From an uncultured Holophagales bacterium (GTDB taxonomy: Bacteria; Acidobacteriota; Thermoanaerobaculia; Multivoradales; UBA5704): a stretch of DNA of 64,000 nt. Where the stretch lies: assembly GCA_963842525.1 (NCBI GenBank), contig CAWJGT010000003.1, positions 1,120,001 through 1,184,000 of the forward strand, in the 5' to 3' direction. Positions 1-64,000 of the stretch are shown one piece after another. The notes under the pieces were generated by a model. It made no database searches, had not been told where the DNA came from, and saw nothing but the letters and a program-made list of their open reading frames with translations. Position numbers and translations under genes: made by a program. How positions within the stretch are numbered: position 1 is the stretch's first letter; the number at the start of each line of letters is the position of its first letter.

Positions 1-2
1 GC

Positions 3-459
3 TTCCACGACGCCGGCTATTACTATCACCATGACTCCTGCCCGCTTGTGACCACCCACTTCTCCCACTACCGGGTCGACCGCTCCTGGGCCTTTTCGCG
101 CTACGCCCCGCGCTATGACCGCTATGACAGGAGTTACCGTGGCGACTACGGCCGCTCCGACCGGTATGACCGGCACGATCGTGACGACCGGTACGATCGG
201 CACGATCGGCACGACAGTCACCGCCGCTACGATCGTGACGACCGGTACGATAGGAACGACCGTCATCGCCGCGGCGACCGCGATGACCGGTACGACAGAA
301 ATGACCGTCGCCGCCGCGACGATCGTGACGGCCGGTACGACAGGCACGACCGTCGTCGCCGCGACGATCGCGCCGATCGCGACGATCCGTCGGCACGATG
401 ACCGTCGTGACCGGCGCGGGCATCGCGACCGGCACCGCTCGGGGAGCCGCGGCCACTGA
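3..459 (+). CDS. 3' part of a hypothetical protein with Arg/Asp/His-rich repetitive tail (5'-truncated by window; probable frameshift near 390)
   Basis: Frame open from position 3 (FHDAGYYYHHDSCPLVTTHF...), then ~15-aa repeats DRDDRYDRNDRRRRD; the same composition continues in another frame to TGA at 459. Confidence 0.6.
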
Positions 460-552
460 CCTCGCCCGTCCTGACTGCTGCCGATTCGCTCCCGAACGCC
501 ATCGCGGTCGGGGGCGAATACAGGGCTCCGTCAAAGTCGGCCGCCGCCCGGG

Positions 553-711
553 ACCCCTCCCCGTCCCTCCCCCGCGCGGCCCCCAGCCACCGCCCCGAGC
601 GGGAGAGGGCGCCCCCACCCGCAAACTCAACAATCACAGGTGTTTCCCCCTCTCCCGCTCGGGGTGGCAGGGTGGGGGACGCGCGGGAGAGGGGGCCAGG
701 GGGTGAGGGCC
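553..711. repeat. REP/MITE-like palindromic element, family A (degenerate copy)
   Basis: CCCCTCTCCC.../...GGGAGAGGGGGCCAGGGGGTGAGG ends match copies at 14631, 43291 and 46741. Confidence 0.7.
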
Positions 712-851
712 TCAAGCCGCTGCTACCACGGACTTTGACGGAGCCCTGGGGGGCGAATCGAGGTCGTTGACGAGGAGCCGCAGGAGGCGTAGCATCTTGT
801 AAGTACCCAAGCTCTTCAGGATGTTGGGCGCACTCGGCCCCGCGTTGCAGC

Positions 852-1616
852 GTGCGAATACGAGCTGAGTCCGTCGTCAACGTGTCGGAGCTGACGCGCC
901 GCTTCGGTGCCCGGACGGCCCTTGCCTCGGTGAGCCTGTCCATGTCGCGCGGCGCGGTCTACGGCCTCGTCGGCGCAAACGGAGCGGGCAAGACGACGCT
1001 CATCAAGCATGTCCTCGGCCTGCTACGGGCGGAAAGCGGCTCGGTGCGCGTCTTCGGGCTCGATCCCGTCGCCGATCCGGTCGGCGTCCTGTCGCGCATC
1101 GGCTACCTTTCCGAGGAGAACGACGTCCCCGGCTGGATGCGCGTTGACGAGCTCATTCGCTACTCGCGCGCGTTCTACCCCGCCTGGGACGATGTGTACG
1201 CCGAGGAGCTGCGGCAGAAGTTCGCACTCGACCCCGCGGCGAAAATCAGGAACCTCTCCAAGGGGCAGAAGGCCCGGGCGGGACTGCTCATCGCGCTGGC
1301 GTATCGGCCCGAATTATTGGTGCTGGACGAACCGTCGTCCGGTCTCGATCCCATCGTTCGCCGCGACATTCTCGGCGCCGTCGTTCGCACCATCGCCGAT
1401 GAAGGCCGCACGGTGCTCTTTTCGTCGCACTTGTTGGAGGAAGTGGAGCAGGTCGCCGATCACGTCACGATGATCCATCAGGGCACGATCGTGCTGAGCG
1501 CGCCGCTTCGCGAAATCAAGGAATCGCACCGCGTCGGCGAGCGTGTCCCCACCCTGGACGAGATTTTCGTCGCCCATGTCGGGAATGAGCCCGCAGCGCC
1601 AGCCCCGGAGGCGTAA
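852..1616 (+). CDS. ABC transporter ATP-binding protein (ABC-2/export type)
   Basis: Walker A GANGAGKTT, signature LSKGQ, Walker B LLVLDEP, SSH switch. Confidence 0.95.
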   Translation: MRIRAESVVNVSELTRRFGARTALASVSLSMSRGAVYGLVGANGAGKTTLIKHVLGLLRAESGSVRVFGLDPVADPVGVLSRIGYLSEENDVPGWMRVDELIRYSRAFYPAWDDVYAEELRQKFALDPAAKIRNLSKGQKARAGLLIALAYRPELLVLDEPSSGLDPIVRRDILGAVVRTIADEGRTVLFSSHLLEEVEQVADHVTMIHQGTIVLSAPLREIKESHRVGERVPTLDEIFVAHVGNEPAAPAPEA

Positions 1617-1619
1617 ACC

Positions 1620-4187
1620 ATGCGTTCCCCCGCTCTCGCGATCGCCTGGGAATTTCGCCAAGGGCATCGCTTCGCACTGATCGCGCTGGCCGGCTTGATT
1701 TTCGTTCTAGCGATGATCAGGCTCCTGATCCCCGGACCATGGGAGCCCATCGAGCTGGATACTCCCAATGAAACGGCAGCCCTGCTGATCTTGCCATTTT
1801 CGGCGACGTTCCTCTATTTCCTGGCGGTATTCAGCTTCGGCCTTGCCGGTGACCTGGCCGCGCGCCAATCGATCTATCCCGCCCGCATGTTCACGCTGCC
1901 GGTGACGACCACGGCGCTGGCGGGCTGGCCGATGCTCTATGGCGCGGCGGCCATGGCGAGCTTGTGGCTGGTCATGGTACTTGTACTGCTGCCGTTTGGA
2001 AACGACGTACCTCTGATTTGGCCGGGACTGCTGGCCGCGGTCTTTCTCGCCTGGACGCAGGCGCTGGTGTGGATGCCGTACGGTCTGCCGGGGCTGCGTG
2101 TGATCGTCGCCGTGTTGTGGCTGGTTTCGCTGGACGCCGCCGTTCTCCTGGCGGTCCATTACAAAGCCTCCGAGCCCCTGATGGTAGCGTTCCTGGCGCC
2201 GCAGCTTCCCCTCGCCTATCTCACCGCCTGCTATGCCGTTGCACGGGCTCGCCGCGGCGACGTGCCTGACTGGCGGGGAGCATTCGCCCGGCTCGGGCAG
2301 ATCGCCGATGTCCTGCCGCGCCGGCGAGACCGTTTTTCTTCGCCCGCCCGCGCTCAAATGTGGTTCGAGTGGCGGCGGCATGGCCGGCGGCTACCGGCAT
2401 TGATGGGCCTCCTTCTGCCGTTCGAGCTGGCCCTTCTTTTCGTCGCCGGTGACGACCGGCCGGAGCTCGTCTTCTACCCACTTCTCGGCGTGCTGCTCAC
2501 CCCGCCCTGCATGGCCGGATTCGCCGCCGCGACGGTGAGCAAGGCAAATTCCGATGTGCACGATTCCTGGGGCCTGACGCCCTTCGATGCGACGCGGCCA
2601 TTGACCAGCGCCGCGCTCATCGCCGCCCAGCTCAAAGTGGCGATCTGGAGCACGCTGGCCGCGTGGCTGCTGGTCCTCATCGCCATCCCGCTCGCGCTCA
2701 CCTTGTCCTCGACCTGGCCGGTGGTGATCGAGCAAACAACTCGGTGGATCGAAGACGAAGGGACGCTCCGCGCTGTCGCGATCGTGTTGCTGGGATTCCT
2801 GGGATTGTTGGGGTTGACGTGGAAGCAGCTCGTGCAGAATCTGTACATCGGCCTGACCGGCCGCGAATGGGTCGTCAAAGCGAGCGTTTTTTTCGCCCTG
2901 TCGTATCTCGTCGTCTTCGGGCCGCTCGTCGGATGGATCCTTTCTTTGTACGCGATGGCCTTGGCCACGAATGCTCTGCCCTGGATCGCTGCTGCCCTGG
3001 TCGGCCTCAAGCTGTCCGCTGCTGCCTGGATCGCCACACGCCTCCATCGCCAGCGGCTGCTCAACGACCGCACGCTGGTGACCGTCGCGGCCTGTTGGCT
3101 CGTCGCCGTGCTCGCTCTTTACGGCCTGCTCGCATGGCTCGTCACCACACCGCTCATCCCGCGCTACTTTCTGGCGCTGGTCGCGGTCCTGGCCATCCCA
3201 TTGGCGCGACTCTCCGCGGCGCCACTGGCGCTCGCGGGGAATCGGCATGGGTGGCCGTCGAGGACGGCGATGAATCCCAGGAAGCTGGTCATCCGCGCCG
3301 TGCTGGTTCTCGGCCTGCCTGCGGTGTCGGTCCTCCTGGCCTCGGTGTCCTACTACTTCCTGAATCGAACGAGCGGCGCCATGATCTCGTCGGGCCAGAG
3401 GCGGGAGTATCTGCTCCATGTCCCAAGCAGCTACGACCGCTCCAAGCCGGCGCCGCTCGTCATCAGCATGCACGGCGGGGGAGGATGGCCGGCCCATCAG
3501 ATGGACACGAGCGGGTGGAACCGGCTGGCCGACAGCCAAGGGTTCATCGTCGTCTACCCGGCGGGAAGTGATGCGCCCAGGGCCTGGAACGTGAACCACG
3601 GAGCCGGTCTCACGAGGGATGTCAGATTCATCTCTGAATTGATCGACACCCTGGAAGCGGCATACAACATCGACCCGACGAGGATCTATGCAAATGGGCT
3701 TTCCAATGGCGGAGGCATGGCTTTCGTCCTTTCCTGCACGCTGTCCGATCGGATCGCGGCGGTCGGGATGGTGGCGGCGGCTCACTCACTGCCGTGGAGC
3801 TGGTGCACGGACCCTCGACCGGTGCCGATGATCGCGTTTCACGGCACCGCTGATGCATTGACTCCCTACCATGGCGGTCGCTCGCCGGCTTTCCCGGACT
3901 CGAAGGTCTTGCCGAGCATCCCAACCTGGACGGCGAATTGGGCGCGAAGAAACCGGTGCGGAACGAACCCCGTCGAGTCTCTGGTCGCTGCCGACGTCAC
4001 CCGCCGCGAATACACGAGCTGTGCTGACGACGCTGCCGTGGTGCTCTACACGGTCCAGGGCGGTGGCCACACCTGGCCAGGCGGCAAGCCGATGCCGGAA
4101 TGGCTGGCCGGGTTCACCAGCAACGGCGTCGACGCGACGAGGGAGATGTGGGAGTTCTTTCGTGAGCATCGGCTTCCGAAGAAGTAA
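1620..4187 (+). CDS. Multi-pass membrane protein (probable ABC permease) read through into a PHB-depolymerase/LpqC-family esterase
   Basis: N-terminal ~540 aa hydrophobic with two internally similar halves; C-terminal HGGGG, GLSNGG, FHGTAD, GGGHTWPG esterase motifs; internal ATG near 3270. Confidence 0.8.
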   Translation: MRSPALAIAWEFRQGHRFALIALAGLIFVLAMIRLLIPGPWEPIELDTPNETAALLILPFSATFLYFLAVFSFGLAGDLAARQSIYPARMFTLPVTTTALAGWPMLYGAAAMASLWLVMVLVLLPFGNDVPLIWPGLLAAVFLAWTQALVWMPYGLPGLRVIVAVLWLVSLDAAVLLAVHYKASEPLMVAFLAPQLPLAYLTACYAVARARRGDVPDWRGAFARLGQIADVLPRRRDRFSSPARAQMWFEWRRHGRRLPALMGLLLPFELALLFVAGDDRPELVFYPLLGVLLTPPCMAGFAAATVSKANSDVHDSWGLTPFDATRPLTSAALIAAQLKVAIWSTLAAWLLVLIAIPLALTLSSTWPVVIEQTTRWIEDEGTLRAVAIVLLGFLGLLGLTWKQLVQNLYIGLTGREWVVKASVFFALSYLVVFGPLVGWILSLYAMALATNALPWIAAALVGLKLSAAAWIATRLHRQRLLNDRTLVTVAACWLVAVLALYGLLAWLVTTPLIPRYFLALVAVLAIPLARLSAAPLALAGNRHGWPSRTAMNPRKLVIRAVLVLGLPAVSVLLASVSYYFLNRTSGAMISSGQRREYLLHVPSSYDRSKPAPLVISMHGGGGWPAHQMDTSGWNRLADSQGFIVVYPAGSDAPRAWNVNHGAGLTRDVRFISELIDTLEAAYNIDPTRIYANGLSNGGGMAFVLSCTLSDRIAAVGMVAAAHSLPWSWCTDPRPVPMIAFHGTADALTPYHGGRSPAFPDSKVLPSIPTWTANWARRNRCGTNPVESLVAADVTRREYTSCADDAAVVLYTVQGGGHTWPGGKPMPEWLAGFTSNGVDATREMWEFFREHRLPKK

Positions 4188-4199
4188 CAAGGCCGCTTC

Positions 4200-5000
4200 A
4201 TGCCAGTCGACAACCAGCTCTACGACGACATGGCAGGCTCGTGGTGGGACGAGGCGGGCTGCCTGCATATCCTCCAGTCGTTCAGCCCGGTGCGGTTCGG
4301 ATACATCCGGCGGGTCCTGGACGAGCTGCGGATCGATTCTCGCGGCCGGCGGACGCTGGACATCGGCTGCGGCGGCGGACTCCTGTCCGAGGAGCTGGCT
4401 CGCCTGGGCTGCTCGGTCACGGGCATCGACCCTTCAGAAAAGTCGCTGGCTGCGGCGAGGGCCCATGCGCGGGAGGCGGGCCTCGCGATCGAGTACCGGG
4501 CGGCCTCCGGGGAACGGATGCCTTTTTCCGACGGGAGCTTCGAGATTGCCTGCTGCTGCGACGTCCTGGAGCACGTAGAGGACCCGCCGCGGGTGATCGC
4601 CGAGACGGCGCGCGTCCTGGCGCCCGGCGGCGTCTTTTTCTTCGATACGATCAACCGCACGTGGCGGAGCAAGCTGGTGGTGATCAAGCTCTTCCAGGAG
4701 TGGAGATGGACGAGCTTCATGCCGCCGGACCTCCACGACTGGAAAAAGTTCATCAAGCCGGCGGAGCTGACCGCCCTGCTGGAGAAGAGCGGCCTGCGTC
4801 CAGAGGGACTCACGGGTTTCCGTCCGGCGGGCAACCCGCTCCGCATCCTGCGACTCCTTCGCTCCCGCAAGCGGGGAGAGCTGACCTATGCGGAAGCCGG
4901 CCGGCGGTTCGACCTGCGGCCGAGCCAGGACACGAGCCTGCTCTACATGGGGCATGCAACTCGTATTGAGAGGAGGAGCTATGGCGTCGCGTCTTCCTGA
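4200..5000 (+). CDS. ubiG: UbiG-like SAM-dependent O-methyltransferase
   Basis: LDIGCGGGLLSE, DVLEHV, FFDTINRT, HDWKKFIKP motifs. Confidence 0.8.
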   Translation: MPVDNQLYDDMAGSWWDEAGCLHILQSFSPVRFGYIRRVLDELRIDSRGRRTLDIGCGGGLLSEELARLGCSVTGIDPSEKSLAAARAHAREAGLAIEYRAASGERMPFSDGSFEIACCCDVLEHVEDPPRVIAETARVLAPGGVFFFDTINRTWRSKLVVIKLFQEWRWTSFMPPDLHDWKKFIKPAELTALLEKSGLRPEGLTGFRPAGNPLRILRLLRSRKRGELTYAEAGRRFDLRPSQDTSLLYMGHATRIERRSYGVASS

Positions 5001-5886
5001 CGACACGCACATCGGTCGGGCCCGGCTGCGGGTGGCGGACCTCGACCGCTCTCTCGCCTTCTACCAGGGCGTCCTGGGCCTCCACTTGGCCGGTTCCGAG
5101 GGAAGGGCTGTGACCCTTGCGGCGGGCGACGAGCCGGATCTCCCGGACCCGGTCGAGCCGCGCGAATTGATGGTGCTGGAGGAGACGCCGGGGATCGCGC
5201 GCCGGCCGGTGCGGCCCATCACGACGGGCCTGTATCACGTGGCGTTCCTGGTGCCGAGCCGGCTGGCCCTTGGGCGTGCTCTCCTCGGCCTGCATGCCGC
5301 CGGCTATCCGCTGCGCGGGACGGCCGATCATGCCGTCAGCGAGTCGATCTACCTGGACGATCCGGACGGCAACGGCCTCGAGATCTATGCCGACCGGCCG
5401 CGCGCGCTCTGGCCGGTCGAGGACGGCGTGGTCCAGATGACGGTCGACCCGATGGACGTGGCCGGCGTGCTCGCCGCGGCAGGGGAGCGCACCGAGGCAT
5501 GGCAGGGGCTGCCGCGGGAGACCGTGAATGGGCACGTGCATTTCACCGTCTCGCACCTGGCCCCGGCAGTGGCGTTCTACTGTGACGTGGTCGGCTTCGA
5601 GGACGGCATGCGATGGCCGACGCTCGCCGCCGTGGCCGCGGGCGGCTATCACCACCACCTCAACCTGAACTCCTGGGCGGGGGAGGGCGCGCCGCCGGAT
5701 TCGGACCGTATGGCGGGGCTTGTCAGTTGGGAGCTCGTCGTGCCCGACGTCGAATCCCGGCAAGCCCTCGAACAACGCCTCGCGGCGGCTGGAGCGCTCC
5801 TCGGATCGTCCGCGGACCGCGTCACGGCGCGGGACCTGGACGGGATTCCTTTCGAGGTCGTGGGCGCGGTCGGCGTGGCCTCCTGA
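4981..5886 (+). CDS. VOC/glyoxalase family protein (CatE-like ring-cleaving dioxygenase)
   Basis: GLYHVAFLVP, DHAVSESIYLDDPDGNGLEIYADRP, GHVH, GGYHHHL; AGGAGGAG RBS before ATG 4981. Confidence 0.9.
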   Translation: MASRLPDDTHIGRARLRVADLDRSLAFYQGVLGLHLAGSEGRAVTLAAGDEPDLPDPVEPRELMVLEETPGIARRPVRPITTGLYHVAFLVPSRLALGRALLGLHAAGYPLRGTADHAVSESIYLDDPDGNGLEIYADRPRALWPVEDGVVQMTVDPMDVAGVLAAAGERTEAWQGLPRETVNGHVHFTVSHLAPAVAFYCDVVGFEDGMRWPTLAAVAAGGYHHHLNLNSWAGEGAPPDSDRMAGLVSWELVVPDVESRQALEQRLAAAGALLGSSADRVTARDLDGIPFEVVGAVGVAS

Positions 5887-6046
5887 GCGCCGGTTGGTTA
5901 TGTGGCTGGTTGAGGATCACGGCCTCATTGACAGTTTGGGACATGGTATACCCGATGAAAAGGGCTTTTGTGGCTTCCTTCCTAGCGAGAGCTTAGCGCG
6001 CTGCCGCGCGCAAACATCGGCCGGTGTGCCCGGAATGGGTGGCGGA

Positions 6047-6159
6047 CCTGGGAGCGCGGGCGTCCCGCCCGCCCGGACTCCCAGCGACCGTTGCCGGGCC
6101 GCCCCTTCGACGATAGCCCCAAATACCGGAGAGGCGGGCGAGACGCCCGCGGTCCCAGG
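6047..6159. repeat. REP-like inverted repeat element, family B
   Basis: CCTGGGAGCGCGGGCGTCCCGCCCGC ... GCGGGCGAGACGCCCGCGGTCCCAGG; second copy at 26420-26531. Confidence 0.8.
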
Positions 6160-6168
6160 AAAAGCCGC

Positions 6169-8467
6169 CTACCCGGCCCGCTTCAGCACCACCACGGTCG
6201 TGTCGTCCGGAGGCTCCTCCTGGCCGAGGTACTTCCTCCAATCGGCCAGGAGGGCTTCGAGCATCTCCGGAGCCGTGGCGTCGTGGACCGCGCGCAGGAC
6301 CTCGCAGCGGGCGGTCGAAGCCATAGGGAGCTTCGCTCCAATCGCAGGTCTCGATGAGCCCGTCCGAGCAGAAGACCAGGGCGCTCCCGGGCGGTAGATG
6401 GAAGACGTGGTCGCGGTAGACGCGTGGCGGCCCCTGGCCGAGCGGCAGGCCGGGCAGGGGGATCTCCGTGACGTCGCCGTTGACGGAGAGGAACGGGAAC
6501 GGGTGGCCGGCGTTGCTCAGCAGGACCTCGCCAGTCTTCGTGTCGAGGCGCAGGAGGGCCAGGGTCGCGAAGTTGCGCAGCGAGCCGCCGCGGCGGATCA
6601 CGCGGTCGACCTGCTTCAGGATCTCGGCAGGGGTCTTCTCCGGAGCGATCAGGCTGGTCAGCGCGGCGGTGGTCATCGCCTGGACGATGGCGCACGAGTA
6701 GCCGTGGCCGGCCACGTCGCCGGCCGCGACCCAGAGGCGGCCCTCGTCGTCGACCAGGAAGTCGTAGAGGTCGCCGCCGGCCTCGGTGGCCAGGATCGAG
6801 CGTGCGGCGATCTGCCAGCCCGGGATCTCCGGAGGGCTCTCGGGCAGCAACCCTTCCTGCATGCGCGCCAGCAGGTTCATCTCGTACTTGATCCGGCGCT
6901 CTTCGTCGATCCGCCGCATGAAGGCGGGCGGCCGGAGCCGTTCGGCCTCGACCCGGGCGGGACGTCGCAGGCCGACGAGCCCGAGCAGGAGGAACGCCGC
7001 CAGGGTGCCGGCCGTCACCCCGAAGGTACCGGGAAGCCAGTCCAGGTGGAGGGCCGAGAAGACAGCCGCCGGGAGCAGGAGGGATGAGATGGCGGCCGTC
7101 AGGAGAGCGGTGAGCCCATAGCGCCGGCCCAGGAAGACGAGCAGCGCATAGAGGAAGAAGTTTGCGGCGAGCGAGAAAACGTAGGGATCGAACTGGAGGG
7201 GAGGGGCCAGGACGGCGCCTATCAGAGCCGTCGCCCACGGCACCCAACGGACTGCCACCAGCCGGCGCGCCACACCGAGCATCAGAAGGGCCATGGCGGT
7301 GATCCAGAGACCATCGACGAAGGGGTGATGCCAGACTCCGAACACCGGCAGGCGCACGCTCGGGGCCTCAGGCCAGACGCCGGGAGCAGCCACGGCCAAC
7401 GCGGTGACGCCCAGGTTGAATCCGGCGAGAGCGCCGCCAAGGGCGAGCCCATGGAGCAGGGCGCGCCCGCCACGTGGGCCGATCCGGCCCGCCCGGAGCG
7501 AATCGAGGCTGGTGGTGAAGCCGGGGTCCGAGGTGCGCAGGAACGACTCCCCGACGGACCAGAACAGAAAGACCCAGCCGGCCAGCGCGACCGTGGCCAG
7601 GAGCGACATCGAGATCTCCTCCAGGCTCTGCTGCGCGACGAGGGCCGCCACGGTCGAGACCACGAGGACGGCCCCGGCGAGGATCGAGGCGTTCACCAAG
7701 TCGATTCGCCGGCGTGTCACCAGGACCAGGAAGAGGAGCGCCACGCCGATCGAGCGGAAGATCGGTGGCAACACCTTTTGGAGGAACCACGCCAGCGTGG
7801 GGTGCGCCCTTGCGGTCGAGGCCCGTTTGGCCTCACCGATGCCTCGCGTCACGACAATCATGTCGCCCGTGGTTCCGGGCGTGGAAACATGGCCGCCCGC
7901 TCCGCCGCGGACCTCGTAGAAAGTCACTGGAATGCCGCCGAAGGACCCGGGGCGCGGCTTGCCCAGCGATTCCCCCGCGGCCAGGAGGATCTCGGCGAAC
8001 GACTGCCGCAATGCCGCAGGGACCGGCTTGGCCAAGGACTGAGAGAGCTTCCTCCAACCGCGTGCGGCCCATTGCAGGGCCAGAGGATCGCCTTCCAGCG
8101 AGAAGTCAATCGCGAGATCGCGCGCTCTGCCTTCCTGCGGCAGAACCGCCTCCTGCACCACCTGGACGCGGGGTCCGACCCCCTGGAACACGGGAGAGCC
8201 CGGCCTCTCTCGGTCCAGGATCTCGGATGTCTGGTCCGAGATGTCCTCGGGAGTCAGGATTGAAACGCGGGGCGGCCCGGAAGCGAGGCGGGCCCCGAGC
8301 CGGCCGGCCAGCTCGCGGTAGCGCTGGACGTAGAAGCTCTCGTCCGGCAGGCCCCCCAGCCGCCATTCGGGGACCAAGGTCCGGGCCAGGGACAGCCCGG
8401 CCAGGAACAGCAGGCTTCCCAGGCCGACGGCGATCAGCAGACGTGTTGTTTCGGAGCGGGTCTTCAT
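6169..8467 (-). CDS. Membrane-bound PP2C/SpoIIE (RsbU-like) Ser/Thr phosphatase; frameshift near 6305
   Basis: TM region then GGDLYD, GDVAGHG, NAGHP, SDGLIE; the C-terminal DDTTVVVLKRAG* lies in another frame, stop at 6169-6171. Confidence 0.88.
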
Positions 8468-8586
8468 AGGGCGCCGCGCGGGCATCTCTAGATACGGTAC
8501 TCCAGTGCGGGAGTTTTAGGGGGACTTGGCTTGTGGTAAAAGGGTGAAGACCCGCAACGGGTCTCGCATCCGACAAAAGTCTCACT

Positions 8587-9768
8587 ATGAACCCTGAAGA
8601 GCTTACTGAAGCCCTGGCCCGAGAGAGCGAGCGCGTCGAGTGGAAGCAGTCGGCGAGCGACGCCAAGGACATCCTGCGCGCCGCCTGCGCCCTGGCGAAC
8701 GACCTCGGCGACAGCCAGCGTCCCGGCTATCTGGTCATCGGCAAGGCTGACGATGGCAGGATCGTCGGGATTCCGGGAGACCTCGACCAGGAGCAGCAAA
8801 AGCTCGTCAACCGACTCACATCAGCCCGGCTCTTCCCGACCCCGACGTTCAATGTGGAGGTGGTGGAGGTTGAGGGGAAGCCGATTTTTGTCCTGCGTAT
8901 CGACCCTTATCCAGTCCCGCCGGTCGTGACGCTCGACAGCTCGGCCTGGGTCCGCAAGGGGACGGTCACCGAACGAGCCAAGGATTCCGATCTCGTCAGG
9001 CTGCGGGAGAGGCGCCCTGAGAACCGCCAGCCGTTCGACTATCGGATCGTCCCCGGGGCCAGCCAGGACGACCTGCGTCTGACTTCGCTGCGGGAGATGT
9101 ACCTTGCCGCTCGGGAGGCCGATCACGACCCCGGGACCTTTCCCGAGCTCACGGATTGGCTGACGAGCCGAGACCTTGGGCGCATGTACCGGGGTGTCTG
9201 GGCTCCGAATGCGGCCGCGATCCTCCTTTTTGGCAAGCCCCCGCAGTCGTTCTTCCCTGGCGCTTTCGTCGAGCTCGCCCGCTATGGCGGCGCCGATGTG
9301 GACGCTCCCGTGATTTCACGGAAGAAGATCACAGGCACTCTCGCCGACCAGTTGGAAGCGCTCTGGGTGCAGCTCCAGGCACATCTGGTCGAGGTCCCGG
9401 CTCCGGCGGACGGAATCAGGACTCCCTACCGTTCCGAATACCCCCTGGAGGCTCTTCGCGAGCTGGCAAGGAACCTCGTCCAGCATCGTCTGTACGAGGG
9501 GACGAACGCTCCAGGAAGAGTTGAATGGTTCGATGACCGCATCATCTTCTCGAATCCTGGGGGGCCGTTCGGACAGGCCAGCCTGGGCGAGTTTGGCAGC
9601 CATGCCGACTACCGGAACCCCACCATCACCCGATGGCTCGTCGAGCTCGGCTACGTCGAGCAGCTCGGCCGCGGCATCCGCCTGGTGCGCCGGATGCTCA
9701 CCCAGAACGGCAATCCGCCGCTCGAGGTCGAGACCGACGGGTTCACGAGGGTTACGGTAAGAAGGTGA
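8587..9768 (+). CDS. AlbA_2 (Schlafen-like) domain + HATPase_c_4 (RecG C-terminal-like) protein
   Basis: RESERVEWK, ACALAN, GYLVIG; YPLEALRELARNLVQHRLY, NPGG, RNPTI, VEQLGRGI. Confidence 0.85.
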   Translation: MNPEELTEALARESERVEWKQSASDAKDILRAACALANDLGDSQRPGYLVIGKADDGRIVGIPGDLDQEQQKLVNRLTSARLFPTPTFNVEVVEVEGKPIFVLRIDPYPVPPVVTLDSSAWVRKGTVTERAKDSDLVRLRERRPENRQPFDYRIVPGASQDDLRLTSLREMYLAAREADHDPGTFPELTDWLTSRDLGRMYRGVWAPNAAAILLFGKPPQSFFPGAFVELARYGGADVDAPVISRKKITGTLADQLEALWVQLQAHLVEVPAPADGIRTPYRSEYPLEALRELARNLVQHRLYEGTNAPGRVEWFDDRIIFSNPGGPFGQASLGEFGSHADYRNPTITRWLVELGYVEQLGRGIRLVRRMLTQNGNPPLEVETDGFTRVTVRR

Positions 9769-9799
9769 CGCAAGCGGTTTGCTAGAATCCCCGACCGTC

Positions 9800-11957
9800 A
9801 TGAGCCATCGACTCCGCACGATCTCCCTCGCCCTCGCGGCGATTCTCGTCCTCGCCGGCCCGCTGGCAGCGCAGGATTCCCAGAAGCTCGTCGTCCTCGG
9901 CTTCGACGGCGCCGACGCCAAGCTGACCCAGAAATGGATGGACGAGGGCAAGCTGCCGAACCTGGCCAAGCTCCGCGCCCAGGGCAGCTTCTCGCCGCTG
10001 CGGCCGACGATCCCCTCGCAGACGCCCGTCGCGTGGTCGACCTTCGCGACCGGCCTCAACCCGGGACGCCACGGGGTCTTCGACTTCCTGAAGCGGAATC
10101 CAAAGGACTACACGCCGACCTTCGCGGCGGCGCAAGAGGGCAAGGCGGACTTCCTCTTCGGTGCCAGGAACGCCTGGATCGTGGGGCTGATCGCGGCAGC
10201 CGTCGTGGCCCTCCTCTTCCTCTTGGCCCTCAAGCTGTTCCGAGTGCGCTGGGTGGTGGCCGCGGCGGTCGCGGTGGTGCTGGGGATCGCGGCCGGCGTG
10301 GGCTCGGGCGCGGCGGCGGACCGCCTGCTCCCCAAGTCGCGGCCCATCGCCATCAGCAGCCAGCAGGGCGACACCTTCTGGAAGCTGCTCGGCCAGGCCG
10401 GCAAGCGGGTGACGGTGATGCGCATCCCGGTGACCTTCCCGCCCAAGAGCTACGACAACGGCCACCTGCTGTCCGGCCTCGGCGTGCCTGACCTCTCGGG
10501 GCGCATCGGCAAGCCCTTCTACTTCACCTCCGAGCTGTTCTTCGCCCCCAGGGGCGGCGGCGACTTCAAGGTCGAGGTCGTCGAGCTGGTGGACAACAAA
10601 GGTGAGATCGAGACCGAGATCAAGGGGCCGCAGAACGAGCTGTTCCCCGAGCAGAGCGACTACATCAAGATCCCGATGAAGCTCACCGTCGCAGAGGACA
10701 AGAAATCGCTGCGCATCCAGGTCTCGGGCAACGACCTCACCCTGAATTCGGGGCAGTGGAGCGACTGGGTGCGCTTCACATTTCCGTTCAACTCGATCAT
10801 CAAGCTCAAGGGCATCAGCCGGTTCCGTGTGCTGTCCATCGAGCCCGAGGTACGGCTCTACCTCTCTCCCATTCAGTTCGATCCCGAAAACCTGCCGCCC
10901 GGCTTCGACATTACGGCGCCGGCCAGCTTCATCGACGACCTGACCGGCGAGCACGGCCTGTTCAAGACCCAGGGCTGGATGATCGACACGTGGTCCACCA
11001 CCGCCGGGACCATCGACGAGGGGGTCTTCCTCGAAGACGTGAAGATGACGGTGGAGAAGGACCAGGAGATCCTCAACAGCCTCCTCGCCAAGAGCGATTG
11101 GGACGTGCTGGTGCACTACTTCGAGTTCACCGACCGTGTGCAGCACATGATGTTCCGCTTTTTCGACCCCAAGCATCCGCTCTACACGCCGGAAGGTGCG
11201 GTGAAATGGGGGGGCTCGATCCTGGCGTCGTACCAGGAGATGGACCGCATCGTCGGCGAGACGATGCAGAAGATGCCGTCCGGCGCCAAGCTCCTGGTCG
11301 TCTCCGACCACGGCTTCGCCTCCTTCCGCCGCGGCATGAACTACAACACCTGGCTGGTGAAGAACGGTTTCATGACCCTGAACGGCCAGGACGCCAAACG
11401 GATGAACCTGGAGGACCTCTTCGATCAGGGCGACTTCTTCGTCAACGTCGACTGGTCGAAGACCAAGGCGTACGCCCTCGGCCTGGGGCAGGTCTACATC
11501 AACCTCAAGGGCCGCGAGGAGAAGGGGATCGTGGAGCCGGGCGAGGAGTACAAGCAGGTGGTCGCTGCGATCAAGGCGGGGCTCGAGTCCTTCGTCGACG
11601 AGGAGACGGGGGAGCGCCCGGTGGCCCACGCCTTCACCCGCGACGAGGCCTACGAGGGGGTCTACGATCCCGAGCTGATCCCGGACCTCATCCCGTTCGA
11701 ACAGCGAAGGCTATCGCGTCGGCTGGCAGGACAGCCTGGGCGGCATCGGCAAGACCATCGTCGAGCCCAACACGGAGATCTGGAGCGGCGACCACTGCTC
11801 GGTCTATCCGCCGCTGGTGCAGGGCATCCTTTTCAGCAGCGTCAAGCTGAACGTCCCGCAAGGCGCCTACATGGGCGACGTGATGCCGACGATCCTCGAC
11901 CTCTACGGCGTCAAGCCGACGACGAACCTCGACGGCAGGAGCCTGCTGGTGAAGTAG
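9800..11957 (+). CDS. Alkaline phosphatase superfamily / type I phosphodiesterase-nucleotide pyrophosphatase; frameshift near 11697
   Basis: Signal peptide, LGFDGAD, QTPVAWSTFATGLNPGRHG, TDRVQH, SDHGF; WSGDH...DVMPTIL tail in shifted frame ending TAG 11957. Confidence 0.88.
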
Positions 11958-11964
11958 CCGGCGC

Positions 11965-13116
11965 TCAGTTGACCGACTCTGAAATGGCGAAGGCGATCCT
12001 CTGGTTGTCGGTCGAGAATCGGTAGGTGCCGTCTTCGCCTTTGTAGATGTCCACCACGAGCTCGAACTCATCCCCTATTGTGTCATCGCCCGGGAACTCA
12101 TCGGAACGGAAATGCACAGAGGCAGAGTCCTTTCCCTTTCGGAAGAAGGAGGTCAACGTATAGAAAGTGTGGTAGGAGTGGTGGAAGACCGCAATCTCGA
12201 CATCCGCATTTTTATCCCACTCCCCGTCGAGCCAGTCGAGGAAATCTCCCTTCTTCTGCAGGAGTCCCTGGACGTCCGGGACCTTGTTGTTGCCGTCCCA
12301 GATCGAGGTCTTGATCTTAGCTCCGCTGAGAAGTAGCGCGTAGACGTCCTTGGCAATGATCCATTCGTCGAAGTGGCTTCCGTTGCCGTTCCTGTCCTCT
12401 TCTTTGCCGATGCCTTCATCGATGAGGTCGTCGAGGATCTTCTTGGCGGTGCGGTTTTTATCGAACTTGTGCGTCTGGTTGAGCCAGTCGAGGCTGCGGG
12501 CGAAGGCTCCCGCGAAGCGGTGCTCGTACTCGCTCTCCTGCAGCGGTTGAACGACCCGCGGCACAAATGTCTTTATCGGCCGATCAACGATCAGGATCGG
12601 CCGCGGCGGCACACCCGGATCGAACGGTCCCACCGAGGCCACGTGGCGCTCGCGGGTGCCGACGAAGGTGACCGGGCCTTTCGCGGCCTGGGGTGCCTTC
12701 TTGCTCAGAGCCGTGTCCAGAGTCAGCATGTACTGGACCTTGTTCCAGTCCGTGCCGTCCTTGAGGCCCAGGTTCCGGAGATCGAGAAAGACCGCCTTGC
12801 GGCGCAACGTGGCGTTGCGCTCGCCGTCGAGCGGCAGGTTGCGGAGGAACCAGGACTGGCGCCGGCTCCCCGGGAGCTTGACCGTGCCGTTCAGGTACCA
12901 GGTCTTGCGGGCGGCCTTGTAGGCGAAGCTCATCTGCCCCCAGAGCGAGTTGAGCTTCGCCGGATCGTTCTTGCCGTACATCCAGTCTACCTGGTCGAAG
13001 GCGAGGCTCAGGAAGGTCGGCGGTGGAGAGGATGGAGGCCCGGCGGTGAGCGAAGCCGGGTCCAGCGCGACGAGCAGGGCGAGCATGGCGAGGAGACGGA
13101 TGCGATGGGCTCTCAT
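11965..13116 (-). CDS. Secreted hypothetical protein
   Basis: 383-aa ORF, GGAGGA RBS, signal peptide, typical codon usage. Confidence 0.75.
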   Translation of the reverse strand: MRAHRIRLLAMLALLVALDPASLTAGPPSSPPPTFLSLAFDQVDWMYGKNDPAKLNSLWGQMSFAYKAARKTWYLNGTVKLPGSRRQSWFLRNLPLDGERNATLRRKAVFLDLRNLGLKDGTDWNKVQYMLTLDTALSKKAPQAAKGPVTFVGTRERHVASVGPFDPGVPPRPILIVDRPIKTFVPRVVQPLQESEYEHRFAGAFARSLDWLNQTHKFDKNRTAKKILDDLIDEGIGKEEDRNGNGSHFDEWIIAKDVYALLLSGAKIKTSIWDGNNKVPDVQGLLQKKGDFLDWLDGEWDKNADVEIAVFHHSYHTFYTLTSFFRKGKDSASVHFRSDEFPGDDTIGDEFELVVDIYKGEDGTYRFSTDNQRIAFAISESVN

Positions 13117-13261
13117 GGTTCCTCCGATGTTCCGTTGCGAGCGTTCCGGGCACTCTGTGCGGGAAACCGGCCGGCTATTTCACTTTCCGCCCCGCCGGCC
13201 CGGCCTTGGGCATCGGCACCGGATATCGTCTATCGTATTCACATTGAAAAGGAGGTAAGGC

Positions 13262-13759
13262 ATGTCATCAGACCGTGAGATCCAGGCGAGACGCCGGCAA
13301 GCCATCGTCGAGGTCCTCACCGGAGACAAGCAGGTGTCAGAGCAGAAGGAGCTGGTCGAGATGCTGCGCGCACAGGGGATTCCGGCGACGCAGTCGAGCA
13401 TCAGCCGCGACCTCAAAGTCCTTGGGGCCGTGCGGACCCGGGGGTACTACGAAATTCCCTCCTGGAGTGAAGAAGAGGAGGAGGAAGGGGGCTCGCCGTT
13501 CCGCAAAGTGGTCCCCTTCGTCCGGCGGGTGAGGACGGCCGGGCCGTACCAGACGCTCCTCGTCACCGATCCGGGCGCCGGGCGCGTGGTCGCCCAGGCG
13601 ATCGCCGAATCCGCATGGGAGGACGTCGTCGGCACGGTCAACGGCGACAGCAGCGTGCTGATCCTGACGGAGAACTTCTTTTTTCAGCGGCTCGTGTACG
13701 AACGGCTCAAGTACTTCCTGACGGAGAGCGGGGAGAACGAGATCGTGGAGATGGAATGA
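13262..13759 (+). CDS. argR: ArgR-family transcriptional regulator (divergent)
   Basis: QKELVEMLRAQGIPATQSSISRDLKVLG wHTH; C-terminal VVGTVNGDSSVLI; AGGAGG RBS. Confidence 0.75.
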   Translation: MSSDREIQARRRQAIVEVLTGDKQVSEQKELVEMLRAQGIPATQSSISRDLKVLGAVRTRGYYEIPSWSEEEEEEGGSPFRKVVPFVRRVRTAGPYQTLLVTDPGAGRVVAQAIAESAWEDVVGTVNGDSSVLILTENFFFQRLVYERLKYFLTESGENEIVEME

Positions 13760-13806
13760 GGCACCCCAGGTTAGACTCTTCCCTGGATTCTGGAGGAGGG
13801 ACCCCG

Positions 13807-14631
13807 ATGCCTGCCTGCACAAGGACATGCCGGCTCTTCCTGCTCGCGGTCCTGGCGCTCGCCGCCGGAGCCGCCGCCCAACAACCTGCGGCCGATCGTC
13901 CCCCGATCGACCTCCAAGGGGTGCGGGTGGTCGACCTCACGTACGCCTTCGACGAAAAGACGATCTACTGGCCGAACGCGCCCTCGACGTTCCAGCTCGA
14001 CCGCCTGTCGTACGGCAAGACCGAGGCCGGTTTCTTCTATGCGTCCAACGCGTTCTGCACGCCCGAGCACGGCGGCACCCACCTGGACGCGCCGATCCAT
14101 TTCGCCGAGAAGGGGCGGACGGCTGATCAGATCCCGGTGGAGCAGCTCATCGGTCCGGCGGTGGTGATCGACGTCCGCGCCAAGGCGGCGGCCGATCCCG
14201 ACTACCGGCTGACGCCCGAGGACGTCCGGGCCTGGGAGGGGAAGCACGGTGCGGTGCCGCAGGGGTCGATCGTCCTGCTGCGCACCGGCTGGGGAGCGCG
14301 CTGGCCGGACCGCAAGCGCTACCTGGGGGACGACAAGCCGGGCGATGCCTCGAACCTGCACTTCCCTTCGTATGGGGCCGAAGCTGCCCGCTACCTGGTC
14401 GAGCAGAGGAAGGTTGGCGCCCTGGGGGTGGACACGGCGAGCATCGACCACGGCCCCTCGAAGGACTTCATCGTGCACCAGATCGCCAACGGCGCGAACG
14501 TCCCCGGCCTGGAGAACGTGGCCCAGCTTGAAGAGCTGCCGGAGACGGGAGCCTGGGTGATCGCGTTGCCGATGAAGATCGCGGGCGGTTCGGGCGGGCC
14601 GGTGCGGATCGTGGCCCTGGTGCCGAGATAA
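13807..14631 (+). CDS. Secreted cyclase family protein (kynurenine formamidase-like metal hydrolase)
   Basis: EHGGTHLDAPIHF, LLRTGW, GVDTASID, PGLEN, PMKIAGGSGGPVR. Confidence 0.92.
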   Translation: MPACTRTCRLFLLAVLALAAGAAAQQPAADRPPIDLQGVRVVDLTYAFDEKTIYWPNAPSTFQLDRLSYGKTEAGFFYASNAFCTPEHGGTHLDAPIHFAEKGRTADQIPVEQLIGPAVVIDVRAKAAADPDYRLTPEDVRAWEGKHGAVPQGSIVLLRTGWGARWPDRKRYLGDDKPGDASNLHFPSYGAEAARYLVEQRKVGALGVDTASIDHGPSKDFIVHQIANGANVPGLENVAQLEELPETGAWVIALPMKIAGGSGGPVRIVALVPR

Positions 14632-14794
14632 CCTCACCCCCTGGCCCCCTCTCCCATCTCCCGCCCGCCCATCCCCGGGAGAGGGGGGACGTTGTTGTTG
14701 CCTCCGTGGCGAGCTCGCTGAACAGCTTTGGATGGGTTCCCCCTCTCCCGGCGGGGGTGGAAGGGAGATGGGAGAGGGGGCTAGGGGGTGAGGT
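14631..14794. repeat. REP/MITE-like element, family A (164 bp, 32-bp terminal inverted repeats)
   Basis: ACCTCACCCCCTGGCCCCCTCTCCCATCTCCC ... GGGAGATGGGAGAGGGGGCTAGGGGGTGAGGT; internal part similar to 43291-43454. Confidence 0.88.
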
Positions 14795-14804
14795 CTCTTC
14801 GGCG

Positions 14805-15464
14805 CTAACCCGCCCTGGAGATTCTGCGTGGCTGCGGTGTCGGAGCTTCGTCCTCGCTGAGGAGGACGCGGAGCTTCTTCATCGCCATCAGGGCGCGGGA
14901 TTTGACGGTCCCGAGGGGTGCCCCGAGGTGCGCGGCGATCTCGGTCTGGGAGAGGCCGTGGAAGAAGGCCAGCTCGACGACCCGGCGCTGCTCCGGGGGG
15001 AGGCACTCGAGGGCCGAGCCGATGCGGCGCTGCCGGTCCCGGTGCTCCAGCCGCCGGCTGCCGACGGGAGCGGCGGCCACCGCGGCCTCGCGGCCCAGCT
15101 TGTCCTCCCGGCGATGGCGCGCCGTCGCGGCGCGGAGCCGGTCGAGGGCGCGCGAGCGGGCGAGCAGGAGCAGCCAGCCGCGCGGCGAGGACCGGGCGGA
15201 GTCGTAGCGGCGGGCCTCGCGCCAGACTTGGAGGAAGACCTCCTGGAGCACCTCTTCGGCTTCGCCGTTCTTGCCCAGCATCCGCTGGAGCAGCCCGAGC
15301 GTCACCCCGGCGTGGCGGTCGTAGAAGGTGCCGAGGGCGTCGCTGGAGCCGGCGGCGATCTGGCGCAGCAGGTCGACATCGGGCTCGGTCGTCGGGGTCG
15401 GCGCCAGGGGCCTGGGCGTTCTGGGCGTGAAGAGGAGGGTCTTGGAAGCGGGTTCTGAGGGCAT
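14805..15464 (-). CDS. ECF RNA polymerase sigma factor (SigK-like)
   Basis: AEEVLQEVFLQVW, WLLLLARSRALDRLR, LAFFHGLSQTEIA, PLGTVKSR. Confidence 0.92.
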   Translation of the reverse strand: MPSEPASKTLLFTPRTPRPLAPTPTTEPDVDLLRQIAAGSSDALGTFYDRHAGVTLGLLQRMLGKNGEAEEVLQEVFLQVWREARRYDSARSSPRGWLLLLARSRALDRLRAATARHRREDKLGREAAVAAAPVGSRRLEHRDRQRRIGSALECLPPEQRRVVELAFFHGLSQTEIAAHLGAPLGTVKSRALMAMKKLRVLLSEDEAPTPQPRRISRAG

Positions 15465-15579
15465 GACTTTTGCTCCGGGGTGGTAAAGTCACCGTCTGAA
15501 GCAGACTGTAGCGTCCGGCGCTGGCGACTGTCCTCTAAGCTCGGGTTAAAATTTGATCAAAGAAGTCTCAAAGCCGCCC

Positions 15580-17316
15580 ATGTCCAGTCGACGAACCCTG
15601 GAGCTCGACGGCCTAACGGTAGACCTCGGCAGCCGCCTGCTGCTGCGCGGGGACCGGCAGGTGCCCCTGACGCCGAAGGCCTTCGACACCCTTGCGGTGC
15701 TGCTCGAGCGCCCTGGCGAGGTGGTGTCCAAAGAGGACCTCATCGCGCGGGTCTGGCCCGACACCTTCGTCGAGGAAGGGATCCTGACCCAGAACGTCTA
15801 CACCCTGCGCAAGGCCCTGCAGGAAGCGGGCGGCGAGCGGACCTATATCGAGACCATCCCGCGCCGGGGCTACCGCTTCGTGGGTCTGCCTGTCGAGCGG
15901 GCAGACCGCGAGCCCGTACAGGAGGCGGCGCCGATCACCTCGCTCGCGGTCCTCCCGTTCGAGCCCCTGACGGCCCATTCGGACGATGCCTACATCGGGC
16001 TCGGCCTGGCCGACGCCCTGATCACCCGGCTCTCGAACCTGCGGCGGATCACCGTGCGGCCGACCAGCGCGGTGCGCCGCTATCTCGGCGTGGCGCGCGA
16101 CCCGGCCAGCATCGGCCGCGCCCTCCAGGCCGACGCCGTGCTCGACGGCACGATCCAGCGCTCGGGGGACACCCTGCGGATCACTGTCCAGCTCATCGGC
16201 GTCCGCGAAGGCGTGACGCTCTGGGCGACCAAGCTCGACGCCCGGGAGGCCGACCTCTTCGCGCTGGAGGACTCCCTCTCCCAGGAGCTGGCCGACGAGC
16301 TGCAGCTCCGGCTCTCGCAGCGGGAGCGGGAGCGGCTGACGCGCGGCCGGACACCCGTTCCCGATGCCTACCAGGTCTATCTGCGTGGGCGGTACTTCTG
16401 GAACCGGCGGACCCGGGAGGGGCTGGAGAAAGGGATCGAGCTGTTCCGCCAGGCCATCGTCCTCGATCCCGACTTTGCCCTCGCCCATGCGGGCCTCGCG
16501 GACTGCTTTGTCCTCCTCCCGTTCTTCGGGGCCTTCGCGCCGCGGGAGGTCTTCCCCGAGGCGATCGCCGCGGCCGAGCAGGCGTTGATGCTCGACGATT
16601 CCCTGGCCGAGGCGCACACCTCCCTCGCCTATGCCCGCTTCTACTTCGAGCGGCGCTGGGACCTGGCGGAGCGCGGCTTCCAGCGGGCGATCGACCTCAA
16701 TCCTGGCTATCCGACTGCGCACCAGTGGTACGCCTTCCTGCTCTCCGCCCTGGGGCGGCATGGGGAGGCCGTGGCGCGGGCTCGGCAGGCGCGGGACCTC
16801 GACCCCCTGTCGTTGGTCATCAATGCGGACCTCGGCATGGTCCTCTATTTCTCCCGCGATCATGCCGCGGCGGTCGAGCAGTTCCGGGCGACCCTGGACC
16901 TCGATTCCACCTTCGCCTATGCGCGGTTCGGGCTCGGCCATGCCCTGCAGCAGCAGGGCCGGCTGGCCGAGGCGGTGGAGGAGCTGCGCCGTGCCGTGGA
17001 GCTCGCGCCGGGCAACCTGGTCTGGCAGGCCGCCCTCGGGCAGGCTCTGGCCTGGTCCGGCCGGCCGGAGGAGGCGCGATGCATCCTCGGCGAGCTCGAA
17101 GAGCGGGCGGACTGCGAGTATGTGGAGTCGAGCGACTTCGCCTTCCTCTGGACCGCCCTGGGCGAGCTCGACCGGGCGATCGACCGCCTCGAACGGGCCT
17201 GTGACGAGCGCTCCCGCTTCGTCGCCCTGCTCGCCACCTGGCCGATCTACGACCCCCTCCGCACCCATCCCCGCTGGCCGGACCTCCTGCGCCGCGCCGG
17301 CCTGGGTGGAAATTGA
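15580..17316 (+). CDS. OmpR-type wHTH / TolB-like / TPR transcriptional regulator
   Basis: LTPKAFDTL...IETIPRRGYRF, SLAVLPF, GLADALITRL, TPR repeats. Confidence 0.92.
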   Translation: MSSRRTLELDGLTVDLGSRLLLRGDRQVPLTPKAFDTLAVLLERPGEVVSKEDLIARVWPDTFVEEGILTQNVYTLRKALQEAGGERTYIETIPRRGYRFVGLPVERADREPVQEAAPITSLAVLPFEPLTAHSDDAYIGLGLADALITRLSNLRRITVRPTSAVRRYLGVARDPASIGRALQADAVLDGTIQRSGDTLRITVQLIGVREGVTLWATKLDAREADLFALEDSLSQELADELQLRLSQRERERLTRGRTPVPDAYQVYLRGRYFWNRRTREGLEKGIELFRQAIVLDPDFALAHAGLADCFVLLPFFGAFAPREVFPEAIAAAEQALMLDDSLAEAHTSLAYARFYFERRWDLAERGFQRAIDLNPGYPTAHQWYAFLLSALGRHGEAVARARQARDLDPLSLVINADLGMVLYFSRDHAAAVEQFRATLDLDSTFAYARFGLGHALQQQGRLAEAVEELRRAVELAPGNLVWQAALGQALAWSGRPEEARCILGELEERADCEYVESSDFAFLWTALGELDRAIDRLERACDERSRFVALLATWPIYDPLRTHPRWPDLLRRAGLGGN

Positions 17317-17337
17317 GAGGGCAGAAAGGAGAGCGTC

Positions 17338-17495
17338 ATGGCAACCGACGTGCACGTGGGTCTGTTCGTCCGGCTGGAGGCAAAGGCCGGCAAGGAAGAG
17401 GAGGTGGCGAGCTTCCTGCGCGGCGGCTTGTCGATCGTCGAAGAGGAGCCGGCGACCATCGCGTGGTTCGCGATCCAGCTCGGACCGTCGACGTT
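17338..17495 (+). pseudogene. Truncated antibiotic-biosynthesis-monooxygenase (ABM) family gene
   Basis: GLFVRLEAKAGKEEEVASFL...EEPATIAWFAIQLGPST, then similarity ends at the 3' end of the convergent gene. Confidence 0.7.
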
Positions 17496-17509
17496 GCCAA
17501 GCTGCCCGG

Positions 17510-18814
17510 CTAGCGCCTGCCGAGCGCTTCCAGGAGGAAACGCCCGGTCTCGGTCGTCAGGAGCGCCTCGAAGTGGCCCCCGCGAACGCGCCGCGGCGGC
17601 AGGGCAAGGCCGGCCCGTTCCTGGGGCGACAGCCAGTCCTGGCTGGCCAGGGTCGCGTGCTCGTCCCCGCTGGCCGTGGCCAGCGCATAGAGCACCGGAC
17701 GGCGGCGCAGGAACGCATCGCCGGTAAAGAACGTCCGCCAGCGCTCTCCCTGCTGCACCAGCACGGCCCGGTCCGGCGTCGGCTGGTCCGCGCTGCCGAC
17801 GACGTAGACCCGGGTCTCCCCGAAACGAGGCGCATCCGCCCGCAGGAGATCCTGGAACCGCCGTGCCGCGGCGAGGGTGCGGCGGAGGTAGGCGTCCCGT
17901 TCCGCCGTGCCCGCCGCCTCCCCATCGACGGACCAGCCATAGCGGCGCCAGCTCTCGGGATCGAACAGATCGACGTCCAGCGGTCGGCCCTCCGCGTCCA
18001 GGAACAGGTCGCGCCGATAGATCGGGAGATCCTGGAACAGGGCCGGAAACGTGAAGAGCACCTCGGGGAGCAGCCGGCGGCCTACCAACGGGACATAGCG
18101 CCGGCCGCGGTCGAGCTCGCGGAGGATGCGCAGGCTGCCCCCGTTGGAGGCCCCCACGAGGACCAGCCGGCGCACGGACAGAGTCGAAGGAAGACTGCCC
18201 CGGCCCGCCGCGGCCTCCTCCAGAGGGGCTCCTCCGTATTTCGCCAGATAGCGGCACAGGTGGGCACCGCCCGACTGGCACACCAGGTCCACCTCCAGCC
18301 GCTCCCGGCCCTGCACCCGGCGCAGCTCCTCCAACTGCCGGCGCAGGAGGCCGGCGCTCTCCGTCAGGTCCCGCCGCCAGTCGTAATCGAAGAAGAAGAA
18401 CGTCTCTCCCGCCTCTTCCGGACGGGGTGACTCCAGCTCCCCCAGCACGTATCCGGCCCCGGTGAGTAGCCTCTGGATGGGGCCGTAGACCGGCTTGCGG
18501 ATGCCGAAGACGCTGATCTGCTCGATCGGACCTGCGGGCTCGAGGACCGGCAGGCCCGAATCCTGGCTGCCGAGAGGGAGAGCCAGGCCGTAGCCACCGT
18601 CGTGGGGCCGCAGCAGGTTCCGGCCGAGCCCCCAGACCACCTCTCCCGTCCGGGAATCTCGTAGCGCGACCCCCGTGACTCCGGGAACGAAGACCACGGG
18701 AACCGCCGGAGGTCCAACCAGTGGGCGCTCCGGCAGGGTGTGTGGCGCCGACCGCGGGCCGCAGGCGGCCAGCAGGAGGACGAGCGGCAGAGCGGAACGC
18801 CGTACAAGCAACAA
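17510..18814 (-). CDS. Lipoprotein alpha/beta hydrolase (lipase/LCAT-like)
   Basis: Lipobox LLAAC, VVFVPGVTG, FDYDWRRD, VCQSGG nucleophile elbow, GD..., C-terminal H. Confidence 0.8.
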   Translation of the reverse strand: MLLVRRSALPLVLLLAACGPRSAPHTLPERPLVGPPAVPVVFVPGVTGVALRDSRTGEVVWGLGRNLLRPHDGGYGLALPLGSQDSGLPVLEPAGPIEQISVFGIRKPVYGPIQRLLTGAGYVLGELESPRPEEAGETFFFFDYDWRRDLTESAGLLRRQLEELRRVQGRERLEVDLVCQSGGAHLCRYLAKYGGAPLEEAAAGRGSLPSTLSVRRLVLVGASNGGSLRILRELDRGRRYVPLVGRRLLPEVLFTFPALFQDLPIYRRDLFLDAEGRPLDVDLFDPESWRRYGWSVDGEAAGTAERDAYLRRTLAAARRFQDLLRADAPRFGETRVYVVGSADQPTPDRAVLVQQGERWRTFFTGDAFLRRRPVLYALATASGDEHATLASQDWLSPQERAGLALPPRRVRGGHFEALLTTETGRFLLEALGRR

Positions 18815-18815
18815 G

Positions 18816-19490
18816 CTATTCGGCCGCTTCGAGCAGAGCGCGCATTTCGGGGTTGGTGGCCGCCCCGACCAGGCCCTCCTTGTGCTCGCCGAGCTTGGCT
18901 CCGGACGCGAGCAGGAGCCGGACGACGTCGAGGTGGTTCTCGTTGACCGGTCCGTACAACAGGGGGAAGCCGCCTGGTGCGGCGTTCGGATCGGCGCCTG
19001 CCTTCAGCAGGATCTCGCACATCTCGAGGCGCCCCCTGCGCGCCGCCTCGGCGAGCGGCGGCACTCCGTAGTCGTTGGCCGTCTTGGCATCGGCGCCCGC
19101 TTCGACAAGGGTGCGCACGAACGCGGCATCCCCGGAATCGACCGCTTCGAAGACGATCGACTTGCCGCCTTCCACCGGCGGCGCGTTCTTCTCGTTCGGC
19201 GTGACGCCGCCGGCGAGCAGCGCCTGAAGGACAGCGAGCTGCCGCTGTTCGGTCGCGATCCAGAGCGCCGTGCGATTCGCGCTGTTCCGCACCGAGGGAT
19301 CGATGCCGGCTTCGACGAAGAGCGCCGCATGCTGTGCATCGCCCTCGGCCACTTTCTGCAGGAACGCATCCTGTGTGAATGCGATGCCATCCTTCTCGAG
19401 CGCCTTGCGTGCTCCGGCCTCATCGCTCCGAGCAGGAGGTGCGACCAGGGCCAGCGAAGCAAGCGTCAGCAGGGCAAGGGGCATCTTCAT
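18816..19490 (-). CDS. Secreted ankyrin repeat protein
   Basis: Signal peptide; TALWIA, LVEAGAD, PPLAEAARRG, LLKAGADPN. Confidence 0.9.
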   Translation of the reverse strand: MKMPLALLTLASLALVAPPARSDEAGARKALEKDGIAFTQDAFLQKVAEGDAQHAALFVEAGIDPSVRNSANRTALWIATEQRQLAVLQALLAGGVTPNEKNAPPVEGGKSIVFEAVDSGDAAFVRTLVEAGADAKTANDYGVPPLAEAARRGRLEMCEILLKAGADPNAAPGGFPLLYGPVNENHLDVVRLLLASGAKLGEHKEGLVGAATNPEMRALLEAAE

Positions 19491-19617
19491 CGGATTCTCC
19501 TTAATGCGTAAAGTGGTGCAAGCCGGGCTCGCGTCCGCCAAGTCGATGCAAGCTTACGTCAATTCCTCCGCCTCTGGTGCTAAGCTGAACCCGAGAGAAG
19601 ATCACCGGGGAGGTCTC

Positions 19618-20079
19618 ATGAAGCTGCTTCCAGGCGTGGTAGGGCGTATCCTCGTGGCCTCGTGCGTGAGCGGGCTTGTCCTCGGGCTCGCTGCGCGCGC
19701 GGTGATGCGATTTGTCGCGCTCGAATCGGGGCTGCCCAACGGCTTCTCGATCGGTGGGTCGCTGGAGGTGGTGGCTTTTGGTGCGATCCTCGGGGCCCCG
19801 ATCGCGTTTCTGTTCTTCGCCTTGCGTCGTCGCATCAAGATGGGGCGCCCGTGGCCCGGCGTGATCCTGGGGTCGCTCCTGTTCGGCATCGTGACGGGCG
19901 TGCCGCCGCCCGCGGCGAGATCCGCTCTGACGGCAACGCCGGATACTCCCGCGGCCACAGCGCTTGCCTTCGCGGTAGTGTTTGTTGCCTGGGGCTTGTG
20001 GCTGGAATACTTGGCAAGCCGCGTGCTCGGCGCCGCCGCGCCAGGTGGTCAAAGAGAAGGCACCCCCGTCATAGAGTAG
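19618..20079 (+). CDS. Hypothetical membrane protein (~4 TM)
   Basis: GGAGG RBS, ATG 19618, hydrophobic segments. Confidence 0.7.
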   Translation: MKLLPGVVGRILVASCVSGLVLGLAARAVMRFVALESGLPNGFSIGGSLEVVAFGAILGAPIAFLFFALRRRIKMGRPWPGVILGSLLFGIVTGVPPPAARSALTATPDTPAATALAFAVVFVAWGLWLEYLASRVLGAAAPGGQREGTPVIE

Positions 20080-20082
20080 AAG

Positions 20083-20487
20083 TCATGCCTGCATGATGTG
20101 CTGCGCAATGATTTCAAAGAGTGTCCGGGCATCCTTGTTTCCCCGCGTCAGCACGAAACTGATGATCTGCCCTCCCTGGAGCCGAAGGATGATTTTTTTG
20201 TTGACCATGCCGGAGATCGTGGCAGAATCGAGCGAATTCAGGCTGAAGATGCCCACCATCCCCATGCAGATGACGAGATAGTCTTCAGTGATGGCAATGC
20301 CCTTGGCCCCAGAGGATTTTTCGGCAAAGAACAGAAGCACGTCATGGGTGGCCAGGTTTATTTCGAGCTCTCTGTTGGCACATTTCAAGAATGTTGTGAT
20401 CTTGTTGGCGTCCATAAAGGGCTTTACGTAAAGGCATTGACCCTTGCGGATACTGTGCTGATCTATGATGTCCGCGATCAAGCTCAT
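20083..20487 (-). CDS. Hypothetical protein, low GC
   Basis: 134-aa ORF with GGAG RBS, AT-richer than flanks. Confidence 0.6.
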   Translation of the reverse strand: MSLIADIIDQHSIRKGQCLYVKPFMDANKITTFLKCANRELEINLATHDVLLFFAEKSSGAKGIAITEDYLVICMGMVGIFSLNSLDSATISGMVNKKIILRLQGGQIISFVLTRGNKDARTLFEIIAQHIMQA

Positions 20488-20541
20488 CTCCAGCCCTCCA
20501 GGACGTTGGAATTGTAGCAGCCCGCTGATAGACTGCGCGAT

Positions 20542-20880
20542 ATGCTCCGTTCCACCGTCCTGCTCGCGGTTGCCGCAGCGCTCGCCGGCTGGGGTCGCCT
20601 GGCCGCGCAGTCCCCATCCGCTGCCGGTCTCGAGGCTCCGGATCTCACTCTGCCCGCGCTACGGTTGCCCGCCGGCGTGCGCCCGACCCGGTGGCCGCCG
20701 GCGCGAACTGGGCGGCTTTCAGGACGCCAAGCTCGCCCGCGCCCTCGCGCTCCTCCTCGACCCGAAGATCGACCTCCGCGACTCGGGCGGCCTCTTGCGG
20801 ACGGCAATGGAACGCCGCGAGACCCGCGAGCAGGCCTGGGACTTCTACAAGCAGCACTTCGCCGAGCTGGCCGCCGATGC
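20542..20880 (+). pseudogene. Internally deleted M1 aminopeptidase relic
   Basis: Signal peptide plus LRLPAGVRPTR (M1 N-terminus) joined out of frame to LGGFQD..LARALALLL..REQAWDFYKQHF (ERAP1_C-like); catalytic core absent. Confidence 0.65.
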
Positions 20881-21017
20881 AAGCTGCGTCGCCTCGCCGC
20901 TGCTCCGCAGAGGCGATTTAAGCTTGCGCCGAGGGACCGCCCGCTGTGCTCGGAAGCCTGCAGGGAGGCCAGTGAAGAATAACGATGACTAAGGATGACT
21001 AAGGAGGAGATTTCACC

Positions 21018-21614
21018 ATGGCCGACAGCGATTTGACGATCTACAACCCACAACAGATCACGGTGGCGGCGGAGATTTACTTGCCCAGCCAGGGAGTCCA
21101 GGGCAAGACCCTCGACGCCGGGGCGACATGGGTGATCTCCGACGGCGTCACCTCAGGGCAGTGGGTCGCCTTCTACAACCCGGAAACCGGCGAGCAACTG
21201 GCTGCGGCCCTGCTGCCGGACAATTCCACGATCGCCCAGTTGCTCCTGGAGGTAGGAATCGAGGGCCTTCTGCGCATGAATGCCCAGGAGCCCCTCACGG
21301 CGGCGAACGGGCTCGGCTCGGAGGTGACCGTCCGTGTCCAGGACGTGGGGGCTGCGACGGCACAGATCAAGAAGCTCGCCCCCAAGGGCCAGCAGGGGAG
21401 CAGCGCGAATTTCCGCTTCGCCGAGAAGGGTCAATGGCTGGGGTTTTACAATGACGACGACACCTATATCACCGGCACCCCGGCAGGCAGCTTCTCGATG
21501 GTGACTCTCGTCGCCCCGAGGCAACGCTTCGTGATCGGCAATCCGTACTCGGTCGGTGCCGATGTCGTCCCGGAAGGGTCGGTCCGTCTTACGCTACCGC
21601 CGATCACCGCGTGA
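21018..21614 (+). CDS. Hypothetical protein with internal two-fold repeat
   Basis: AAGGAGGAG RBS; GQWVAFYN and GQWLGFYN in two similar beta-rich halves. Confidence 0.8.
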   Translation: MADSDLTIYNPQQITVAAEIYLPSQGVQGKTLDAGATWVISDGVTSGQWVAFYNPETGEQLAAALLPDNSTIAQLLLEVGIEGLLRMNAQEPLTAANGLGSEVTVRVQDVGAATAQIKKLAPKGQQGSSANFRFAEKGQWLGFYNDDDTYITGTPAGSFSMVTLVAPRQRFVIGNPYSVGADVVPEGSVRLTLPPITA

Positions 21615-21691
21615 GGCGAAGCGTACTGCGGCTGCCACGGCGCGCCACAGCGCGGCCCTGCGCACCTGTCCTGTAGCAACCTGTCTGTACA

Positions 21692-21901
21692 GCCCTCAGA
21701 CGTCTCCAAGCTGCCCCTGAAGGCCGCCTGCTTGCCCCCAGGGGCAATGTGCCGGCCCTCAGGGGCAAGGTGCTCGCCCCTGAGGGCGACGGGTCTGCCC
21801 TTGAGGTCCACGTGCTCGCTCCTGACGGCAAGGCGCTTGCCCCTGAGGGCCGCGCTCCGAGCCTTGAGGGCCATGCGGAGGCCCCTGGGGGCAAGGGACG
21901 G
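21692..21901. repeat. Tandem array of ten 21-bp units (12-bp quasi-palindromic core GCCCCTGAGGGC + 9 variable bp)
   Basis: Cores start at 21692, 21713, 21734, 21755, 21776, 21797, 21818, 21839, 21860, 21881. Confidence 0.85.
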
Positions 21902-21916
21902 CCGCCGGGGCGCCGC

Positions 21917-21971
21917 TCAGTGCCCATCACCCTCCGTCGTAATCCACGGCGCGATGAAGAAGAGGCGCGCC
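21917..21971 (-). repeat. Duplicate of the last 55 bp of the NCS2 permease gene
   Basis: 49/55 identical to 22965-23019; encodes LFFIAPWITTEGDGH* vs LFLIAPWITTEGEGH*. Confidence 0.85.
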
Positions 21972-22101
21972 GATCTCCCCCTCCTCGGAAGCATCATGCT
22001 ATGGTCTCCCCGCAGCTCGACAGCCATCCAGGAATCGTAGGCCACCGCGTGAGCTCATCTGGCGCAGGATTTCCAAAGACCCTCTGAAGGAAGAGATCTC
22101 A

Positions 22102-22947
22102 ATGCTCACGATGGCTGTGTGGTTCTCCGCCATGACTCTGGCCGGCCTCGCGCCGGCCGCGCCTCCGGACCTTCACCGGACCGATTTCCGCAACTTCACC
22201 TATCAGCCGTCCTGCGCCGACTTCGAGTCGGCTGAAGCCAAGGTCCCCGTTCGAGTGGAGGCCGGCCGGTTCTACGGCAAGGAGGGGACGCCGACCGAGG
22301 GCGTCTTTTTCGAGGTCCAGGAGATCCTTTACGGCGACCTGACCGGAGACGGTAAAGACGAGGCCGTGGTGAGAACGCTCTGCAACACGGGCGGCACGGG
22401 ACAGTTCAACGAAGGGTTCGTCTACGGGATGCGCGACGGCAAGCCGGCCTTGTTGGGGAGGGTCCCCGGGGGAGACCGGGCCTCGGGCGGCGTGCGCTGC
22501 CTCCGCGTCGAGAACGGAGCGTTGACGGTCGAGCGGTTGGGCAACGACACCGGCGCAGCCCAGGGCGTCGACTGGATCGACAGCGAGACCTGGCGGCTCC
22601 GCAACGGCCGCCTGGAGGAAGCGGGCAAGGCGGTCCGGCGGCGGCTGGGGACCGGAGAAGGCGCCAAGCCGATCCGCTTCGCCAAGGGGAAGACCTCTGC
22701 GGTGGTCAAGGGAAAGATCAGCGGGACCGACGAGTATGTCCTGGGCGCCCGCGAGGGGCAGACGATGACTCTCAAAATATCCTCCCCGGCTGGCAACGCC
22801 GCCTTCGAAATCATGATCGACGACTACACCGTGGCCTGCCGCGGAACCGAGTGGACCGGCGAGCTACCGGCAAGCGGTAACTACCGCGTCTTGGTCCTCG
22901 CCACCCGCGGGACGGTCGAGTATGCGCTGGAGGTGTCGATCCGATAG
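22102..22947 (+). CDS. Secreted protein with C-terminal PPC/PliG-like beta-sandwich domain
   Basis: Signal peptide; DFRNFTY, YGDLTGDGKDEAVV; PIRFAKGKTSAVVKG..YVLGAREGQTM..LPASGNYRVLV. Confidence 0.75.
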   Translation: MLTMAVWFSAMTLAGLAPAAPPDLHRTDFRNFTYQPSCADFESAEAKVPVRVEAGRFYGKEGTPTEGVFFEVQEILYGDLTGDGKDEAVVRTLCNTGGTGQFNEGFVYGMRDGKPALLGRVPGGDRASGGVRCLRVENGALTVERLGNDTGAAQGVDWIDSETWRLRNGRLEEAGKAVRRRLGTGEGAKPIRFAKGKTSAVVKGKISGTDEYVLGAREGQTMTLKISSPAGNAAFEIMIDDYTVACRGTEWTGELPASGNYRVLVLATRGTVEYALEVSIR

Positions 22948-22964
22948 TGCACCGATCATGACCC

Positions 22965-24524
22965 TCAGTGCCCCTCCCCCTCCGTCGTGATCCACGGCGC
23001 GATCAGGAAGAGGCCCGCCATCGCTGCATAGCCGGCCACCCAGGGCCAGGCCGGGGTGAGCGAGACCACGGTGTCGGCCGGCGTCCACTGATAGGAATGC
23101 ATCAGGCCGAGCGCGGAGAGCACGGCTGCCGCGGCGCACCATAAGGCCGCGATGCGGAAGCGGCGTTCGAGGATGCCGACGGTCGCCGCGGCGAGGATCA
23201 TCGCGCTGAAGATGAAGCCCTGCTCCAGCGCGAAGGCGCCGTGGATCCAGGTGTCGGAGGCGAGAAGGGCCTGGACGAGCCCCTCTGAAAAGGGCGGTCC
23301 ACCTGGGAGGCCCACTCCAGCGGCGCGCAGACCGTTTTTCGCCATCAATGCTCCCCAGGCGGCGACGCCCGGCAGCAGGCCCACGACGACGGCGGGCGCG
23401 TGCTCGCGCGGCGTGGCCTGAAAGGCCTGTGCGGTAATCACAATGCCGATCCACAGCACGATCGCCATGCCGGCGTCGATCGGTATCGCCCAGGCAATGA
23501 CGGCGAGCGTTCCGGTGAGGCCGACCACGGCGAAGAAGAGCGCATTGAGGACTGAATAGCCGGCGCGCGCGCCGAGCGCCTTCCAGCCCGGATGGCCGAT
23601 GTAGATCGTGGTGGGGAAGCAGGAGCCGAAGAGCGCGGCGGCGAGCGTGCCAATCCCGTTGACCGCCATCGAGGGCCGGGTCGGATAGCTGTCGCCAGCG
23701 GCCTCGGCCGACTCGATGTTCTGGAACGAGCCGACCACATTGAAGAGGCCCATCGGCAGGATGACGGAGATGTAGGTCAGCCAGTGCGTGCTGGTGAGCG
23801 CCGCGAGGAGATCGTCCAGCACCGGCACGGGCGGGTAGAAGCCGGCCCACGTCTCTGGTGCCGCTCCCACCGGGGCGACGCCGGTGAGCCAGGCGATCAA
23901 GGTGCCGAGCGCCACCGCCACCAGGCCTCCAGGGAGCCCGCCGCGAAAGCGTACCCGGCCGAAATAGGTGAGCAGGACCACAGCCAGCGTGGTGAGCCCG
24001 ATCACCGGCCGTGCGAAGGTGCGGAAGAGAAAGCCGATCGAGATGAAGGTGAGGGCGATGCCGGCGAGGGTCGACAGCAGTGCCGCCCGCGGCGTCGCAC
24101 GGCGTACCCGTTCAGCCACGAAGGCGCCGGCGAGCTCGATCAGCCCGGAGCCGACGCAGGCGACGAGCCCGGCCTGCCACGCTACCCGCACCGGGTCCTC
24201 CGCACCGGCCGCCTGCGCGGCCAGCTTCGCAGGCAGCATGACGAGGAACACGTAGGCGAAGAGCGAGACCGTGTTGATCCCATAGGGCAGCGCACAGACG
24301 TCCGTCCGTCCCGTGGCCCGCCCCAGACGGACCGCCTGCCACGAGTAGAACAGGTTGCCCACCACCAGAGACACGACCGCGCCGGGGAGGACCCGGCCGT
24401 AGATCAGCTCGTTGGGGAAGCCGAGCACCGTCCGGCACAAAACGTCGATGAGCAGAAGCTGGACGAGGTTGTCGAGAGCCAGCCCGAAGAACCCGTCGAT
24501 GTCGCCGCGGACCATCCAACGCAT
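22965..24524 (-). CDS. NCS2-like (xanthine/uracil-type) permease
   Basis: GDIDGFFGL, ALPYGIN, NIESAEAAGD, TTIYIGHPGWKALGARAGYS; many TM helices. Confidence 0.88.
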   Translation of the reverse strand: MRWMVRGDIDGFFGLALDNLVQLLLIDVLCRTVLGFPNELIYGRVLPGAVVSLVVGNLFYSWQAVRLGRATGRTDVCALPYGINTVSLFAYVFLVMLPAKLAAQAAGAEDPVRVAWQAGLVACVGSGLIELAGAFVAERVRRATPRAALLSTLAGIALTFISIGFLFRTFARPVIGLTTLAVVLLTYFGRVRFRGGLPGGLVAVALGTLIAWLTGVAPVGAAPETWAGFYPPVPVLDDLLAALTSTHWLTYISVILPMGLFNVVGSFQNIESAEAAGDSYPTRPSMAVNGIGTLAAALFGSCFPTTIYIGHPGWKALGARAGYSVLNALFFAVVGLTGTLAVIAWAIPIDAGMAIVLWIGIVITAQAFQATPREHAPAVVVGLLPGVAAWGALMAKNGLRAAGVGLPGGPPFSEGLVQALLASDTWIHGAFALEQGFIFSAMILAAATVGILERRFRIAALWCAAAAVLSALGLMHSYQWTPADTVVSLTPAWPWVAGYAAMAGLFLIAPWITTEGEGH

Positions 24525-24623
24525 AGGAAACCTCCTCCCGGATTGGCGACGGGAGCGTATCGTAGAAGGGAGATCGGGAGTAGGCGTCGAGTTGGGGCTC
24601 GGTCTGAGCGGCGCGCCTGGCCG

Positions 24624-26219
24624 TCAGGGCGCTACATCCGCTTCGGCCGTGGTGATCTTGCTGCTCAACGGATCGAACAATGCCACGATGAGGTGTTGCG
24701 CGATCCGCCGCAGCTTGAGCCGGGCGTCGTACCGGACGTGGCCGCCTCCCCGGGGCGGTGCGCTGTCGAACGTGAAATGGAGCGGAATCACCGGAATCTC
24801 GGAGCGGTCGCCGCGGTCGTCCAGCGCCGCGACCCGCAGCTCCAGGTCGGCGACATAGCGGCCGCCGCCCACCGGCAGCACCGTGATCGAAGTCAGCGGA
24901 ATGGTCAGGCTCACAGGGACCTCCATCTCCTTGCGCCCCGCGCGCTTCGTCGCGCCGACCTCCATGGGCATGGAGGCCGTGTTTCCGCCGCCGAAGAGCA
25001 GGGAATGCTCCAGCATCATGGAGATTTCGCTGCGCCGCGACAGGTCGAGGAAGCCTGCGCGCGACCGCACCGTCAGGCCCGGGCGCAGCACCTCCACCTT
25101 GATGCGATGGCGCAGGTCGTTCTCCCGCCATGAGGGGGTGAAGCCGAGCCAGTAGTACGACCGCGTGTCGGCATGGGCTGTCCCCAGCGCTGCCAGGCGC
25201 GACTCGTTGAGCAGCGGCCGCCCGCCGGTTCCGGCGGCGATGGAGGTCAGGGCGGAGTGGATCTCCTCCTCGCGGTGCTCAACCTGCCCGGTGGAGGTGA
25301 AGGCGTCGGCGCCTACCGCTTCCCACCCGGGCACGTCCACCGGATAGATCGTGTAACCCAGCCGGTTGGCGGTGTCAGTCAGCGGCCCATAGAGATCGTT
25401 GTTCCAGGGCAGACGAGAGTCGTAGACAGGACCCAAGACATTGCCGGCATAGGCAGCAGGGGAGTCCGGCCAGCCACCGGCCAGCAGTAGGAGGACCTTG
25501 CGGCCAGGCGCCTTGGCGAAGGCGCGCAGCGTGGACACCGCGGCCATCACAGCGCGCTCGATCCGGTCGGTCAACTGCCTCGCATAGGCGACCTGGTCCA
25601 GGTCCAGCCCCGGGCCGCCTTCCGAGGCAAGGCGGCGGGAGGACTCCATGCTGCCCAGCTCCGCTTTGCGGTCGATGCCGTAAGCCCGCTGGGCCATGGC
25701 CTTGTCGATGGCTCGCGCCAGCCCCTCGGCCGAACCCGTCCAGGGGCCAAAGCTCTCCAGCCGCCGTCCGTCGTAGGCGACGAGGGTCATCCGGTCCTCC
25801 GGTCCCAGCCGGGTGACATCGGCCTTGAGGGCGCGCAGCACCTCATCGCGGCGAGCGCGCAGCGAGAACAGGTTGTCGATGAACACCAGATAGCTGGTGC
25901 CTACCGGGCCTTCCCCGACGAGGCTTGGAACGCCTGCCGGCTCCGGAGCGTTGGCGGTGGACGCGACGGCCTGGCCTTCTCTCACCTCGGTGAAGTACTC
26001 GATCGGCACCTCCCTGTCCGCGACGAACAGGCGGAAGTCACCGCGCCCCAGCCCCGGCACCCTGCCGCCCTCCCTGTCGGTGACGACGACCTCGAGGTTG
26101 ACCACCCGTACGTCGATCACCTCGCCGAAGGTGCTCACCTGTTGTGGATCTCCGCTGGGAACCTGTTCGGCGAAAGCGGGGAGAGCTGCGGCAAGCAACA
26201 GAGCAGTCAAGGTCTTCAT
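24624..26219 (-). CDS. Secreted VWA-domain protein (Acidobacterial VWFA-related type)
   Basis: VRVVNLEVVVTDREG..VPGL..DF, GRKVLLLL, TIYPVD, TGGR, YYWLGF, VRSRAGF. Confidence 0.88.
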   Translation of the reverse strand: MKTLTALLLAAALPAFAEQVPSGDPQQVSTFGEVIDVRVVNLEVVVTDREGGRVPGLGRGDFRLFVADREVPIEYFTEVREGQAVASTANAPEPAGVPSLVGEGPVGTSYLVFIDNLFSLRARRDEVLRALKADVTRLGPEDRMTLVAYDGRRLESFGPWTGSAEGLARAIDKAMAQRAYGIDRKAELGSMESSRRLASEGGPGLDLDQVAYARQLTDRIERAVMAAVSTLRAFAKAPGRKVLLLLAGGWPDSPAAYAGNVLGPVYDSRLPWNNDLYGPLTDTANRLGYTIYPVDVPGWEAVGADAFTSTGQVEHREEEIHSALTSIAAGTGGRPLLNESRLAALGTAHADTRSYYWLGFTPSWRENDLRHRIKVEVLRPGLTVRSRAGFLDLSRRSEISMMLEHSLLFGGGNTASMPMEVGATKRAGRKEMEVPVSLTIPLTSITVLPVGGGRYVADLELRVAALDDRGDRSEIPVIPLHFTFDSAPPRGGGHVRYDARLKLRRIAQHLIVALFDPLSSKITTAEADVAP

Positions 26220-26419
26220 ATGGCTCCTCTCTTCAGGGAGACCGGCGCAGGTACCACCTTGGTAAGGCCCTCTACGAGAAAATGCGGAACAGCCCAGAAG
26301 CATTTCGCGCCACCGGAACGGTCGGGGCGATGGGCGGGGGCGAACCCACTGCCCGCTCGCCCGGCCCAGGGTTCATACCCTGCGCTACCGAATGGCGCCT
26401 TCCGGGGTGGTGGGGGGGC

Positions 26420-26531
26420 CCTGGGACCGCGGGCGTCCCGCCCGCACGGACTTTCAGCGACCGCGGCGTTGCCGCCAACTCAACGCAGGTCCGAGCGTGG
26501 GGAGGGCGGGCGGGACGCCCGCGGTCCCAGG
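26420..26531. repeat. REP-like inverted repeat element, family B (preceded by a family-C remnant at ~26365-26406)
   Basis: CCTGGGACCGCGGGCGTCCCGCCCGC ... GCGGGCGGGACGCCCGCGGTCCCAGG. Confidence 0.8.
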
Positions 26532-26568
26532 AAGAAACTGGTCGTCCAGAGATTTTCGAGACCCCCTC

Positions 26569-27135
26569 TTAGCCGGCTGGGTTGGTGTGACGACCTCGGC
26601 GGCTCTTTGCGCGTTTCAGCCGAACCGATTTCGGCAAGACAGATCGAGGCTCGCACGTCCCGCGGAGGATTCTCAGAATCTCCCCTGCGATGGCCGCGAG
26701 CTCCGCGTCAATGCCGTTTCCACGCCGGGCTCCAAGAGGCCTGCGGTCCCGTGGCCGCATGTTGAGGCGAGCGAGCCAAGGGACCTCTTCCCAGCAGCAA
26801 TCGCCCACGAGGATCGGAAAAACGCGCAACCCTTCGCTATCCCCGCGGTAGAGCAACCGGGGAACCTCTTCATGCCGGATGAATTCCGAGTTGAGAAAAT
26901 CGACAGAAATCAGCAGAACGGCGACGGCTGCCAAGTCAATGGCTCGACAGATCTCGGCAAACCAATCACTACCGGCGGAAATGTTACCATCAGCCCATAC
27001 CTCAAGAATCTCTTGTCCTTGAAGAACGCTGAGATGTTTTACCAATCGATTCTTCAGCTTCTCGTCGTGATGCGAGAAGCTGATAAAAACGATCCTCTTT
27101 CGTTGAGTCGTCTTGGGAGCACGACCGCTGGGCAT
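26569..27135 (-). CDS. Stand-alone TIR domain protein
   Basis: VFISFSHHD, VWADGNISAGSDW, VLLISVDFLNSEFIRHEE, VFPILV. Confidence 0.88.
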   Translation of the reverse strand: MPSGRAPKTTQRKRIVFISFSHHDEKLKNRLVKHLSVLQGQEILEVWADGNISAGSDWFAEICRAIDLAAVAVLLISVDFLNSEFIRHEEVPRLLYRGDSEGLRVFPILVGDCCWEEVPWLARLNMRPRDRRPLGARRGNGIDAELAAIAGEILRILRGTCEPRSVLPKSVRLKRAKSRRGRHTNPAG

Positions 27136-28290
27136 CGACTACCCCTTTCGCGGTTCCTCAACCCGTTGATCGACGGAATGGCAATGATGCGTCGAATCTC
27201 TTGGTACTTGAAGCCGTCGACTGGCCCCTTCTCTACGAAGATCCAACGATGGGAGTTGGGCACGACCATCAAGCGGTTCGCTTTGGGAAGGCCGTAGCGC
27301 AACCGCCTGCTGCCTCGTGGCGGCGGATTGATCTTGATGAGGAACCACCGTGTTCCCCCGCGACCTTGGACCCCTTGCAAGGAGGTAAAGCACGCTTTTC
27401 CGCCCATAGAGTCCCACAGGCATCGAAGGCCTTTGAACTTCTTCGAATGCCGTTAGGCCTGTTGGCTGCGGTTGCATAGAGCCTCCGGAATGCCATAGCA
27501 GTAAAGGTCTCCAGCGTTGCAAGTACCTTTGCTCCTCAAATCAATGGTGCCTGGACCCCAGGGAAAAGCGAGACTTGTGGAGGTCTCGGGGATGGGACGC
27601 GATGGCTCGATCTCGAAGCGGCCACTCCTCTTGAAGCGTCTTCCCGACATGGCTGCCTTCGAGGCTAGTCATCACCGCTCTTCTTGTCAAGCCTGGCCCC
27701 CGCCCCGGGAGAATCTCGCCTACACCTGCGCAGTACCTTACCGTCGTTCTTGGACACGCCGAGTGGGCTTTTGTTGGGGAGGGATGGTCATTGTGCTTCA
27801 ATTCGCTCGCGTTCCAAACACCCACGCCTCTTCCATGAGGAGGAAATAGGCCGTATCCCCAATAACTGCAATCCAAGGGTAACCCAGTTGATAGAAGTTG
27901 CCGTAAGCAACGAGGCCATCACCCGCGACCTCTCAGTCGTAGATGATCCGCATCTCCGCCGATCCGTAATCGCATCACGTCTATGGACTCCGTCGCAGTT
28001 GAGATTCCCGCCATTGGGAGTACCCCAGACCGCCCCAGCCGCCCCGCCAAGCCTCCTTTCCGAGAAAGGAGGCTCCGCGCCCTCTGCTTCCGGTGCAGAG
28101 CCAGCTGCATCCCCTCCGAGAACAGCGAGGCCCAGCACGGTGGTAAGCCAAACGACTCGCACACTCTTTCATCACCGTCACTCCCTCACGGCATACCTGC
28201 CAGAGGCCTGCCGTTCGGCGGGGCCCCAACGAAGGCTTCTTTTAAGGCGCCAGTGATGTCGCTGACGCTTGCTCATGCAGAGTTCACAGC

Positions 28291-29772
28291 TCAGCCGGCT
28301 GGCGCTGGATTGAGGGCGACCTGGAAACGGGCGAAGTGGAGCTTCGCGAGTTCGGGTGGGATCTCGGGCTTGGGTTGCTCCCAGTACATGGGACGGATGA
28401 AACCCTCGCGCCCCTGCGCAAGGGCGTGCAGCCACTCCTCTTTCACGTGGGGAGAGAGGCTGGCCCGTGACGACCAGCAGAGCTGGAAGAGGTCCGCCTC
28501 CTCGATCTTCCGCAACAGCGCCGGATTCCACTCCTCGCCTGAACGCAGCTCCCGAACATCCCGCAGGTATTTGAAACCCAGGACGGTGTAGGCCTGCTCC
28601 AATTGATCGACCAGCAGCGAGTCCTTGTGGGAGTAGGAGACGAAGACCGACTGGTAGAGGGAGGCGGTGGCCCACTGGTCCGGCACCTCTCCCGCGTCCC
28701 CTTCGGCCAGCACACGCATCTGGAGCGGGATCTCCGCGACCAGGATGGGACCGACGAAGCAGCGCACGCTCCCGAGGAGCGGCATGCCAGGGGTCTGATC
28801 GGTGACAGAGCGGAATCGGAAGTTGGCGCGATGCCAGTCCTCGAGCCAGAGCACGGAGGTGCGCGGCGGGTTGAAGCGGCAGCCGGTCAGCTCGGGGACG
28901 AAGGTAATCTCGGCCTCGCGGGCGATCAGGCTGAGGGATTCAGCGCTGCTCTTGCGGAAGCCTCCCTTCTTCGCCCCCAGCACAGCCCGGCTGTCTTTCT
29001 CGATCTCCGCCAACGCGCTCGGCAGATGGCAATAGGCAAGGAGGGTGTGCCAGGCTCCCGGGCGCACAACGCGCGGCGCATAGGCGGAGAACTGGACCTC
29101 TTCGAGCGCCGGCTCCGCCTCCGAAGCGAGATCCACCCCGCCGCGCGTCAGCTCCGGGACCTCCGGCTCGCTGGAGCCGCTGGCCGGTGCATCAGGGGAG
29201 AGCACGCCCTCGGCTCCGATGCCGAACGACCGCAGGCCCCGCGTGGTGTCGAGCTCCAGCCGGCGTCCTTCAGGGAGGATCGCGACGGGTTCGTGGAAGA
29301 TCGGTCCGTGGAAGATCGGGATGTGTAGGACTGAAGTCTGCGGCTTCTGACCGCGCTCCCGCAACTCGACCCTGATTCCAATCATGGCCGGGTTCCAGGT
29401 CTCTTCCACGGCGCGGACCCGGAGACGGTCGCGGAATTCGTGGATTACGCTGGAGGCGCTGCGTTCCCCGATCCGCAACACCTGACCGCTGCCACCCGTG
29501 GCATTGGCGAACCGGAATGCCGAGCTTTCGAGGGTATAGACGGTCGAGAAGCTGCTCGCCGCGTTTGTCCGCAGACGGAATGAGACCGTGATGTCGCCGC
29601 CGGTTAGCGAAATGCTCTTCGGGTGGCAGTCGACACTTTCGAGGATCAGCACTCTATTCTCCACTTCTACCGGCACCGAGTCTTCATGCGGGCCCGTCGC
29701 ACCTTCGGAACTCTTATCGTGAGCGTTGGGCCGTCTGTCAGCGGCCGCTTCGCCGAGTTGGCAACACGCCAT
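28291..29772 (-). CDS. Protein with C-terminal TIR domain and unassigned N-terminal/middle beta-rich domains (start uncertain)
   Basis: VFVSYSHKD, LRSGEEW, FQLCWS..SPHVKEEW, IRPMYWE; overlaps stop of upstream gene. Confidence 0.85.
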   Translation of the reverse strand: MACCQLGEAAADRRPNAHDKSSEGATGPHEDSVPVEVENRVLILESVDCHPKSISLTGGDITVSFRLRTNAASSFSTVYTLESSAFRFANATGGSGQVLRIGERSASSVIHEFRDRLRVRAVEETWNPAMIGIRVELRERGQKPQTSVLHIPIFHGPIFHEPVAILPEGRRLELDTTRGLRSFGIGAEGVLSPDAPASGSSEPEVPELTRGGVDLASEAEPALEEVQFSAYAPRVVRPGAWHTLLAYCHLPSALAEIEKDSRAVLGAKKGGFRKSSAESLSLIAREAEITFVPELTGCRFNPPRTSVLWLEDWHRANFRFRSVTDQTPGMPLLGSVRCFVGPILVAEIPLQMRVLAEGDAGEVPDQWATASLYQSVFVSYSHKDSLLVDQLEQAYTVLGFKYLRDVRELRSGEEWNPALLRKIEEADLFQLCWSSRASLSPHVKEEWLHALAQGREGFIRPMYWEQPKPEIPPELAKLHFARFQVALNPAPAG

Positions 29773-31753
29773 GCTCGCGGAGAGCCCGCAGAAGCTGCTT
29801 CAAGCTTTCTTCTCGATCTCCTGCGAAGAACTCCAGCCGGTGCACGCCAGCAAGCAGATAACGAAACTGAGCCTCTATCTTTGTATCGTCCAGGCATACA
29901 GGCAGTATCACCTTGTGGATGTCAGAGGCAATGTCGAGTTCCTTCGGGACTTGTTCCGATTCCATGGAGTTTTTCGATACTAAAAATACAACGACCCGAC
30001 AGTTGTCGATGGCGGAGACGATGGCTTCGCGCCACTGGACACCACCAGAGATCATGTCCTTGTCGCGCCACGCGCGGATGCCGTATGCCTCCAGGTCTGC
30101 CGTCAGTCGCTCGGCTTCCTTCTCGTCCTTCCGGGAATAGCTGATGACGACAGGGTAAGGTTCGGCCGTTGCCCCCCAGCGTTCCGCCGGCCGTCCTGTG
30201 AGGCCGGTGAGCAATTCCGTGGCATCCACGTGACGCGACGAGGGGTCCGATGCCAGCGCCCGGCGCAGGGCCGCCTGCAGAGGGCCAGGAGGGAATAAGC
30301 CCTCCGCGTCCGACGGGGTGGGCGGACCGATATTCCGCGCCGCACCGGCCGCGCACAGACAGCAAACGGTGGCAGCGATGGCGTAGACATCGGTAGCAGG
30401 CTCCAGGGTTCTCGCACCGGCCATATTCACCTCAGGTGCCACTACACGCGGATAGGCATAAACCGGGCAGCCGCGTCGAGCGATTAGCAGCAAGGCCTGT
30501 CCCCCGAGCAGCCAGCGGTTCCCAAGGCTGCGGAATACAGTGTAGGGCGAGACAAAACCGTGAACCCAACCAGCCCTGTGCAAGACGGACACGGCCTGTG
30601 CGAGGGCCAGCGCCAGCGCTTGGCCCTCGCCGGGGCTTAGGATGGGGCGTGCCTTCCTTCGCCTTTGCGCAACGCAGGTATCTTCGTCCAACGGGGAGGC
30701 AATGACGATGCGGCGTCCCCATTCCGGCTCCGCCTGAAACCATTTTTCCAGCGGCAGCAGATGTTCGTCCGTCACCTGGCGGCGCGCCTTGAACTCCTCT
30801 GTGGCCGATTTGATCAAGCCGAAATCTCCCGGCACTACTGTCAACAAATACCGGTCGCTCATCTCTTGCTCAGCCGCATCTAGGAGCCAGAAGCGTGGTT
30901 TGAGCAGGAGAGCGCGATTGACAACGAAGCCTTTGCGGATCTCGCCGCGAATTGCACCCTCCTTCTCACCGTCCCGAGCCGTCTGGCTCTTCGGGACGGG
31001 CACCCCCTCAGTGGCCCGCAGGACGCTGCGGATAAGTCCAGGACGGCATGCATCTCCCCACAACTCCGCGACAGCCTTCTGCGCTTCCAGGGGCGTTAGC
31101 CGGCCGGTGTGGGCAGCGGCGTTACGATGGATGTCGACGGCCTGCTGGAGGCGGTAGCACAGCCTACCGTCCCGCCACCAGCGGTTGGGCCGCAAGAGGT
31201 TGCTCTGCATCCAGCGTTTCAAATCCCCCAAGAGACCGGGCTCGTTTGCCCTGCATTCCTTCAGCTTTGAAAAAAGCAGGGCCGAGAACTTCAGACCGGG
31301 CAGTGGCTTGCCGTGCCGGACGAAGTAAGCCAAGCTGGTCAACTCCTGACTGGGCCAGCCGGCTTCCGGAGTCGCCATCCGCCTTGCAAGGGACATGGCA
31401 TCTCGGAAGGGGCGGAAGATCTTCCGCTCGACCTCGATCTCGACCGCCTTGAACAAGCACAGGATCACGGGCGAAAAGTCAATCTCAGGCGCTTCTGTCT
31501 GACCGAGTTGCTTGCCGGTGAGCTCCAGCACCTTGTCGCGCTCGGCGGCGACCTCTTCAAGCATCTCGTGGAAGACCTGCGACGTGACGAGGCAGGAACG
31601 AGTCCGCTTGTCGAGCCGGGTCCAAAGGTCGTGACCCAGGCGGCCCTGTAGAGCCGAGGCGGCCTTCGATAGGTAGACTAGGGCCGCGCTGCCGGCCCCG
31701 GCCGCGCGTACCGAACGGCTGTCTCCCGAAGTGTCTTGACCGGAAAACGCCAT
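29738..31753 (-). CDS. HEPN-like + protein-kinase-like (degenerate) + TIR fusion protein
   Basis: DFSPVILCLFKAVEIE and RNAAAH (Rx4H); LHRAGWVHG, APE, TDVYAIA; VVISYSRKD..AWRD..GGVQW..SEQVPKEL. Confidence 0.8.
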   Translation of the reverse strand: MAFSGQDTSGDSRSVRAAGAGSAALVYLSKAASALQGRLGHDLWTRLDKRTRSCLVTSQVFHEMLEEVAAERDKVLELTGKQLGQTEAPEIDFSPVILCLFKAVEIEVERKIFRPFRDAMSLARRMATPEAGWPSQELTSLAYFVRHGKPLPGLKFSALLFSKLKECRANEPGLLGDLKRWMQSNLLRPNRWWRDGRLCYRLQQAVDIHRNAAAHTGRLTPLEAQKAVAELWGDACRPGLIRSVLRATEGVPVPKSQTARDGEKEGAIRGEIRKGFVVNRALLLKPRFWLLDAAEQEMSDRYLLTVVPGDFGLIKSATEEFKARRQVTDEHLLPLEKWFQAEPEWGRRIVIASPLDEDTCVAQRRRKARPILSPGEGQALALALAQAVSVLHRAGWVHGFVSPYTVFRSLGNRWLLGGQALLLIARRGCPVYAYPRVVAPEVNMAGARTLEPATDVYAIAATVCCLCAAGAARNIGPPTPSDAEGLFPPGPLQAALRRALASDPSSRHVDATELLTGLTGRPAERWGATAEPYPVVISYSRKDEKEAERLTADLEAYGIRAWRDKDMISGGVQWREAIVSAIDNCRVVVFLVSKNSMESEQVPKELDIASDIHKVILPVCLDDTKIEAQFRYLLAGVHRLEFFAGDREESLKQLLRALREHGVLPTRRSGR

Positions 31754-32029
31754 TAGCGCTATTCTAGTTTGACGGGGGGCCGAGTGGCGGCGGTTTGCCC
31801 TTCCGCAGGCATGATTAGTAGAGGCCGACAACGCCCCCGAACTCAGGCCGGCGATTCATGAAGGGCTTTCCGGGAGAGGTTCGAACCCTCTTACCCTCAC
31901 TGTTTTAAGTCCGACTGCTTCCATCTCCTCGTCAGTCTCGAAGATACCGGCCGATTCTAGCTGAAACTGCGGTCGACCTCCAGGTTCCAGCACAGTCTGG
32001 GGGAGGGGTGCCAGGCGATTGTCTGTGGA

Positions 32030-32446
32030 GCCCACGTCTGCGGCGCCGCTCCCACCGGGGCGACGCCGGTGAGCCAGGCGAGCAGGGTGCCGAGCGCCAC
32101 CGCCACCAAGCCACCCGGGAGCCCGCCGCGAAAGCGCCCCCGGCCGAAATAGGTGAGCAGGACGTCCGTCCGTCCCGTCGCCCGTCCCAGGCGGACCGCC
32201 TGCCACGAGTAGAACAGGTTGCCCACCACCAGAGACACGACCGCGCCGGGGAGGACCCGGCCGTAGATCAGCTCGTTGGGGAAGCCGAGCACCGTCCGGC
32301 ACAAAACGTCGATGAGCAGAAGCTGGACGAGGTTGTCGAGAGCCAGCCCGAAGAACCCGTCGATGTCGCCGCGGACCATCCAACGCATGGAAGCCTCCTC
32401 CCGGATTGCTGGGAGGAGCGTATCGGAGAAGAGCCATCGGGAGTAG
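32030..32446 (-). pseudogene. Partial, internally deleted duplicate of the NCS2 permease 5' region
   Basis: Matches 23845-24583 except for an in-frame 321-bp deletion (23979-24299); includes RBS/upstream sequence. Confidence 0.9.
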
Positions 32447-32580
32447 TCGTGACCCCCTCGCAGCTCTTCCGGGCCCCGCGTTTGTCCTGCGGGACCGTCC
32501 CCGGCGGCAGTCCGGGGACGGTGGGACCCGTGGGTTTACGGGACGGGAGGGGTGGCCGTTGCGGGCAGCCGGCGCACGGA

Positions 32581-34740
32581 TCAGACCTGGAGTCCCTGCG
32601 GCACCGACTGCTGCTGAGAGGCTCCGACAAGCTGTCCGGTACCGCGCCCCACGATGTAGTTGTCGATGATCAGGGCATCGAGATCTGGTGTCTCCCGAAA
32701 GAAGTTGAGGATGTCGGCCGGGGTCTCGACGATGGGCATCCCTCTTCTGTTGAGCGAGGTGTTGAGGAGCGCCGAGATCCCAGTCAGCCGCTTGAAAGCC
32801 TGGAGCAGCGCGCAATACCTTTCGTTCCACTCCGGAGTCACCGTTTGCAGGCGTACGGACCCGTCGCAATGGACGATGCTCGTCAAGCGCTCCCGCCACT
32901 CCGGACGGACGTTGGCGACCAGAATCATATAAGGGCTTTCGCCGTCGAGGTCGAAATAGGTCTGCGCATCGGCCAGCAGGACCGAGGGAGCGAACGGCCG
33001 AAATTCCTCCCGGCGTTTGATTTTCGCGTTGATCTTGTCGCGGAACTCGGGATGCCGGGGGTCCGCCAGGATGCTGCGATGCCCCAGCGCCCGCGGGCCG
33101 AGCTCAGCTCCTCCTTGAAACCACGCCACAATCTTGCCGTCTGCAAGGAGTTGGGCGGTCGTCTCGACCACATTCTCGTCCTGCTCGAAGACGAGCGTTC
33201 TTTCGTTCGTCAGCCCCGCAGTCGTCAATCCCTTTTGGATCTCCTGGCGAACCCGGCTCCAGTCGACGCTGTTATAGAAGGTCAACAGTACGTCAGGGTT
33301 GGTGCACTCGATTAGACGACCTTCGAGGGCCTGGGCAGGGTGCAGGCTGCCGTAGAGAAGACCAGCCATGGCTTGCTGGTCTCCGGCAATGACGGCTCCG
33401 CCGTTGAGCGTTTGCCCTTGGAGCAGACGACACGAGGAGCCATCGACCGCACTCACAAAATCTCCAAGGCCCTCGACCTTCCAGGTCAAAGTACCTTCCC
33501 ACCCTCCCAGCCTTTGTCGATCCAGGCAATCGTGGATCAGATGGAACAGCAGCTCGATCCCACCCCGGACCGTCTGGGTACTTGTCGCGAGCGAGGCGCT
33601 GCGTGCCGACTCCAGAGAATCGCGGACCATTTTTTCCGGGTACCGGTAGCCGAGGAAGGGCGAGCCGGAATGCCGAACGAGCTCCCTCCTCAGCACCTCC
33701 AGCCAGCCGTAGTAGGCACAGCCGACGGAAATACCGTTGTCACCTGCCGCGGGGACCATGTACAGTTGTTTGAACCTGGATTTTTTCAAAATCAGGGCGT
33801 TGGCGACCGCGTTGAGCGCGACTCCACCGGCATAGGCGAGGCAGTCGCCCGGGCCCATTTCGTAGCGGCTTTCCACGAGATAAAGCAGGGCCCGTTCAAC
33901 CTCTCTCTGTACCCAGTGCGCAATATCGGCAAAGTATTGGAACCTCTGTTTGAAGTCCTCAGGGCTCATGGCAGGCTGCCGAAAGTTTTCCATCCAGTCG
34001 TAGCGGACGAAGACTCTCCCGGCTCGCAGCTCGAAGATCTCGCCGTCGAAGGCTCCTGGACGGCCGAAAGGCGCCAATCCCATGAGCTTGCCGAGGTCCA
34101 TGTTTTCACGGAAGCAATACAGGCTGACGGCGCCGTACACACCTCCGATGGAGTGCTTCGTCGTGATTGGCAGCATCGGATAGTCCTTGAGCGTCATGCC
34201 CCAAGGTGAGAAATCCTTGTAGACGACGCGCAGGCGGCCGTCGCGATACGTGTAATAGCTGTCTTTTTCGAAATAGAGATGGCAGACATCTTCGCCTACG
34301 TCCTCTACGGCTTTGAAGTCCGCCACGGAGAAATCGTCGCATTCATCCAAGCCGCTGCCACAGCCGTCAACCACCAGGATGTTGGGCTCGGCGAAAGGAC
34401 TGGTCCCCAAGGCGCTGTATGCGTGGGCAAGATGGTGAGAAATGGTCACGATGGGCAGATCCATGCCGTCTCTGAAGGGGCGTGGGCCGGAGAAAAATGA
34501 ATTCCCCCGTTCGAAGCGTCCGAAGTTGGCGTTCTGCACCACGAGCGTCAGGTCGTCGAGCGTGATCCCCGCTGCGTCGAGGCAGTACTGGATGGCGGCA
34601 GCATCATTGCCGCCGTCGTGCTTGACCCGGGTGACGCGCTCCTTCTCGATGGCCACCGCGATACGGCCATCCTTGAGAAGGCAGACCGAACCGTCGTGAG
34701 ATACTCCTGTTCCCAGAACATAGACCGGCTTCGTGGGCAT
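32581..34740 (-). CDS. NodU/CmcH-family O-carbamoyltransferase with inserted SCP2-like domain
   Basis: SHDGS, EKERVTRVKH, SHHLAHAYSA, GKLMGLAPFG, AGGVALN, GDNG; ELGPRALGHRSIL, KRREEFRPFAP, LNTSLN. Confidence 0.9.
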   Translation of the reverse strand: MPTKPVYVLGTGVSHDGSVCLLKDGRIAVAIEKERVTRVKHDGGNDAAAIQYCLDAAGITLDDLTLVVQNANFGRFERGNSFFSGPRPFRDGMDLPIVTISHHLAHAYSALGTSPFAEPNILVVDGCGSGLDECDDFSVADFKAVEDVGEDVCHLYFEKDSYYTYRDGRLRVVYKDFSPWGMTLKDYPMLPITTKHSIGGVYGAVSLYCFRENMDLGKLMGLAPFGRPGAFDGEIFELRAGRVFVRYDWMENFRQPAMSPEDFKQRFQYFADIAHWVQREVERALLYLVESRYEMGPGDCLAYAGGVALNAVANALILKKSRFKQLYMVPAAGDNGISVGCAYYGWLEVLRRELVRHSGSPFLGYRYPEKMVRDSLESARSASLATSTQTVRGGIELLFHLIHDCLDRQRLGGWEGTLTWKVEGLGDFVSAVDGSSCRLLQGQTLNGGAVIAGDQQAMAGLLYGSLHPAQALEGRLIECTNPDVLLTFYNSVDWSRVRQEIQKGLTTAGLTNERTLVFEQDENVVETTAQLLADGKIVAWFQGGAELGPRALGHRSILADPRHPEFRDKINAKIKRREEFRPFAPSVLLADAQTYFDLDGESPYMILVANVRPEWRERLTSIVHCDGSVRLQTVTPEWNERYCALLQAFKRLTGISALLNTSLNRRGMPIVETPADILNFFRETPDLDALIIDNYIVGRGTGQLVGASQQQSVPQGLQV

Positions 34741-34903
34741 TACGATCTCCCGTTGTCGCGAAACATGGACAAAAGCTGGCGAGCCGTCTCGCCAGAAGGT
34801 TTGCGGCAATGCGGAGTTTAGTATAAGACTGTGGGTGAGGACAGCCAGGGGGGGAGGGCAGGCGGTTGCGGGCGCTGTCGCCGCCGACTGCCCGCTGCCG
34901 CTC

Positions 34904-34932
34904 TTGACACCGCTTCGTCACCTCACTACGCT
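34904..34932 (+). promoter_or_regulatory. Sigma70-type promoter of the LacI/glucan operon
   Basis: TTGACA (34904-09), 17-bp spacer, TACGCT (34927-32). Confidence 0.7.
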
Positions 34933-34950
34933 CATGTAACCGGTTACATG
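34933..34950. promoter_or_regulatory. LacI-family operator
   Basis: Perfect 18-bp palindrome CATGTAACCGGTTACATG with central CG, between -10 box and lacI start. Confidence 0.85.
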
Positions 34951-34955
34951 GCGCC

Positions 34956-36036
34956 ATGACGAGCCAAAACAGACCGACAGACCCGACGACCGCGAACGCC
35001 ACCATCAAACAGGTGGCGCGGTTGGCTGGTGTCTCGGTGGCCACGGTGTCCCGCGTTCTCAACGACAAGGGGCCGGTCCGCGAGGAGACCCGGCTCCGCA
35101 TCCGGGAGGTGATGGAGAGCCTCCGCTACGTCCCGCACAGCGCGGCCCGCAGCCTCACGACCAACCAGACCGACACGCTGGGCATCCTCCTGCCGGACAT
35201 CTACGGCGAGTTCTTCTCCGAGCTGATCCGCGGCATCGACGCCGCGGCACGGCGGCGGGGGTATCACATCCTGGTCTCCGGGTCGCACAACGACCGCGAG
35301 GAGATCGCGGCCGTGCTGCGGGCTCTGCGCGGGCGCGTCGACGGGCTGATCCTCATGACCCCATCGCCAGGCACCCTGGAGGCCCTGCGCGCCAACCTGC
35401 CCGAGTCGTTGCCCACCGTGCTGCTCGACTGCCCGCCGCTCGACCTGCCGTTCGACTCCATCAACGTGGACAACCGCGGCGGCGCCTATGCCATGGCGCG
35501 GCATCTGATCGGCCTGGGGCACCGGCGCATCGCGTTCATCCAGGGGCCTCCCGGTAACCACGACGCCGGCGAGCGCCTGCGCGGCTACCGCGAGGCGGTC
35601 CGCGACCTCGGAGCGGAGGTGGCGCCGGAAGCTCGAGATCCCTGGCGATTTCGGCGAGGAGGCCGGCTCCCGGGCGGGGCAGCGGGCTCTCGCGCTCGAT
35701 CCCCGGCCGTCCGCCATCTTTGCGGCCAACGACGCCATGGCCATCGGCTGCCTCTATGCGCTGGGCCAGGCCGGCATCCAGGTCCCCGAGGAGGTGGCCC
35801 TCGCCGGCTTCGACGACATCCCGATCGCCCGCTTCATGAGCCCTCCGCTGACCTCGGTGGGCGTGTCGATCGCCGGGCTCGGTGCGCTCGCCCTGGAGCG
35901 CCTGCTCGAGACGATGCGGCTCCGCGGCGCCGGCGGGCCCCGCCACGAGACGCTGCCTCCCACCCTGGTGGTGCGGGGCTCGTGTGGCGCACATCTAGTG
36001 AAAACTGCTCTTCTGGAAGGAGGTTCGGAACCATGA
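34956..36036 (+). CDS. LacI-family transcriptional regulator; frameshift near 35630
   Basis: TIKQVARLAGVSVATVSRVLN; after the shift AIFAANDAMAIG, AGFDDI, PPLTSV; TGA overlaps next ATG. Confidence 0.92.
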
Positions 36037-38858
36037 ACAGTCATTTCGGCAAGCGTACGCTCGCCAGGTCCTTGGGGTTGATCCTTGTAGGTGCGCTCCT
36101 GGGGGCCGGCACGGCCGCGGCGCAGAGCACCACCGCGGCCATCCGCGGCAAGGTGACGAACGAGCAGGACGCCGCGCTCGCCAACGCCGAGGTCAACGCG
36201 GTCGGCACGGAGTCGGGATTCGTCAAGACCGTCAACGCCGGCCCTGACGGATCTTTCCAACTCGGGGGGCTCACTCCGGGTGCATACGCTATTGTGGTGT
36301 CGGCGGAAGGGTTCGAGCCGCGCACGGAGACGGTGACCGTCCTCGTCGGCCAGAACCTGAACATCACATTTGTGATGACGCCGACGGCCGTCCTCACCGA
36401 ATCGATCACCGTGGTCGGCGACCAGCTCGTCGAGACCAGGACGTCGGAGGCGGCGACCAACGTCACGACGCAGCAGATCGAGAACCTGCCGCAGGACAAC
36501 CGCAACTTCCTCAACTTCGCGGCGCTCGCGCCGGGCATCCGGCTCTCGAAAGACCCACTGCGTAAGACGATCTCCAGCGATGCCCAGCCGTCCGAGCAGA
36601 CCAACGTCTTCATCGATGGCGTGAGCTTCAAGAACGACGTGCTGCAGGGCGGTGTGGTGGGCCAGGACGCGAGCCGCGGCAACCCGTTCCCGCAGAACGC
36701 CGTACAGGAGTTCCGGGTCATCACCCAGAACTACAGCGCGCAATATGAGAAGGCATCGAGCGCGATCATTACCGCTGTCACCAAGTCGGGCGGCAACAAC
36801 TTGAAGGGGCAGGCCTTCTGGTTCTATCAGCCGAAAGAGTGGGTCGAGGATTTGGATAAGAATTTCCAGTTTTCGTCGCTGACCACCAACGAGGACTACG
36901 AGCGCAACCAGCCCGGAGTGTCGCTCGGCGGACCGCTCATCAAAGACAAGCTCCATTATTTCCTCTCCTACGAGCGCACCGAGGAAGATGCCACCAATCC
37001 GGTGACTCTTGGCAACGCGAATTTCGCAGGCCAGTTCGGCCAGTACGTCGGCGTCTTTCCCAGCCCGTTCGAGTCGAACCTGGGCTTCGGCAAGCTGAGC
37101 TGGCAGCCGGCGCAGAATCAGCTCGTCGACTGGAGCGGCAGCTACCGCAGCGAGGAGGAAGCGCGCGACTTCGGCGGCCAGACGTCGTTCGAGTCGGCGA
37201 CGGACATCAAGAACTGGGTGTACAGCTCGACGCTGCGCCACCAGTGGAACAACGACAACGTCTTGAACCAGGCGACGCTCAGTTGGCAGGAGTACGCCTG
37301 GAACCCGACGGCGCGCAATCCCGATCTCGTGGGCCGCAACTACGAAGGCGTCATCCGCATCGGCGGCAACAGCACGATCCAGGAGTTCAAGCAGCAGCGG
37401 ATCGAGCTGCGCGACGACTACAACTTCCCCTTGTACGACCGGCTCGGCGATCACAACTTCCAGGTCGGCGCCAACGTCGACTTCCTCCGTTATGAAATCA
37501 ACAAGAGCCTGAACGGGAACCCGGTCTACAATTTCCGCAACGACCCGGCGAACGGCCTGACGTTCGACCAGCCGTTCGAGGCGCTGTTCGGCTTCGGCAA
37601 CTCGTTCCTCTCGGCCGACAACCGCCAGTACGGCATCTACGGCCAGGACACCTGGTCGGTCAACCCGCGCCTGACGGTGAACCTCGGCCTGCGCTGGGAC
37701 TACGAGTCGAACCAGCTCGACGACGACTATGTCACCCCGGCCAACATCGCGGCCGGGCTGGCCGGCAGGGTAGACGCGAGCTACATCTCGACCGGCAGCG
37801 AGCGCTCGCAGTACAAGAACGCATGGCAGCCGCGCCTCGGCTTCTCGTACGACCTGCGCGGTGACAGCCGGTCGGTCGTCTTCGGCGGCGTTGGCCGCTA
37901 CTACGACCGCCTCTTCCTGAACGCCGGGCTCGACGAGCGCTATCGCCTGCAGTTCCCGGTCTACCGCATCGCGTTCTCGCCCGATGGACGGCCGGGGACG
38001 ATCCGCTTTGATCCCCGCTTTCTGACGGTCGCGGGCCTGCATGAGCTCATCGCGTCGGGAGCGACCAACCCCGAGATCTTCCTCCTCAACAACGACACCA
38101 AGCCGCCCTATTCGAACCAATGGAACATCGGGTTCCGCCAGGCGCTCGGCACCTGGATCGGCTCGCTGAGCTACAACCAGGTCCGCGGCTACCGCGGCTT
38201 TACCTGGCTGTCGGCGACCGGGATCTGCTGCTCGGCGCTGGTGCCGGGCTTCGGCAACGTGATCGTTTCCGACCCGGAAGGGAAGCAGTACTGGTACGAC
38301 GGCATCTTCCTGACATTCGACCGTCCCTTCACGGGCCGCTGGGGAGCGCACGTCGCCTGGACGCACAGCAAGGCCGAGCAGAACGGCAACGACCTCTTCA
38401 GCCTCGACTATCCGAGCGCCGACACGTACCCGCGCCACGAGGTGCCCGGCTCCGAGCGCGACCGCATCGTCGCCAACGCCATCTTCGCGTTGCCCTGGGA
38501 ACTGCGCTTCGGCACCAACCTCTCGTTCGGCAGCGGCGCGGCGACCGACGTCCTCGATTTTTCGCAGGGTTTCGATCTCCCGGCGCGCCTGCGGACGCGT
38601 CCGTTCGAGCGCTCGATCCGCCCACCGAAGAAGTGGGGCTTCGCGGACCGCTCGATCGACTTCCGCCTGGAAAAGGCTTTTGTGTTCGGCGACACCTCGG
38701 TCGCTCTCATCGGCGAGATCTTCAACGCCTTCAACTGGACCAGCTTCGGTTGCCTGAACAACTTCATCCCGCCGGAGGGGAATCCGACCTTCGGCGAGCC
38801 GACCTGCGTCACCAACCTCGGCCGCCGCGAGCAGATCGGGCTGAGGGTGAATTTCTGA
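36033..38858 (+). CDS. TonB-dependent receptor (carboxypeptidase-regulatory-like N-domain, Oar-like)
   Basis: GGAGG RBS; signal peptide; IRGKVT..., NLPQDNRNFLNFA, AVQEFRVIT, TKSGGN, NLGLRWDY, C-terminal Phe. Confidence 0.93.
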   Translation: MNSHFGKRTLARSLGLILVGALLGAGTAAAQSTTAAIRGKVTNEQDAALANAEVNAVGTESGFVKTVNAGPDGSFQLGGLTPGAYAIVVSAEGFEPRTETVTVLVGQNLNITFVMTPTAVLTESITVVGDQLVETRTSEAATNVTTQQIENLPQDNRNFLNFAALAPGIRLSKDPLRKTISSDAQPSEQTNVFIDGVSFKNDVLQGGVVGQDASRGNPFPQNAVQEFRVITQNYSAQYEKASSAIITAVTKSGGNNLKGQAFWFYQPKEWVEDLDKNFQFSSLTTNEDYERNQPGVSLGGPLIKDKLHYFLSYERTEEDATNPVTLGNANFAGQFGQYVGVFPSPFESNLGFGKLSWQPAQNQLVDWSGSYRSEEEARDFGGQTSFESATDIKNWVYSSTLRHQWNNDNVLNQATLSWQEYAWNPTARNPDLVGRNYEGVIRIGGNSTIQEFKQQRIELRDDYNFPLYDRLGDHNFQVGANVDFLRYEINKSLNGNPVYNFRNDPANGLTFDQPFEALFGFGNSFLSADNRQYGIYGQDTWSVNPRLTVNLGLRWDYESNQLDDDYVTPANIAAGLAGRVDASYISTGSERSQYKNAWQPRLGFSYDLRGDSRSVVFGGVGRYYDRLFLNAGLDERYRLQFPVYRIAFSPDGRPGTIRFDPRFLTVAGLHELIASGATNPEIFLLNNDTKPPYSNQWNIGFRQALGTWIGSLSYNQVRGYRGFTWLSATGICCSALVPGFGNVIVSDPEGKQYWYDGIFLTFDRPFTGRWGAHVAWTHSKAEQNGNDLFSLDYPSADTYPRHEVPGSERDRIVANAIFALPWELRFGTNLSFGSGAATDVLDFSQGFDLPARLRTRPFERSIRPPKKWGFADRSIDFRLEKAFVFGDTSVALIGEIFNAFNWTSFGCLNNFIPPEGNPTFGEPTCVTNLGRREQIGLRVNF

Positions 38859-40279
38859 TCCGGAAGGCGCGGCTTGCCGCGCTCCTCACGTTGGGCTTCC
38901 TGGGCGGCGCCGCCTGCGCGCCGCCCGCTCCGACCGCCGCACCGCCGGCCCCGGCACCAGGCCTCAGCGGAGAAGCGCTCCTCGACGACCTCCAGGAGCG
39001 GACGTTCCGCTGGTTCTGGGACCTGACCAACTCTGAGAACGGTCTGGTTCCGGACCGCTGGCCTACCCGCTCTTTTTCGAGCGTCGCCGCGGTCGGCTTC
39101 GGCCTGACCGCCTATCCGGTCGGCGCCGAGAGAGGGTGGATTACGCGCGAGCAGGCCCGCGACCGGGTGCTCACCACGTTGCGCTTCCTGGCCAACGCGC
39201 CGCAGGGCCCCGAGCCCGCGGGCAAGACGGCCTATAAAGGTTTCTTCTACCACTTCCTGGACATGAAGACCGGGGCCCGCTTCGAGCGGGTCGAGCTGTC
39301 CACCATCGACACCACCCTGCTCCTGGCGGGCGCCCTCTTCTGCCAGTCCTATTTCGATCGCAACGATCCCGGCGAGGCGGAAATCCGCTCGCTCGCCGAG
39401 GACCTCTACCGGCGCGCGGACTGGACCTGGATCCAGCCGCGGGCTCCGCTGGTCTCCATGGGCTGGACTCCCGAGCAGGGGTTCCATACCTATGATTGGC
39501 GCGGCTACAACGAGGCCATGATCCTCTACGTCCTCGCCCTGGGATCGCCGACCCATCCGATCGAACCGGCGGCCTGGGAGGAGTGGACCCGCACCTATCG
39601 GTGGGGGACCTTCCATGGCCAGGAGCACGTGAATTTCGCGCCTCTCTTCGGACATCAGTATTCACACGTATGGATCGATTTTCGCGGCATCCGCGACGCC
39701 TACATGCGAGGCCGGGGCATCGACTATTTCGAGAATGCGCGCCGCGCCACCCTGTCGCAGAGCGCCTATGCCATCGCCAACCCGGGCGGCTTTCGCGGCT
39801 ATGGCGAGAACGTCTGGGGGCTCACCGCCTGCGACGGTCCGCTGGACGCCGACCTCACGATCGATGGAAAGAAAATCCATTTCATGACTTATGCGGCGCG
39901 CGGCGCGGCCCTGGGCGAGATCCGCGACGACGGCACGATCGCGCCCACCGCCGCCGCCTCTTCTATCGCGTTCGCGCCCGAGGTCGTCGTGCCGGCGATC
40001 GAAGAGATGCGCCGCCGCTGGGGCGAGCATCTCTTCACCAAGTATGGCTTCCTCGACTCGTTCAATCCGACGCTCGACGTCGCGAGGCCCACGCAGCACG
40101 GCCGGGTGGTGCCCGGAGTGGGCTGGTTCAACGGCGACTATCTCGGCATCGACCAGGGGCCGATCGTGGCGATGATCGAAAACCACCGCAGCGGCCTGAT
40201 CTGGAAGGTGATGCGCGGGAATCCCCATATTGTGCGTGGCCTGCGCCGCGCCGGCTTCACGGGTGGATGGCTGGAGTGA
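38855..40279 (+). CDS. Lipoprotein GH144-like endo-beta-1,2-glucanase (glucoamylase-like family); start approximate
   Basis: Lipobox GAAC; NGLVPDR, ELSTIDT, GYNEAMILY, PLFGHQYSH, WGLTACD, DDGTIAPTA, YLGIDQGP. Confidence 0.85.
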   Translation: MIRKARLAALLTLGFLGGAACAPPAPTAAPPAPAPGLSGEALLDDLQERTFRWFWDLTNSENGLVPDRWPTRSFSSVAAVGFGLTAYPVGAERGWITREQARDRVLTTLRFLANAPQGPEPAGKTAYKGFFYHFLDMKTGARFERVELSTIDTTLLLAGALFCQSYFDRNDPGEAEIRSLAEDLYRRADWTWIQPRAPLVSMGWTPEQGFHTYDWRGYNEAMILYVLALGSPTHPIEPAAWEEWTRTYRWGTFHGQEHVNFAPLFGHQYSHVWIDFRGIRDAYMRGRGIDYFENARRATLSQSAYAIANPGGFRGYGENVWGLTACDGPLDADLTIDGKKIHFMTYAARGAALGEIRDDGTIAPTAAASSIAFAPEVVVPAIEEMRRRWGEHLFTKYGFLDSFNPTLDVARPTQHGRVVPGVGWFNGDYLGIDQGPIVAMIENHRSGLIWKVMRGNPHIVRGLRRAGFTGGWLE

Positions 40280-41562
40280 GGGCTGCGCTGGCCTGCGGGC
40301 TCCTGGCGGTGCTCGCCACGGCCTGCAATAGCGGCCAGGCGGATGAGCGCACCACGGTCCGCTTCTGGGCCTTCGGCCGCGAAGGAGAGGTGGTGCGCGA
40401 GTTGGTGCCGGAGTTCGAGCGGAGGCATCCCGAGATCCGGGTAGAGGTGCAACAGGTCCCCTGGTCGGCCGCTCATGAAAAGCTGCTCACCGCCTACGTG
40501 GGTAATGCCACGCCCGATGCCGCCCAGCTCGGCAACACCTGGATCCCCGAGCTTGTCTCGCTGCGCGCCCTGGCGCCTCTCGGCGCGCGGGTCGCGCACT
40601 CCGCAACAGTGCGCGGCGATTTCTTTCCGGGCATCTGGGACACCAATGTGATCGATAACGAGACCTGGGGGGTCCCCTGGTATGTCGACACGCGCCTGCT
40701 TTTCTATCGGACCGACTTGGTGGCGGACGCTGGCGCGCCGTGGCCGCCGCGGAGTTGGGCCGAGTGGCGCGAAGCCATGGTGCGCATCAAACAGCGCGGC
40801 GGGCCCGATCGTTTTGCCATTCTGCTGCCCATCGACGAATGGCAGCAGCCGGTGATCTTCGGCCTGCAGGCGGGCGCCGGTCTCCTGGACAAGGAAGGCC
40901 GGCACGGCGCCTTCCGCGATCCGCGTTTCCGCGAGGCCATGGCCTTCTACATCGACCTCTACAAGAGCGGCCTCGCCCCGGCCCTCGACCTGCAAGGCGT
41001 TGCCAACATGTACCAGCAGCTCGCCGAGGGATATTTCGCGATGGTGATCACCGGCCCGTGGAACCTCGGCGAATTCAGGAACCGCCTGCCGGCAGACATG
41101 CAGGACCGCTGGGCCACGGCGCCGCTGCCACCGCCCGAGGAGGGGATGCCCTATCCAAGCGCCTCGCTCGCGGGCGGCTCGAGCCTCGTCCTCTTCCGGC
41201 GCGCCAAGTCGCCGGACGCGGCGTGGCGATGGCTGGAATACCTTTCTGAGCCGGTGCAGCAGGCGCGTTTCTACGAGCTGTCGGGAGACCTGCCGGCCCG
41301 GCCCTCAGCGTGGAAGCTGGCTGGGCTCGCCACGGACCCCAGGGCCGCGTCGTTCCTGGCCCAGCTCGAACGAGCGGTCTCGACCCCGAAGGTGCCGGAG
41401 TGGGAACGAATCGCCACCCGGGTGGCCGAAGCCGCCGAGCAGGTGATGCGCGGCAACCGGGACCTCGACGAGGCGCTCGCCGCCCTTGACGCCGATGTCG
41501 ACCGGATGCTCGAAAAGCGGCGCTGGCTGCTCGATCGCGCCGCGGAGGAGAAGAGGCCGTGA
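40276..41562 (+). CDS. Sugar ABC transporter substrate-binding lipoprotein
   Basis: Lipobox LATAC; AHEKLLTA, GVPWYVDTRLLFYRTD, ITGPW. Confidence 0.92.
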   Translation: MRAALACGLLAVLATACNSGQADERTTVRFWAFGREGEVVRELVPEFERRHPEIRVEVQQVPWSAAHEKLLTAYVGNATPDAAQLGNTWIPELVSLRALAPLGARVAHSATVRGDFFPGIWDTNVIDNETWGVPWYVDTRLLFYRTDLVADAGAPWPPRSWAEWREAMVRIKQRGGPDRFAILLPIDEWQQPVIFGLQAGAGLLDKEGRHGAFRDPRFREAMAFYIDLYKSGLAPALDLQGVANMYQQLAEGYFAMVITGPWNLGEFRNRLPADMQDRWATAPLPPPEEGMPYPSASLAGGSSLVLFRRAKSPDAAWRWLEYLSEPVQQARFYELSGDLPARPSAWKLAGLATDPRAASFLAQLERAVSTPKVPEWERIATRVAEAAEQVMRGNRDLDEALAALDADVDRMLEKRRWLLDRAAEEKRP

Positions 41563-42467
41563 CTCCGGAGGCAATGGAGGAGCGGCGCGGCTCGCGGGCG
41601 GAGCGGCGGGCGGCCTGGATGCTGCTCTCTCCCGCCCTGGGCGCCATCGCCCTGTTTTTCGCCCTGCCGCTCGTCGCGGCGCTCTTCCTGTCGCTCACCG
41701 ACTTCGACATCTATGCCGTGGCCGACCCGAAAAACGCCCGCTTCGTCGGCCTGGAGAACTACCTCCGGCTGCTCCAGGACCCGCTGTTCTGGCGGGTGCT
41801 CCGCAACACTGTCGTCTTCGTCGTGATCGGCGTACCGTTGACGCTGGCGCTGGCCCTCGGCGGCGCGCTGCTGGTGAGCTCGAAGCTGGCGCGGTTCCGC
41901 GGCATTTTCCGCACGATCTATTTCGCGCCGATGGTCACCACCCTCGTAGCCGTGGCCATCGTCTTTCGCTACCTGTACCACCCGCGCTATGGCCTCATCA
42001 ACCAGATGCTGGGCCTCATCGGCCTACCGCCCATCGACTGGCTCGGCAATCCGGCCTGGGCGACGGTGGCGATCACCCTGCTCGCGGTCTGGCGCAGCTT
42101 CGGCTATGCCCTGGTCATCTACGTGGCCGGGCTCCAGACCATCCCCGAGTCGCTCTACGAGGCCGCGCAGCTCGACGGCGCGGGCCCGTGGCGGCAGCTC
42201 CGGGACATCACCCTGCCGCTGCTGATGCCGACCACCCTCTTCGTGGGAGTAATCACGACCGTGAGCCTGTTCCAGATCTTCGCCGAGCCGTACGTGATGA
42301 CCCGCGGTGGCCCGCTCTACGCGACGACATCGATCACACTCCTGATGTATCAGCAAGGATTCCGCTGGTGGAACCTCGGCCACGCGGCGGCCATTGCCTT
42401 CGTGTTGTTCGCGATGATCATCGGCGCCACCGGCCTCCAGGCGGCGTTCCGGAGGTGGAGAGAATGA
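41559..42467 (+). CDS. Sugar ABC transporter permease
   Basis: FVGLENY, LQTIPESLYEAAQLDGAG EAA motif. Confidence 0.95.
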   Translation: MTPEAMEERRGSRAERRAAWMLLSPALGAIALFFALPLVAALFLSLTDFDIYAVADPKNARFVGLENYLRLLQDPLFWRVLRNTVVFVVIGVPLTLALALGGALLVSSKLARFRGIFRTIYFAPMVTTLVAVAIVFRYLYHPRYGLINQMLGLIGLPPIDWLGNPAWATVAITLLAVWRSFGYALVIYVAGLQTIPESLYEAAQLDGAGPWRQLRDITLPLLMPTTLFVGVITTVSLFQIFAEPYVMTRGGPLYATTSITLLMYQQGFRWWNLGHAAAIAFVLFAMIIGATGLQAAFRRWRE

Positions 42468-43288
42468 CCCGCCGCCGGATCGCAATGCTGGCCGTCAATG
42501 GCACGCTGCTGCTCCTCGCGCTGCTCACCGCTCTGCCTCTGCTATGGATGGTCTCGGCGTCGCTGATGCCCGCGGGCGAGGCCATGACCCTGCCGGTGCG
42601 TCTGCTGCCGTCGCGGCCGACCCTGGAGCACTACGAGACGCTTTTCTCGCGCCTCGCCCTCGGCCGGACCCTCGCCAACACCCTGTTCCTGTCGACGAGC
42701 ATCATGGTCGTCTCGCTGCTCTGCAATTCGATGGCGGGGTATGCCTTCGCCAAGCTGCGCTTCCGCGGACGCGGGAAGCTTTTTGCGATTTTGCTGGCGA
42801 CCCTGATCGTGCCGCCGCAGGTCACCGTGCTGCCGCTCTTCCTGGAGATCCGTGCGCTCGGCCTCGTCAATTCCTTTGGCGGCGTGATCGTAGCGGCGAT
42901 CGCCACTGTTTTCGGCATCTTTCTGATCCGACAATTCGCCCTGGGCATCCCCGACGAGCTGCTCGACGCGGCGCGCCTGGAGGGCGCCTCGGAGCTCCGC
43001 ATCTACTGGACGATCGTTCTGCCGCTGCTGCGGCCGATCCTCGTCACCTTGGGTGTGTTCACATTTCTCACCGCCTGGAACGACTTCATGTGGCCCCTCA
43101 CCGTGCTGACCGACGAGAACAAATACACCCTGCCGGTCGCGCTTGCCAACCTGTCGGGCGAGCACGTGCAGGACACCGAGCTGATGATGGCGGGAGCGGT
43201 GGTCACGGTGCTGCCGGCGCTGCTCCTCTTCCTGGCGGTGCAGCGGTCGTATATCGAGGGCATCCTGATGGGGAGCGTCAAGGAGTGA
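42464..43288 (+). CDS. Sugar ABC transporter permease
   Basis: MAGYAFAK, IPDELLDAARLEGASE, WNDFMWP. Confidence 0.95.
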   Translation: MTRRRIAMLAVNGTLLLLALLTALPLLWMVSASLMPAGEAMTLPVRLLPSRPTLEHYETLFSRLALGRTLANTLFLSTSIMVVSLLCNSMAGYAFAKLRFRGRGKLFAILLATLIVPPQVTVLPLFLEIRALGLVNSFGGVIVAAIATVFGIFLIRQFALGIPDELLDAARLEGASELRIYWTIVLPLLRPILVTLGVFTFLTAWNDFMWPLTVLTDENKYTLPVALANLSGEHVQDTELMMAGAVVTVLPALLLFLAVQRSYIEGILMGSVKE

Positions 43289-43290
43289 GG

Positions 43291-43454
43291 CCTCACCCCC
43301 TAGCCCCCTCTCCCATCTCCCGCCCGCCCTGTCCCCGGGAGAGGGGGGACGTTGTTGATGCCTGTGTGGCGAGCTCGCGGAACGGCTCCGGACGCGTTCC
43401 CCCTCTCCCGGCGGGGGGTGGAGGGGAGATGGGAGAGGGGGCTAGGGGGTGAGG
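43291..43454. repeat. REP/MITE-like element, family A (164 bp)
   Basis: Terminal IRs CCTCACCCCCTAGCCCCCTCTCCCATCTCCC; right IR contains the GTG start of the next gene. Confidence 0.88.
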
Positions 43455-46400
43455 TTCTTCATTCTCTGCGCTGTTCTCCTCCTCCTGGGAGCCGCGGAGG
43501 CATCCACCCGGGTCCTCGACGATTTCGAGGACATCGCAGGCTGGAAGAGCACTCCGTCCGACGGTGTCTCGCTGACCCTTTCGCAAGCCGAGGGGACGAG
43601 CGGCCGCGCGTTGCGCCTGGATTTCGATTTCCACGGCGGCGCGGGCTATGCCGTGGCCCGCCAGGAGCTGCCGTTCGAGCTGCCGGAGAATTACGAGATC
43701 TCTTTCCAGGTGCGCGCCGAGGCGCCGATCAACAATTTCGAGGTGAAGCTGATCGATCCCACGAACCAGAACGTCTGGTGGGTCAACCGGCAGCGCTTCG
43801 AGTTTCCGCGCGAATGGACCAGGATCCGCCTGAAGAAACGGCACATCCAGTTCGCCTGGGGACCTGCCGGAGGCGGCGAGATCCGCAAGGTGGCGGCCCT
43901 GGAATTCGCAATCACGGCCGGCACCGGCGGCAAGGGGACCGTGCTCCTCGACGAGTTGACGTTGCGCGAGCTGCCGCCGGCGCATCCATACGACCGCACG
44001 CCGACCGTGACCTCTGGCCCCGGCTGGACCGCCTGGGACTTCCTGGAAGACCTCGAATACGGCGGTCTGGTGATCGATTGGGAGCAGGGAGCCGCCGCAG
44101 CCCGCTATGCCGTCGAGATTTCGGATGACGGAAAAACATGGAAGACGCTGCGCCAGGTCGAAGGCGGCAACGGCGGCCGGGATTACCTTTACACTCCCGA
44201 GATCGAATCGCGCCATCTGCGCCTGCGGCTCCTGGACGGCCCAGGAAAAATCAAGAACCTCGACGTCAAGCCGCTCGATTGGGCACCCACCATCAACGCC
44301 TTTTTCGAGATGATCGCGAAGGACGCCCCGCGAGGCTCCTATCCCCGCGCCTTCTCCGGAGAGCAGGCCTACTGGACCGTCGTCGGCCTCGACGGCGACA
44401 ACGAGGAGGGGTTGCTCGGCGAGGACGGCGCCCTGGAAGTGGGGCAGGGGGCCTTCTCGATCGAGCCCGTCCTCTTCCTGGATGGCGAATTGATCACCTG
44501 GAGCGGCGTCGAGACGGCGCAGAGCTTGGCAGAGGGATACCTGCCGATTCCCACCGTCACCTGGACGCGCGGCAATCTCTCCCTGGAGGTCACCGCCTTC
44601 GCCTCAGGCTCCGGATTATCAGCCCGCTATCGTGTCCGTAATCAAGGCGCTGCTGCGAAGCGCCTGCGCCTCTTTCTGGCCCTTCGTCCTTTCCAGGTGA
44701 ACCCGCCCACGCAGTTCCTCAATCAACCGGGCGGTGTCTCGTCCATCCGCGAGATCGCCTGGGACGGCCATCGCGCCGTAATCAATGGCGAGAGGATTGT
44801 GATCCCAGAAAGCCGGCCCGATGCCTTCGGCGTCACCACATTTGACGGCGGCGAAATCGTCGAGCACCTGCGGCAAGGGAAGCTCCCCGCTGTGTCTTCG
44901 ATCACCGATCCATTCGGCTACGCCTCGGGAGCCTTGGCCTGGGACTTCGATGTGCCACAGGGCGGAGAACGAAGCGTGGATATTACTGTGTCATTTGGCA
45001 CGGGAAAGGCCCCAGAGGGGCCACGGCATGTAGCCCGGGGTCAGAGCGACGAAGGAGCGGCGACCCCGGGTGGAGAAACGGATGATATTCCCAAGCCCCA
45101 GAGGGGCGGCGGCACATTCGGCCGGGCACGGGTTTGCTGCCGCCCCTCCGGGGCTTGGGGAAAAAATTGGTACCTCCTTACCCGGGGTCGCCGCTCCTTC
45201 GTCGCTTTGACCCCGGGCTACACGCCTGAGCCTCTCCGAGGCTCTTTCATACAACAACCGGGGGAACCTGGCCAATCAGCTATGCCTTGGAACGGTTTTC
45301 TCCCCTCTCCCGGGGGAAGGGGGGGCGATGGGAGAGGGACCGGGGGTGAGGGGCCGGCCGCCTATTGGCACAAACGCCTCGACCGCGTCGAGATCGATCT
45401 CCCACCCGCCGCGGTCCCCCTCGTCCACACCTTCAAGACATCCATCGCCCATATCCTGATCAATCGCGACGGCCCTGCCATCCAGCCAGGCTCCCGCGCG
45501 TACGCCCGTACCTGGATACGTGACGGCTCGCTGACCTCTTCGGCCCTGCTGCGCGCCGGTCATTCTGAAGAGGCCCGTGACCTCATCCTCTGGTACGCGC
45601 CATACCAGTTTGCGAACGGCAAGGTCCCTTGCTGCGTGGACGCCCGCGGCGCCGATCCCGTGCCCGAGAACGACAGCCACGGCGAGCTTATCTTCCTGAT
45701 CGCCGAATACTGGCGCTTCACACGCGACCGCGCGACGGTGGAGAAGGTCTGGCCGCATGTCGAGAAGGCTGTGGCCTACATCGACGAGCTGCGCAGCCAG
45801 CGCCGCACCGGCGAATACCGGCAGGCCGACAAACGCAAGTATTTTGGCCTTCTCCCCGAATCGATCAGCCACGAAGGCTACTCGGCTCGTCCCGTTCACT
45901 CGTACTGGGACGACTTCTTCGCCTTGAAGGGCCTGAAGGACGCGGTGGACCTCGCCCAGGTTCTTGGGAAAAAGAACGAAGCCACCCGCTGGGCCGCGAT
46001 TCGCGACGAATTCCGTGCGGATCTCTACGCTTCGCTCGACCGAGTGATCTCCGAGGCCAGGATCGAATACATCCCCGGCTCCGCCGAGCTGGCCGATTTC
46101 GACGCCACCTCCACGACCACCGCCATCAGCCCCGGCGGCGAGCTCGAGCACCTGCCGCGGCCCGCGCTGGAACAGACGTTCGAGCGCTATTGGCGGGAAT
46201 TCGTGCGGCGCAGGACCGCCACCGACTGGGAGGGCTACACCCCCTACGAGCTGCGCGTCGTGGGCACTTTCGTGCGCCTCGGCTGGAAGGACCGCGCCCA
46301 CGAGCTGCTCGAATTTTTCATGAAAGACCGGCGGCCCCCGGGCTGGAACCAGTGGCCCGAGGTGGTGCGCCGCGACCCGCGCGCTCCCGGCTTCCAGGGC

Positions 46401-46919
46401 GACCTCCCGCACACCTGGGTCGCCTCGGACTTCATGCGCTCGTTCCTCGACCTCTTCGCCTACGAGCGCGACTCCGACCAGGCGCTCGTCCTCGGCGCGG
46501 GAGTGCCGGCGGAGTGGCTCGCGCGGCCGGAAGGGATCGCCGTGCGCAACCTGGCCACGCCGTGGGGGCCCCTGAGTTTCACATTGACCCGCCACGGAAA
46601 AGGCGTCCGATATTCGATCGCGAGCGGCACCGAGATCCCGCCCGGAGGCATCGTGCTCACCTGGCCCCTCGAGGGACAGCCGGCGGGAGGCCCGGTGGTC
46701 GTGCGGCGTCTGCCGGCCACGGTCGATCTGGACGGGGCGGCCCCTCACCCCCGGCCCCTCTCCCATCGCCCCCCCTTCCCCCGGGAGAGGGGAGAAAGAC
46801 TTTCCACGCACCCGGTCCCTTCTTTATCTGTCTTTTTCCCCCCTCTCCCGGTCGGTGGGGGGGCGATGGGAGAGGGGGGCCAGGGGGGTGAGGGGTCCGC
46901 CGGTGGAGGGGCGCCATGA
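43449..46919 (+). CDS. Secreted multidomain glycoside hydrolase: CBM/discoidin-like domains + six-hairpin glycosidase-like domain
   Basis: Signal peptide; YAVEISDDGKTW; GSRAYARTWIRDG, ENDSHGE, PESISHEGY, HSYWDD, GDLPHTW. Confidence 0.82.
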   Translation: MRFFILCAVLLLLGAAEASTRVLDDFEDIAGWKSTPSDGVSLTLSQAEGTSGRALRLDFDFHGGAGYAVARQELPFELPENYEISFQVRAEAPINNFEVKLIDPTNQNVWWVNRQRFEFPREWTRIRLKKRHIQFAWGPAGGGEIRKVAALEFAITAGTGGKGTVLLDELTLRELPPAHPYDRTPTVTSGPGWTAWDFLEDLEYGGLVIDWEQGAAAARYAVEISDDGKTWKTLRQVEGGNGGRDYLYTPEIESRHLRLRLLDGPGKIKNLDVKPLDWAPTINAFFEMIAKDAPRGSYPRAFSGEQAYWTVVGLDGDNEEGLLGEDGALEVGQGAFSIEPVLFLDGELITWSGVETAQSLAEGYLPIPTVTWTRGNLSLEVTAFASGSGLSARYRVRNQGAAAKRLRLFLALRPFQVNPPTQFLNQPGGVSSIREIAWDGHRAVINGERIVIPESRPDAFGVTTFDGGEIVEHLRQGKLPAVSSITDPFGYASGALAWDFDVPQGGERSVDITVSFGTGKAPEGPRHVARGQSDEGAATPGGETDDIPKPQRGGGTFGRARVCCRPSGAWGKNWYLLTRGRRSFVALTPGYTPEPLRGSFIQQPGEPGQSAMPWNGFLPSPGGRGGDGRGTGGEGPAAYWHKRLDRVEIDLPPAAVPLVHTFKTSIAHILINRDGPAIQPGSRAYARTWIRDGSLTSSALLRAGHSEEARDLILWYAPYQFANGKVPCCVDARGADPVPENDSHGELIFLIAEYWRFTRDRATVEKVWPHVEKAVAYIDELRSQRRTGEYRQADKRKYFGLLPESISHEGYSARPVHSYWDDFFALKGLKDAVDLAQVLGKKNEATRWAAIRDEFRADLYASLDRVISEARIEYIPGSAELADFDATSTTTAISPGGELEHLPRPALEQTFERYWREFVRRRTATDWEGYTPYELRVVGTFVRLGWKDRAHELLEFFMKDRRPPGWNQWPEVVRRDPRAPGFQGDLPHTWVASDFMRSFLDLFAYERDSDQALVLGAGVPAEWLARPEGIAVRNLATPWGPLSFTLTRHGKGVRYSIASGTEIPPGGIVLTWPLEGQPAGGPVVVRRLPATVDLDGAAPHPRPLSHRPPFPRERGERLSTHPVPSLSVFFPPLPVGGGAMGEGGQGGEGSAGGGAP
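45009..45242. repeat. Nested long palindrome (REP family C) inside the CDS
   Basis: Arms 45029-45071/45180-45222 (42/43 complementary) and 45090-45114/45135-45159. Confidence 0.9.
45296..45353. repeat. Half family-A element inside the CDS
   Basis: Near reverse complement of 46741-46797. Confidence 0.8.
46741..46895. repeat. Family-A element forming the translated C-terminal tail of the glycosidase
   Basis: CCCCTCACCCCCGGCCCCTCTCCCATCGCCCC ... GGGGCGATGGGAGAGGGGGGCCAGGGGGGTGAGGGG. Confidence 0.85.
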
Positions 46920-49275
46920 GCCGGTACGGTCACTTTTCTGACGACGGCACCGAGTACGTGATCACCGATCCCCGGCCGCCGCGGCCCTGGATCAATATCA
47001 TTGCCAACCCGCGCGTCGGCCTCGCCGTTTCGCAGACCGGCAGCGGCTTCTCCTGGATCGACAACTCCCAGTTGGCGGTGCTCGTGCGCTGGCAGCAGGA
47101 TCTTACCGAAGACCGCTCCGGCCGTTTCCTCTATCTCTGGGACCGCGATACGGACGAGGTCTGGTCGCTCGCGCCCGCCCCCTGCTGGCCGGCCTACGAT
47201 CGCTACGCCTGCCGTCACGGGTTCGGCTATACCACCTTCGAGACCGAGCACCGCGGCCTGCGCGCGCACTGGACCCTGTCGGTCGATCCCGAGGCCACCG
47301 TCGAGCTGTGGCGGCTGCGTCTCGAAGATACCAGCGGGCGGCCGCGCCGGCTCTCCGCGGTCGCCTACCTCGAATGGAACTGCGGCGTGGCACCAGCGCC
47401 CCGGCGCGAGTTTCAAAAGCTTTTCCTGGAGACCGGCTTCGATCCTGCCGGTGTCATCACCGCCGGCAGCCACATGTGGGACCTGCCCTCGCCGCGCTGG
47501 GGGCATTGGAACCGGAGCTTCCCGTACTGGAGCGCCTTCGCGGCCACCGCGCCGGTCGCCGCGGCCGAGGGCGACAAGATGGCCTTCCTCGGCCGCTACG
47601 GCGACTGGCGGCGGCCGGCGGCCCTGAGCAGTGATGCCTCATGGCCCGCGCTCTTTGGCCGCCACTACGACCCCGTGGCCGCGTTGCGCTGCGACGTGGA
47701 CATCGCCGCTGCGGCGCGTTCGATCTCGGGTTTGTCCTGGCCACCGCCGAGGATCGCGATGAGGCTGCGGTCCTGGCCCGGCGCTTCGCCGCACCGGACC
47801 TCATGGACGCCTCCCTGGCCGCAGCCGTGGCCGGCTGGCACGACCGCCTCGCCACGCATCGCATCGAGACGCCGGAGCCGCAGCTCGACCTCCTCGCCAA
47901 CGACTGGCTGCGCTACCAGGCCATCTCAGCCCGACTCTGGGGCCGCGCGGGCTATTACCAGCAGAGTGGCGCCTATGGCTTCCGCGACCAGCTCCAGGAC
48001 TCGCAGGTCTGGCTCACCATCGAGCCGCCGCGTTGCCGGCAGCAGATCGCCCTCCACGCCGCGCACCAGTTCGCCGACGGCTCGGTCTACCACTGGTGGC
48101 ACCCGCTTTCCGAGCAGGGGCACATCACGAAGATGACCGACGACCTGCTCTGGCTCGCCTTCGTCACCGCCAACTACCTCAAGGAAACCGGCGACTTCAC
48201 CATCCTCGACGATCGCACGCCCTACCTCGACGACCCCGAGCCGCACCCGCTCCTCGACCACGTCGAACGCGCCTTCGCCCGCACCTTCGCCCGCACCGGG
48301 CCGAGGGGCCTGCCCTTCATCGGCGGAGGCGACTGGAACGACGGCCTGTCAGCGCTGGGCCTCCAGGAGCGAGGAGAGTCGGTCTGGCTCGCGCAGTTCC
48401 TCGCCGGCCTCCTGGCCGACTGGAGCGAGATCCACCGCCGCCGCGGTGATCTGGAGCGGGCGGAGGATCTCGCGGCGCGCCGGCAGGCGCTGGTGGCAGC
48501 CATCAACGGGCACGCCTGGGACGGCGGCTGGTACCGCCGCGCCACCCGCGACGACGGCACCTGGATCGGCAGCGCCGAGAACCGTGCCGGCCGCATCTTC
48601 CTCAACGCTCAGACCTGGGCAATTCTCAACGACATCGCGCCGCCGGAGCGAGCGAAAGCCTGCCTCGCCGCGGTCAAAGAGTACCTGGTGACCGAAGCGG
48701 GCTCTCTGCTCCTCGCGCCGGCCTACAACGAGCCCGACGAGACCATCGGCTACATCACCCGCTACGCCCCGGGCCTGCGGGAAAACGGCGGCATCTACAC
48801 CCACGCAGCCACCTGGGCAATCGCAGCAGCAGCGAAGATGAGGGACGCCGATCTCTTAGGCCGGCTGCTCACCGCGATCAATCCCGCCCTCAAGGACCCC
48901 GAGCGTTTCTGGGCCGAGCCCTACGTCCTACCCGGCAACATCGACGGCCCCGATTCGCCATACCCCGGCCGCGGCGGCTGGAGTTGGTACACCGGCTCCG
49001 CCGCCTGGCTGCCGCGGGTGATCGCGGAATGGGTCCTGGGCGTCCGTCCCACCTGGGAAGGCCTGCGCTTCGATCCCTGCCTGCCGCCGGGTTGGAACCG
49101 AGCTTCGATGATGCGTCCCTGGCGTGGTGCCCGGCTGCACGTCGAGATCGAACGGGTGGCGGGGATGGCTGGGGGGGAGGTGGATGTGACAGTCGATGGC
49201 GAGCCGCTTGGGGCCTGCGCCCTCGCTGAGGTTCGCGCCGGAGCGGAGGTGCGGGTCCGGGTATGCTGCGGCTGA
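46916..49275 (+). CDS. GH94 glycoside phosphorylase; frameshift near 47711
   Basis: YGHFSDDGTEYVIT..PRPWIN; YQQSGAYGFRDQLQD, GDWNDG, ESVWL, RENGGIYTH, SWYTGSA. Confidence 0.9.
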
Positions 49276-49279
49276 CGCG

Positions 49280-49605
49280 AGTCGGAAAGAGATCAAGTCC
49301 ACGACACCCGGCCCACCTATGGGCCCTTGTTCATAGGCGGACCATGCGTCTTGCCAATCCTCTTCGGTTGGCTGGATGGCACGCCCTGCCGCCCCCATCT
49401 CCTTCCAGAGGGCTGCAACGGTCGCGCGGGGGCGCCGAGCTGCGGCGTTCGCGCACTCCAAGAGGACAAGGGAGGTGGTGTACAAAGTCGCCCGCTCCTT
49501 GGAAAATTCTTGGAATGCCTTCACGGCGGCGGGATGCCACTGGTCGCTTCGGTCCCAAAGCGCCAGTAAGCCGACCGTGTCGAGGAAAACCGGGGAGACG
49601 GTCAA
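49280..49605 (-). pseudogene. PIN-domain (VapC-like) toxin, 3'-truncated
   Basis: VFLDTVG, DQWH, TSLVLLE, VVDLISF; the terminal TxD motif is missing where the frame meets the GH94 end. Confidence 0.7.
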
Positions 49606-49814
49606 GGCTGATGCTCGTTGTGCCGGGCCGCCACATCAGTTTCTCCGGACTCGAACCTGGCTTCGAGGACGGCGTAGATGGCGTCCAGGCGCTCCTTCTC
49701 GGCCGGAGGCGCTACGCTCCGCAGCTCGACCTCGACCTCGCTCGATTCCGGCAGGTCTACCGGCTCTGTGGGACGGAAGACCCCGTTCTCATAGACGGCA
49801 TGGATGACCGGCAT
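49602..49814 (-). CDS. DUF104/AF2212-like antitoxin
   Basis: IHAVYENGVFRPTEPVDLPE..EVEV; TGA overlaps PIN start. Confidence 0.85.
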   Translation of the reverse strand: MPVIHAVYENGVFRPTEPVDLPESSEVEVELRSVAPPAEKERLDAIYAVLEARFESGETDVAARHNEHQP

Positions 49815-50060
49815 TCGTGTTTCTCCCTGGCTGGACCCCGTCGGGGCAGCATGCTGCCCGGTAGAGTGTACTACGAGCTCGGGGGCAGCGTCAGGCAGAC
49901 GCGGCCCAGGCCGGGCCCAGGCCTGCTGGGGCTGGCAGCTATCGAGAAGGCGCTGTCGCGGCCGCTGGGTGGGCGCCGGGTGAATCTGCGAACCGCGCAG
50001 GATCTGAGCGCGCATTTCCGCAGCCCGCGCCACGATGATGCGTCCCTAGCGTGGCTGCGG

Positions 50061-50396
50061 CTAACGTATACAGACGTCGAGAAGGTCGAGAACGTCCTCG
50101 ACGAATTCAGTCGGCGCCGGCTCGATGAGCTTGGCGCGACGCATCGCAAAGTCCATCGACTTCACCTGCTCGACCATAACGAAACCGATCACGGACGACG
50201 TAGAGGGTACCGGCAGATGAAAAGGGTATCCACGATCCGTGTTGGTCACCGGGCAGACGATCGCCAGGCCGGTATGCTTGGTGAACAGATCGTTGCTGAG
50301 CACCAGCGCCGGCCTGCGTCCTTTCTGTTCGTGACCCGCCTGCGGGTCGAACGAAATGGTGATGAAGTCGCCCTTCTTCGGGATGTAGCGGGGCAC
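50061..50396 (-). CDS. mazF: PemK/MazF family toxin
   Basis: FDPQAGHEQKGRRPALVLS, CPVT, EQVKSMD. Confidence 0.93.
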   Translation of the reverse strand: MPRYIPKKGDFITISFDPQAGHEQKGRRPALVLSNDLFTKHTGLAIVCPVTNTDRGYPFHLPVPSTSSVIGFVMVEQVKSMDFAMRRAKLIEPAPTEFVEDVLDLLDVCIR

Positions 50397-50642
50397 CTAC
50401 CACTCCTCCTTGCCGACTGGTGGCCCGCTGTCGACCTCCTGCGTCTTGTAGCCTTTCGGGATCCGAGCGACCAGCTCGGAGAGATCGTACTTGGATCGCC
50501 GCACCTTCCTGACTACGATCTCATGATCCCCGGCGATGATTTCGACCTCGTCGCCCAGTGCAATGTCGGTCAGGTTGAGGACGTGCTTGGGCAGGCGCAG
50601 ACCTTGGCTGTTGCCCCACTTTTGAACTTTGGCGATGGTCAT
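50397..50642 (-). CDS. mazE: AbrB/MazE family antitoxin
   Basis: KVQKWGNSQGLRLPK, YDLSELV, GKEEW. Confidence 0.93.
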   Translation of the reverse strand: MTIAKVQKWGNSQGLRLPKHVLNLTDIALGDEVEIIAGDHEIVVRKVRRSKYDLSELVARIPKGYKTQEVDSGPPVGKEEW

Positions 50643-50707
50643 GGCGAGCTTCTCCCTCGCGGGATAGCCTATGTATACACATCGCCGCTGTCAATGGGGC
50701 TGACGCT

Positions 50708-50729
50708 GCCGACCGTGTCGAGGAAAACC
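50708..50729. repeat. 22-bp direct repeat identical to 49570-49591
   Basis: GCCGACCGTGTCGAGGAAAACC at both sites. Confidence 0.9.
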
Positions 50730-50771
50730 AGGACAGGTACAGCCACTAATTCGGGTGCCGAAGAGCGCTGG

Positions 50772-50809
50772 GGACAGGGCCCTCGCCACTTCGGGCGGGG
50801 GCCCTGTCC
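50772..50809 (-). terminator. GC-rich hairpin, probable terminator of the 50824-51103 gene
   Basis: 16-bp stem GGACAGGGCCCTCGCC/GGCGGGGGCCCTGTCC with one mismatch; no U-tract. Confidence 0.5.
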
Positions 50810-50823
50810 ACCTTTAGAAGGCC

Positions 50824-51103
50824 TTAGAAGAGCCTAAGGCCGATGACCTGTGGAGTGACGGCGGCCACGCTGCGGGACAGCCGGACCTCGACGAAGTACA
50901 GGCTCGTGCCGAAGTTGATCGACCCCGCGGGGAAGTTGCTGACGGTGCAGAGAGGGGTCGTGGCCCCGGTGCAGGCATTCACCCGCCAGAGGACGGCGGC
51001 GATGGCGCTCGACGGCGAGTTGTCGAAGTAGGTCAGCTCCAGGGTGGTCCAGGGCGGCGCGTCCGTGAGCCCGCCACCGAAGGTGGACGGTGGCTCTGTT
51101 CAT
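50824..51103 (-). pseudogene. Frameshifted or internally deleted small hypothetical gene
   Basis: AAGGAGGAG RBS + ATG; GC3-rich frame ...PPWTTLELTYFDNS..LYFVEVRLSR..IGLRLF* is out of frame with the ATG. Confidence 0.55.
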
Positions 51104-51375
51104 TGTCTCCTCCTTGAGGCGGTTGAACGACTTCTAACAAGGTAAGGTGCGCTCGCGGTTCCCGGAGGGACAGGGGTAGCGCTGGAGCTGACCGGCGTGG
51201 GGCTGGACGCGATTGGTTTGGGGGTGTCCTGAATGCCGGAGCGGTAGGGCCGCTCCGGATCAGCGAGCAGCCGGATCGCCTCATGAAGCTCTCGCTCCGT
51301 AAAGCCTGCGAGCCGCTCGTCTCCTGGAGCGGCGCCAGCCGATTCCTGGAGGTTCCGGATGCTTTTGTGGGCGAT

Positions 51376-51640
51376 CCGCTCCGCGGAGCGGACCGTCTGT
51401 TCCGCGGAACAGGTCGCCTGTTCCGCGGAGCGGATTGTCCACACTGTGGCGTGAGCGCCCGTTCCATGGTCTGGGTGGCCCGCTCCATGGCCTGGGTGAT
51501 CCGCTCCATGGCCTGGGTGATCCGCTCTGGTCTGGGCGGCCTGCTCCACGGAGCGAGTGGCTCAGATCCCGGAGCGGACGGCCCGCTCCGCGGCTGGATG
51601 GCCCGTTCCGCGGAGCAGCTCGTCCGCTCCGCGGAGCGGG
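51376..51640. repeat. ~21-bp periodic array with palindromic core CCGCTCCGCGGAGCGG
   Basis: Cores at 51376, 51397, 51418, ~51459, 51480, 51501, 51522 and degenerate units to ~51640. Confidence 0.8.
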
Positions 51641-51892
51641 AGGCCCAGAATTCGATGGCGCCGGCTCAGCAGGTGGCAGCCACCGAGGACTACAACCAGT
51701 AGGCCGATCCCGGAAGCACGACCGCAACGGGCTCGCAGCCTCCCTGCCCCCAGATCCTTCGCAAAGCCGCCGTTGAAAAGCCGAAACTGAGATCCCTTAG
51801 CTCAGAGCCGCGGATCGGGTAAGCTGCGGCTGGCGCGCAGATTCGAGGACGAATCCGAGGCAGACAACGCGATTCTACGGGAGGTCCCGACG

Positions 51893-52405
51893 ATGAGGAT
51901 TGTGCGATATCTTTTCGCAGCCGGATACTCAGCCATCTCTCTCCTCTTCTTCGGCTGTGGGATCGCCTTGATCGCCTTCGCCGTCCTTGAGCTCTGGGAA
52001 GGCGTCGTGCTTGGAGCCGGCTTGGAGCCGAGAGTCCGGTTCAATGCAGTCCTCGAGGCCATCGGGCTGCTGACGATCGCGGTCGCCTCGCTCGAGCTGG
52101 GACAGACGATCCTCGAAGAGGAGGTCCAGCGGGAAGCGCACATGAGCGCACCGACCCGGGTGCGGCGCTTCCTCTCACGGTTTCTGATCGTGGTCATCGT
52201 GTCGCTCTCGATCGAGACCCTGGTCGCCGTGTTCCGCCTCATCCATGACGACCCGGCGCGCCTGCCCCAGGCCTCGACGATCGGTCTTGCGACGGCTGCG
52301 CTGCTCGCGGCGTGGGGCGTGTTCATCCGGCTCAACCGCAGCGCGGAGGAGCTCGAGCCGGAAGCGATGGAGAAGGCAAAAAGCGAGGACGACGCCTTGG
52401 AGTGA
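51893..52405 (+). CDS. 4-TM membrane protein (PsiE-like)
   Basis: GGAGG RBS; LELGQTILEEEV, RRFLSRFLIVVIVSLSIE. Confidence 0.75.
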   Translation: MRIVRYLFAAGYSAISLLFFGCGIALIAFAVLELWEGVVLGAGLEPRVRFNAVLEAIGLLTIAVASLELGQTILEEEVQREAHMSAPTRVRRFLSRFLIVVIVSLSIETLVAVFRLIHDDPARLPQASTIGLATAALLAAWGVFIRLNRSAEELEPEAMEKAKSEDDALE

Positions 52406-52430
52406 TCGCAGGCTTGCGAGCACAGCAAGC

Positions 52431-53516
52431 TCATTTTGGCTTCTCTGCCGGCTTTCTGTACGCCTGGAACCATTCGAGGATGCGGCGGTCGCGGTCCTCG
52501 CGGTTGCGGGAGAGGCCGTGGTCGTCGCCGGCGTACATGGTCAGGCTGTAGGTCTTGCCGAGCTCCTGGAGCCGGGAGGCGAGCCGTAGGGCTTCCGCAG
52601 GATCGACGCGCCAATCGGCTGTGCCGTGCAGGATCAGCACGGGGACCTCGATCCGGTCCGCCCAGTGGAGGACCGAGCGCTCGCGGAGAACCTCGGACCT
52701 GCGGGTGGCGTAGTCCGGGATGAGCTCGGCATAGACCTCCTGCATCTCGGGCCGGTGCTTGGCGGTGGCTTCGAGGTCCGTGGGGCCCGCGCCGACCACG
52801 GCCGCGTTGACCGGGATGTGCTGCTTCAGTGCCAGGTACGTCATCATGCCGCCGCGGGAATGCCCGTAGAGGAAGACGTTCCCGGGATCGGCATACCCGA
52901 GGGAACGGATGAGCGGGATCAGGTTCAGGACGTCCCGCACATCCGCGCCCCCGAACTCCTCGCGCCCCTCTCCGCCGCCGTTGCCGCGGTACTGCGAAGC
53001 GACGACCACGTAGCCGGCTTCGAGGAACTGCAGAAAGCCGATCATCCGTTCCTCTTCGAGCTGGCCGAACGCCTGGTTCCCGCCCCGGTTGAAGATCACC
53101 ACGGGGAGACGTCGCTCCGGCGTGCCCGCGGGCTTGAAGAGGAAGCCTGCCACCTGCAGGCCGTCGCTCAGGTAGCGGATCTTCAGGCACTCGTATTTGC
53201 CGTTCCTGAAAGCTTTCTCGAAGCCTTCTTGCCAAGGCGGCCTTCTCGCCAGCAGCTCCTCGCGGACCCGCTGGAGGTTCGGGAGCTCGGCCCCGGCCGC
53301 TGCCGCTTCGCGCGCCCGCGCCTCGAGCAGCTCGAGCTGGCTCTTCACCTCGGCGGCGGTGCGTGCTGCGAGCTCCTCATAGGTCACGGCGTGGAGCGTA
53401 CAGGGGGACTGCGCCACGAGGGTGCCGTCCGGCCTGGCCGCGCCGCCGGGCTGGGCGGCGAGAGGGTGAGCGAGCCACAGACAGGAGACCAGCACAAGCA
53501 GCGCTCTGTATTGCAT
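52431..53516 (-). CDS. Secreted S9 (prolyl oligopeptidase family) peptidase
   Basis: YLSDGLQV, NRGG, GHSRGG, HGTADWRV, DDHG triad motifs. Confidence 0.92.
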   Translation of the reverse strand: MQYRALLVLVSCLWLAHPLAAQPGGAARPDGTLVAQSPCTLHAVTYEELAARTAAEVKSQLELLEARAREAAAAGAELPNLQRVREELLARRPPWQEGFEKAFRNGKYECLKIRYLSDGLQVAGFLFKPAGTPERRLPVVIFNRGGNQAFGQLEEERMIGFLQFLEAGYVVVASQYRGNGGGEGREEFGGADVRDVLNLIPLIRSLGYADPGNVFLYGHSRGGMMTYLALKQHIPVNAAVVGAGPTDLEATAKHRPEMQEVYAELIPDYATRRSEVLRERSVLHWADRIEVPVLILHGTADWRVDPAEALRLASRLQELGKTYSLTMYAGDDHGLSRNREDRDRRILEWFQAYRKPAEKPK

Positions 53517-53655
53517 CGGGTCTCTCCTCCACATCTTTGAGCAAACCGTTTCGCGGAGCCGATTCTAGGACATGAATCCTCCCTTGACGCTGTCTTTCCG
53601 GCCCCATAAGCTCCCCCGAGCTCGCGCAAGAATGTATCCCGAGAAGGAGATATCG

Positions 53656-55645
53656 ATGCAAGCAGTCAGGCTGCAGGCTTTGCTCTGGACGGTCGCCCTT
53701 GTTCTGCTCCTGGGAGGACCGGTGCCCGGCACGGCGCAGCAGGCCACCCATCCCCTCGATCCGCTGAGCGCTGACGAGATCCGCGCGGCGTCCCGCGCTC
53801 TCCATGCCAGGCCGGGCTTTCCTCCGGGCGCGGCCTTCGCCCAGATGTCCTTGAACGATCCTCCCAAGCAGGAGATCCTGAGGTACCAGGGTGGCCGCTC
53901 GTTCACCCGGCAGGTCTTCGCGATCCTCTACGACCGGAAGACGAACAAGACCTTTGAAGCCCTGGTCAACGTCAAGGATCTGAACAGCCCCAAGGTCGAC
54001 TCCTGGAAGGAGGTCCCGGGAGTCCAGCCCATGGTGCTCGAGGAGGACGGCGACATCCTCGAAGAGGTCCTCCGGGACGATGAGGGTTGGAACGCGGCCG
54101 TCGAGGCCCGCGGCCTGTCGCCCGACGACGTCACGATCGACTATTGGGCCGTGGGCACGGTCCCCGAGCAGTACCGGGGACGGAGGCTGCTGCGTGGGTT
54201 GACCTACTATCAGGCCGACGCCGCCAACTTCTACGGCCAGCCCGTCGAGGGGATCACCGCCCTGGTGGACCTGAACAGCCGGGAGGTCCTGGAGCTGCAC
54301 CAACACCCCCGACCCGCCACTGCCCGGTCCCGGCCAGGACTTCGACGAGGCCTCCATCCGCGAGAGCCTCGGCAAGCTGCGGGAGCCCCCGAGGCCGCTC
54401 TCGATCACTCAGCCCGAGGGCCCGAGCTTCGAGGTCCGCGGCAACGAGGTTTCCTGGCAGAAATGGCGCTTCCGTTACCTGATGCACCCGCGGGAGGGTC
54501 TCGTTCTCTATCTGGTGAGCTACGAGGACCCGAAGGGCAAGCCGCAACCGGTCCTCTATCGCGCCTCCTTCTCGGAGATGGCCGTGCCGTACGGCGACCC
54601 CGCGGGGAACTGGAACTGGCGCTGCGCCTTCGACGTCGGCGAATACGGGGTGGGCAAGAGCTCGGGCACTATCGCGCCCAAGCTCGACGCCCCTGAAAAC
54701 GCCGTGCTGTTCAACACCGTCTTCGCGAACGACCTGGGGCGGCCGGTGGTGTACCAGAACGTCGTCGGGATCTATGAACGGGACGGCGGGCTCCTCTGGA
54801 AGCACTGGGAGACGGGCGGCGACCAGTGGAACAACGAATCCCGCCGCGGACGTGAGCTGGTGGTCTTCTCGATCGCCACGGTGGGCAACTACGACTATTC
54901 GATCAACTGGATCTTCCGCCAGGACGCAGCGATCACGGTGGAGGCCGGCCTGACCGGCATTATGCTTCCCAAGGGTATCGTCCAGGAGACCCACTCCCAC
55001 GACGCGAGCGGGCACCTCGTGGCGCGCCGGGTGGTCGCCCCGCACCACCAGCACATCCTCAACTTCCGGCTGGACTTCGACGTCTACGGCACCGGGAACT
55101 CAGTCGCCGAGATGAACACGCACTCCATGCCGCCGGGGCCGGAGAACCCGTCGGGCACCGCCATGGTCATGGAGGAGAAGGTCCTGCCGCGCGAGAAGGA
55201 CGCCCAGCGCGACATGAGCCTTGCCGACGCCCGCACCTGGCGAGTCCTCAATCCGGTGCAGAAGAATTCGCTCGGCCAGGAGCGTGGCTTTATCCTGGTG
55301 CCGGGACCGAACTCGGTCCCCTACGCCCTGGAGGGGTCGCTGGCCCGGAGGCGGGCCGGCTTCATGGACCATCATATCTGGGTCACCCGCTACCGGCCGG
55401 GGGAGCTGTATGCGGCCGGCGACTATCCGAACCAGAGCGAGGGAGGCGACGGCCTGCCGCTCTACACCTCCAAGAACGAGTCGATCGAGAACACGGACGT
55501 GGTGCTCTGGTACACCATGAACGTCACCCACATCCCGCGGCCGGAGGAGTGGCCTGTCATGCCGACCACCAACGTGGGCTTCCGCCTGATCCCGGCCAGC
55601 TTCTTCGATGCCAACCCGGCGCTGGACGTGCCGTTGCCGCGGTAG
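53656..55645 (+). CDS. tynA: Copper-containing primary amine oxidase; frameshift near 54298
   Basis: HPLDPLSADEI; SEMAVPYGDP, FDVGEYG, TVGNYDY (TPQ site), HHQH, HIPRPEEWPVMP. Confidence 0.9.
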
Positions 55646-55676
55646 AAGCTCGTTGAAGGCGTGAAAGGGAGCTTGC

Positions 55677-56489
55677 TCAGAGCGCCATGAAGGACTCGGC
55701 CGCAGCGGGCTCGGCCTTGACCTCTTCCTCTTGTTCTGCGGTCGGGACGGCCCCTGTGTTCTGGACGAACGTCTGGACGATCTGGGTGGCCTGATGGAGA
55801 TAGTCGAGAACCTGGCTCACCCCGGTCTCGAGGACAGCCGCCTCCCCAGCGGGGGAGCTGGCCACAGCCGCGACGACTTCCGCAGGTTGGCGGATGGGGG
55901 AGGAATCGACCTGGAGTCGCCGGCAGAGGTCCAGCCCACGGGGCGACAGACAGTAGAAGGAGGTCGCGGAGCTCCCCTGGGCCCTGCCCTGGACCCGCAG
56001 CAGGAGACCTTCGGAATGGAGCTGGGCCAGAACCTGTCCGACCCTCGCAGGGGTCGGCGCATCGGGCAGGGTCAACTCGGCATGGACCTCCCGGCGTCGC
56101 AGATATCGTCCCCGGCGCTCCAACAGAACCCGCAGGACCTCCCGCTCGACCTGCGAACGCTCGTGGCTGGCGAGCCTGGACTCGAGCCGCAGCCCTTCGA
56201 GCGCCCGGTCGGCGGTCCGGAAGAGCAGGAGGGTCGAAGCGAGCTCGAGCGCGATCCGGACGCGAGGATCCGAGATCTCGGGTAGGTATTCTTCGAGGAG
56301 CGGTTGCGCCTCCAGGAAGTAGTCCAGGAACCGGCGAGGAGCCTCGAGGTCGCCCTGCGCTACCTTCTGCCAGAGCAGGGACATCGCATGCCGGAGATAA
56401 GCGCTGCAGAGATCCGGCTCTCCGGTCTCGCTCTCCGCAAGCCTCTCCAGCTCTCGCAGGAGCTGGTCCTGGAGGCTCGCCGAGGTCAT
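55677..56489 (-). CDS. Hypothetical protein with central winged-helix (MarR-like) domain
   Basis: EREVLRVL..RREVHAEL..PARVGQVLAQLHSEGLLLR..YCLSPRG. Confidence 0.65.
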   Translation of the reverse strand: MTSASLQDQLLRELERLAESETGEPDLCSAYLRHAMSLLWQKVAQGDLEAPRRFLDYFLEAQPLLEEYLPEISDPRVRIALELASTLLLFRTADRALEGLRLESRLASHERSQVEREVLRVLLERRGRYLRRREVHAELTLPDAPTPARVGQVLAQLHSEGLLLRVQGRAQGSSATSFYCLSPRGLDLCRRLQVDSSPIRQPAEVVAAVASSPAGEAAVLETGVSQVLDYLHQATQIVQTFVQNTGAVPTAEQEEEVKAEPAAAESFMAL

Positions 56490-56625
56490 CCGACGGCCGT
56501 CGCTGCGAAGTGTGGGTCCCTTCCACGGCTCGCCTCCTTTGCCGGTGGCCTCGGAGAGCTCTTCCCCAGGGCCGTTTCCTGTTTCTATCTCTTTTGGGCA
56601 GGAGTGTCAAGCTCAGAGGAGTACC

Positions 56626-58255
56626 CTATTTTCTCTTTCTTGCGGTTTCCCCTTCGCCCCAATGGACCCCAAGGTCGACGATCAGCCCAAGCTCCCTCTT
56701 CCCGCCGAGCCAGGAGAGCCCGGCTCGCGACAGGTCTCCCGGCGACGATTTGTCCGGCCATCCCTTCGGGGGCTTTGAAGAGCGGAAGTTGAAAAACTCC
56801 GGGTCGTGCTCATAGCGCCAACGGAAGTACGTGGAGGCTTCTCCTTCGGGCTCATAGAGTGCGACGTTGCAGATCGCAAGACTGGGATTCCCCGTCGTGG
56901 GTGGGGTGCAGATGCAGTGGGCATTGACGAATATCGTGCCGATCCACTGTTCCGCCATCTCTTCCGCGAACCGTTCGAACGGCCCAGTTTCGTGGGACAT
57001 GGAGACCAGGAACAGGAGGTCGGGGCGTAGCTCCCGAACGAGGGGGACATAGTCTTGAGGATCTTTCTCCAGGGCGTCGGCACAGATGAGGACCGCCAGC
57101 GTCCCGAGAGAGGTCTCAAGGATCTGGAGCTCCGAGCCCCCCTTGATGCCTTCCAGGAGCTCGCCCGTGACCTTGTCGGAGGGAGGGTGGAAGAGCGGGC
57201 TCTTGGCCGCCGCGCCTCCGGTGATTTTGTAGCGCCCCCGCTTCTGATGGCGGAGGAGGTCCAGACCGGGACGGTGGAGCAGAACGGACTCGTTGAAGGG
57301 CAGGTTCTCCACCGCGGACGACCATACGTGAAAGCTGCCCGCGATCACGCCATAAGGAATCCGGGAACGGCGCCGCTGGAGCGATTCAGACAGAAAGCGG
57401 CGGCTCTCCGGAGGAACGCAGAAGCTCGGGCAGGACGATCAAGTGGACCACCTGATTCCGCGCGGCCTCCAGGACCTCGGCAAGATGGATTTCGAGGCTC
57501 TCTCGGTTCCGATAGGGCTCGGACTTCCCGATGGAGAACGTGTTGCCTTTCGACCCCACTTCGAAGAGGGGGTGGAACTCGCCGGCGAGCGGACAGAGGG
57601 CGATCCGGAAGCCCGCGGATCCTTTCGTGGCGTCATACCCGCTGTCTTCGATCAGGGACAGATCGCGCTCCGGGCAGGTCACTACGCAGACATGAGGTTT
57701 CTGATCGTCGACCCAGAAGAGGCGGAGCGTGTTGAGGTGGTCGATCGGGTTGGGTGCCGGGGGCAGAGGCCGGTTCGGTGGAGCGGCGTCGTACCTGGAG
57801 CGGCGCAGGGCAGCCAGCTCGGTTCCCCAGGGGCGGAGCCAGTGGCGGATCGTGCCGCGGACCGGGGGACGGTTCTCGTGCTTCAAGGGGTCCAGCTCGG
57901 TGTAGGGCGGAAACGCCAGGCTCTCGCCAGGACGGGAGTGGGGGCTGAAGTGATTCTCGATGACTTGGAGGGCTCCGACCAGACGGCGATAGAGGGGCTC
58001 GGGAGCCAGGTCGAGGGACAGCGCTTCGAGATCGGCCAGCGTCTTCTCCAGCGTCCCTGGGGCTTGCTCTTCGTCCCACCGGGTCAGCCCCGGGACGCGT
58101 TTTTCCTTCAACAGCAGAGAGCAGACTGCGAAGAGGTGCGCGGCGAGGTGGATCGGCTCGTAGTCTCCCTTCTGTCGGGCCAGGGCGGCGCGCTCCTTGA
58201 TCATCTGGATGGCGGCCAGTAAATCCAAGCGCGGTGACGTGTTCTGTGGCTCCAT
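56626..58255 (-). CDS. Carbon-nitrogen hydrolase (nitrilase-fold) protein with long helical N-terminus; frameshift near 57420
   Basis: LIVLPEL (Glu), IAGSFH, NESVL, HQK (Lys), LAVLICAD (Cys), FVNA; removing one base joins the two ORFs (PELCVPPESRR...). Confidence 0.75.
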
Positions 58256-58332
58256 ACCTCCAAGTTACTTCCGGCCGAGATCTTTGACAAGAGGGTAAAC
58301 GGGAAGCCGTTCTCCCACGGTAGGATGGGGAG

Positions 58333-59688
58333 ATGACGCGAGAGGTCCGTTTTCCCGAAGGGTTCCTGTGGGGGGCGTCCACCTCGGCCTTCCAGGTCGA
58401 GGGCTCGCCCCTGGCGGACGGGGCGGGGCAGAGCATCTGGTACCGCTTCACCCACACGCCCGGCCTGGTCGCCGGCGGCGACACTGGCGACGTCGCCAGC
58501 GACCACTACCGCCTCTGGGAGTCCGACGTGCGGCTGATGCGTGAGCTCGGCCTCAATGCCTACCGCTTCGGCATCGCCTGGCACCGCGTTTTGCCGGAGG
58601 GGACCGGCCGGGTGAACGAAAAGGGCCTGGACTTCTACAGGCGGCTGGTGGACTCGCTCCTCGACAACGGCATCCGGCCCATGATCACCCTGTTCCATTG
58701 GGACCTGCCGGCTGCGCTCGACGACCGGGGCGGCTGGCTCAACCGGGACAGCGCGAGCTGGTTCGCCGAGTACGCCCGTGTGGCCTATCAGGCCCTGGAC
58801 GATCGCGTGGACCTGTGGACGACTCTGAACGAGCCCTGGGTGGTCACCGACGGTGGCTATCTCCAAGGCGTCCTGGCGCCCGGCCACAGAAACGTTTTCG
58901 AAGCCCCCATCGCCTCGCACAACCTGTTGCGTGCCCATGCCGCGGCCGTGGAAGCCTACCGCGCCGAAGGGCGGCACCAGATCGGGATCGTCGTCAACCT
59001 GGAGCCCAAGTACCCGGCCACCGACCGGCTCGAGGATCTGGAAGCGACCGCCCGTGCCGACGCCTACATCAACCGCCAGTACCTCGATCCGCTCTTCCTC
59101 GGCCGCTATCCCGCCGAGATGCGCGAGATCTTCGGCGAGGCCTGGCCCGACTTTCCTGAGGCCGACCTGGACCACATCCGCCGGCCGATCGACTTCCTGG
59201 GGATCAACTACTACACCCGCAAGGTGACCCGGCACGATCCGGCCGCGCCGCCCGTCTGCGCCGGCGGTGTCCGGCAGCGCCAGGCCACCCACACCGAGAC
59301 CGACTGGGAGGTCTATCCCCAGGGCCTCGCCGATTGTCTCCTCGGTGTGAAGCACCGTTACGGCGACATTCCCCTCTATGTCACCGAGAACGGCGCCGCC
59401 TTTTACGACCCGCCGGCCGCGGACGGCCGGATCGAGGACCCATTACGGGTCGACTACCTGCGCGAGCACCTTAGGGTCGCCTACCAGGTGATCCAGGAAG
59501 GAGTGGACCTGCGCGGCTATTTTGCCTGGTCGCTCCTCGACAACTTCGAGTGGAGCCATGGCTATTCGAAGCGTTTTGGCATCGTCCACGTGGACTATGC
59601 CACCCAGCGACGAACGCCGAAGGCGAGCGCGCGGTTCTATTCGGAGGTGATCCGGACGAAGGGGGCGGTGCTGGGCGGCAACGATTGA
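58333..59688 (+). CDS. GH1 beta-glucosidase
   Basis: FPEGFLWGASTSAFQVEG, TLNEP, GINYY, VTENG, WSLLDNFEW. Confidence 0.96.
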   Translation: MTREVRFPEGFLWGASTSAFQVEGSPLADGAGQSIWYRFTHTPGLVAGGDTGDVASDHYRLWESDVRLMRELGLNAYRFGIAWHRVLPEGTGRVNEKGLDFYRRLVDSLLDNGIRPMITLFHWDLPAALDDRGGWLNRDSASWFAEYARVAYQALDDRVDLWTTLNEPWVVTDGGYLQGVLAPGHRNVFEAPIASHNLLRAHAAAVEAYRAEGRHQIGIVVNLEPKYPATDRLEDLEATARADAYINRQYLDPLFLGRYPAEMREIFGEAWPDFPEADLDHIRRPIDFLGINYYTRKVTRHDPAAPPVCAGGVRQRQATHTETDWEVYPQGLADCLLGVKHRYGDIPLYVTENGAAFYDPPAADGRIEDPLRVDYLREHLRVAYQVIQEGVDLRGYFAWSLLDNFEWSHGYSKRFGIVHVDYATQRRTPKASARFYSEVIRTKGAVLGGND

Positions 59689-59766
59689 AAGGGCTCCCCT
59701 GGTTCGAAATCAGAGCTTGTCACTCCGCCTCCTGGAGAGGATGATGGGGGCGAGAGGAGGTTTGCC

Positions 59767-61410
59767 ATGAGACAGCACAAGCTTTTCGCATTCGTCGTCG
59801 CCGGCTGGCTCGCCGTCCTGCCGACGGCTGCCCAGCAGACCCACGCGCACCATCATCCCGAGGCGGAGACCCTGGGCCGCGTCCACTTCCCGGTCACCTG
59901 CAAGCCCGGGAGCCAGGCCGGGTTCGACCGGGCCGTGGCCCTCCTGCACTCCTTCGGCTATGAGCTGGCCCGCGACGCGTTCGCCGCGGTCGCGCAGCAG
60001 GACCCGGAGTGCGCCATGGCCCACTGGGGCGTGGCCATGACCTATTACCATCCGATCTGGGCGCCGCCCACTCCGGCGGAGCTCGCCGCGGGGCGGGCAG
60101 CCGCCGAGCAGGCGGCCCGGCTGCGGGCCGGCAGCGAGCGGGAGAAGGGTTACATCCAGGCGATCGGCACCTTCTATGCGGACGCCGGCAAGCTCGACCA
60201 CCGCGTCCGGGCGCGGGCCTACGAGGCAGCGATGGCGAAGCTCTCTACGGCCTTTCCCGAGGACGACGAGGCCACCGTCTTCCATGCGCTGGCCCTCCTC
60301 GGCAGCGCGCCGCCCACCGATGCAACGTTCGCCCACCAGAAACGGGCGGCGGAGATCCTGAGCCGGCTCCTGCCGCGGCACGCCGACCATCCGGGGATCC
60401 TTCACTATGTGATCCACGCTTTCGACTATCCGCAGCTCGCGTCCCTGGCGTTGCCGGCGGCCCGGGCCTATGCGAAGGTCGCGCCCTCCGCTCCGCATGC
60501 CCTTCACATGCCGTCCCACATCTTCGTCCGGCTCGGCCTGTGGCAGGAATCGATCGCGTCCAATCTCGATTCGGCCGCCATGGCGAAGAAGCAGGTGGCC
60601 CGCACCCACCCCGGCGCCACGGCCTTCGACGACCTGCACGCCCTCGACTATCTGGAGTATGCCTACCTCCAACTCGGTGACGACCGGAAGGCCCGCGAGG
60701 TGCTGGAGGAGGTGGCGAAGGCATCCCGCTTCGACGAGGCGAATTTCGCCGCCGGCTATGCGCTGGTGGCGGTGCCGGCGCGTTATGCGCTGGAGCGGCG
60801 GGACTGGCGCGCGGCGGCGGCGCTCGCGGTCCCCGCGATCGAGGTCCCCTGGGAGAACTTCCCGTACGCCCGAGGGATCACGGACTTTGCCAACGCCCTG
60901 GGGGCGGCCCGCCTCGGCGACCTGGACCGGGCGCGCAAGGCGCTGGCCGGGCTGCAGGCGCTCCAGACCGGGCTGGCCAAGGCGCCGCCTGCGGGACCCT
61001 ACGACTGGGCGGGGCAGGTCGAGGCCATGCGCCTCGCGGCGGCCGGCTGGGTGGCGTTCGCCGAGGGCCGCAAGGAGGAGGCGGTGAGGCTGCTCACCGC
61101 CGCGGCGGAGAAGGAGGAGGCGGTCGGCAAACATCCGGTCTCCCCGGGGGCCGTTCTACCGGCCCGGGAGCAGTTGGGGGACGTCCTCCTCGAGCTGGGA
61201 AAGCCGCGAGAGGCCCTCGACGCCTACGAGGCCTCGCTCGCCGAAGCGCCGAAACGGTTCAACGGCTTGGCCGGCGCCGCGCGAGCCGCCGAGCTGGCCG
61301 GCGAGCCGGCACGTGCCCGCGGCTTCTACAAGGAGCTCCTGGCCCTCTGCGGACCGTCCTGCGAGCGCCCCGAAGCGCAGAGGGCGAAGGCGCTAGCCGG
61401 CGGAAGCTGA
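59767..61410 (+). CDS. Secreted TPR-repeat protein
   Basis: Signal peptide; FDRAVALLHSF, CAMAHWG, HPGILHYVIH, PHALHMPSHIF. Confidence 0.85.
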   Translation: MRQHKLFAFVVAGWLAVLPTAAQQTHAHHHPEAETLGRVHFPVTCKPGSQAGFDRAVALLHSFGYELARDAFAAVAQQDPECAMAHWGVAMTYYHPIWAPPTPAELAAGRAAAEQAARLRAGSEREKGYIQAIGTFYADAGKLDHRVRARAYEAAMAKLSTAFPEDDEATVFHALALLGSAPPTDATFAHQKRAAEILSRLLPRHADHPGILHYVIHAFDYPQLASLALPAARAYAKVAPSAPHALHMPSHIFVRLGLWQESIASNLDSAAMAKKQVARTHPGATAFDDLHALDYLEYAYLQLGDDRKAREVLEEVAKASRFDEANFAAGYALVAVPARYALERRDWRAAAALAVPAIEVPWENFPYARGITDFANALGAARLGDLDRARKALAGLQALQTGLAKAPPAGPYDWAGQVEAMRLAAAGWVAFAEGRKEEAVRLLTAAAEKEEAVGKHPVSPGAVLPAREQLGDVLLELGKPREALDAYEASLAEAPKRFNGLAGAARAAELAGEPARARGFYKELLALCGPSCERPEAQRAKALAGGS

Positions 61411-61485
61411 TCCGGCACGATTTGAACGTGGGGGAAGAAGACAGTAAAGGGAGAGAAGCTGGAGGGGGCTGCGCGGCCCCCATGG

Positions 61486-61514
61486 AAAAAGGGCCACCCG
61501 AGTCCGGGTGGCCC
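61486..61514 (-). terminator. Rho-independent terminator of csp
   Basis: 10-bp perfect stem GGGCCACCCG/CGGGTGGCCC, 4-nt loop, T5 tract on minus strand. Confidence 0.85.
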
Positions 61515-61534
61515 CTATATCTCCGGAGACCCGC

Positions 61535-61744
61535 TCAGGCGATCTTGTTGACGTTCTCGGCCGCCGGGCCCTTGGCGCCCTGCACGACGTCGAACTCGAC
61601 CCGGTCTCCCTCGGCGAGGCTTTTGAAACCATCGCCCTTGATGGCCGAGTGATGAACGAAGCAGTCCTTGCTTCCATCCTCCGGCGTGATGAATCCGAAG
61701 CCCTTCGAATCGTTGAACCACTTGACTTTACCTGTGTTCCGCAT
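61535..61744 (-). CDS. cspA: Cold-shock protein
   Basis: GKVKWFN..KGFGFI (RNP1), FVHHSAI (RNP2), KGPAAENV. Confidence 0.95.
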
Positions 61745-61862
61745 TCTTATTCTCTCTTTCTGGCACCAAAAAACCGAAAAGACCCGGTCAGAACCAGGTC
61801 TTCGCAGAGTTTTCTGGCTGTGTTAGTCAGCCAAACCACCCATTGGCTTCGCTGACAAAGAA

Positions 61863-61891
61863 ATAGTACGTCAACCGGTGATGCAAGTCAA
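61863..61891 (-). promoter_or_regulatory. Sigma70 promoter of csp with ~110-nt 5' UTR
   Basis: TTGACT-17 bp-TACTAT on minus strand. Confidence 0.75.
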
Positions 61892-61988
61892 GGCCCGGGC
61901 CTGGAGCTCCTGGAGCTTGGTGACGAATGGGGAAGCAGCCCCCGGGCCTCCTTCGCAGAGGCGGCCCGGGGAGGAGCCTGGGTCTCCC

Positions 61989-62159
61989 CTACTGCGTGCC
62001 GTCGCCGCAGCAGTTGGGCCCGATGCAGCTCGTTTGGATGGCGATGGCCTCGGCTGCGGCGCCCTTGACCCGGAGGAGCTCCTGCACGGGCAGCCGTGTC
62101 GCGTCGAGCTGCAGCATGGTCTCGCGGCTCAGGGACAGCTTCTTGTCGCGCTTTTTCAT
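61989..62159 (-). CDS. Lanthipeptide-like precursor 2 (56 aa; absent from the ORF track)
   Basis: MKKRDKKLSLSRETMLQLDATRLPVQELLRVKGA-AAEAIAIQTSCIGPNCCGDGTQ; GGAG RBS; leader nearly identical to precursor 1. Confidence 0.85.
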   Translation of the reverse strand: MKKRDKKLSLSRETMLQLDATRLPVQELLRVKGAAAEAIAIQTSCIGPNCCGDGTQ

Positions 62160-62171
62160 GGCCGCTCCCGA

Positions 62172-62360
62172 CTACAGGGTCTCGATGACGGTGAAGGGCT
62201 CTACGGGGTTGAACGGCCCCGGCCGGGTGCCGCACTCGGTGCAGTCCGACAGGCAGCCGGTCCAGGCCACGCCGCCGCGGGCGCGGGCAAGCTCGGCCTT
62301 CGGGTCGAGCAGGTGCAGGGTCTCTCGGTTCAGGGACAGCTTCTTGTCGCGCTTTTTCAT
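62172..62360 (-). CDS. Lanthipeptide-like precursor 1 (62 aa)
   Basis: MKKRDKKLSLNRETLHLLDPKAELARARGG-VAWTGCLSDCTECGTRPGPFNPVEPFTVIETL; AAGGAGG RBS. Confidence 0.88.
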   Translation of the reverse strand: MKKRDKKLSLNRETLHLLDPKAELARARGGVAWTGCLSDCTECGTRPGPFNPVEPFTVIETL

Positions 62361-62438
62361 CGTGGTTTCCTCCTTTTCGTCTGTGTACGGAGCCCCCGGG
62401 CTCCCCGGATCGAGCGCCTGAGGTGTTGGGCCCTGTCC

Positions 62439-63765
62439 CTAGGGTGCGTCGACGGGCGCAGCGGGGGACACGGAGGCCGCCGGCTGCTGCGGGAGAGAGG
62501 CGAGGAAGAGGTGGTCCCAGGCGGGCTCGACGGTCGAGACGGCGCCCAAGAGGGACAGCCCCACGCCGGCCGCGCCTTCCAGGAGCCCGGCATCGTCCCG
62601 CCAGGCCTGATCGCCGCTCACGCTGCCGGAGCCTCCAGGACCGGAAGCCGCCGACGCCCACGCCGGGGATGCGAAAGGCGAGGGTCCGCTCGAACCAGAG
62701 CCGCGCGGCGGCGGCGAGCCGCTCTTCGCCGGTCATCTGGTACAGGCGCTGGAAGAGGTGGGCCACGCCCGCGGCGCCATGGCAGAGGCCGGGGTCCTGG
62801 ACGCCGGCGGTCTCCTCCGGGCGTTCGGCGGCGGAGAGGGCGGTCTCGAGAGCGGCGCGCTCCCACGCGGGCTCTCCCGCGCCGCGCGCGGCGACGAGGA
62901 GGGTCGCGGCGACCCCAGGATCGCCGTAGCACCAAGCGATCCGGCAGCGGCGGGTCTCGATGCCCTGCGCCTGGAAATGGGGGAAGCAGTACACGGCTCC
63001 AGGGTCCTGGCGCTGCGCCAGCAGCCAGGAGACGGCGCCCGCGAGGAGGGGGCGGGCCGTGGCGGTGGCGATCCCGGCGCCGCAGATGGCCCCGAGCAAC
63101 GCGACGACGCCGGGGATGCCGTGGGAGGCCCCCAGATTGTAGTAACCCTCGGGGTAGGACTCGCGCTGGTGGGCAGGCAGGGTCTCGGGCGGGCTGAACC
63201 AGGTGAGGCCTTCCGGGGTCTCCTCGGCCAGTTCGGCCAGGCGGTCGACGATGCGTTCGAGGCACGCGGCCGCGGTGGGGCGGGGGAGGCCTTCGAGGGC
63301 GTAGACGCCGAGCCCCACGAGGCCGTTGATGAGGTCGTACTCGCCCGTCCAGGGAGCATGGGCGAGGGCCCCGAGGAGTGCCTCGTCGACCTCGAGGTTG
63401 GCGTCCTCGTCCGCCTCGAAGAGCCTTCCCCGCAGGTGGTCGGAGACCCAGGCGATCCCGGAAAAGCCGGAATAGAGGCCCTCGGTCAGGGGCACTTCGG
63501 CGAGCGTCTGGGTCGCCTGGTCGAGCAGCTCCATGGCGCGGTCGGCCTGCTGCTCTTCGCCGTCGTAAAGAGAGAGGTAGGCGTAGAAGAGCGCCTGGCC
63601 CGCGTTGCCGGAAGCGAGGCTGCTTTGCCAGGCGGCCCTGTTTTCGCCGGTGATTCCTTCGGGAATCCAGCCCGGGACGCGGGGAATGTCCGCTGCGATC
63701 GCCTGGATCGCCTCCAGGGCGCGCGCTGCGAGGTCGCCGTCGAGCAGAGGTTTCCAGTCGCTCAT
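62439..63765 (-). CDS. lanC: LanC-like lanthionine cyclase; frameshift near 62630
   Basis: GLYSGFSG, YDLINGLVG, LGASHGIPG, IAWCYGDPG, GLCHGAAG, and GLLEGAAGVGLSL..WD in shifted frame. Confidence 0.9.
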
Positions 63766-63839
63766 GGACGGGCCACGATATGGCGGCGGGTCGGGGGAGG
63801 TCAAGCGGAGGGAAAGGACAGCAGGGACAGCCCTGATCT

Positions 63840-64000
63840 ACCGGGGCCGCGGCGGCAAGAGCCCGCCGGAGCCCTGGTGGCACGCCGCTCTCCGGCAGCC
63901 TTTCCCACTGGACCACCCGCGCTCCGTCGGGGGTGCGGACCACCTCGGCCAGGATGGAGCGGCGCCTGCCTTCGAAGCTGGCGGTGGCGATGACCCGATA
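63840..64000 (-). CDS. 3' end of an upstream gene (partial, unassigned; end approximate)
   Basis: YRVIATASFEGRRRSILAEVVRTPDGARVVQWERL reads as coding; no LanB-like motif recognised. Confidence 0.4.

Follow-up and report, generated by a model that had tools for sequence, protein, structure and literature searches.

Among described proteins, RNase L and Ire1 resemble the protein at the center of this report, which we call ORF1, in joining a kinase fold and a HEPN-type domain within one polypeptide, and the kinase domain of RNase L is a pseudokinase. The likeness to RNase L goes further, in that the kinase part of ORF1 also appears to be dead, and HEPN activity would be expected, by analogy, to depend on dimerization. 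The available text of Anantharaman 2013 treats KEN as a HEPN domain and records its fusion to S/T/Y kinases, with KEN listed as eukaryotic only (PMC3710099). The order of the domains differs; KEN lies C-terminal to the kinase in RNase L and Ire1, whereas the HEPN-like domain of ORF1 lies N-terminal to the pseudokinase. ORF1 also has neither the ankyrin repeats nor the lumenal sensor of those proteins, and it adds a TIR (or, in relatives, PNP) effector. We regard ORF1 as an architectural analogue of RNase L and Ire1 and not as a member of their group.

The best structural matches to the N-terminal domain of ORF1 are RnlA and LsoA, the HEPN toxins of anti-phage toxin-antitoxin systems of E. coli (RNase LS). 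RnlA and ORF1 share a basic residue-x2-Glu pair in an early helix and an R-x4-H motif later on, and the K-x2-E and R-x4-H spacing of ORF1 mirrors that of R255/E258 and R318/H323 in the accessible part of PMC8266594, which also describes RnlA activity as needing a canonical HEPN dimer in which the motifs lie side by side. Unlike RnlA and LsoA, ORF1 lacks TBP-like N-terminal domains and is not accompanied by an antitoxin gene, and its HEPN-like part is joined to a pseudokinase and a TIR domain; Pfam, PADLOC, and a PDB profile search gave no sequence-level match between its N-terminal domain and these toxins.

Bacterial TIR NADase effectors, such as AbTIR, ThsB of Thoeris, and TIR-APAZ of SPARTA, resemble the three proteins encoded here in having a TIR_2 domain with a conserved Glu. 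The proteins here differ in their fusion partners, which are new, and neither ThsA nor Argonaute nor any other known partner was seen in the vicinity with Pfam or PADLOC. For CBASS and Pycsar, Pfam and PADLOC gave no CD-NTase or pyrimidine cyclase match among the proteins scanned, and the effector models (SAVED_TIR, TIR effector) match over the TIR only. A further comparison is with the NTPase-centered conflict systems of multicellular prokaryotes (Kaur, Burroughs, Iyer, Aravind 2020/2021), in which TIR and PNPase are promiscuous effector modules, as here; the available part of PMC7159879 names the two together as interchangeable nucleotide-related effector domains. Close relatives of the two neighboring proteins, ORF2 and ORF3, carry EAD7, bacterial Death-like domain 3 (bDLD3), NACHT, or CHAT, like those systems, but the locus lacks their STAND, MoxR, or GTPase core gene. 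The available portions of that literature yielded no HEPN-pseudokinase-TIR architecture.

The locus lies in a window of 64,000 nucleotides, the whole stretch of DNA that was analyzed, from a soil-type Acidobacterium. As the preliminary description had it, three TIR genes run in the same direction on the minus strand (longest ORFs 29738-31831, 28291-29772, and 26569-27135) within a lower-GC block, the GC content being 0.56-0.65 over 26.5-31.5 kb versus 0.66-0.70 on the left flank. All three match Pfam TIR_2, with 82.1 bits for ORF1, 54.6 for ORF2, and 47.0 for ORF3 (curated cutoff, 28 bits). A profile search of the 9.95-Mb genome found 84 TIR_2 matches, for which random placement gives a chance expectation of 0.03 for three within 3.5 kb. 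Genome-wide, however, 13 TIR_2 pairs lie no more than 3.5 kb apart, versus 2.5 expected. Since TIR matches cluster all over this genome, clustering by itself does not define a system, and TIR gene clusters in TIR-rich Acidobacteria need not each be one. The mutual identity of the three TIRs is 22-33%, and thus they are not recent duplicates.

We lean toward the view that ORF1 is a self-contained dual-effector conflict protein, acting in abortive infection or regulated cell death through three modules, and that ORF2 and ORF3 are independent of it. ORF1 occupies 29738-31753 on the minus strand (671 aa from ATG 31753). Its longest frame starts at TTG 31831 and would encode 697 aa; the database form is that of ATG 31753, and the homologue alignment begins at the Met of this codon. 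The family is very rare: a search of 5.8 billion clusters yielded 7 full-length proteins, the 6 homologues being 45-74% identical to ORF1, and the N-terminal domain has 22 relatives among 1.84 billion representatives. ORF1 is an accessory gene, absent from 40 of the 40 relatives searched. Among 400 other genomes of the phylum, a single one has a relative of the N-terminal domain, which adjoins Mrr_cat, AbiEii, AbiEi_2, AAA_21/AAA_15, PIN, and IstB genes. Pfam and PADLOC scans found no mobile-element or known defense genes flanking ORF1 within the window.

The N-terminal module (residues about 20-250; 31004-31696, minus strand) is predicted to be all-alpha and probably behaves as a HEPN domain, with a probable RNase function. 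Its AF2 model (pLDDT 89.4, pTM 0.85) has RnlA as the best VIA-align match (Z 8.2, rmsd 3.9 Å over 137 aligned residues), with the RnlA/LsoA rows at Z 8.2, 8.2, and 7.8, the last being LsoA; HEPN toxins (7.4 and 7.2), sacsin HEPN (6.9), and AF_0298 (6.7) are further matches. HEPN proteins, identified by title or from the literature, make up at least 10 of the best 15 VIA-align rows, in a Z 6-8 band that the tool notes is common for helical proteins. Foldseek against the PDB returned nothing at E ≤ 0.001, no Pfam HEPN family matched at E ≤ 10 (the sole Pfam match was at chance level), and no PADLOC model matched at E ≤ 1; in the ESM Atlas, the only named families were RnlA-toxin_DBD (0.86) and HEPN_RnaseLS (0.82), both of which are leads only. 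Because no curated HEPN family matches by sequence, the domain, if it is HEPN, represents a family not yet filed.

Six residues of this domain (D92, K102, E105, R210, N211, and H215) show no variation across the 24 sequences aligned, stand-alone forms included, the family being tiny and many of the 24 being close relatives. The first three form the helix-1 motif D92...K102..E105 (DFSPVILCLFKAVE; 31439-31480, minus strand), at the predicted dimer interface, and the others belong to the Rx4H motif R210-N-A-A-A-H215 (31109-31126, minus strand), which codon counting places where it had been proposed to lie. In the model, Rx4H closes helix 197-215, from which a loop leads to helix 221-232, and E105 lies with K102 in helix 94-119, supplying the N-terminal core helix with an acidic residue. 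This agrees with the HEPN active site in the available text of Anantharaman 2013 (PMC3710099), where Rx4-6H spans the end of core helix 3 and the beginning of the loop that leads to helix 4, the last core helix, with a polar residue after the R and an acidic residue in the first core helix. Together with the structural rows, the motif placement supports the earlier identification of the region as HEPN. The domain is predicted to dimerize through its conserved residues: a modeled homodimer of residues 15-262 scored 0.55, compared to 0.01 for the best control (among solved structures, 20 of 30 homodimers and 1 of 23 monomers attain the mark for this score), three runs had at least 74% of contacts in common with pLDDT of at least 79, and the interface includes residues 89-95, 102, 105-106, and 216-218, the region of the conserved motifs.

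Of the alternatives, the one that survives best, unlikely as we find it, is that the HEPN-like domain is a noncatalytic sensor that binds RNA or another ligand, leaving the TIR (PNP in relatives) as the sole effector. Noncatalytic HEPN domains are known (PMC3710099, available part), the C-terminal slot swaps two known effector types, as expected if the rest of the protein is a sensor, and the N-terminal domain also occurs among relatives alone or behind a zinc-ribbon-like extension. However, the full catalytic-type set (helix-1 acidic residue, R, polar residue, and H) is invariant even in the stand-alone forms, whereas inactive HEPN domains typically lose the motif according to the same part of PMC3710099.

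The middle module (residues about 275-530; 30164-30931, minus strand) has a kinase fold, matching PknB/PknI by Foldseek (E 1.6e-6, prob 1.00), PknI by phmmer (E 2.6e-5), and PknG by profile (E 1.3e-10). In the phmmer alignment to PknI, HGF replaces the catalytic-loop HRD (30554-30562, minus strand; H398 and G399 invariant in 7/7), Thr replaces the catalytic-loop Asn, and RRG replaces DFG, while APE and a DxY-type block are retained; the kinase-like region had been described as lacking the catalytic Asp and DFG but keeping APE and DVY, and this was accurate. HG[FH] is found in 10/10 of the kinase-bearing homologue sequences aligned, ORF1 itself has HGF, and the seven-sequence alignment shows no invariant Lys or Gly-rich loop in residues 270-370. 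Since the HRD Asp, the loop Asn, and the DFG Asp are all lost, the domain is classed as a pseudokinase and, judging by these residues, is catalytically dead.

The C-terminal TIR_2 domain of ORF1 (29789-30151, minus strand; genome match C3:1149789-1150151; Pfam TIR_2, 6.1e-23) has a conserved Glu, E605 (29939-29941), which is invariant in 7/7 sequences and aligns with the Glu of 'YEL' in AbTIR, presumably the catalytic residue of that enzyme. The domain aligns to the AbTIR NAD+ hydrolase with an E of 0.0016, and the family profile matches TIR-APAZ chains; as far as sequence can tell, it would be an NADase. The putative catalytic Glu had been proposed for all three TIRs, and it is likewise invariant in ORF2 (E446, 12/12) and ORF3 (E90, 16/16). 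Two relatives of ORF1 (P0063 and P0067) have PNP_UDP_1, a PNP nucleosidase domain, in the TIR's place, and this domain matches the PADLOC CBASS 'PN-superfamily' effector and PDC-M60C. The ORF1 family is kept as one polypeptide, with the C-terminal effector swapped among relatives.

We envision, on the dual-effector reading that we favor, that ORF1 would oligomerize via the pseudokinase in response to a trigger, possibly a phage product or a nucleotide; the pseudokinase would serve as sensor and/or dimerization scaffold, as in RNase L and Ire1. Oligomerization would then start RNA cleavage and NAD+ breakdown at the same time. The HEPN-family domain, probably a metal-independent RNase, would have to dimerize and so join two Rx4H motifs before it could act, and the TIR NADase would likewise need self-association. 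ORF1 may also need a partner gene. ORF2 and ORF3 would simply share with ORF1 a variable, lower-GC stretch in an unusually TIR-rich genome. Immunity is known to employ HEPN RNases, pseudokinases, and TIR NADases individually; the combination of the three has no match in Pfam, PADLOC, or any other family library searched and no description in the literature searched, and the PADLOC matches are at the level of single domains, as expected from the earlier statement that no named system has this architecture. If our reading is true, bacteria would have arrived on their own at the pseudokinase-plus-HEPN logic of animal RNase L and Ire1 and linked it, within a single polypeptide, to the destruction of NAD+. 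ORF1 would then be a compact model for a dead kinase gating two effectors, its N-terminal domain would be a new HEPN family of about two dozen known members, and the TIR/PNP swap would mark its C terminus as a modular effector slot.

A multigene arrangement seems to us a little more doubtful than a noncatalytic sensor. Here, as in Thoeris, infection would lead ORF2 and/or ORF3 to produce a signal derived from NAD, and the signal would bind ORF1, for example, in the degenerate nucleotide pocket of the pseudokinase, activating the HEPN RNase. The genes are co-oriented and close, and the divergence of their TIRs also counts in its favor. How close ORF2 lies to ORF1 depends on its start: the longest frame, from ATG 29772 (493 aa), gives an overlap, which the preliminary description had noted and which measures 35 nt, but in both full-length homologues the start corresponds to GTG 29640, a codon preceded by GGAG at a distance of 6 nt. 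With this probable start, ORF2 (28291-29640, minus strand; TIR_2 1.9e-14; TIR match, 28321-28647) is separated from ORF1 by a 97-nt spacer, and the overlap disappears. The nearest homologues of ORF1 (74% identity) and ORF2 (72%) are similarly close and both of source class 'ena', which would fit co-inheritance, and ORF2 has an N-terminal part that, with a total of 3 proteins, roughly equals ORF1 in rarity. ORF3, a small stand-alone TIR protein of 188 aa (26569-27135, minus strand; TIR_2 4.4e-12), matches the PADLOC ThsB1-type TIR model (2.2e-21).

However, a PADLOC scan of 5 neighboring proteins and a Pfam scan of 7 found no ThsA, SIR2, Macro, or SLOG. ORF1-type proteins have a TIR or PNP effector of their own, 1,155 nt lie between ORF3 and ORF2, and TIR genes cluster generally in this genome. 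Of 54 ORF2 matches, 51 span only the C-terminal 52-71% of the protein, at 38-72% identity; a conserved uncharacterized domain with invariant columns (residues about 222-370; 28663-29109, minus strand), for which Pfam has no match, precedes the TIR and travels with it. This ORF2 module and the ORF3 TIR (43 homologues) are found elsewhere in many unrelated fusions, for example with CSD, pentapeptide repeats, FHA, CHAT, NACHT, EAD7, and bDLD3, and both proteins belong to promiscuous TIR effector families. The 6 ORF1 homologues lie on contigs whose lengths (3659-67463 nt) are not shared by those of the other 53 ORF2-family and 43 ORF3-family matches, a weak and indirect comparison. ORF2 and ORF3 look like independent TIR effectors of other clades, neighbors and not parts of one machine, and the proposal that the three genes make up one system was not upheld.

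It is less probable again that ORF1 is a bacterial RNase L counterpart with a second weapon, in which a small nucleotide signal from ORF2/ORF3 or from its own TIR would bind the degenerate pseudokinase pocket and, through dimerization, turn on the HEPN RNase, one of a new family; such a route from TIR to pseudokinase to HEPN would be absent from the Thoeris, CBASS, and type III CRISPR systems described so far. Least probable in our judgment is a nonimmune role within the expanded TIR repertoire of the lineage, for regulated cell death, kin discrimination, or NAD-linked signaling in a complex lifestyle: TIR proteins may serve purposes other than phage defense in this lineage, fitting the 84 TIR_2 matches, ORF2-module relatives sit on TPR-CHAT proteins beside CHAT-NACHT-TPR genes, and ORF3-like TIRs are fused to EAD7, bDLD3, and NACHT, architectures that Kaur et al. 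tie to multicellular prokaryotes, but the available parts of the same papers (PMC7159879 and PMC8195603) treat these as conflict or immunity systems, and an accessory gene such as ORF1 in lower-GC DNA is a better fit to horizontally moving defense genes than to core signaling.

The spacer between ORF2 and ORF3 (27136-28290) holds no convincing gene: 7 ORFs in it gave no Pfam match, it has no Rfam match, and codon-position GC gives no clear signal; its sequence is unique within the genome. A neighboring VWA gene belongs to the secreted-type acidobacterial paralogue family TIGR03436, which forms tandem arrays in relatives.

Three co-oriented TIR genes lie on the minus strand in a block of lower GC (down to 0.56-0.65 across 26.5-31.5 kb, vs 0.66-0.70 in the left flank), much as the preliminary description had it. 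ORF1 (29738-31831) encodes 697 aa from a TTG, or 671 aa in its database form, P0001, which starts at ATG 31753 and supplies our residue numbering; ORF2 (28291-29772, 493 aa as the longest ORF) and ORF3 (26569-27135, 188 aa) follow. All exceed the Pfam TIR_2 cut-off (E 6.1e-23, 1.9e-14, and 4.4e-12, respectively), and codon-position GC speaks for ORF1 and ORF2 as coding genes, with weaker support for ORF3. The trio had been proposed to form one anti-phage or conflict system. As far as computation allows, there is support for a reading of ORF1 as a single protein in which a new HEPN-family domain is joined to a TIR effector through a dead kinase that would act as scaffold. A system of all three genes is not supported. 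Judged from its sequence, ORF1 is rare and architecturally new. We lean, by a modest degree, toward a self-contained dual-effector protein that would be switched on by oligomerization and that resembles RNase L.

The N-terminal domain of ORF1 has no useful sequence match in Pfam (E≤10) and none in PADLOC or PDB. A phmmer search with residues 1-270 against 1.84 billion representatives returned 22 proteins at E≤0.001, of which 19 were scanned with Pfam (without P0003, which was known already, and without two fragments, P0065 and P0068). Thirteen of the 19 are proteins of 200-390 aa without any Pfam family; P0064 is a probable chimera with a piece of MraW methylase, and P0069 is a repetitive protein of 2371 aa without a family. 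In an alignment of 24 sequences, which leaves out P0064, P0065, P0068, and P0069, residues D92, K102, E105, R210, N211, and H215 are invariant (24/24).

The AF2 model of this domain made from the same alignment (pLDDT 89.4, pTM 0.85) found nothing in PDB at E≤0.001 with Foldseek. VIA-align, which is independent of Foldseek and covered 48,161 chains, placed RnlA (Z 8.2, twice), LsoA (7.8), and HEPN-MNT toxins (7.4 and 7.2) at the top, together with the sacsin HEPN domain (6.9), AF_0298 (6.7), 1wwp, YutE, and an AMPylated HEPN toxin. HEPN proteins, as judged by entry title or from the literature, make up at least 10 of the first 15 rows; Csm6, AbiA, Las1, and Csx1 appear in lower rows. Since Z values below about 13 are common for helical models, the fold match by itself is no more than suggestive. 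The position of the conserved motif adds weight to it. In the model, R-N-x3-H ends the helix 197-215, just ahead of the loop to helix 221-232, with a polar residue after the Arg, and the invariant Glu sits in the first long core helix; Anantharaman et al. (PMC3710099) describe the HEPN active site with the same placement. The spacing of K102-x2-E105 and R210-x4-H215 also mirrors that of R255/E258 and R318/H323 in RnlA (PMC8266594). An ESM Atlas feature search gave scores all below 0.9, and the only named families, RnlA-toxin_DBD and HEPN_RnaseLS, are to be taken as leads.

Two copies of residues 15-262 were predicted to form a homodimer with a score of 0.55, compared to 0.01 for the best control; of solved homodimers, 20 of 30 reach the mark for this score, as against 1 of 23 among proteins with monomeric structures. 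Three runs have at least 74% of their contacts in common, at a pLDDT of at least 79. The predicted interface is symmetric and includes 89-95, 98-99, 102, 105-106, 109-110, and 216-218, that is, conserved residues of helix 1 and those right after H215. This predicted arrangement fits the canonical HEPN dimer with its juxtaposed Rx4-6H motifs (PMC8266594). The earlier assignment of the region with RNAAAH (Rx4H) to HEPN is supported, as far as computation allows, by VIA-align, the position of the motif, and the predicted dimer.

In the whole-protein AF2 model of ORF1 (pLDDT 69), the N-terminal part is all-alpha, the middle kinase-like, and the end Rossmann-like. For the middle, for which Pfam at E≤10 gave nothing useful, the Foldseek neighbors are PknB and PknI (E 1.6e-6, prob 1.00). 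As had been reported from inspection, the catalytic Asp and DFG are lacking and APE is kept: in the phmmer alignment with PknI, HRD is replaced by HGF, the catalytic-loop Asn by Thr, and DFG by RRG. Residues 270-370 contain neither an invariant Lys nor a glycine-rich loop in a 7-sequence alignment, and HG[FH] is found in 10/10 kinase-bearing homologues of the 24-sequence alignment, with HGF in ORF1 itself. The middle is therefore an old pseudokinase. The TIR domain aligns with the NAD+ hydrolase AbTIR (E 0.0016), and the PKEL Glu, the putative catalytic residue singled out before, stands opposite the Glu of AbTIR YEL, which we take to be the catalytic Glu of that enzyme.

Among relatives of the N-terminal domain, P0062 and P0066 have a weak kinase match together with TIR_2, and P0063 and P0067 have a weak kinase match with PNP_UDP_1 in place of TIR. 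The PNP_UDP_1 domain of the latter pair matches the PADLOC CBASS "PN-superfamily" effector (P0067, 4.7e-20) and PDC-M60C (7.5e-32). PMC7159879 names TIR and PNPase as nucleotide-related effectors that stand in for one another. Given this swap, the C terminus of ORF1-type proteins is an effector slot, attached to a constant core of HEPN-like domain and pseudokinase.

Full-length relatives of ORF1 number at least seven proteins, including the query (5.8 billion clusters, with the best 8000 candidates scored). A pattern and tblastn search of 185,579 species genomes gave 34 pattern matches, none of them a relative. None of 40 related genomes contained the first 551 residues of ORF1, which thus counts as accessory. 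In metagenome contigs, among the matches listed (at least 593 pattern matches), two short contigs carry relatives. One, L001, has a frameshifted full-length homologue with ~140 nt of downstream DNA (278-2183, 39% identity, in two frames with a break at ~1240 to 1284, and a TIR of a different subtype); the other, L002, has the first 118 residues of a PNP-type relative. A profile of the HEPN-like domain only (A4, 14 sequences) searched against 400 other genomes from this phylum found one further match, in genome G149. It lies in two overlapping frames, through a frameshift or a sequencing error (L022 9565-10481 = G149:C1:4977564-4978480), and joins a zinc-ribbon-like extension to the HEPN-like domain. 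The gene is downstream of, and co-oriented with, Mrr_cat, AbiEii, and AbiEi_2 and is near an AAA_21/AAA_15 ATPase, PIN, and IS21 IstB, a defense-island-like setting in this single example.

Readings in which several of the genes act together, including a functional ORF1-ORF2 pair, seem to us improbable. The reported overlap of the ORF1 stop with the second TIR gene is present (35 nt) when the longest ORF2 is taken. However, P0009 and P0010, the full-length ORF2 homologues, begin where GTG 29640 lies, a codon preceded by GGAG at a distance of 6 nt; with this probable start, the two genes are 97 nt apart. ORF3 is a further 1155 nt past ORF2, across a spacer without recognizable gene or RNA. Indirectly, the contigs also speak against a conserved linkage: the longest contigs of six ORF1 homologues (3659, 4818, 19163, 21560, 4531, and 67463 nt) recur in neither the ORF2 nor the ORF3 list, in a comparison that involves short contigs and scores for only those candidates that shared the most. 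The source genome, G000 (9.95 Mb in 34 contigs; the window is C3:1120001-1184000), has 84 TIR_2 matches, with 13 pairs within 3.5 kb vs 2.5 expected and 2 triples vs 0.03 expected. TIR genes thus cluster in this genome as a rule, which makes the trio nonrandom but not thereby a system. With 22-33% identity among themselves, the three TIRs are not tandem duplicates. Tandem TIR_2 groups are many (for instance, C9:1902639/1903381/1903867, C4:162232/162692, C20:96407/96827, C9:1471107/1472541, and C12:115868/117046), and one TIR_2 match is 2.2 kb ahead of the window start, at C3:1117549.

The ORF2 search matched 54 proteins. Besides the query, only P0009 (72%) and P0010 (55%) cover >90% of ORF2; the other 51 cover the C-terminal 52-71% only. 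The common part is an uncharacterized domain of ~150 residues plus TIR, for which we saw fusions to cold-shock, pentapeptide, FHA, TPR, HEAT, STAS, kinase, caspase, ImpA_N, VipA, SLATT/DUF4231-YukD, and second TIR domains. Pfam at E≤10 gave nothing useful for both N-terminal parts of ORF2, and ESM Atlas gave only unnamed clusters (0.82-0.84) for the pre-TIR domain. In two other Acidobacteriota genomes, the module forms the end of a TPR-CHAT protein with CHAT-NACHT-TPR genes alongside, or adjoins TPR and CHAT ORFs; in a Holophagales MAG (L023 2734-12801), a 1360-aa TPR-CHAT protein ending in this domain and TIR is preceded by a resolvase-HTH gene and followed by two CHAT-NACHT(-TPR) genes. The 43 homologues of ORF3 are mostly TIR proteins of ~150 aa, some with EAD7, bacterial Death-like domain 3, or NACHT/AAA_16 as a fusion partner.

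The architecture of ORF1 had not been recognized among named systems, and our searches agree. PADLOC gave domain-level matches only at the locus (TIR models; for ORF3, a ThsB1-type model; and for ORF1, the kinase part of MkoA at 3e-6), and NCBIfam matches were far below cut-offs. The neighboring proteins scanned with Pfam and PADLOC include no ThsA, cyclase, Argonaute, or STAND partner. A HEPN, pseudokinase, and TIR combination was not found in the paper listings and text passages covered. A vWA-MoxR type system with the neighboring VWA gene was rejected in view of the signal-peptide-like start of that gene, its match to the acidobacterial VWA family TIGR03436 (4e-41), and its paralogue arrays in relatives.

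A permease-like gene (519 aa, 22965-24524) has a partial second copy of its 5′ end and upstream region just upstream of ORF1 (31957-32450 vs 23845-23978 and 24297-24587), in pieces that measure 228, 62, and 134 nt (99%, 82%, and 93% identity, respectively), with ~318 nt absent between them. The VWA gene and all three TIR genes lie between these copies. We rejected the insertion of a mobile element with this 290-nt direct repeat as its boundaries, since the stretch between the repeats yielded no integrase or transposase. Only the permease gene is common to the locus and the same-genus genomes G002 and G003, so no empty site can be defined.

The spacer between ORF2 and ORF3 (27136-28290) has the lowest GC (about 0.56) and no convincing ORF: its 7 ORFs have no Pfam match, and it has no Rfam match, no blastx match to stored proteins, and no second copy in the genome. 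Candidate explanations are a decayed gene and a long leader. A promoter and terminator scan gave counts no higher than the shuffled expectation. An ARAGORN tRNA-Gly call (anticodon ACC, 22838-22910) inside a 281-aa ORF (22102-22947) is probably a false positive, as no tRNA turned up at this place when 20000-36000 was scanned with Rfam (E≤1). Between the ORF3 stop and the VWA gene start, two GC-rich arms of 26 nt (26420-26445/26506-26531) form a perfect inverted repeat around a 60-nt loop, perhaps a transcription stop or else a repeat element. On the other side, a 742-aa carbamoyltransferase (Carbam_trans_N/C, 32581-34809, GC 0.59-0.62) is matched in five same-genus genomes over its C-terminal domain only, at 45-52% identity, and so looks acquired too.
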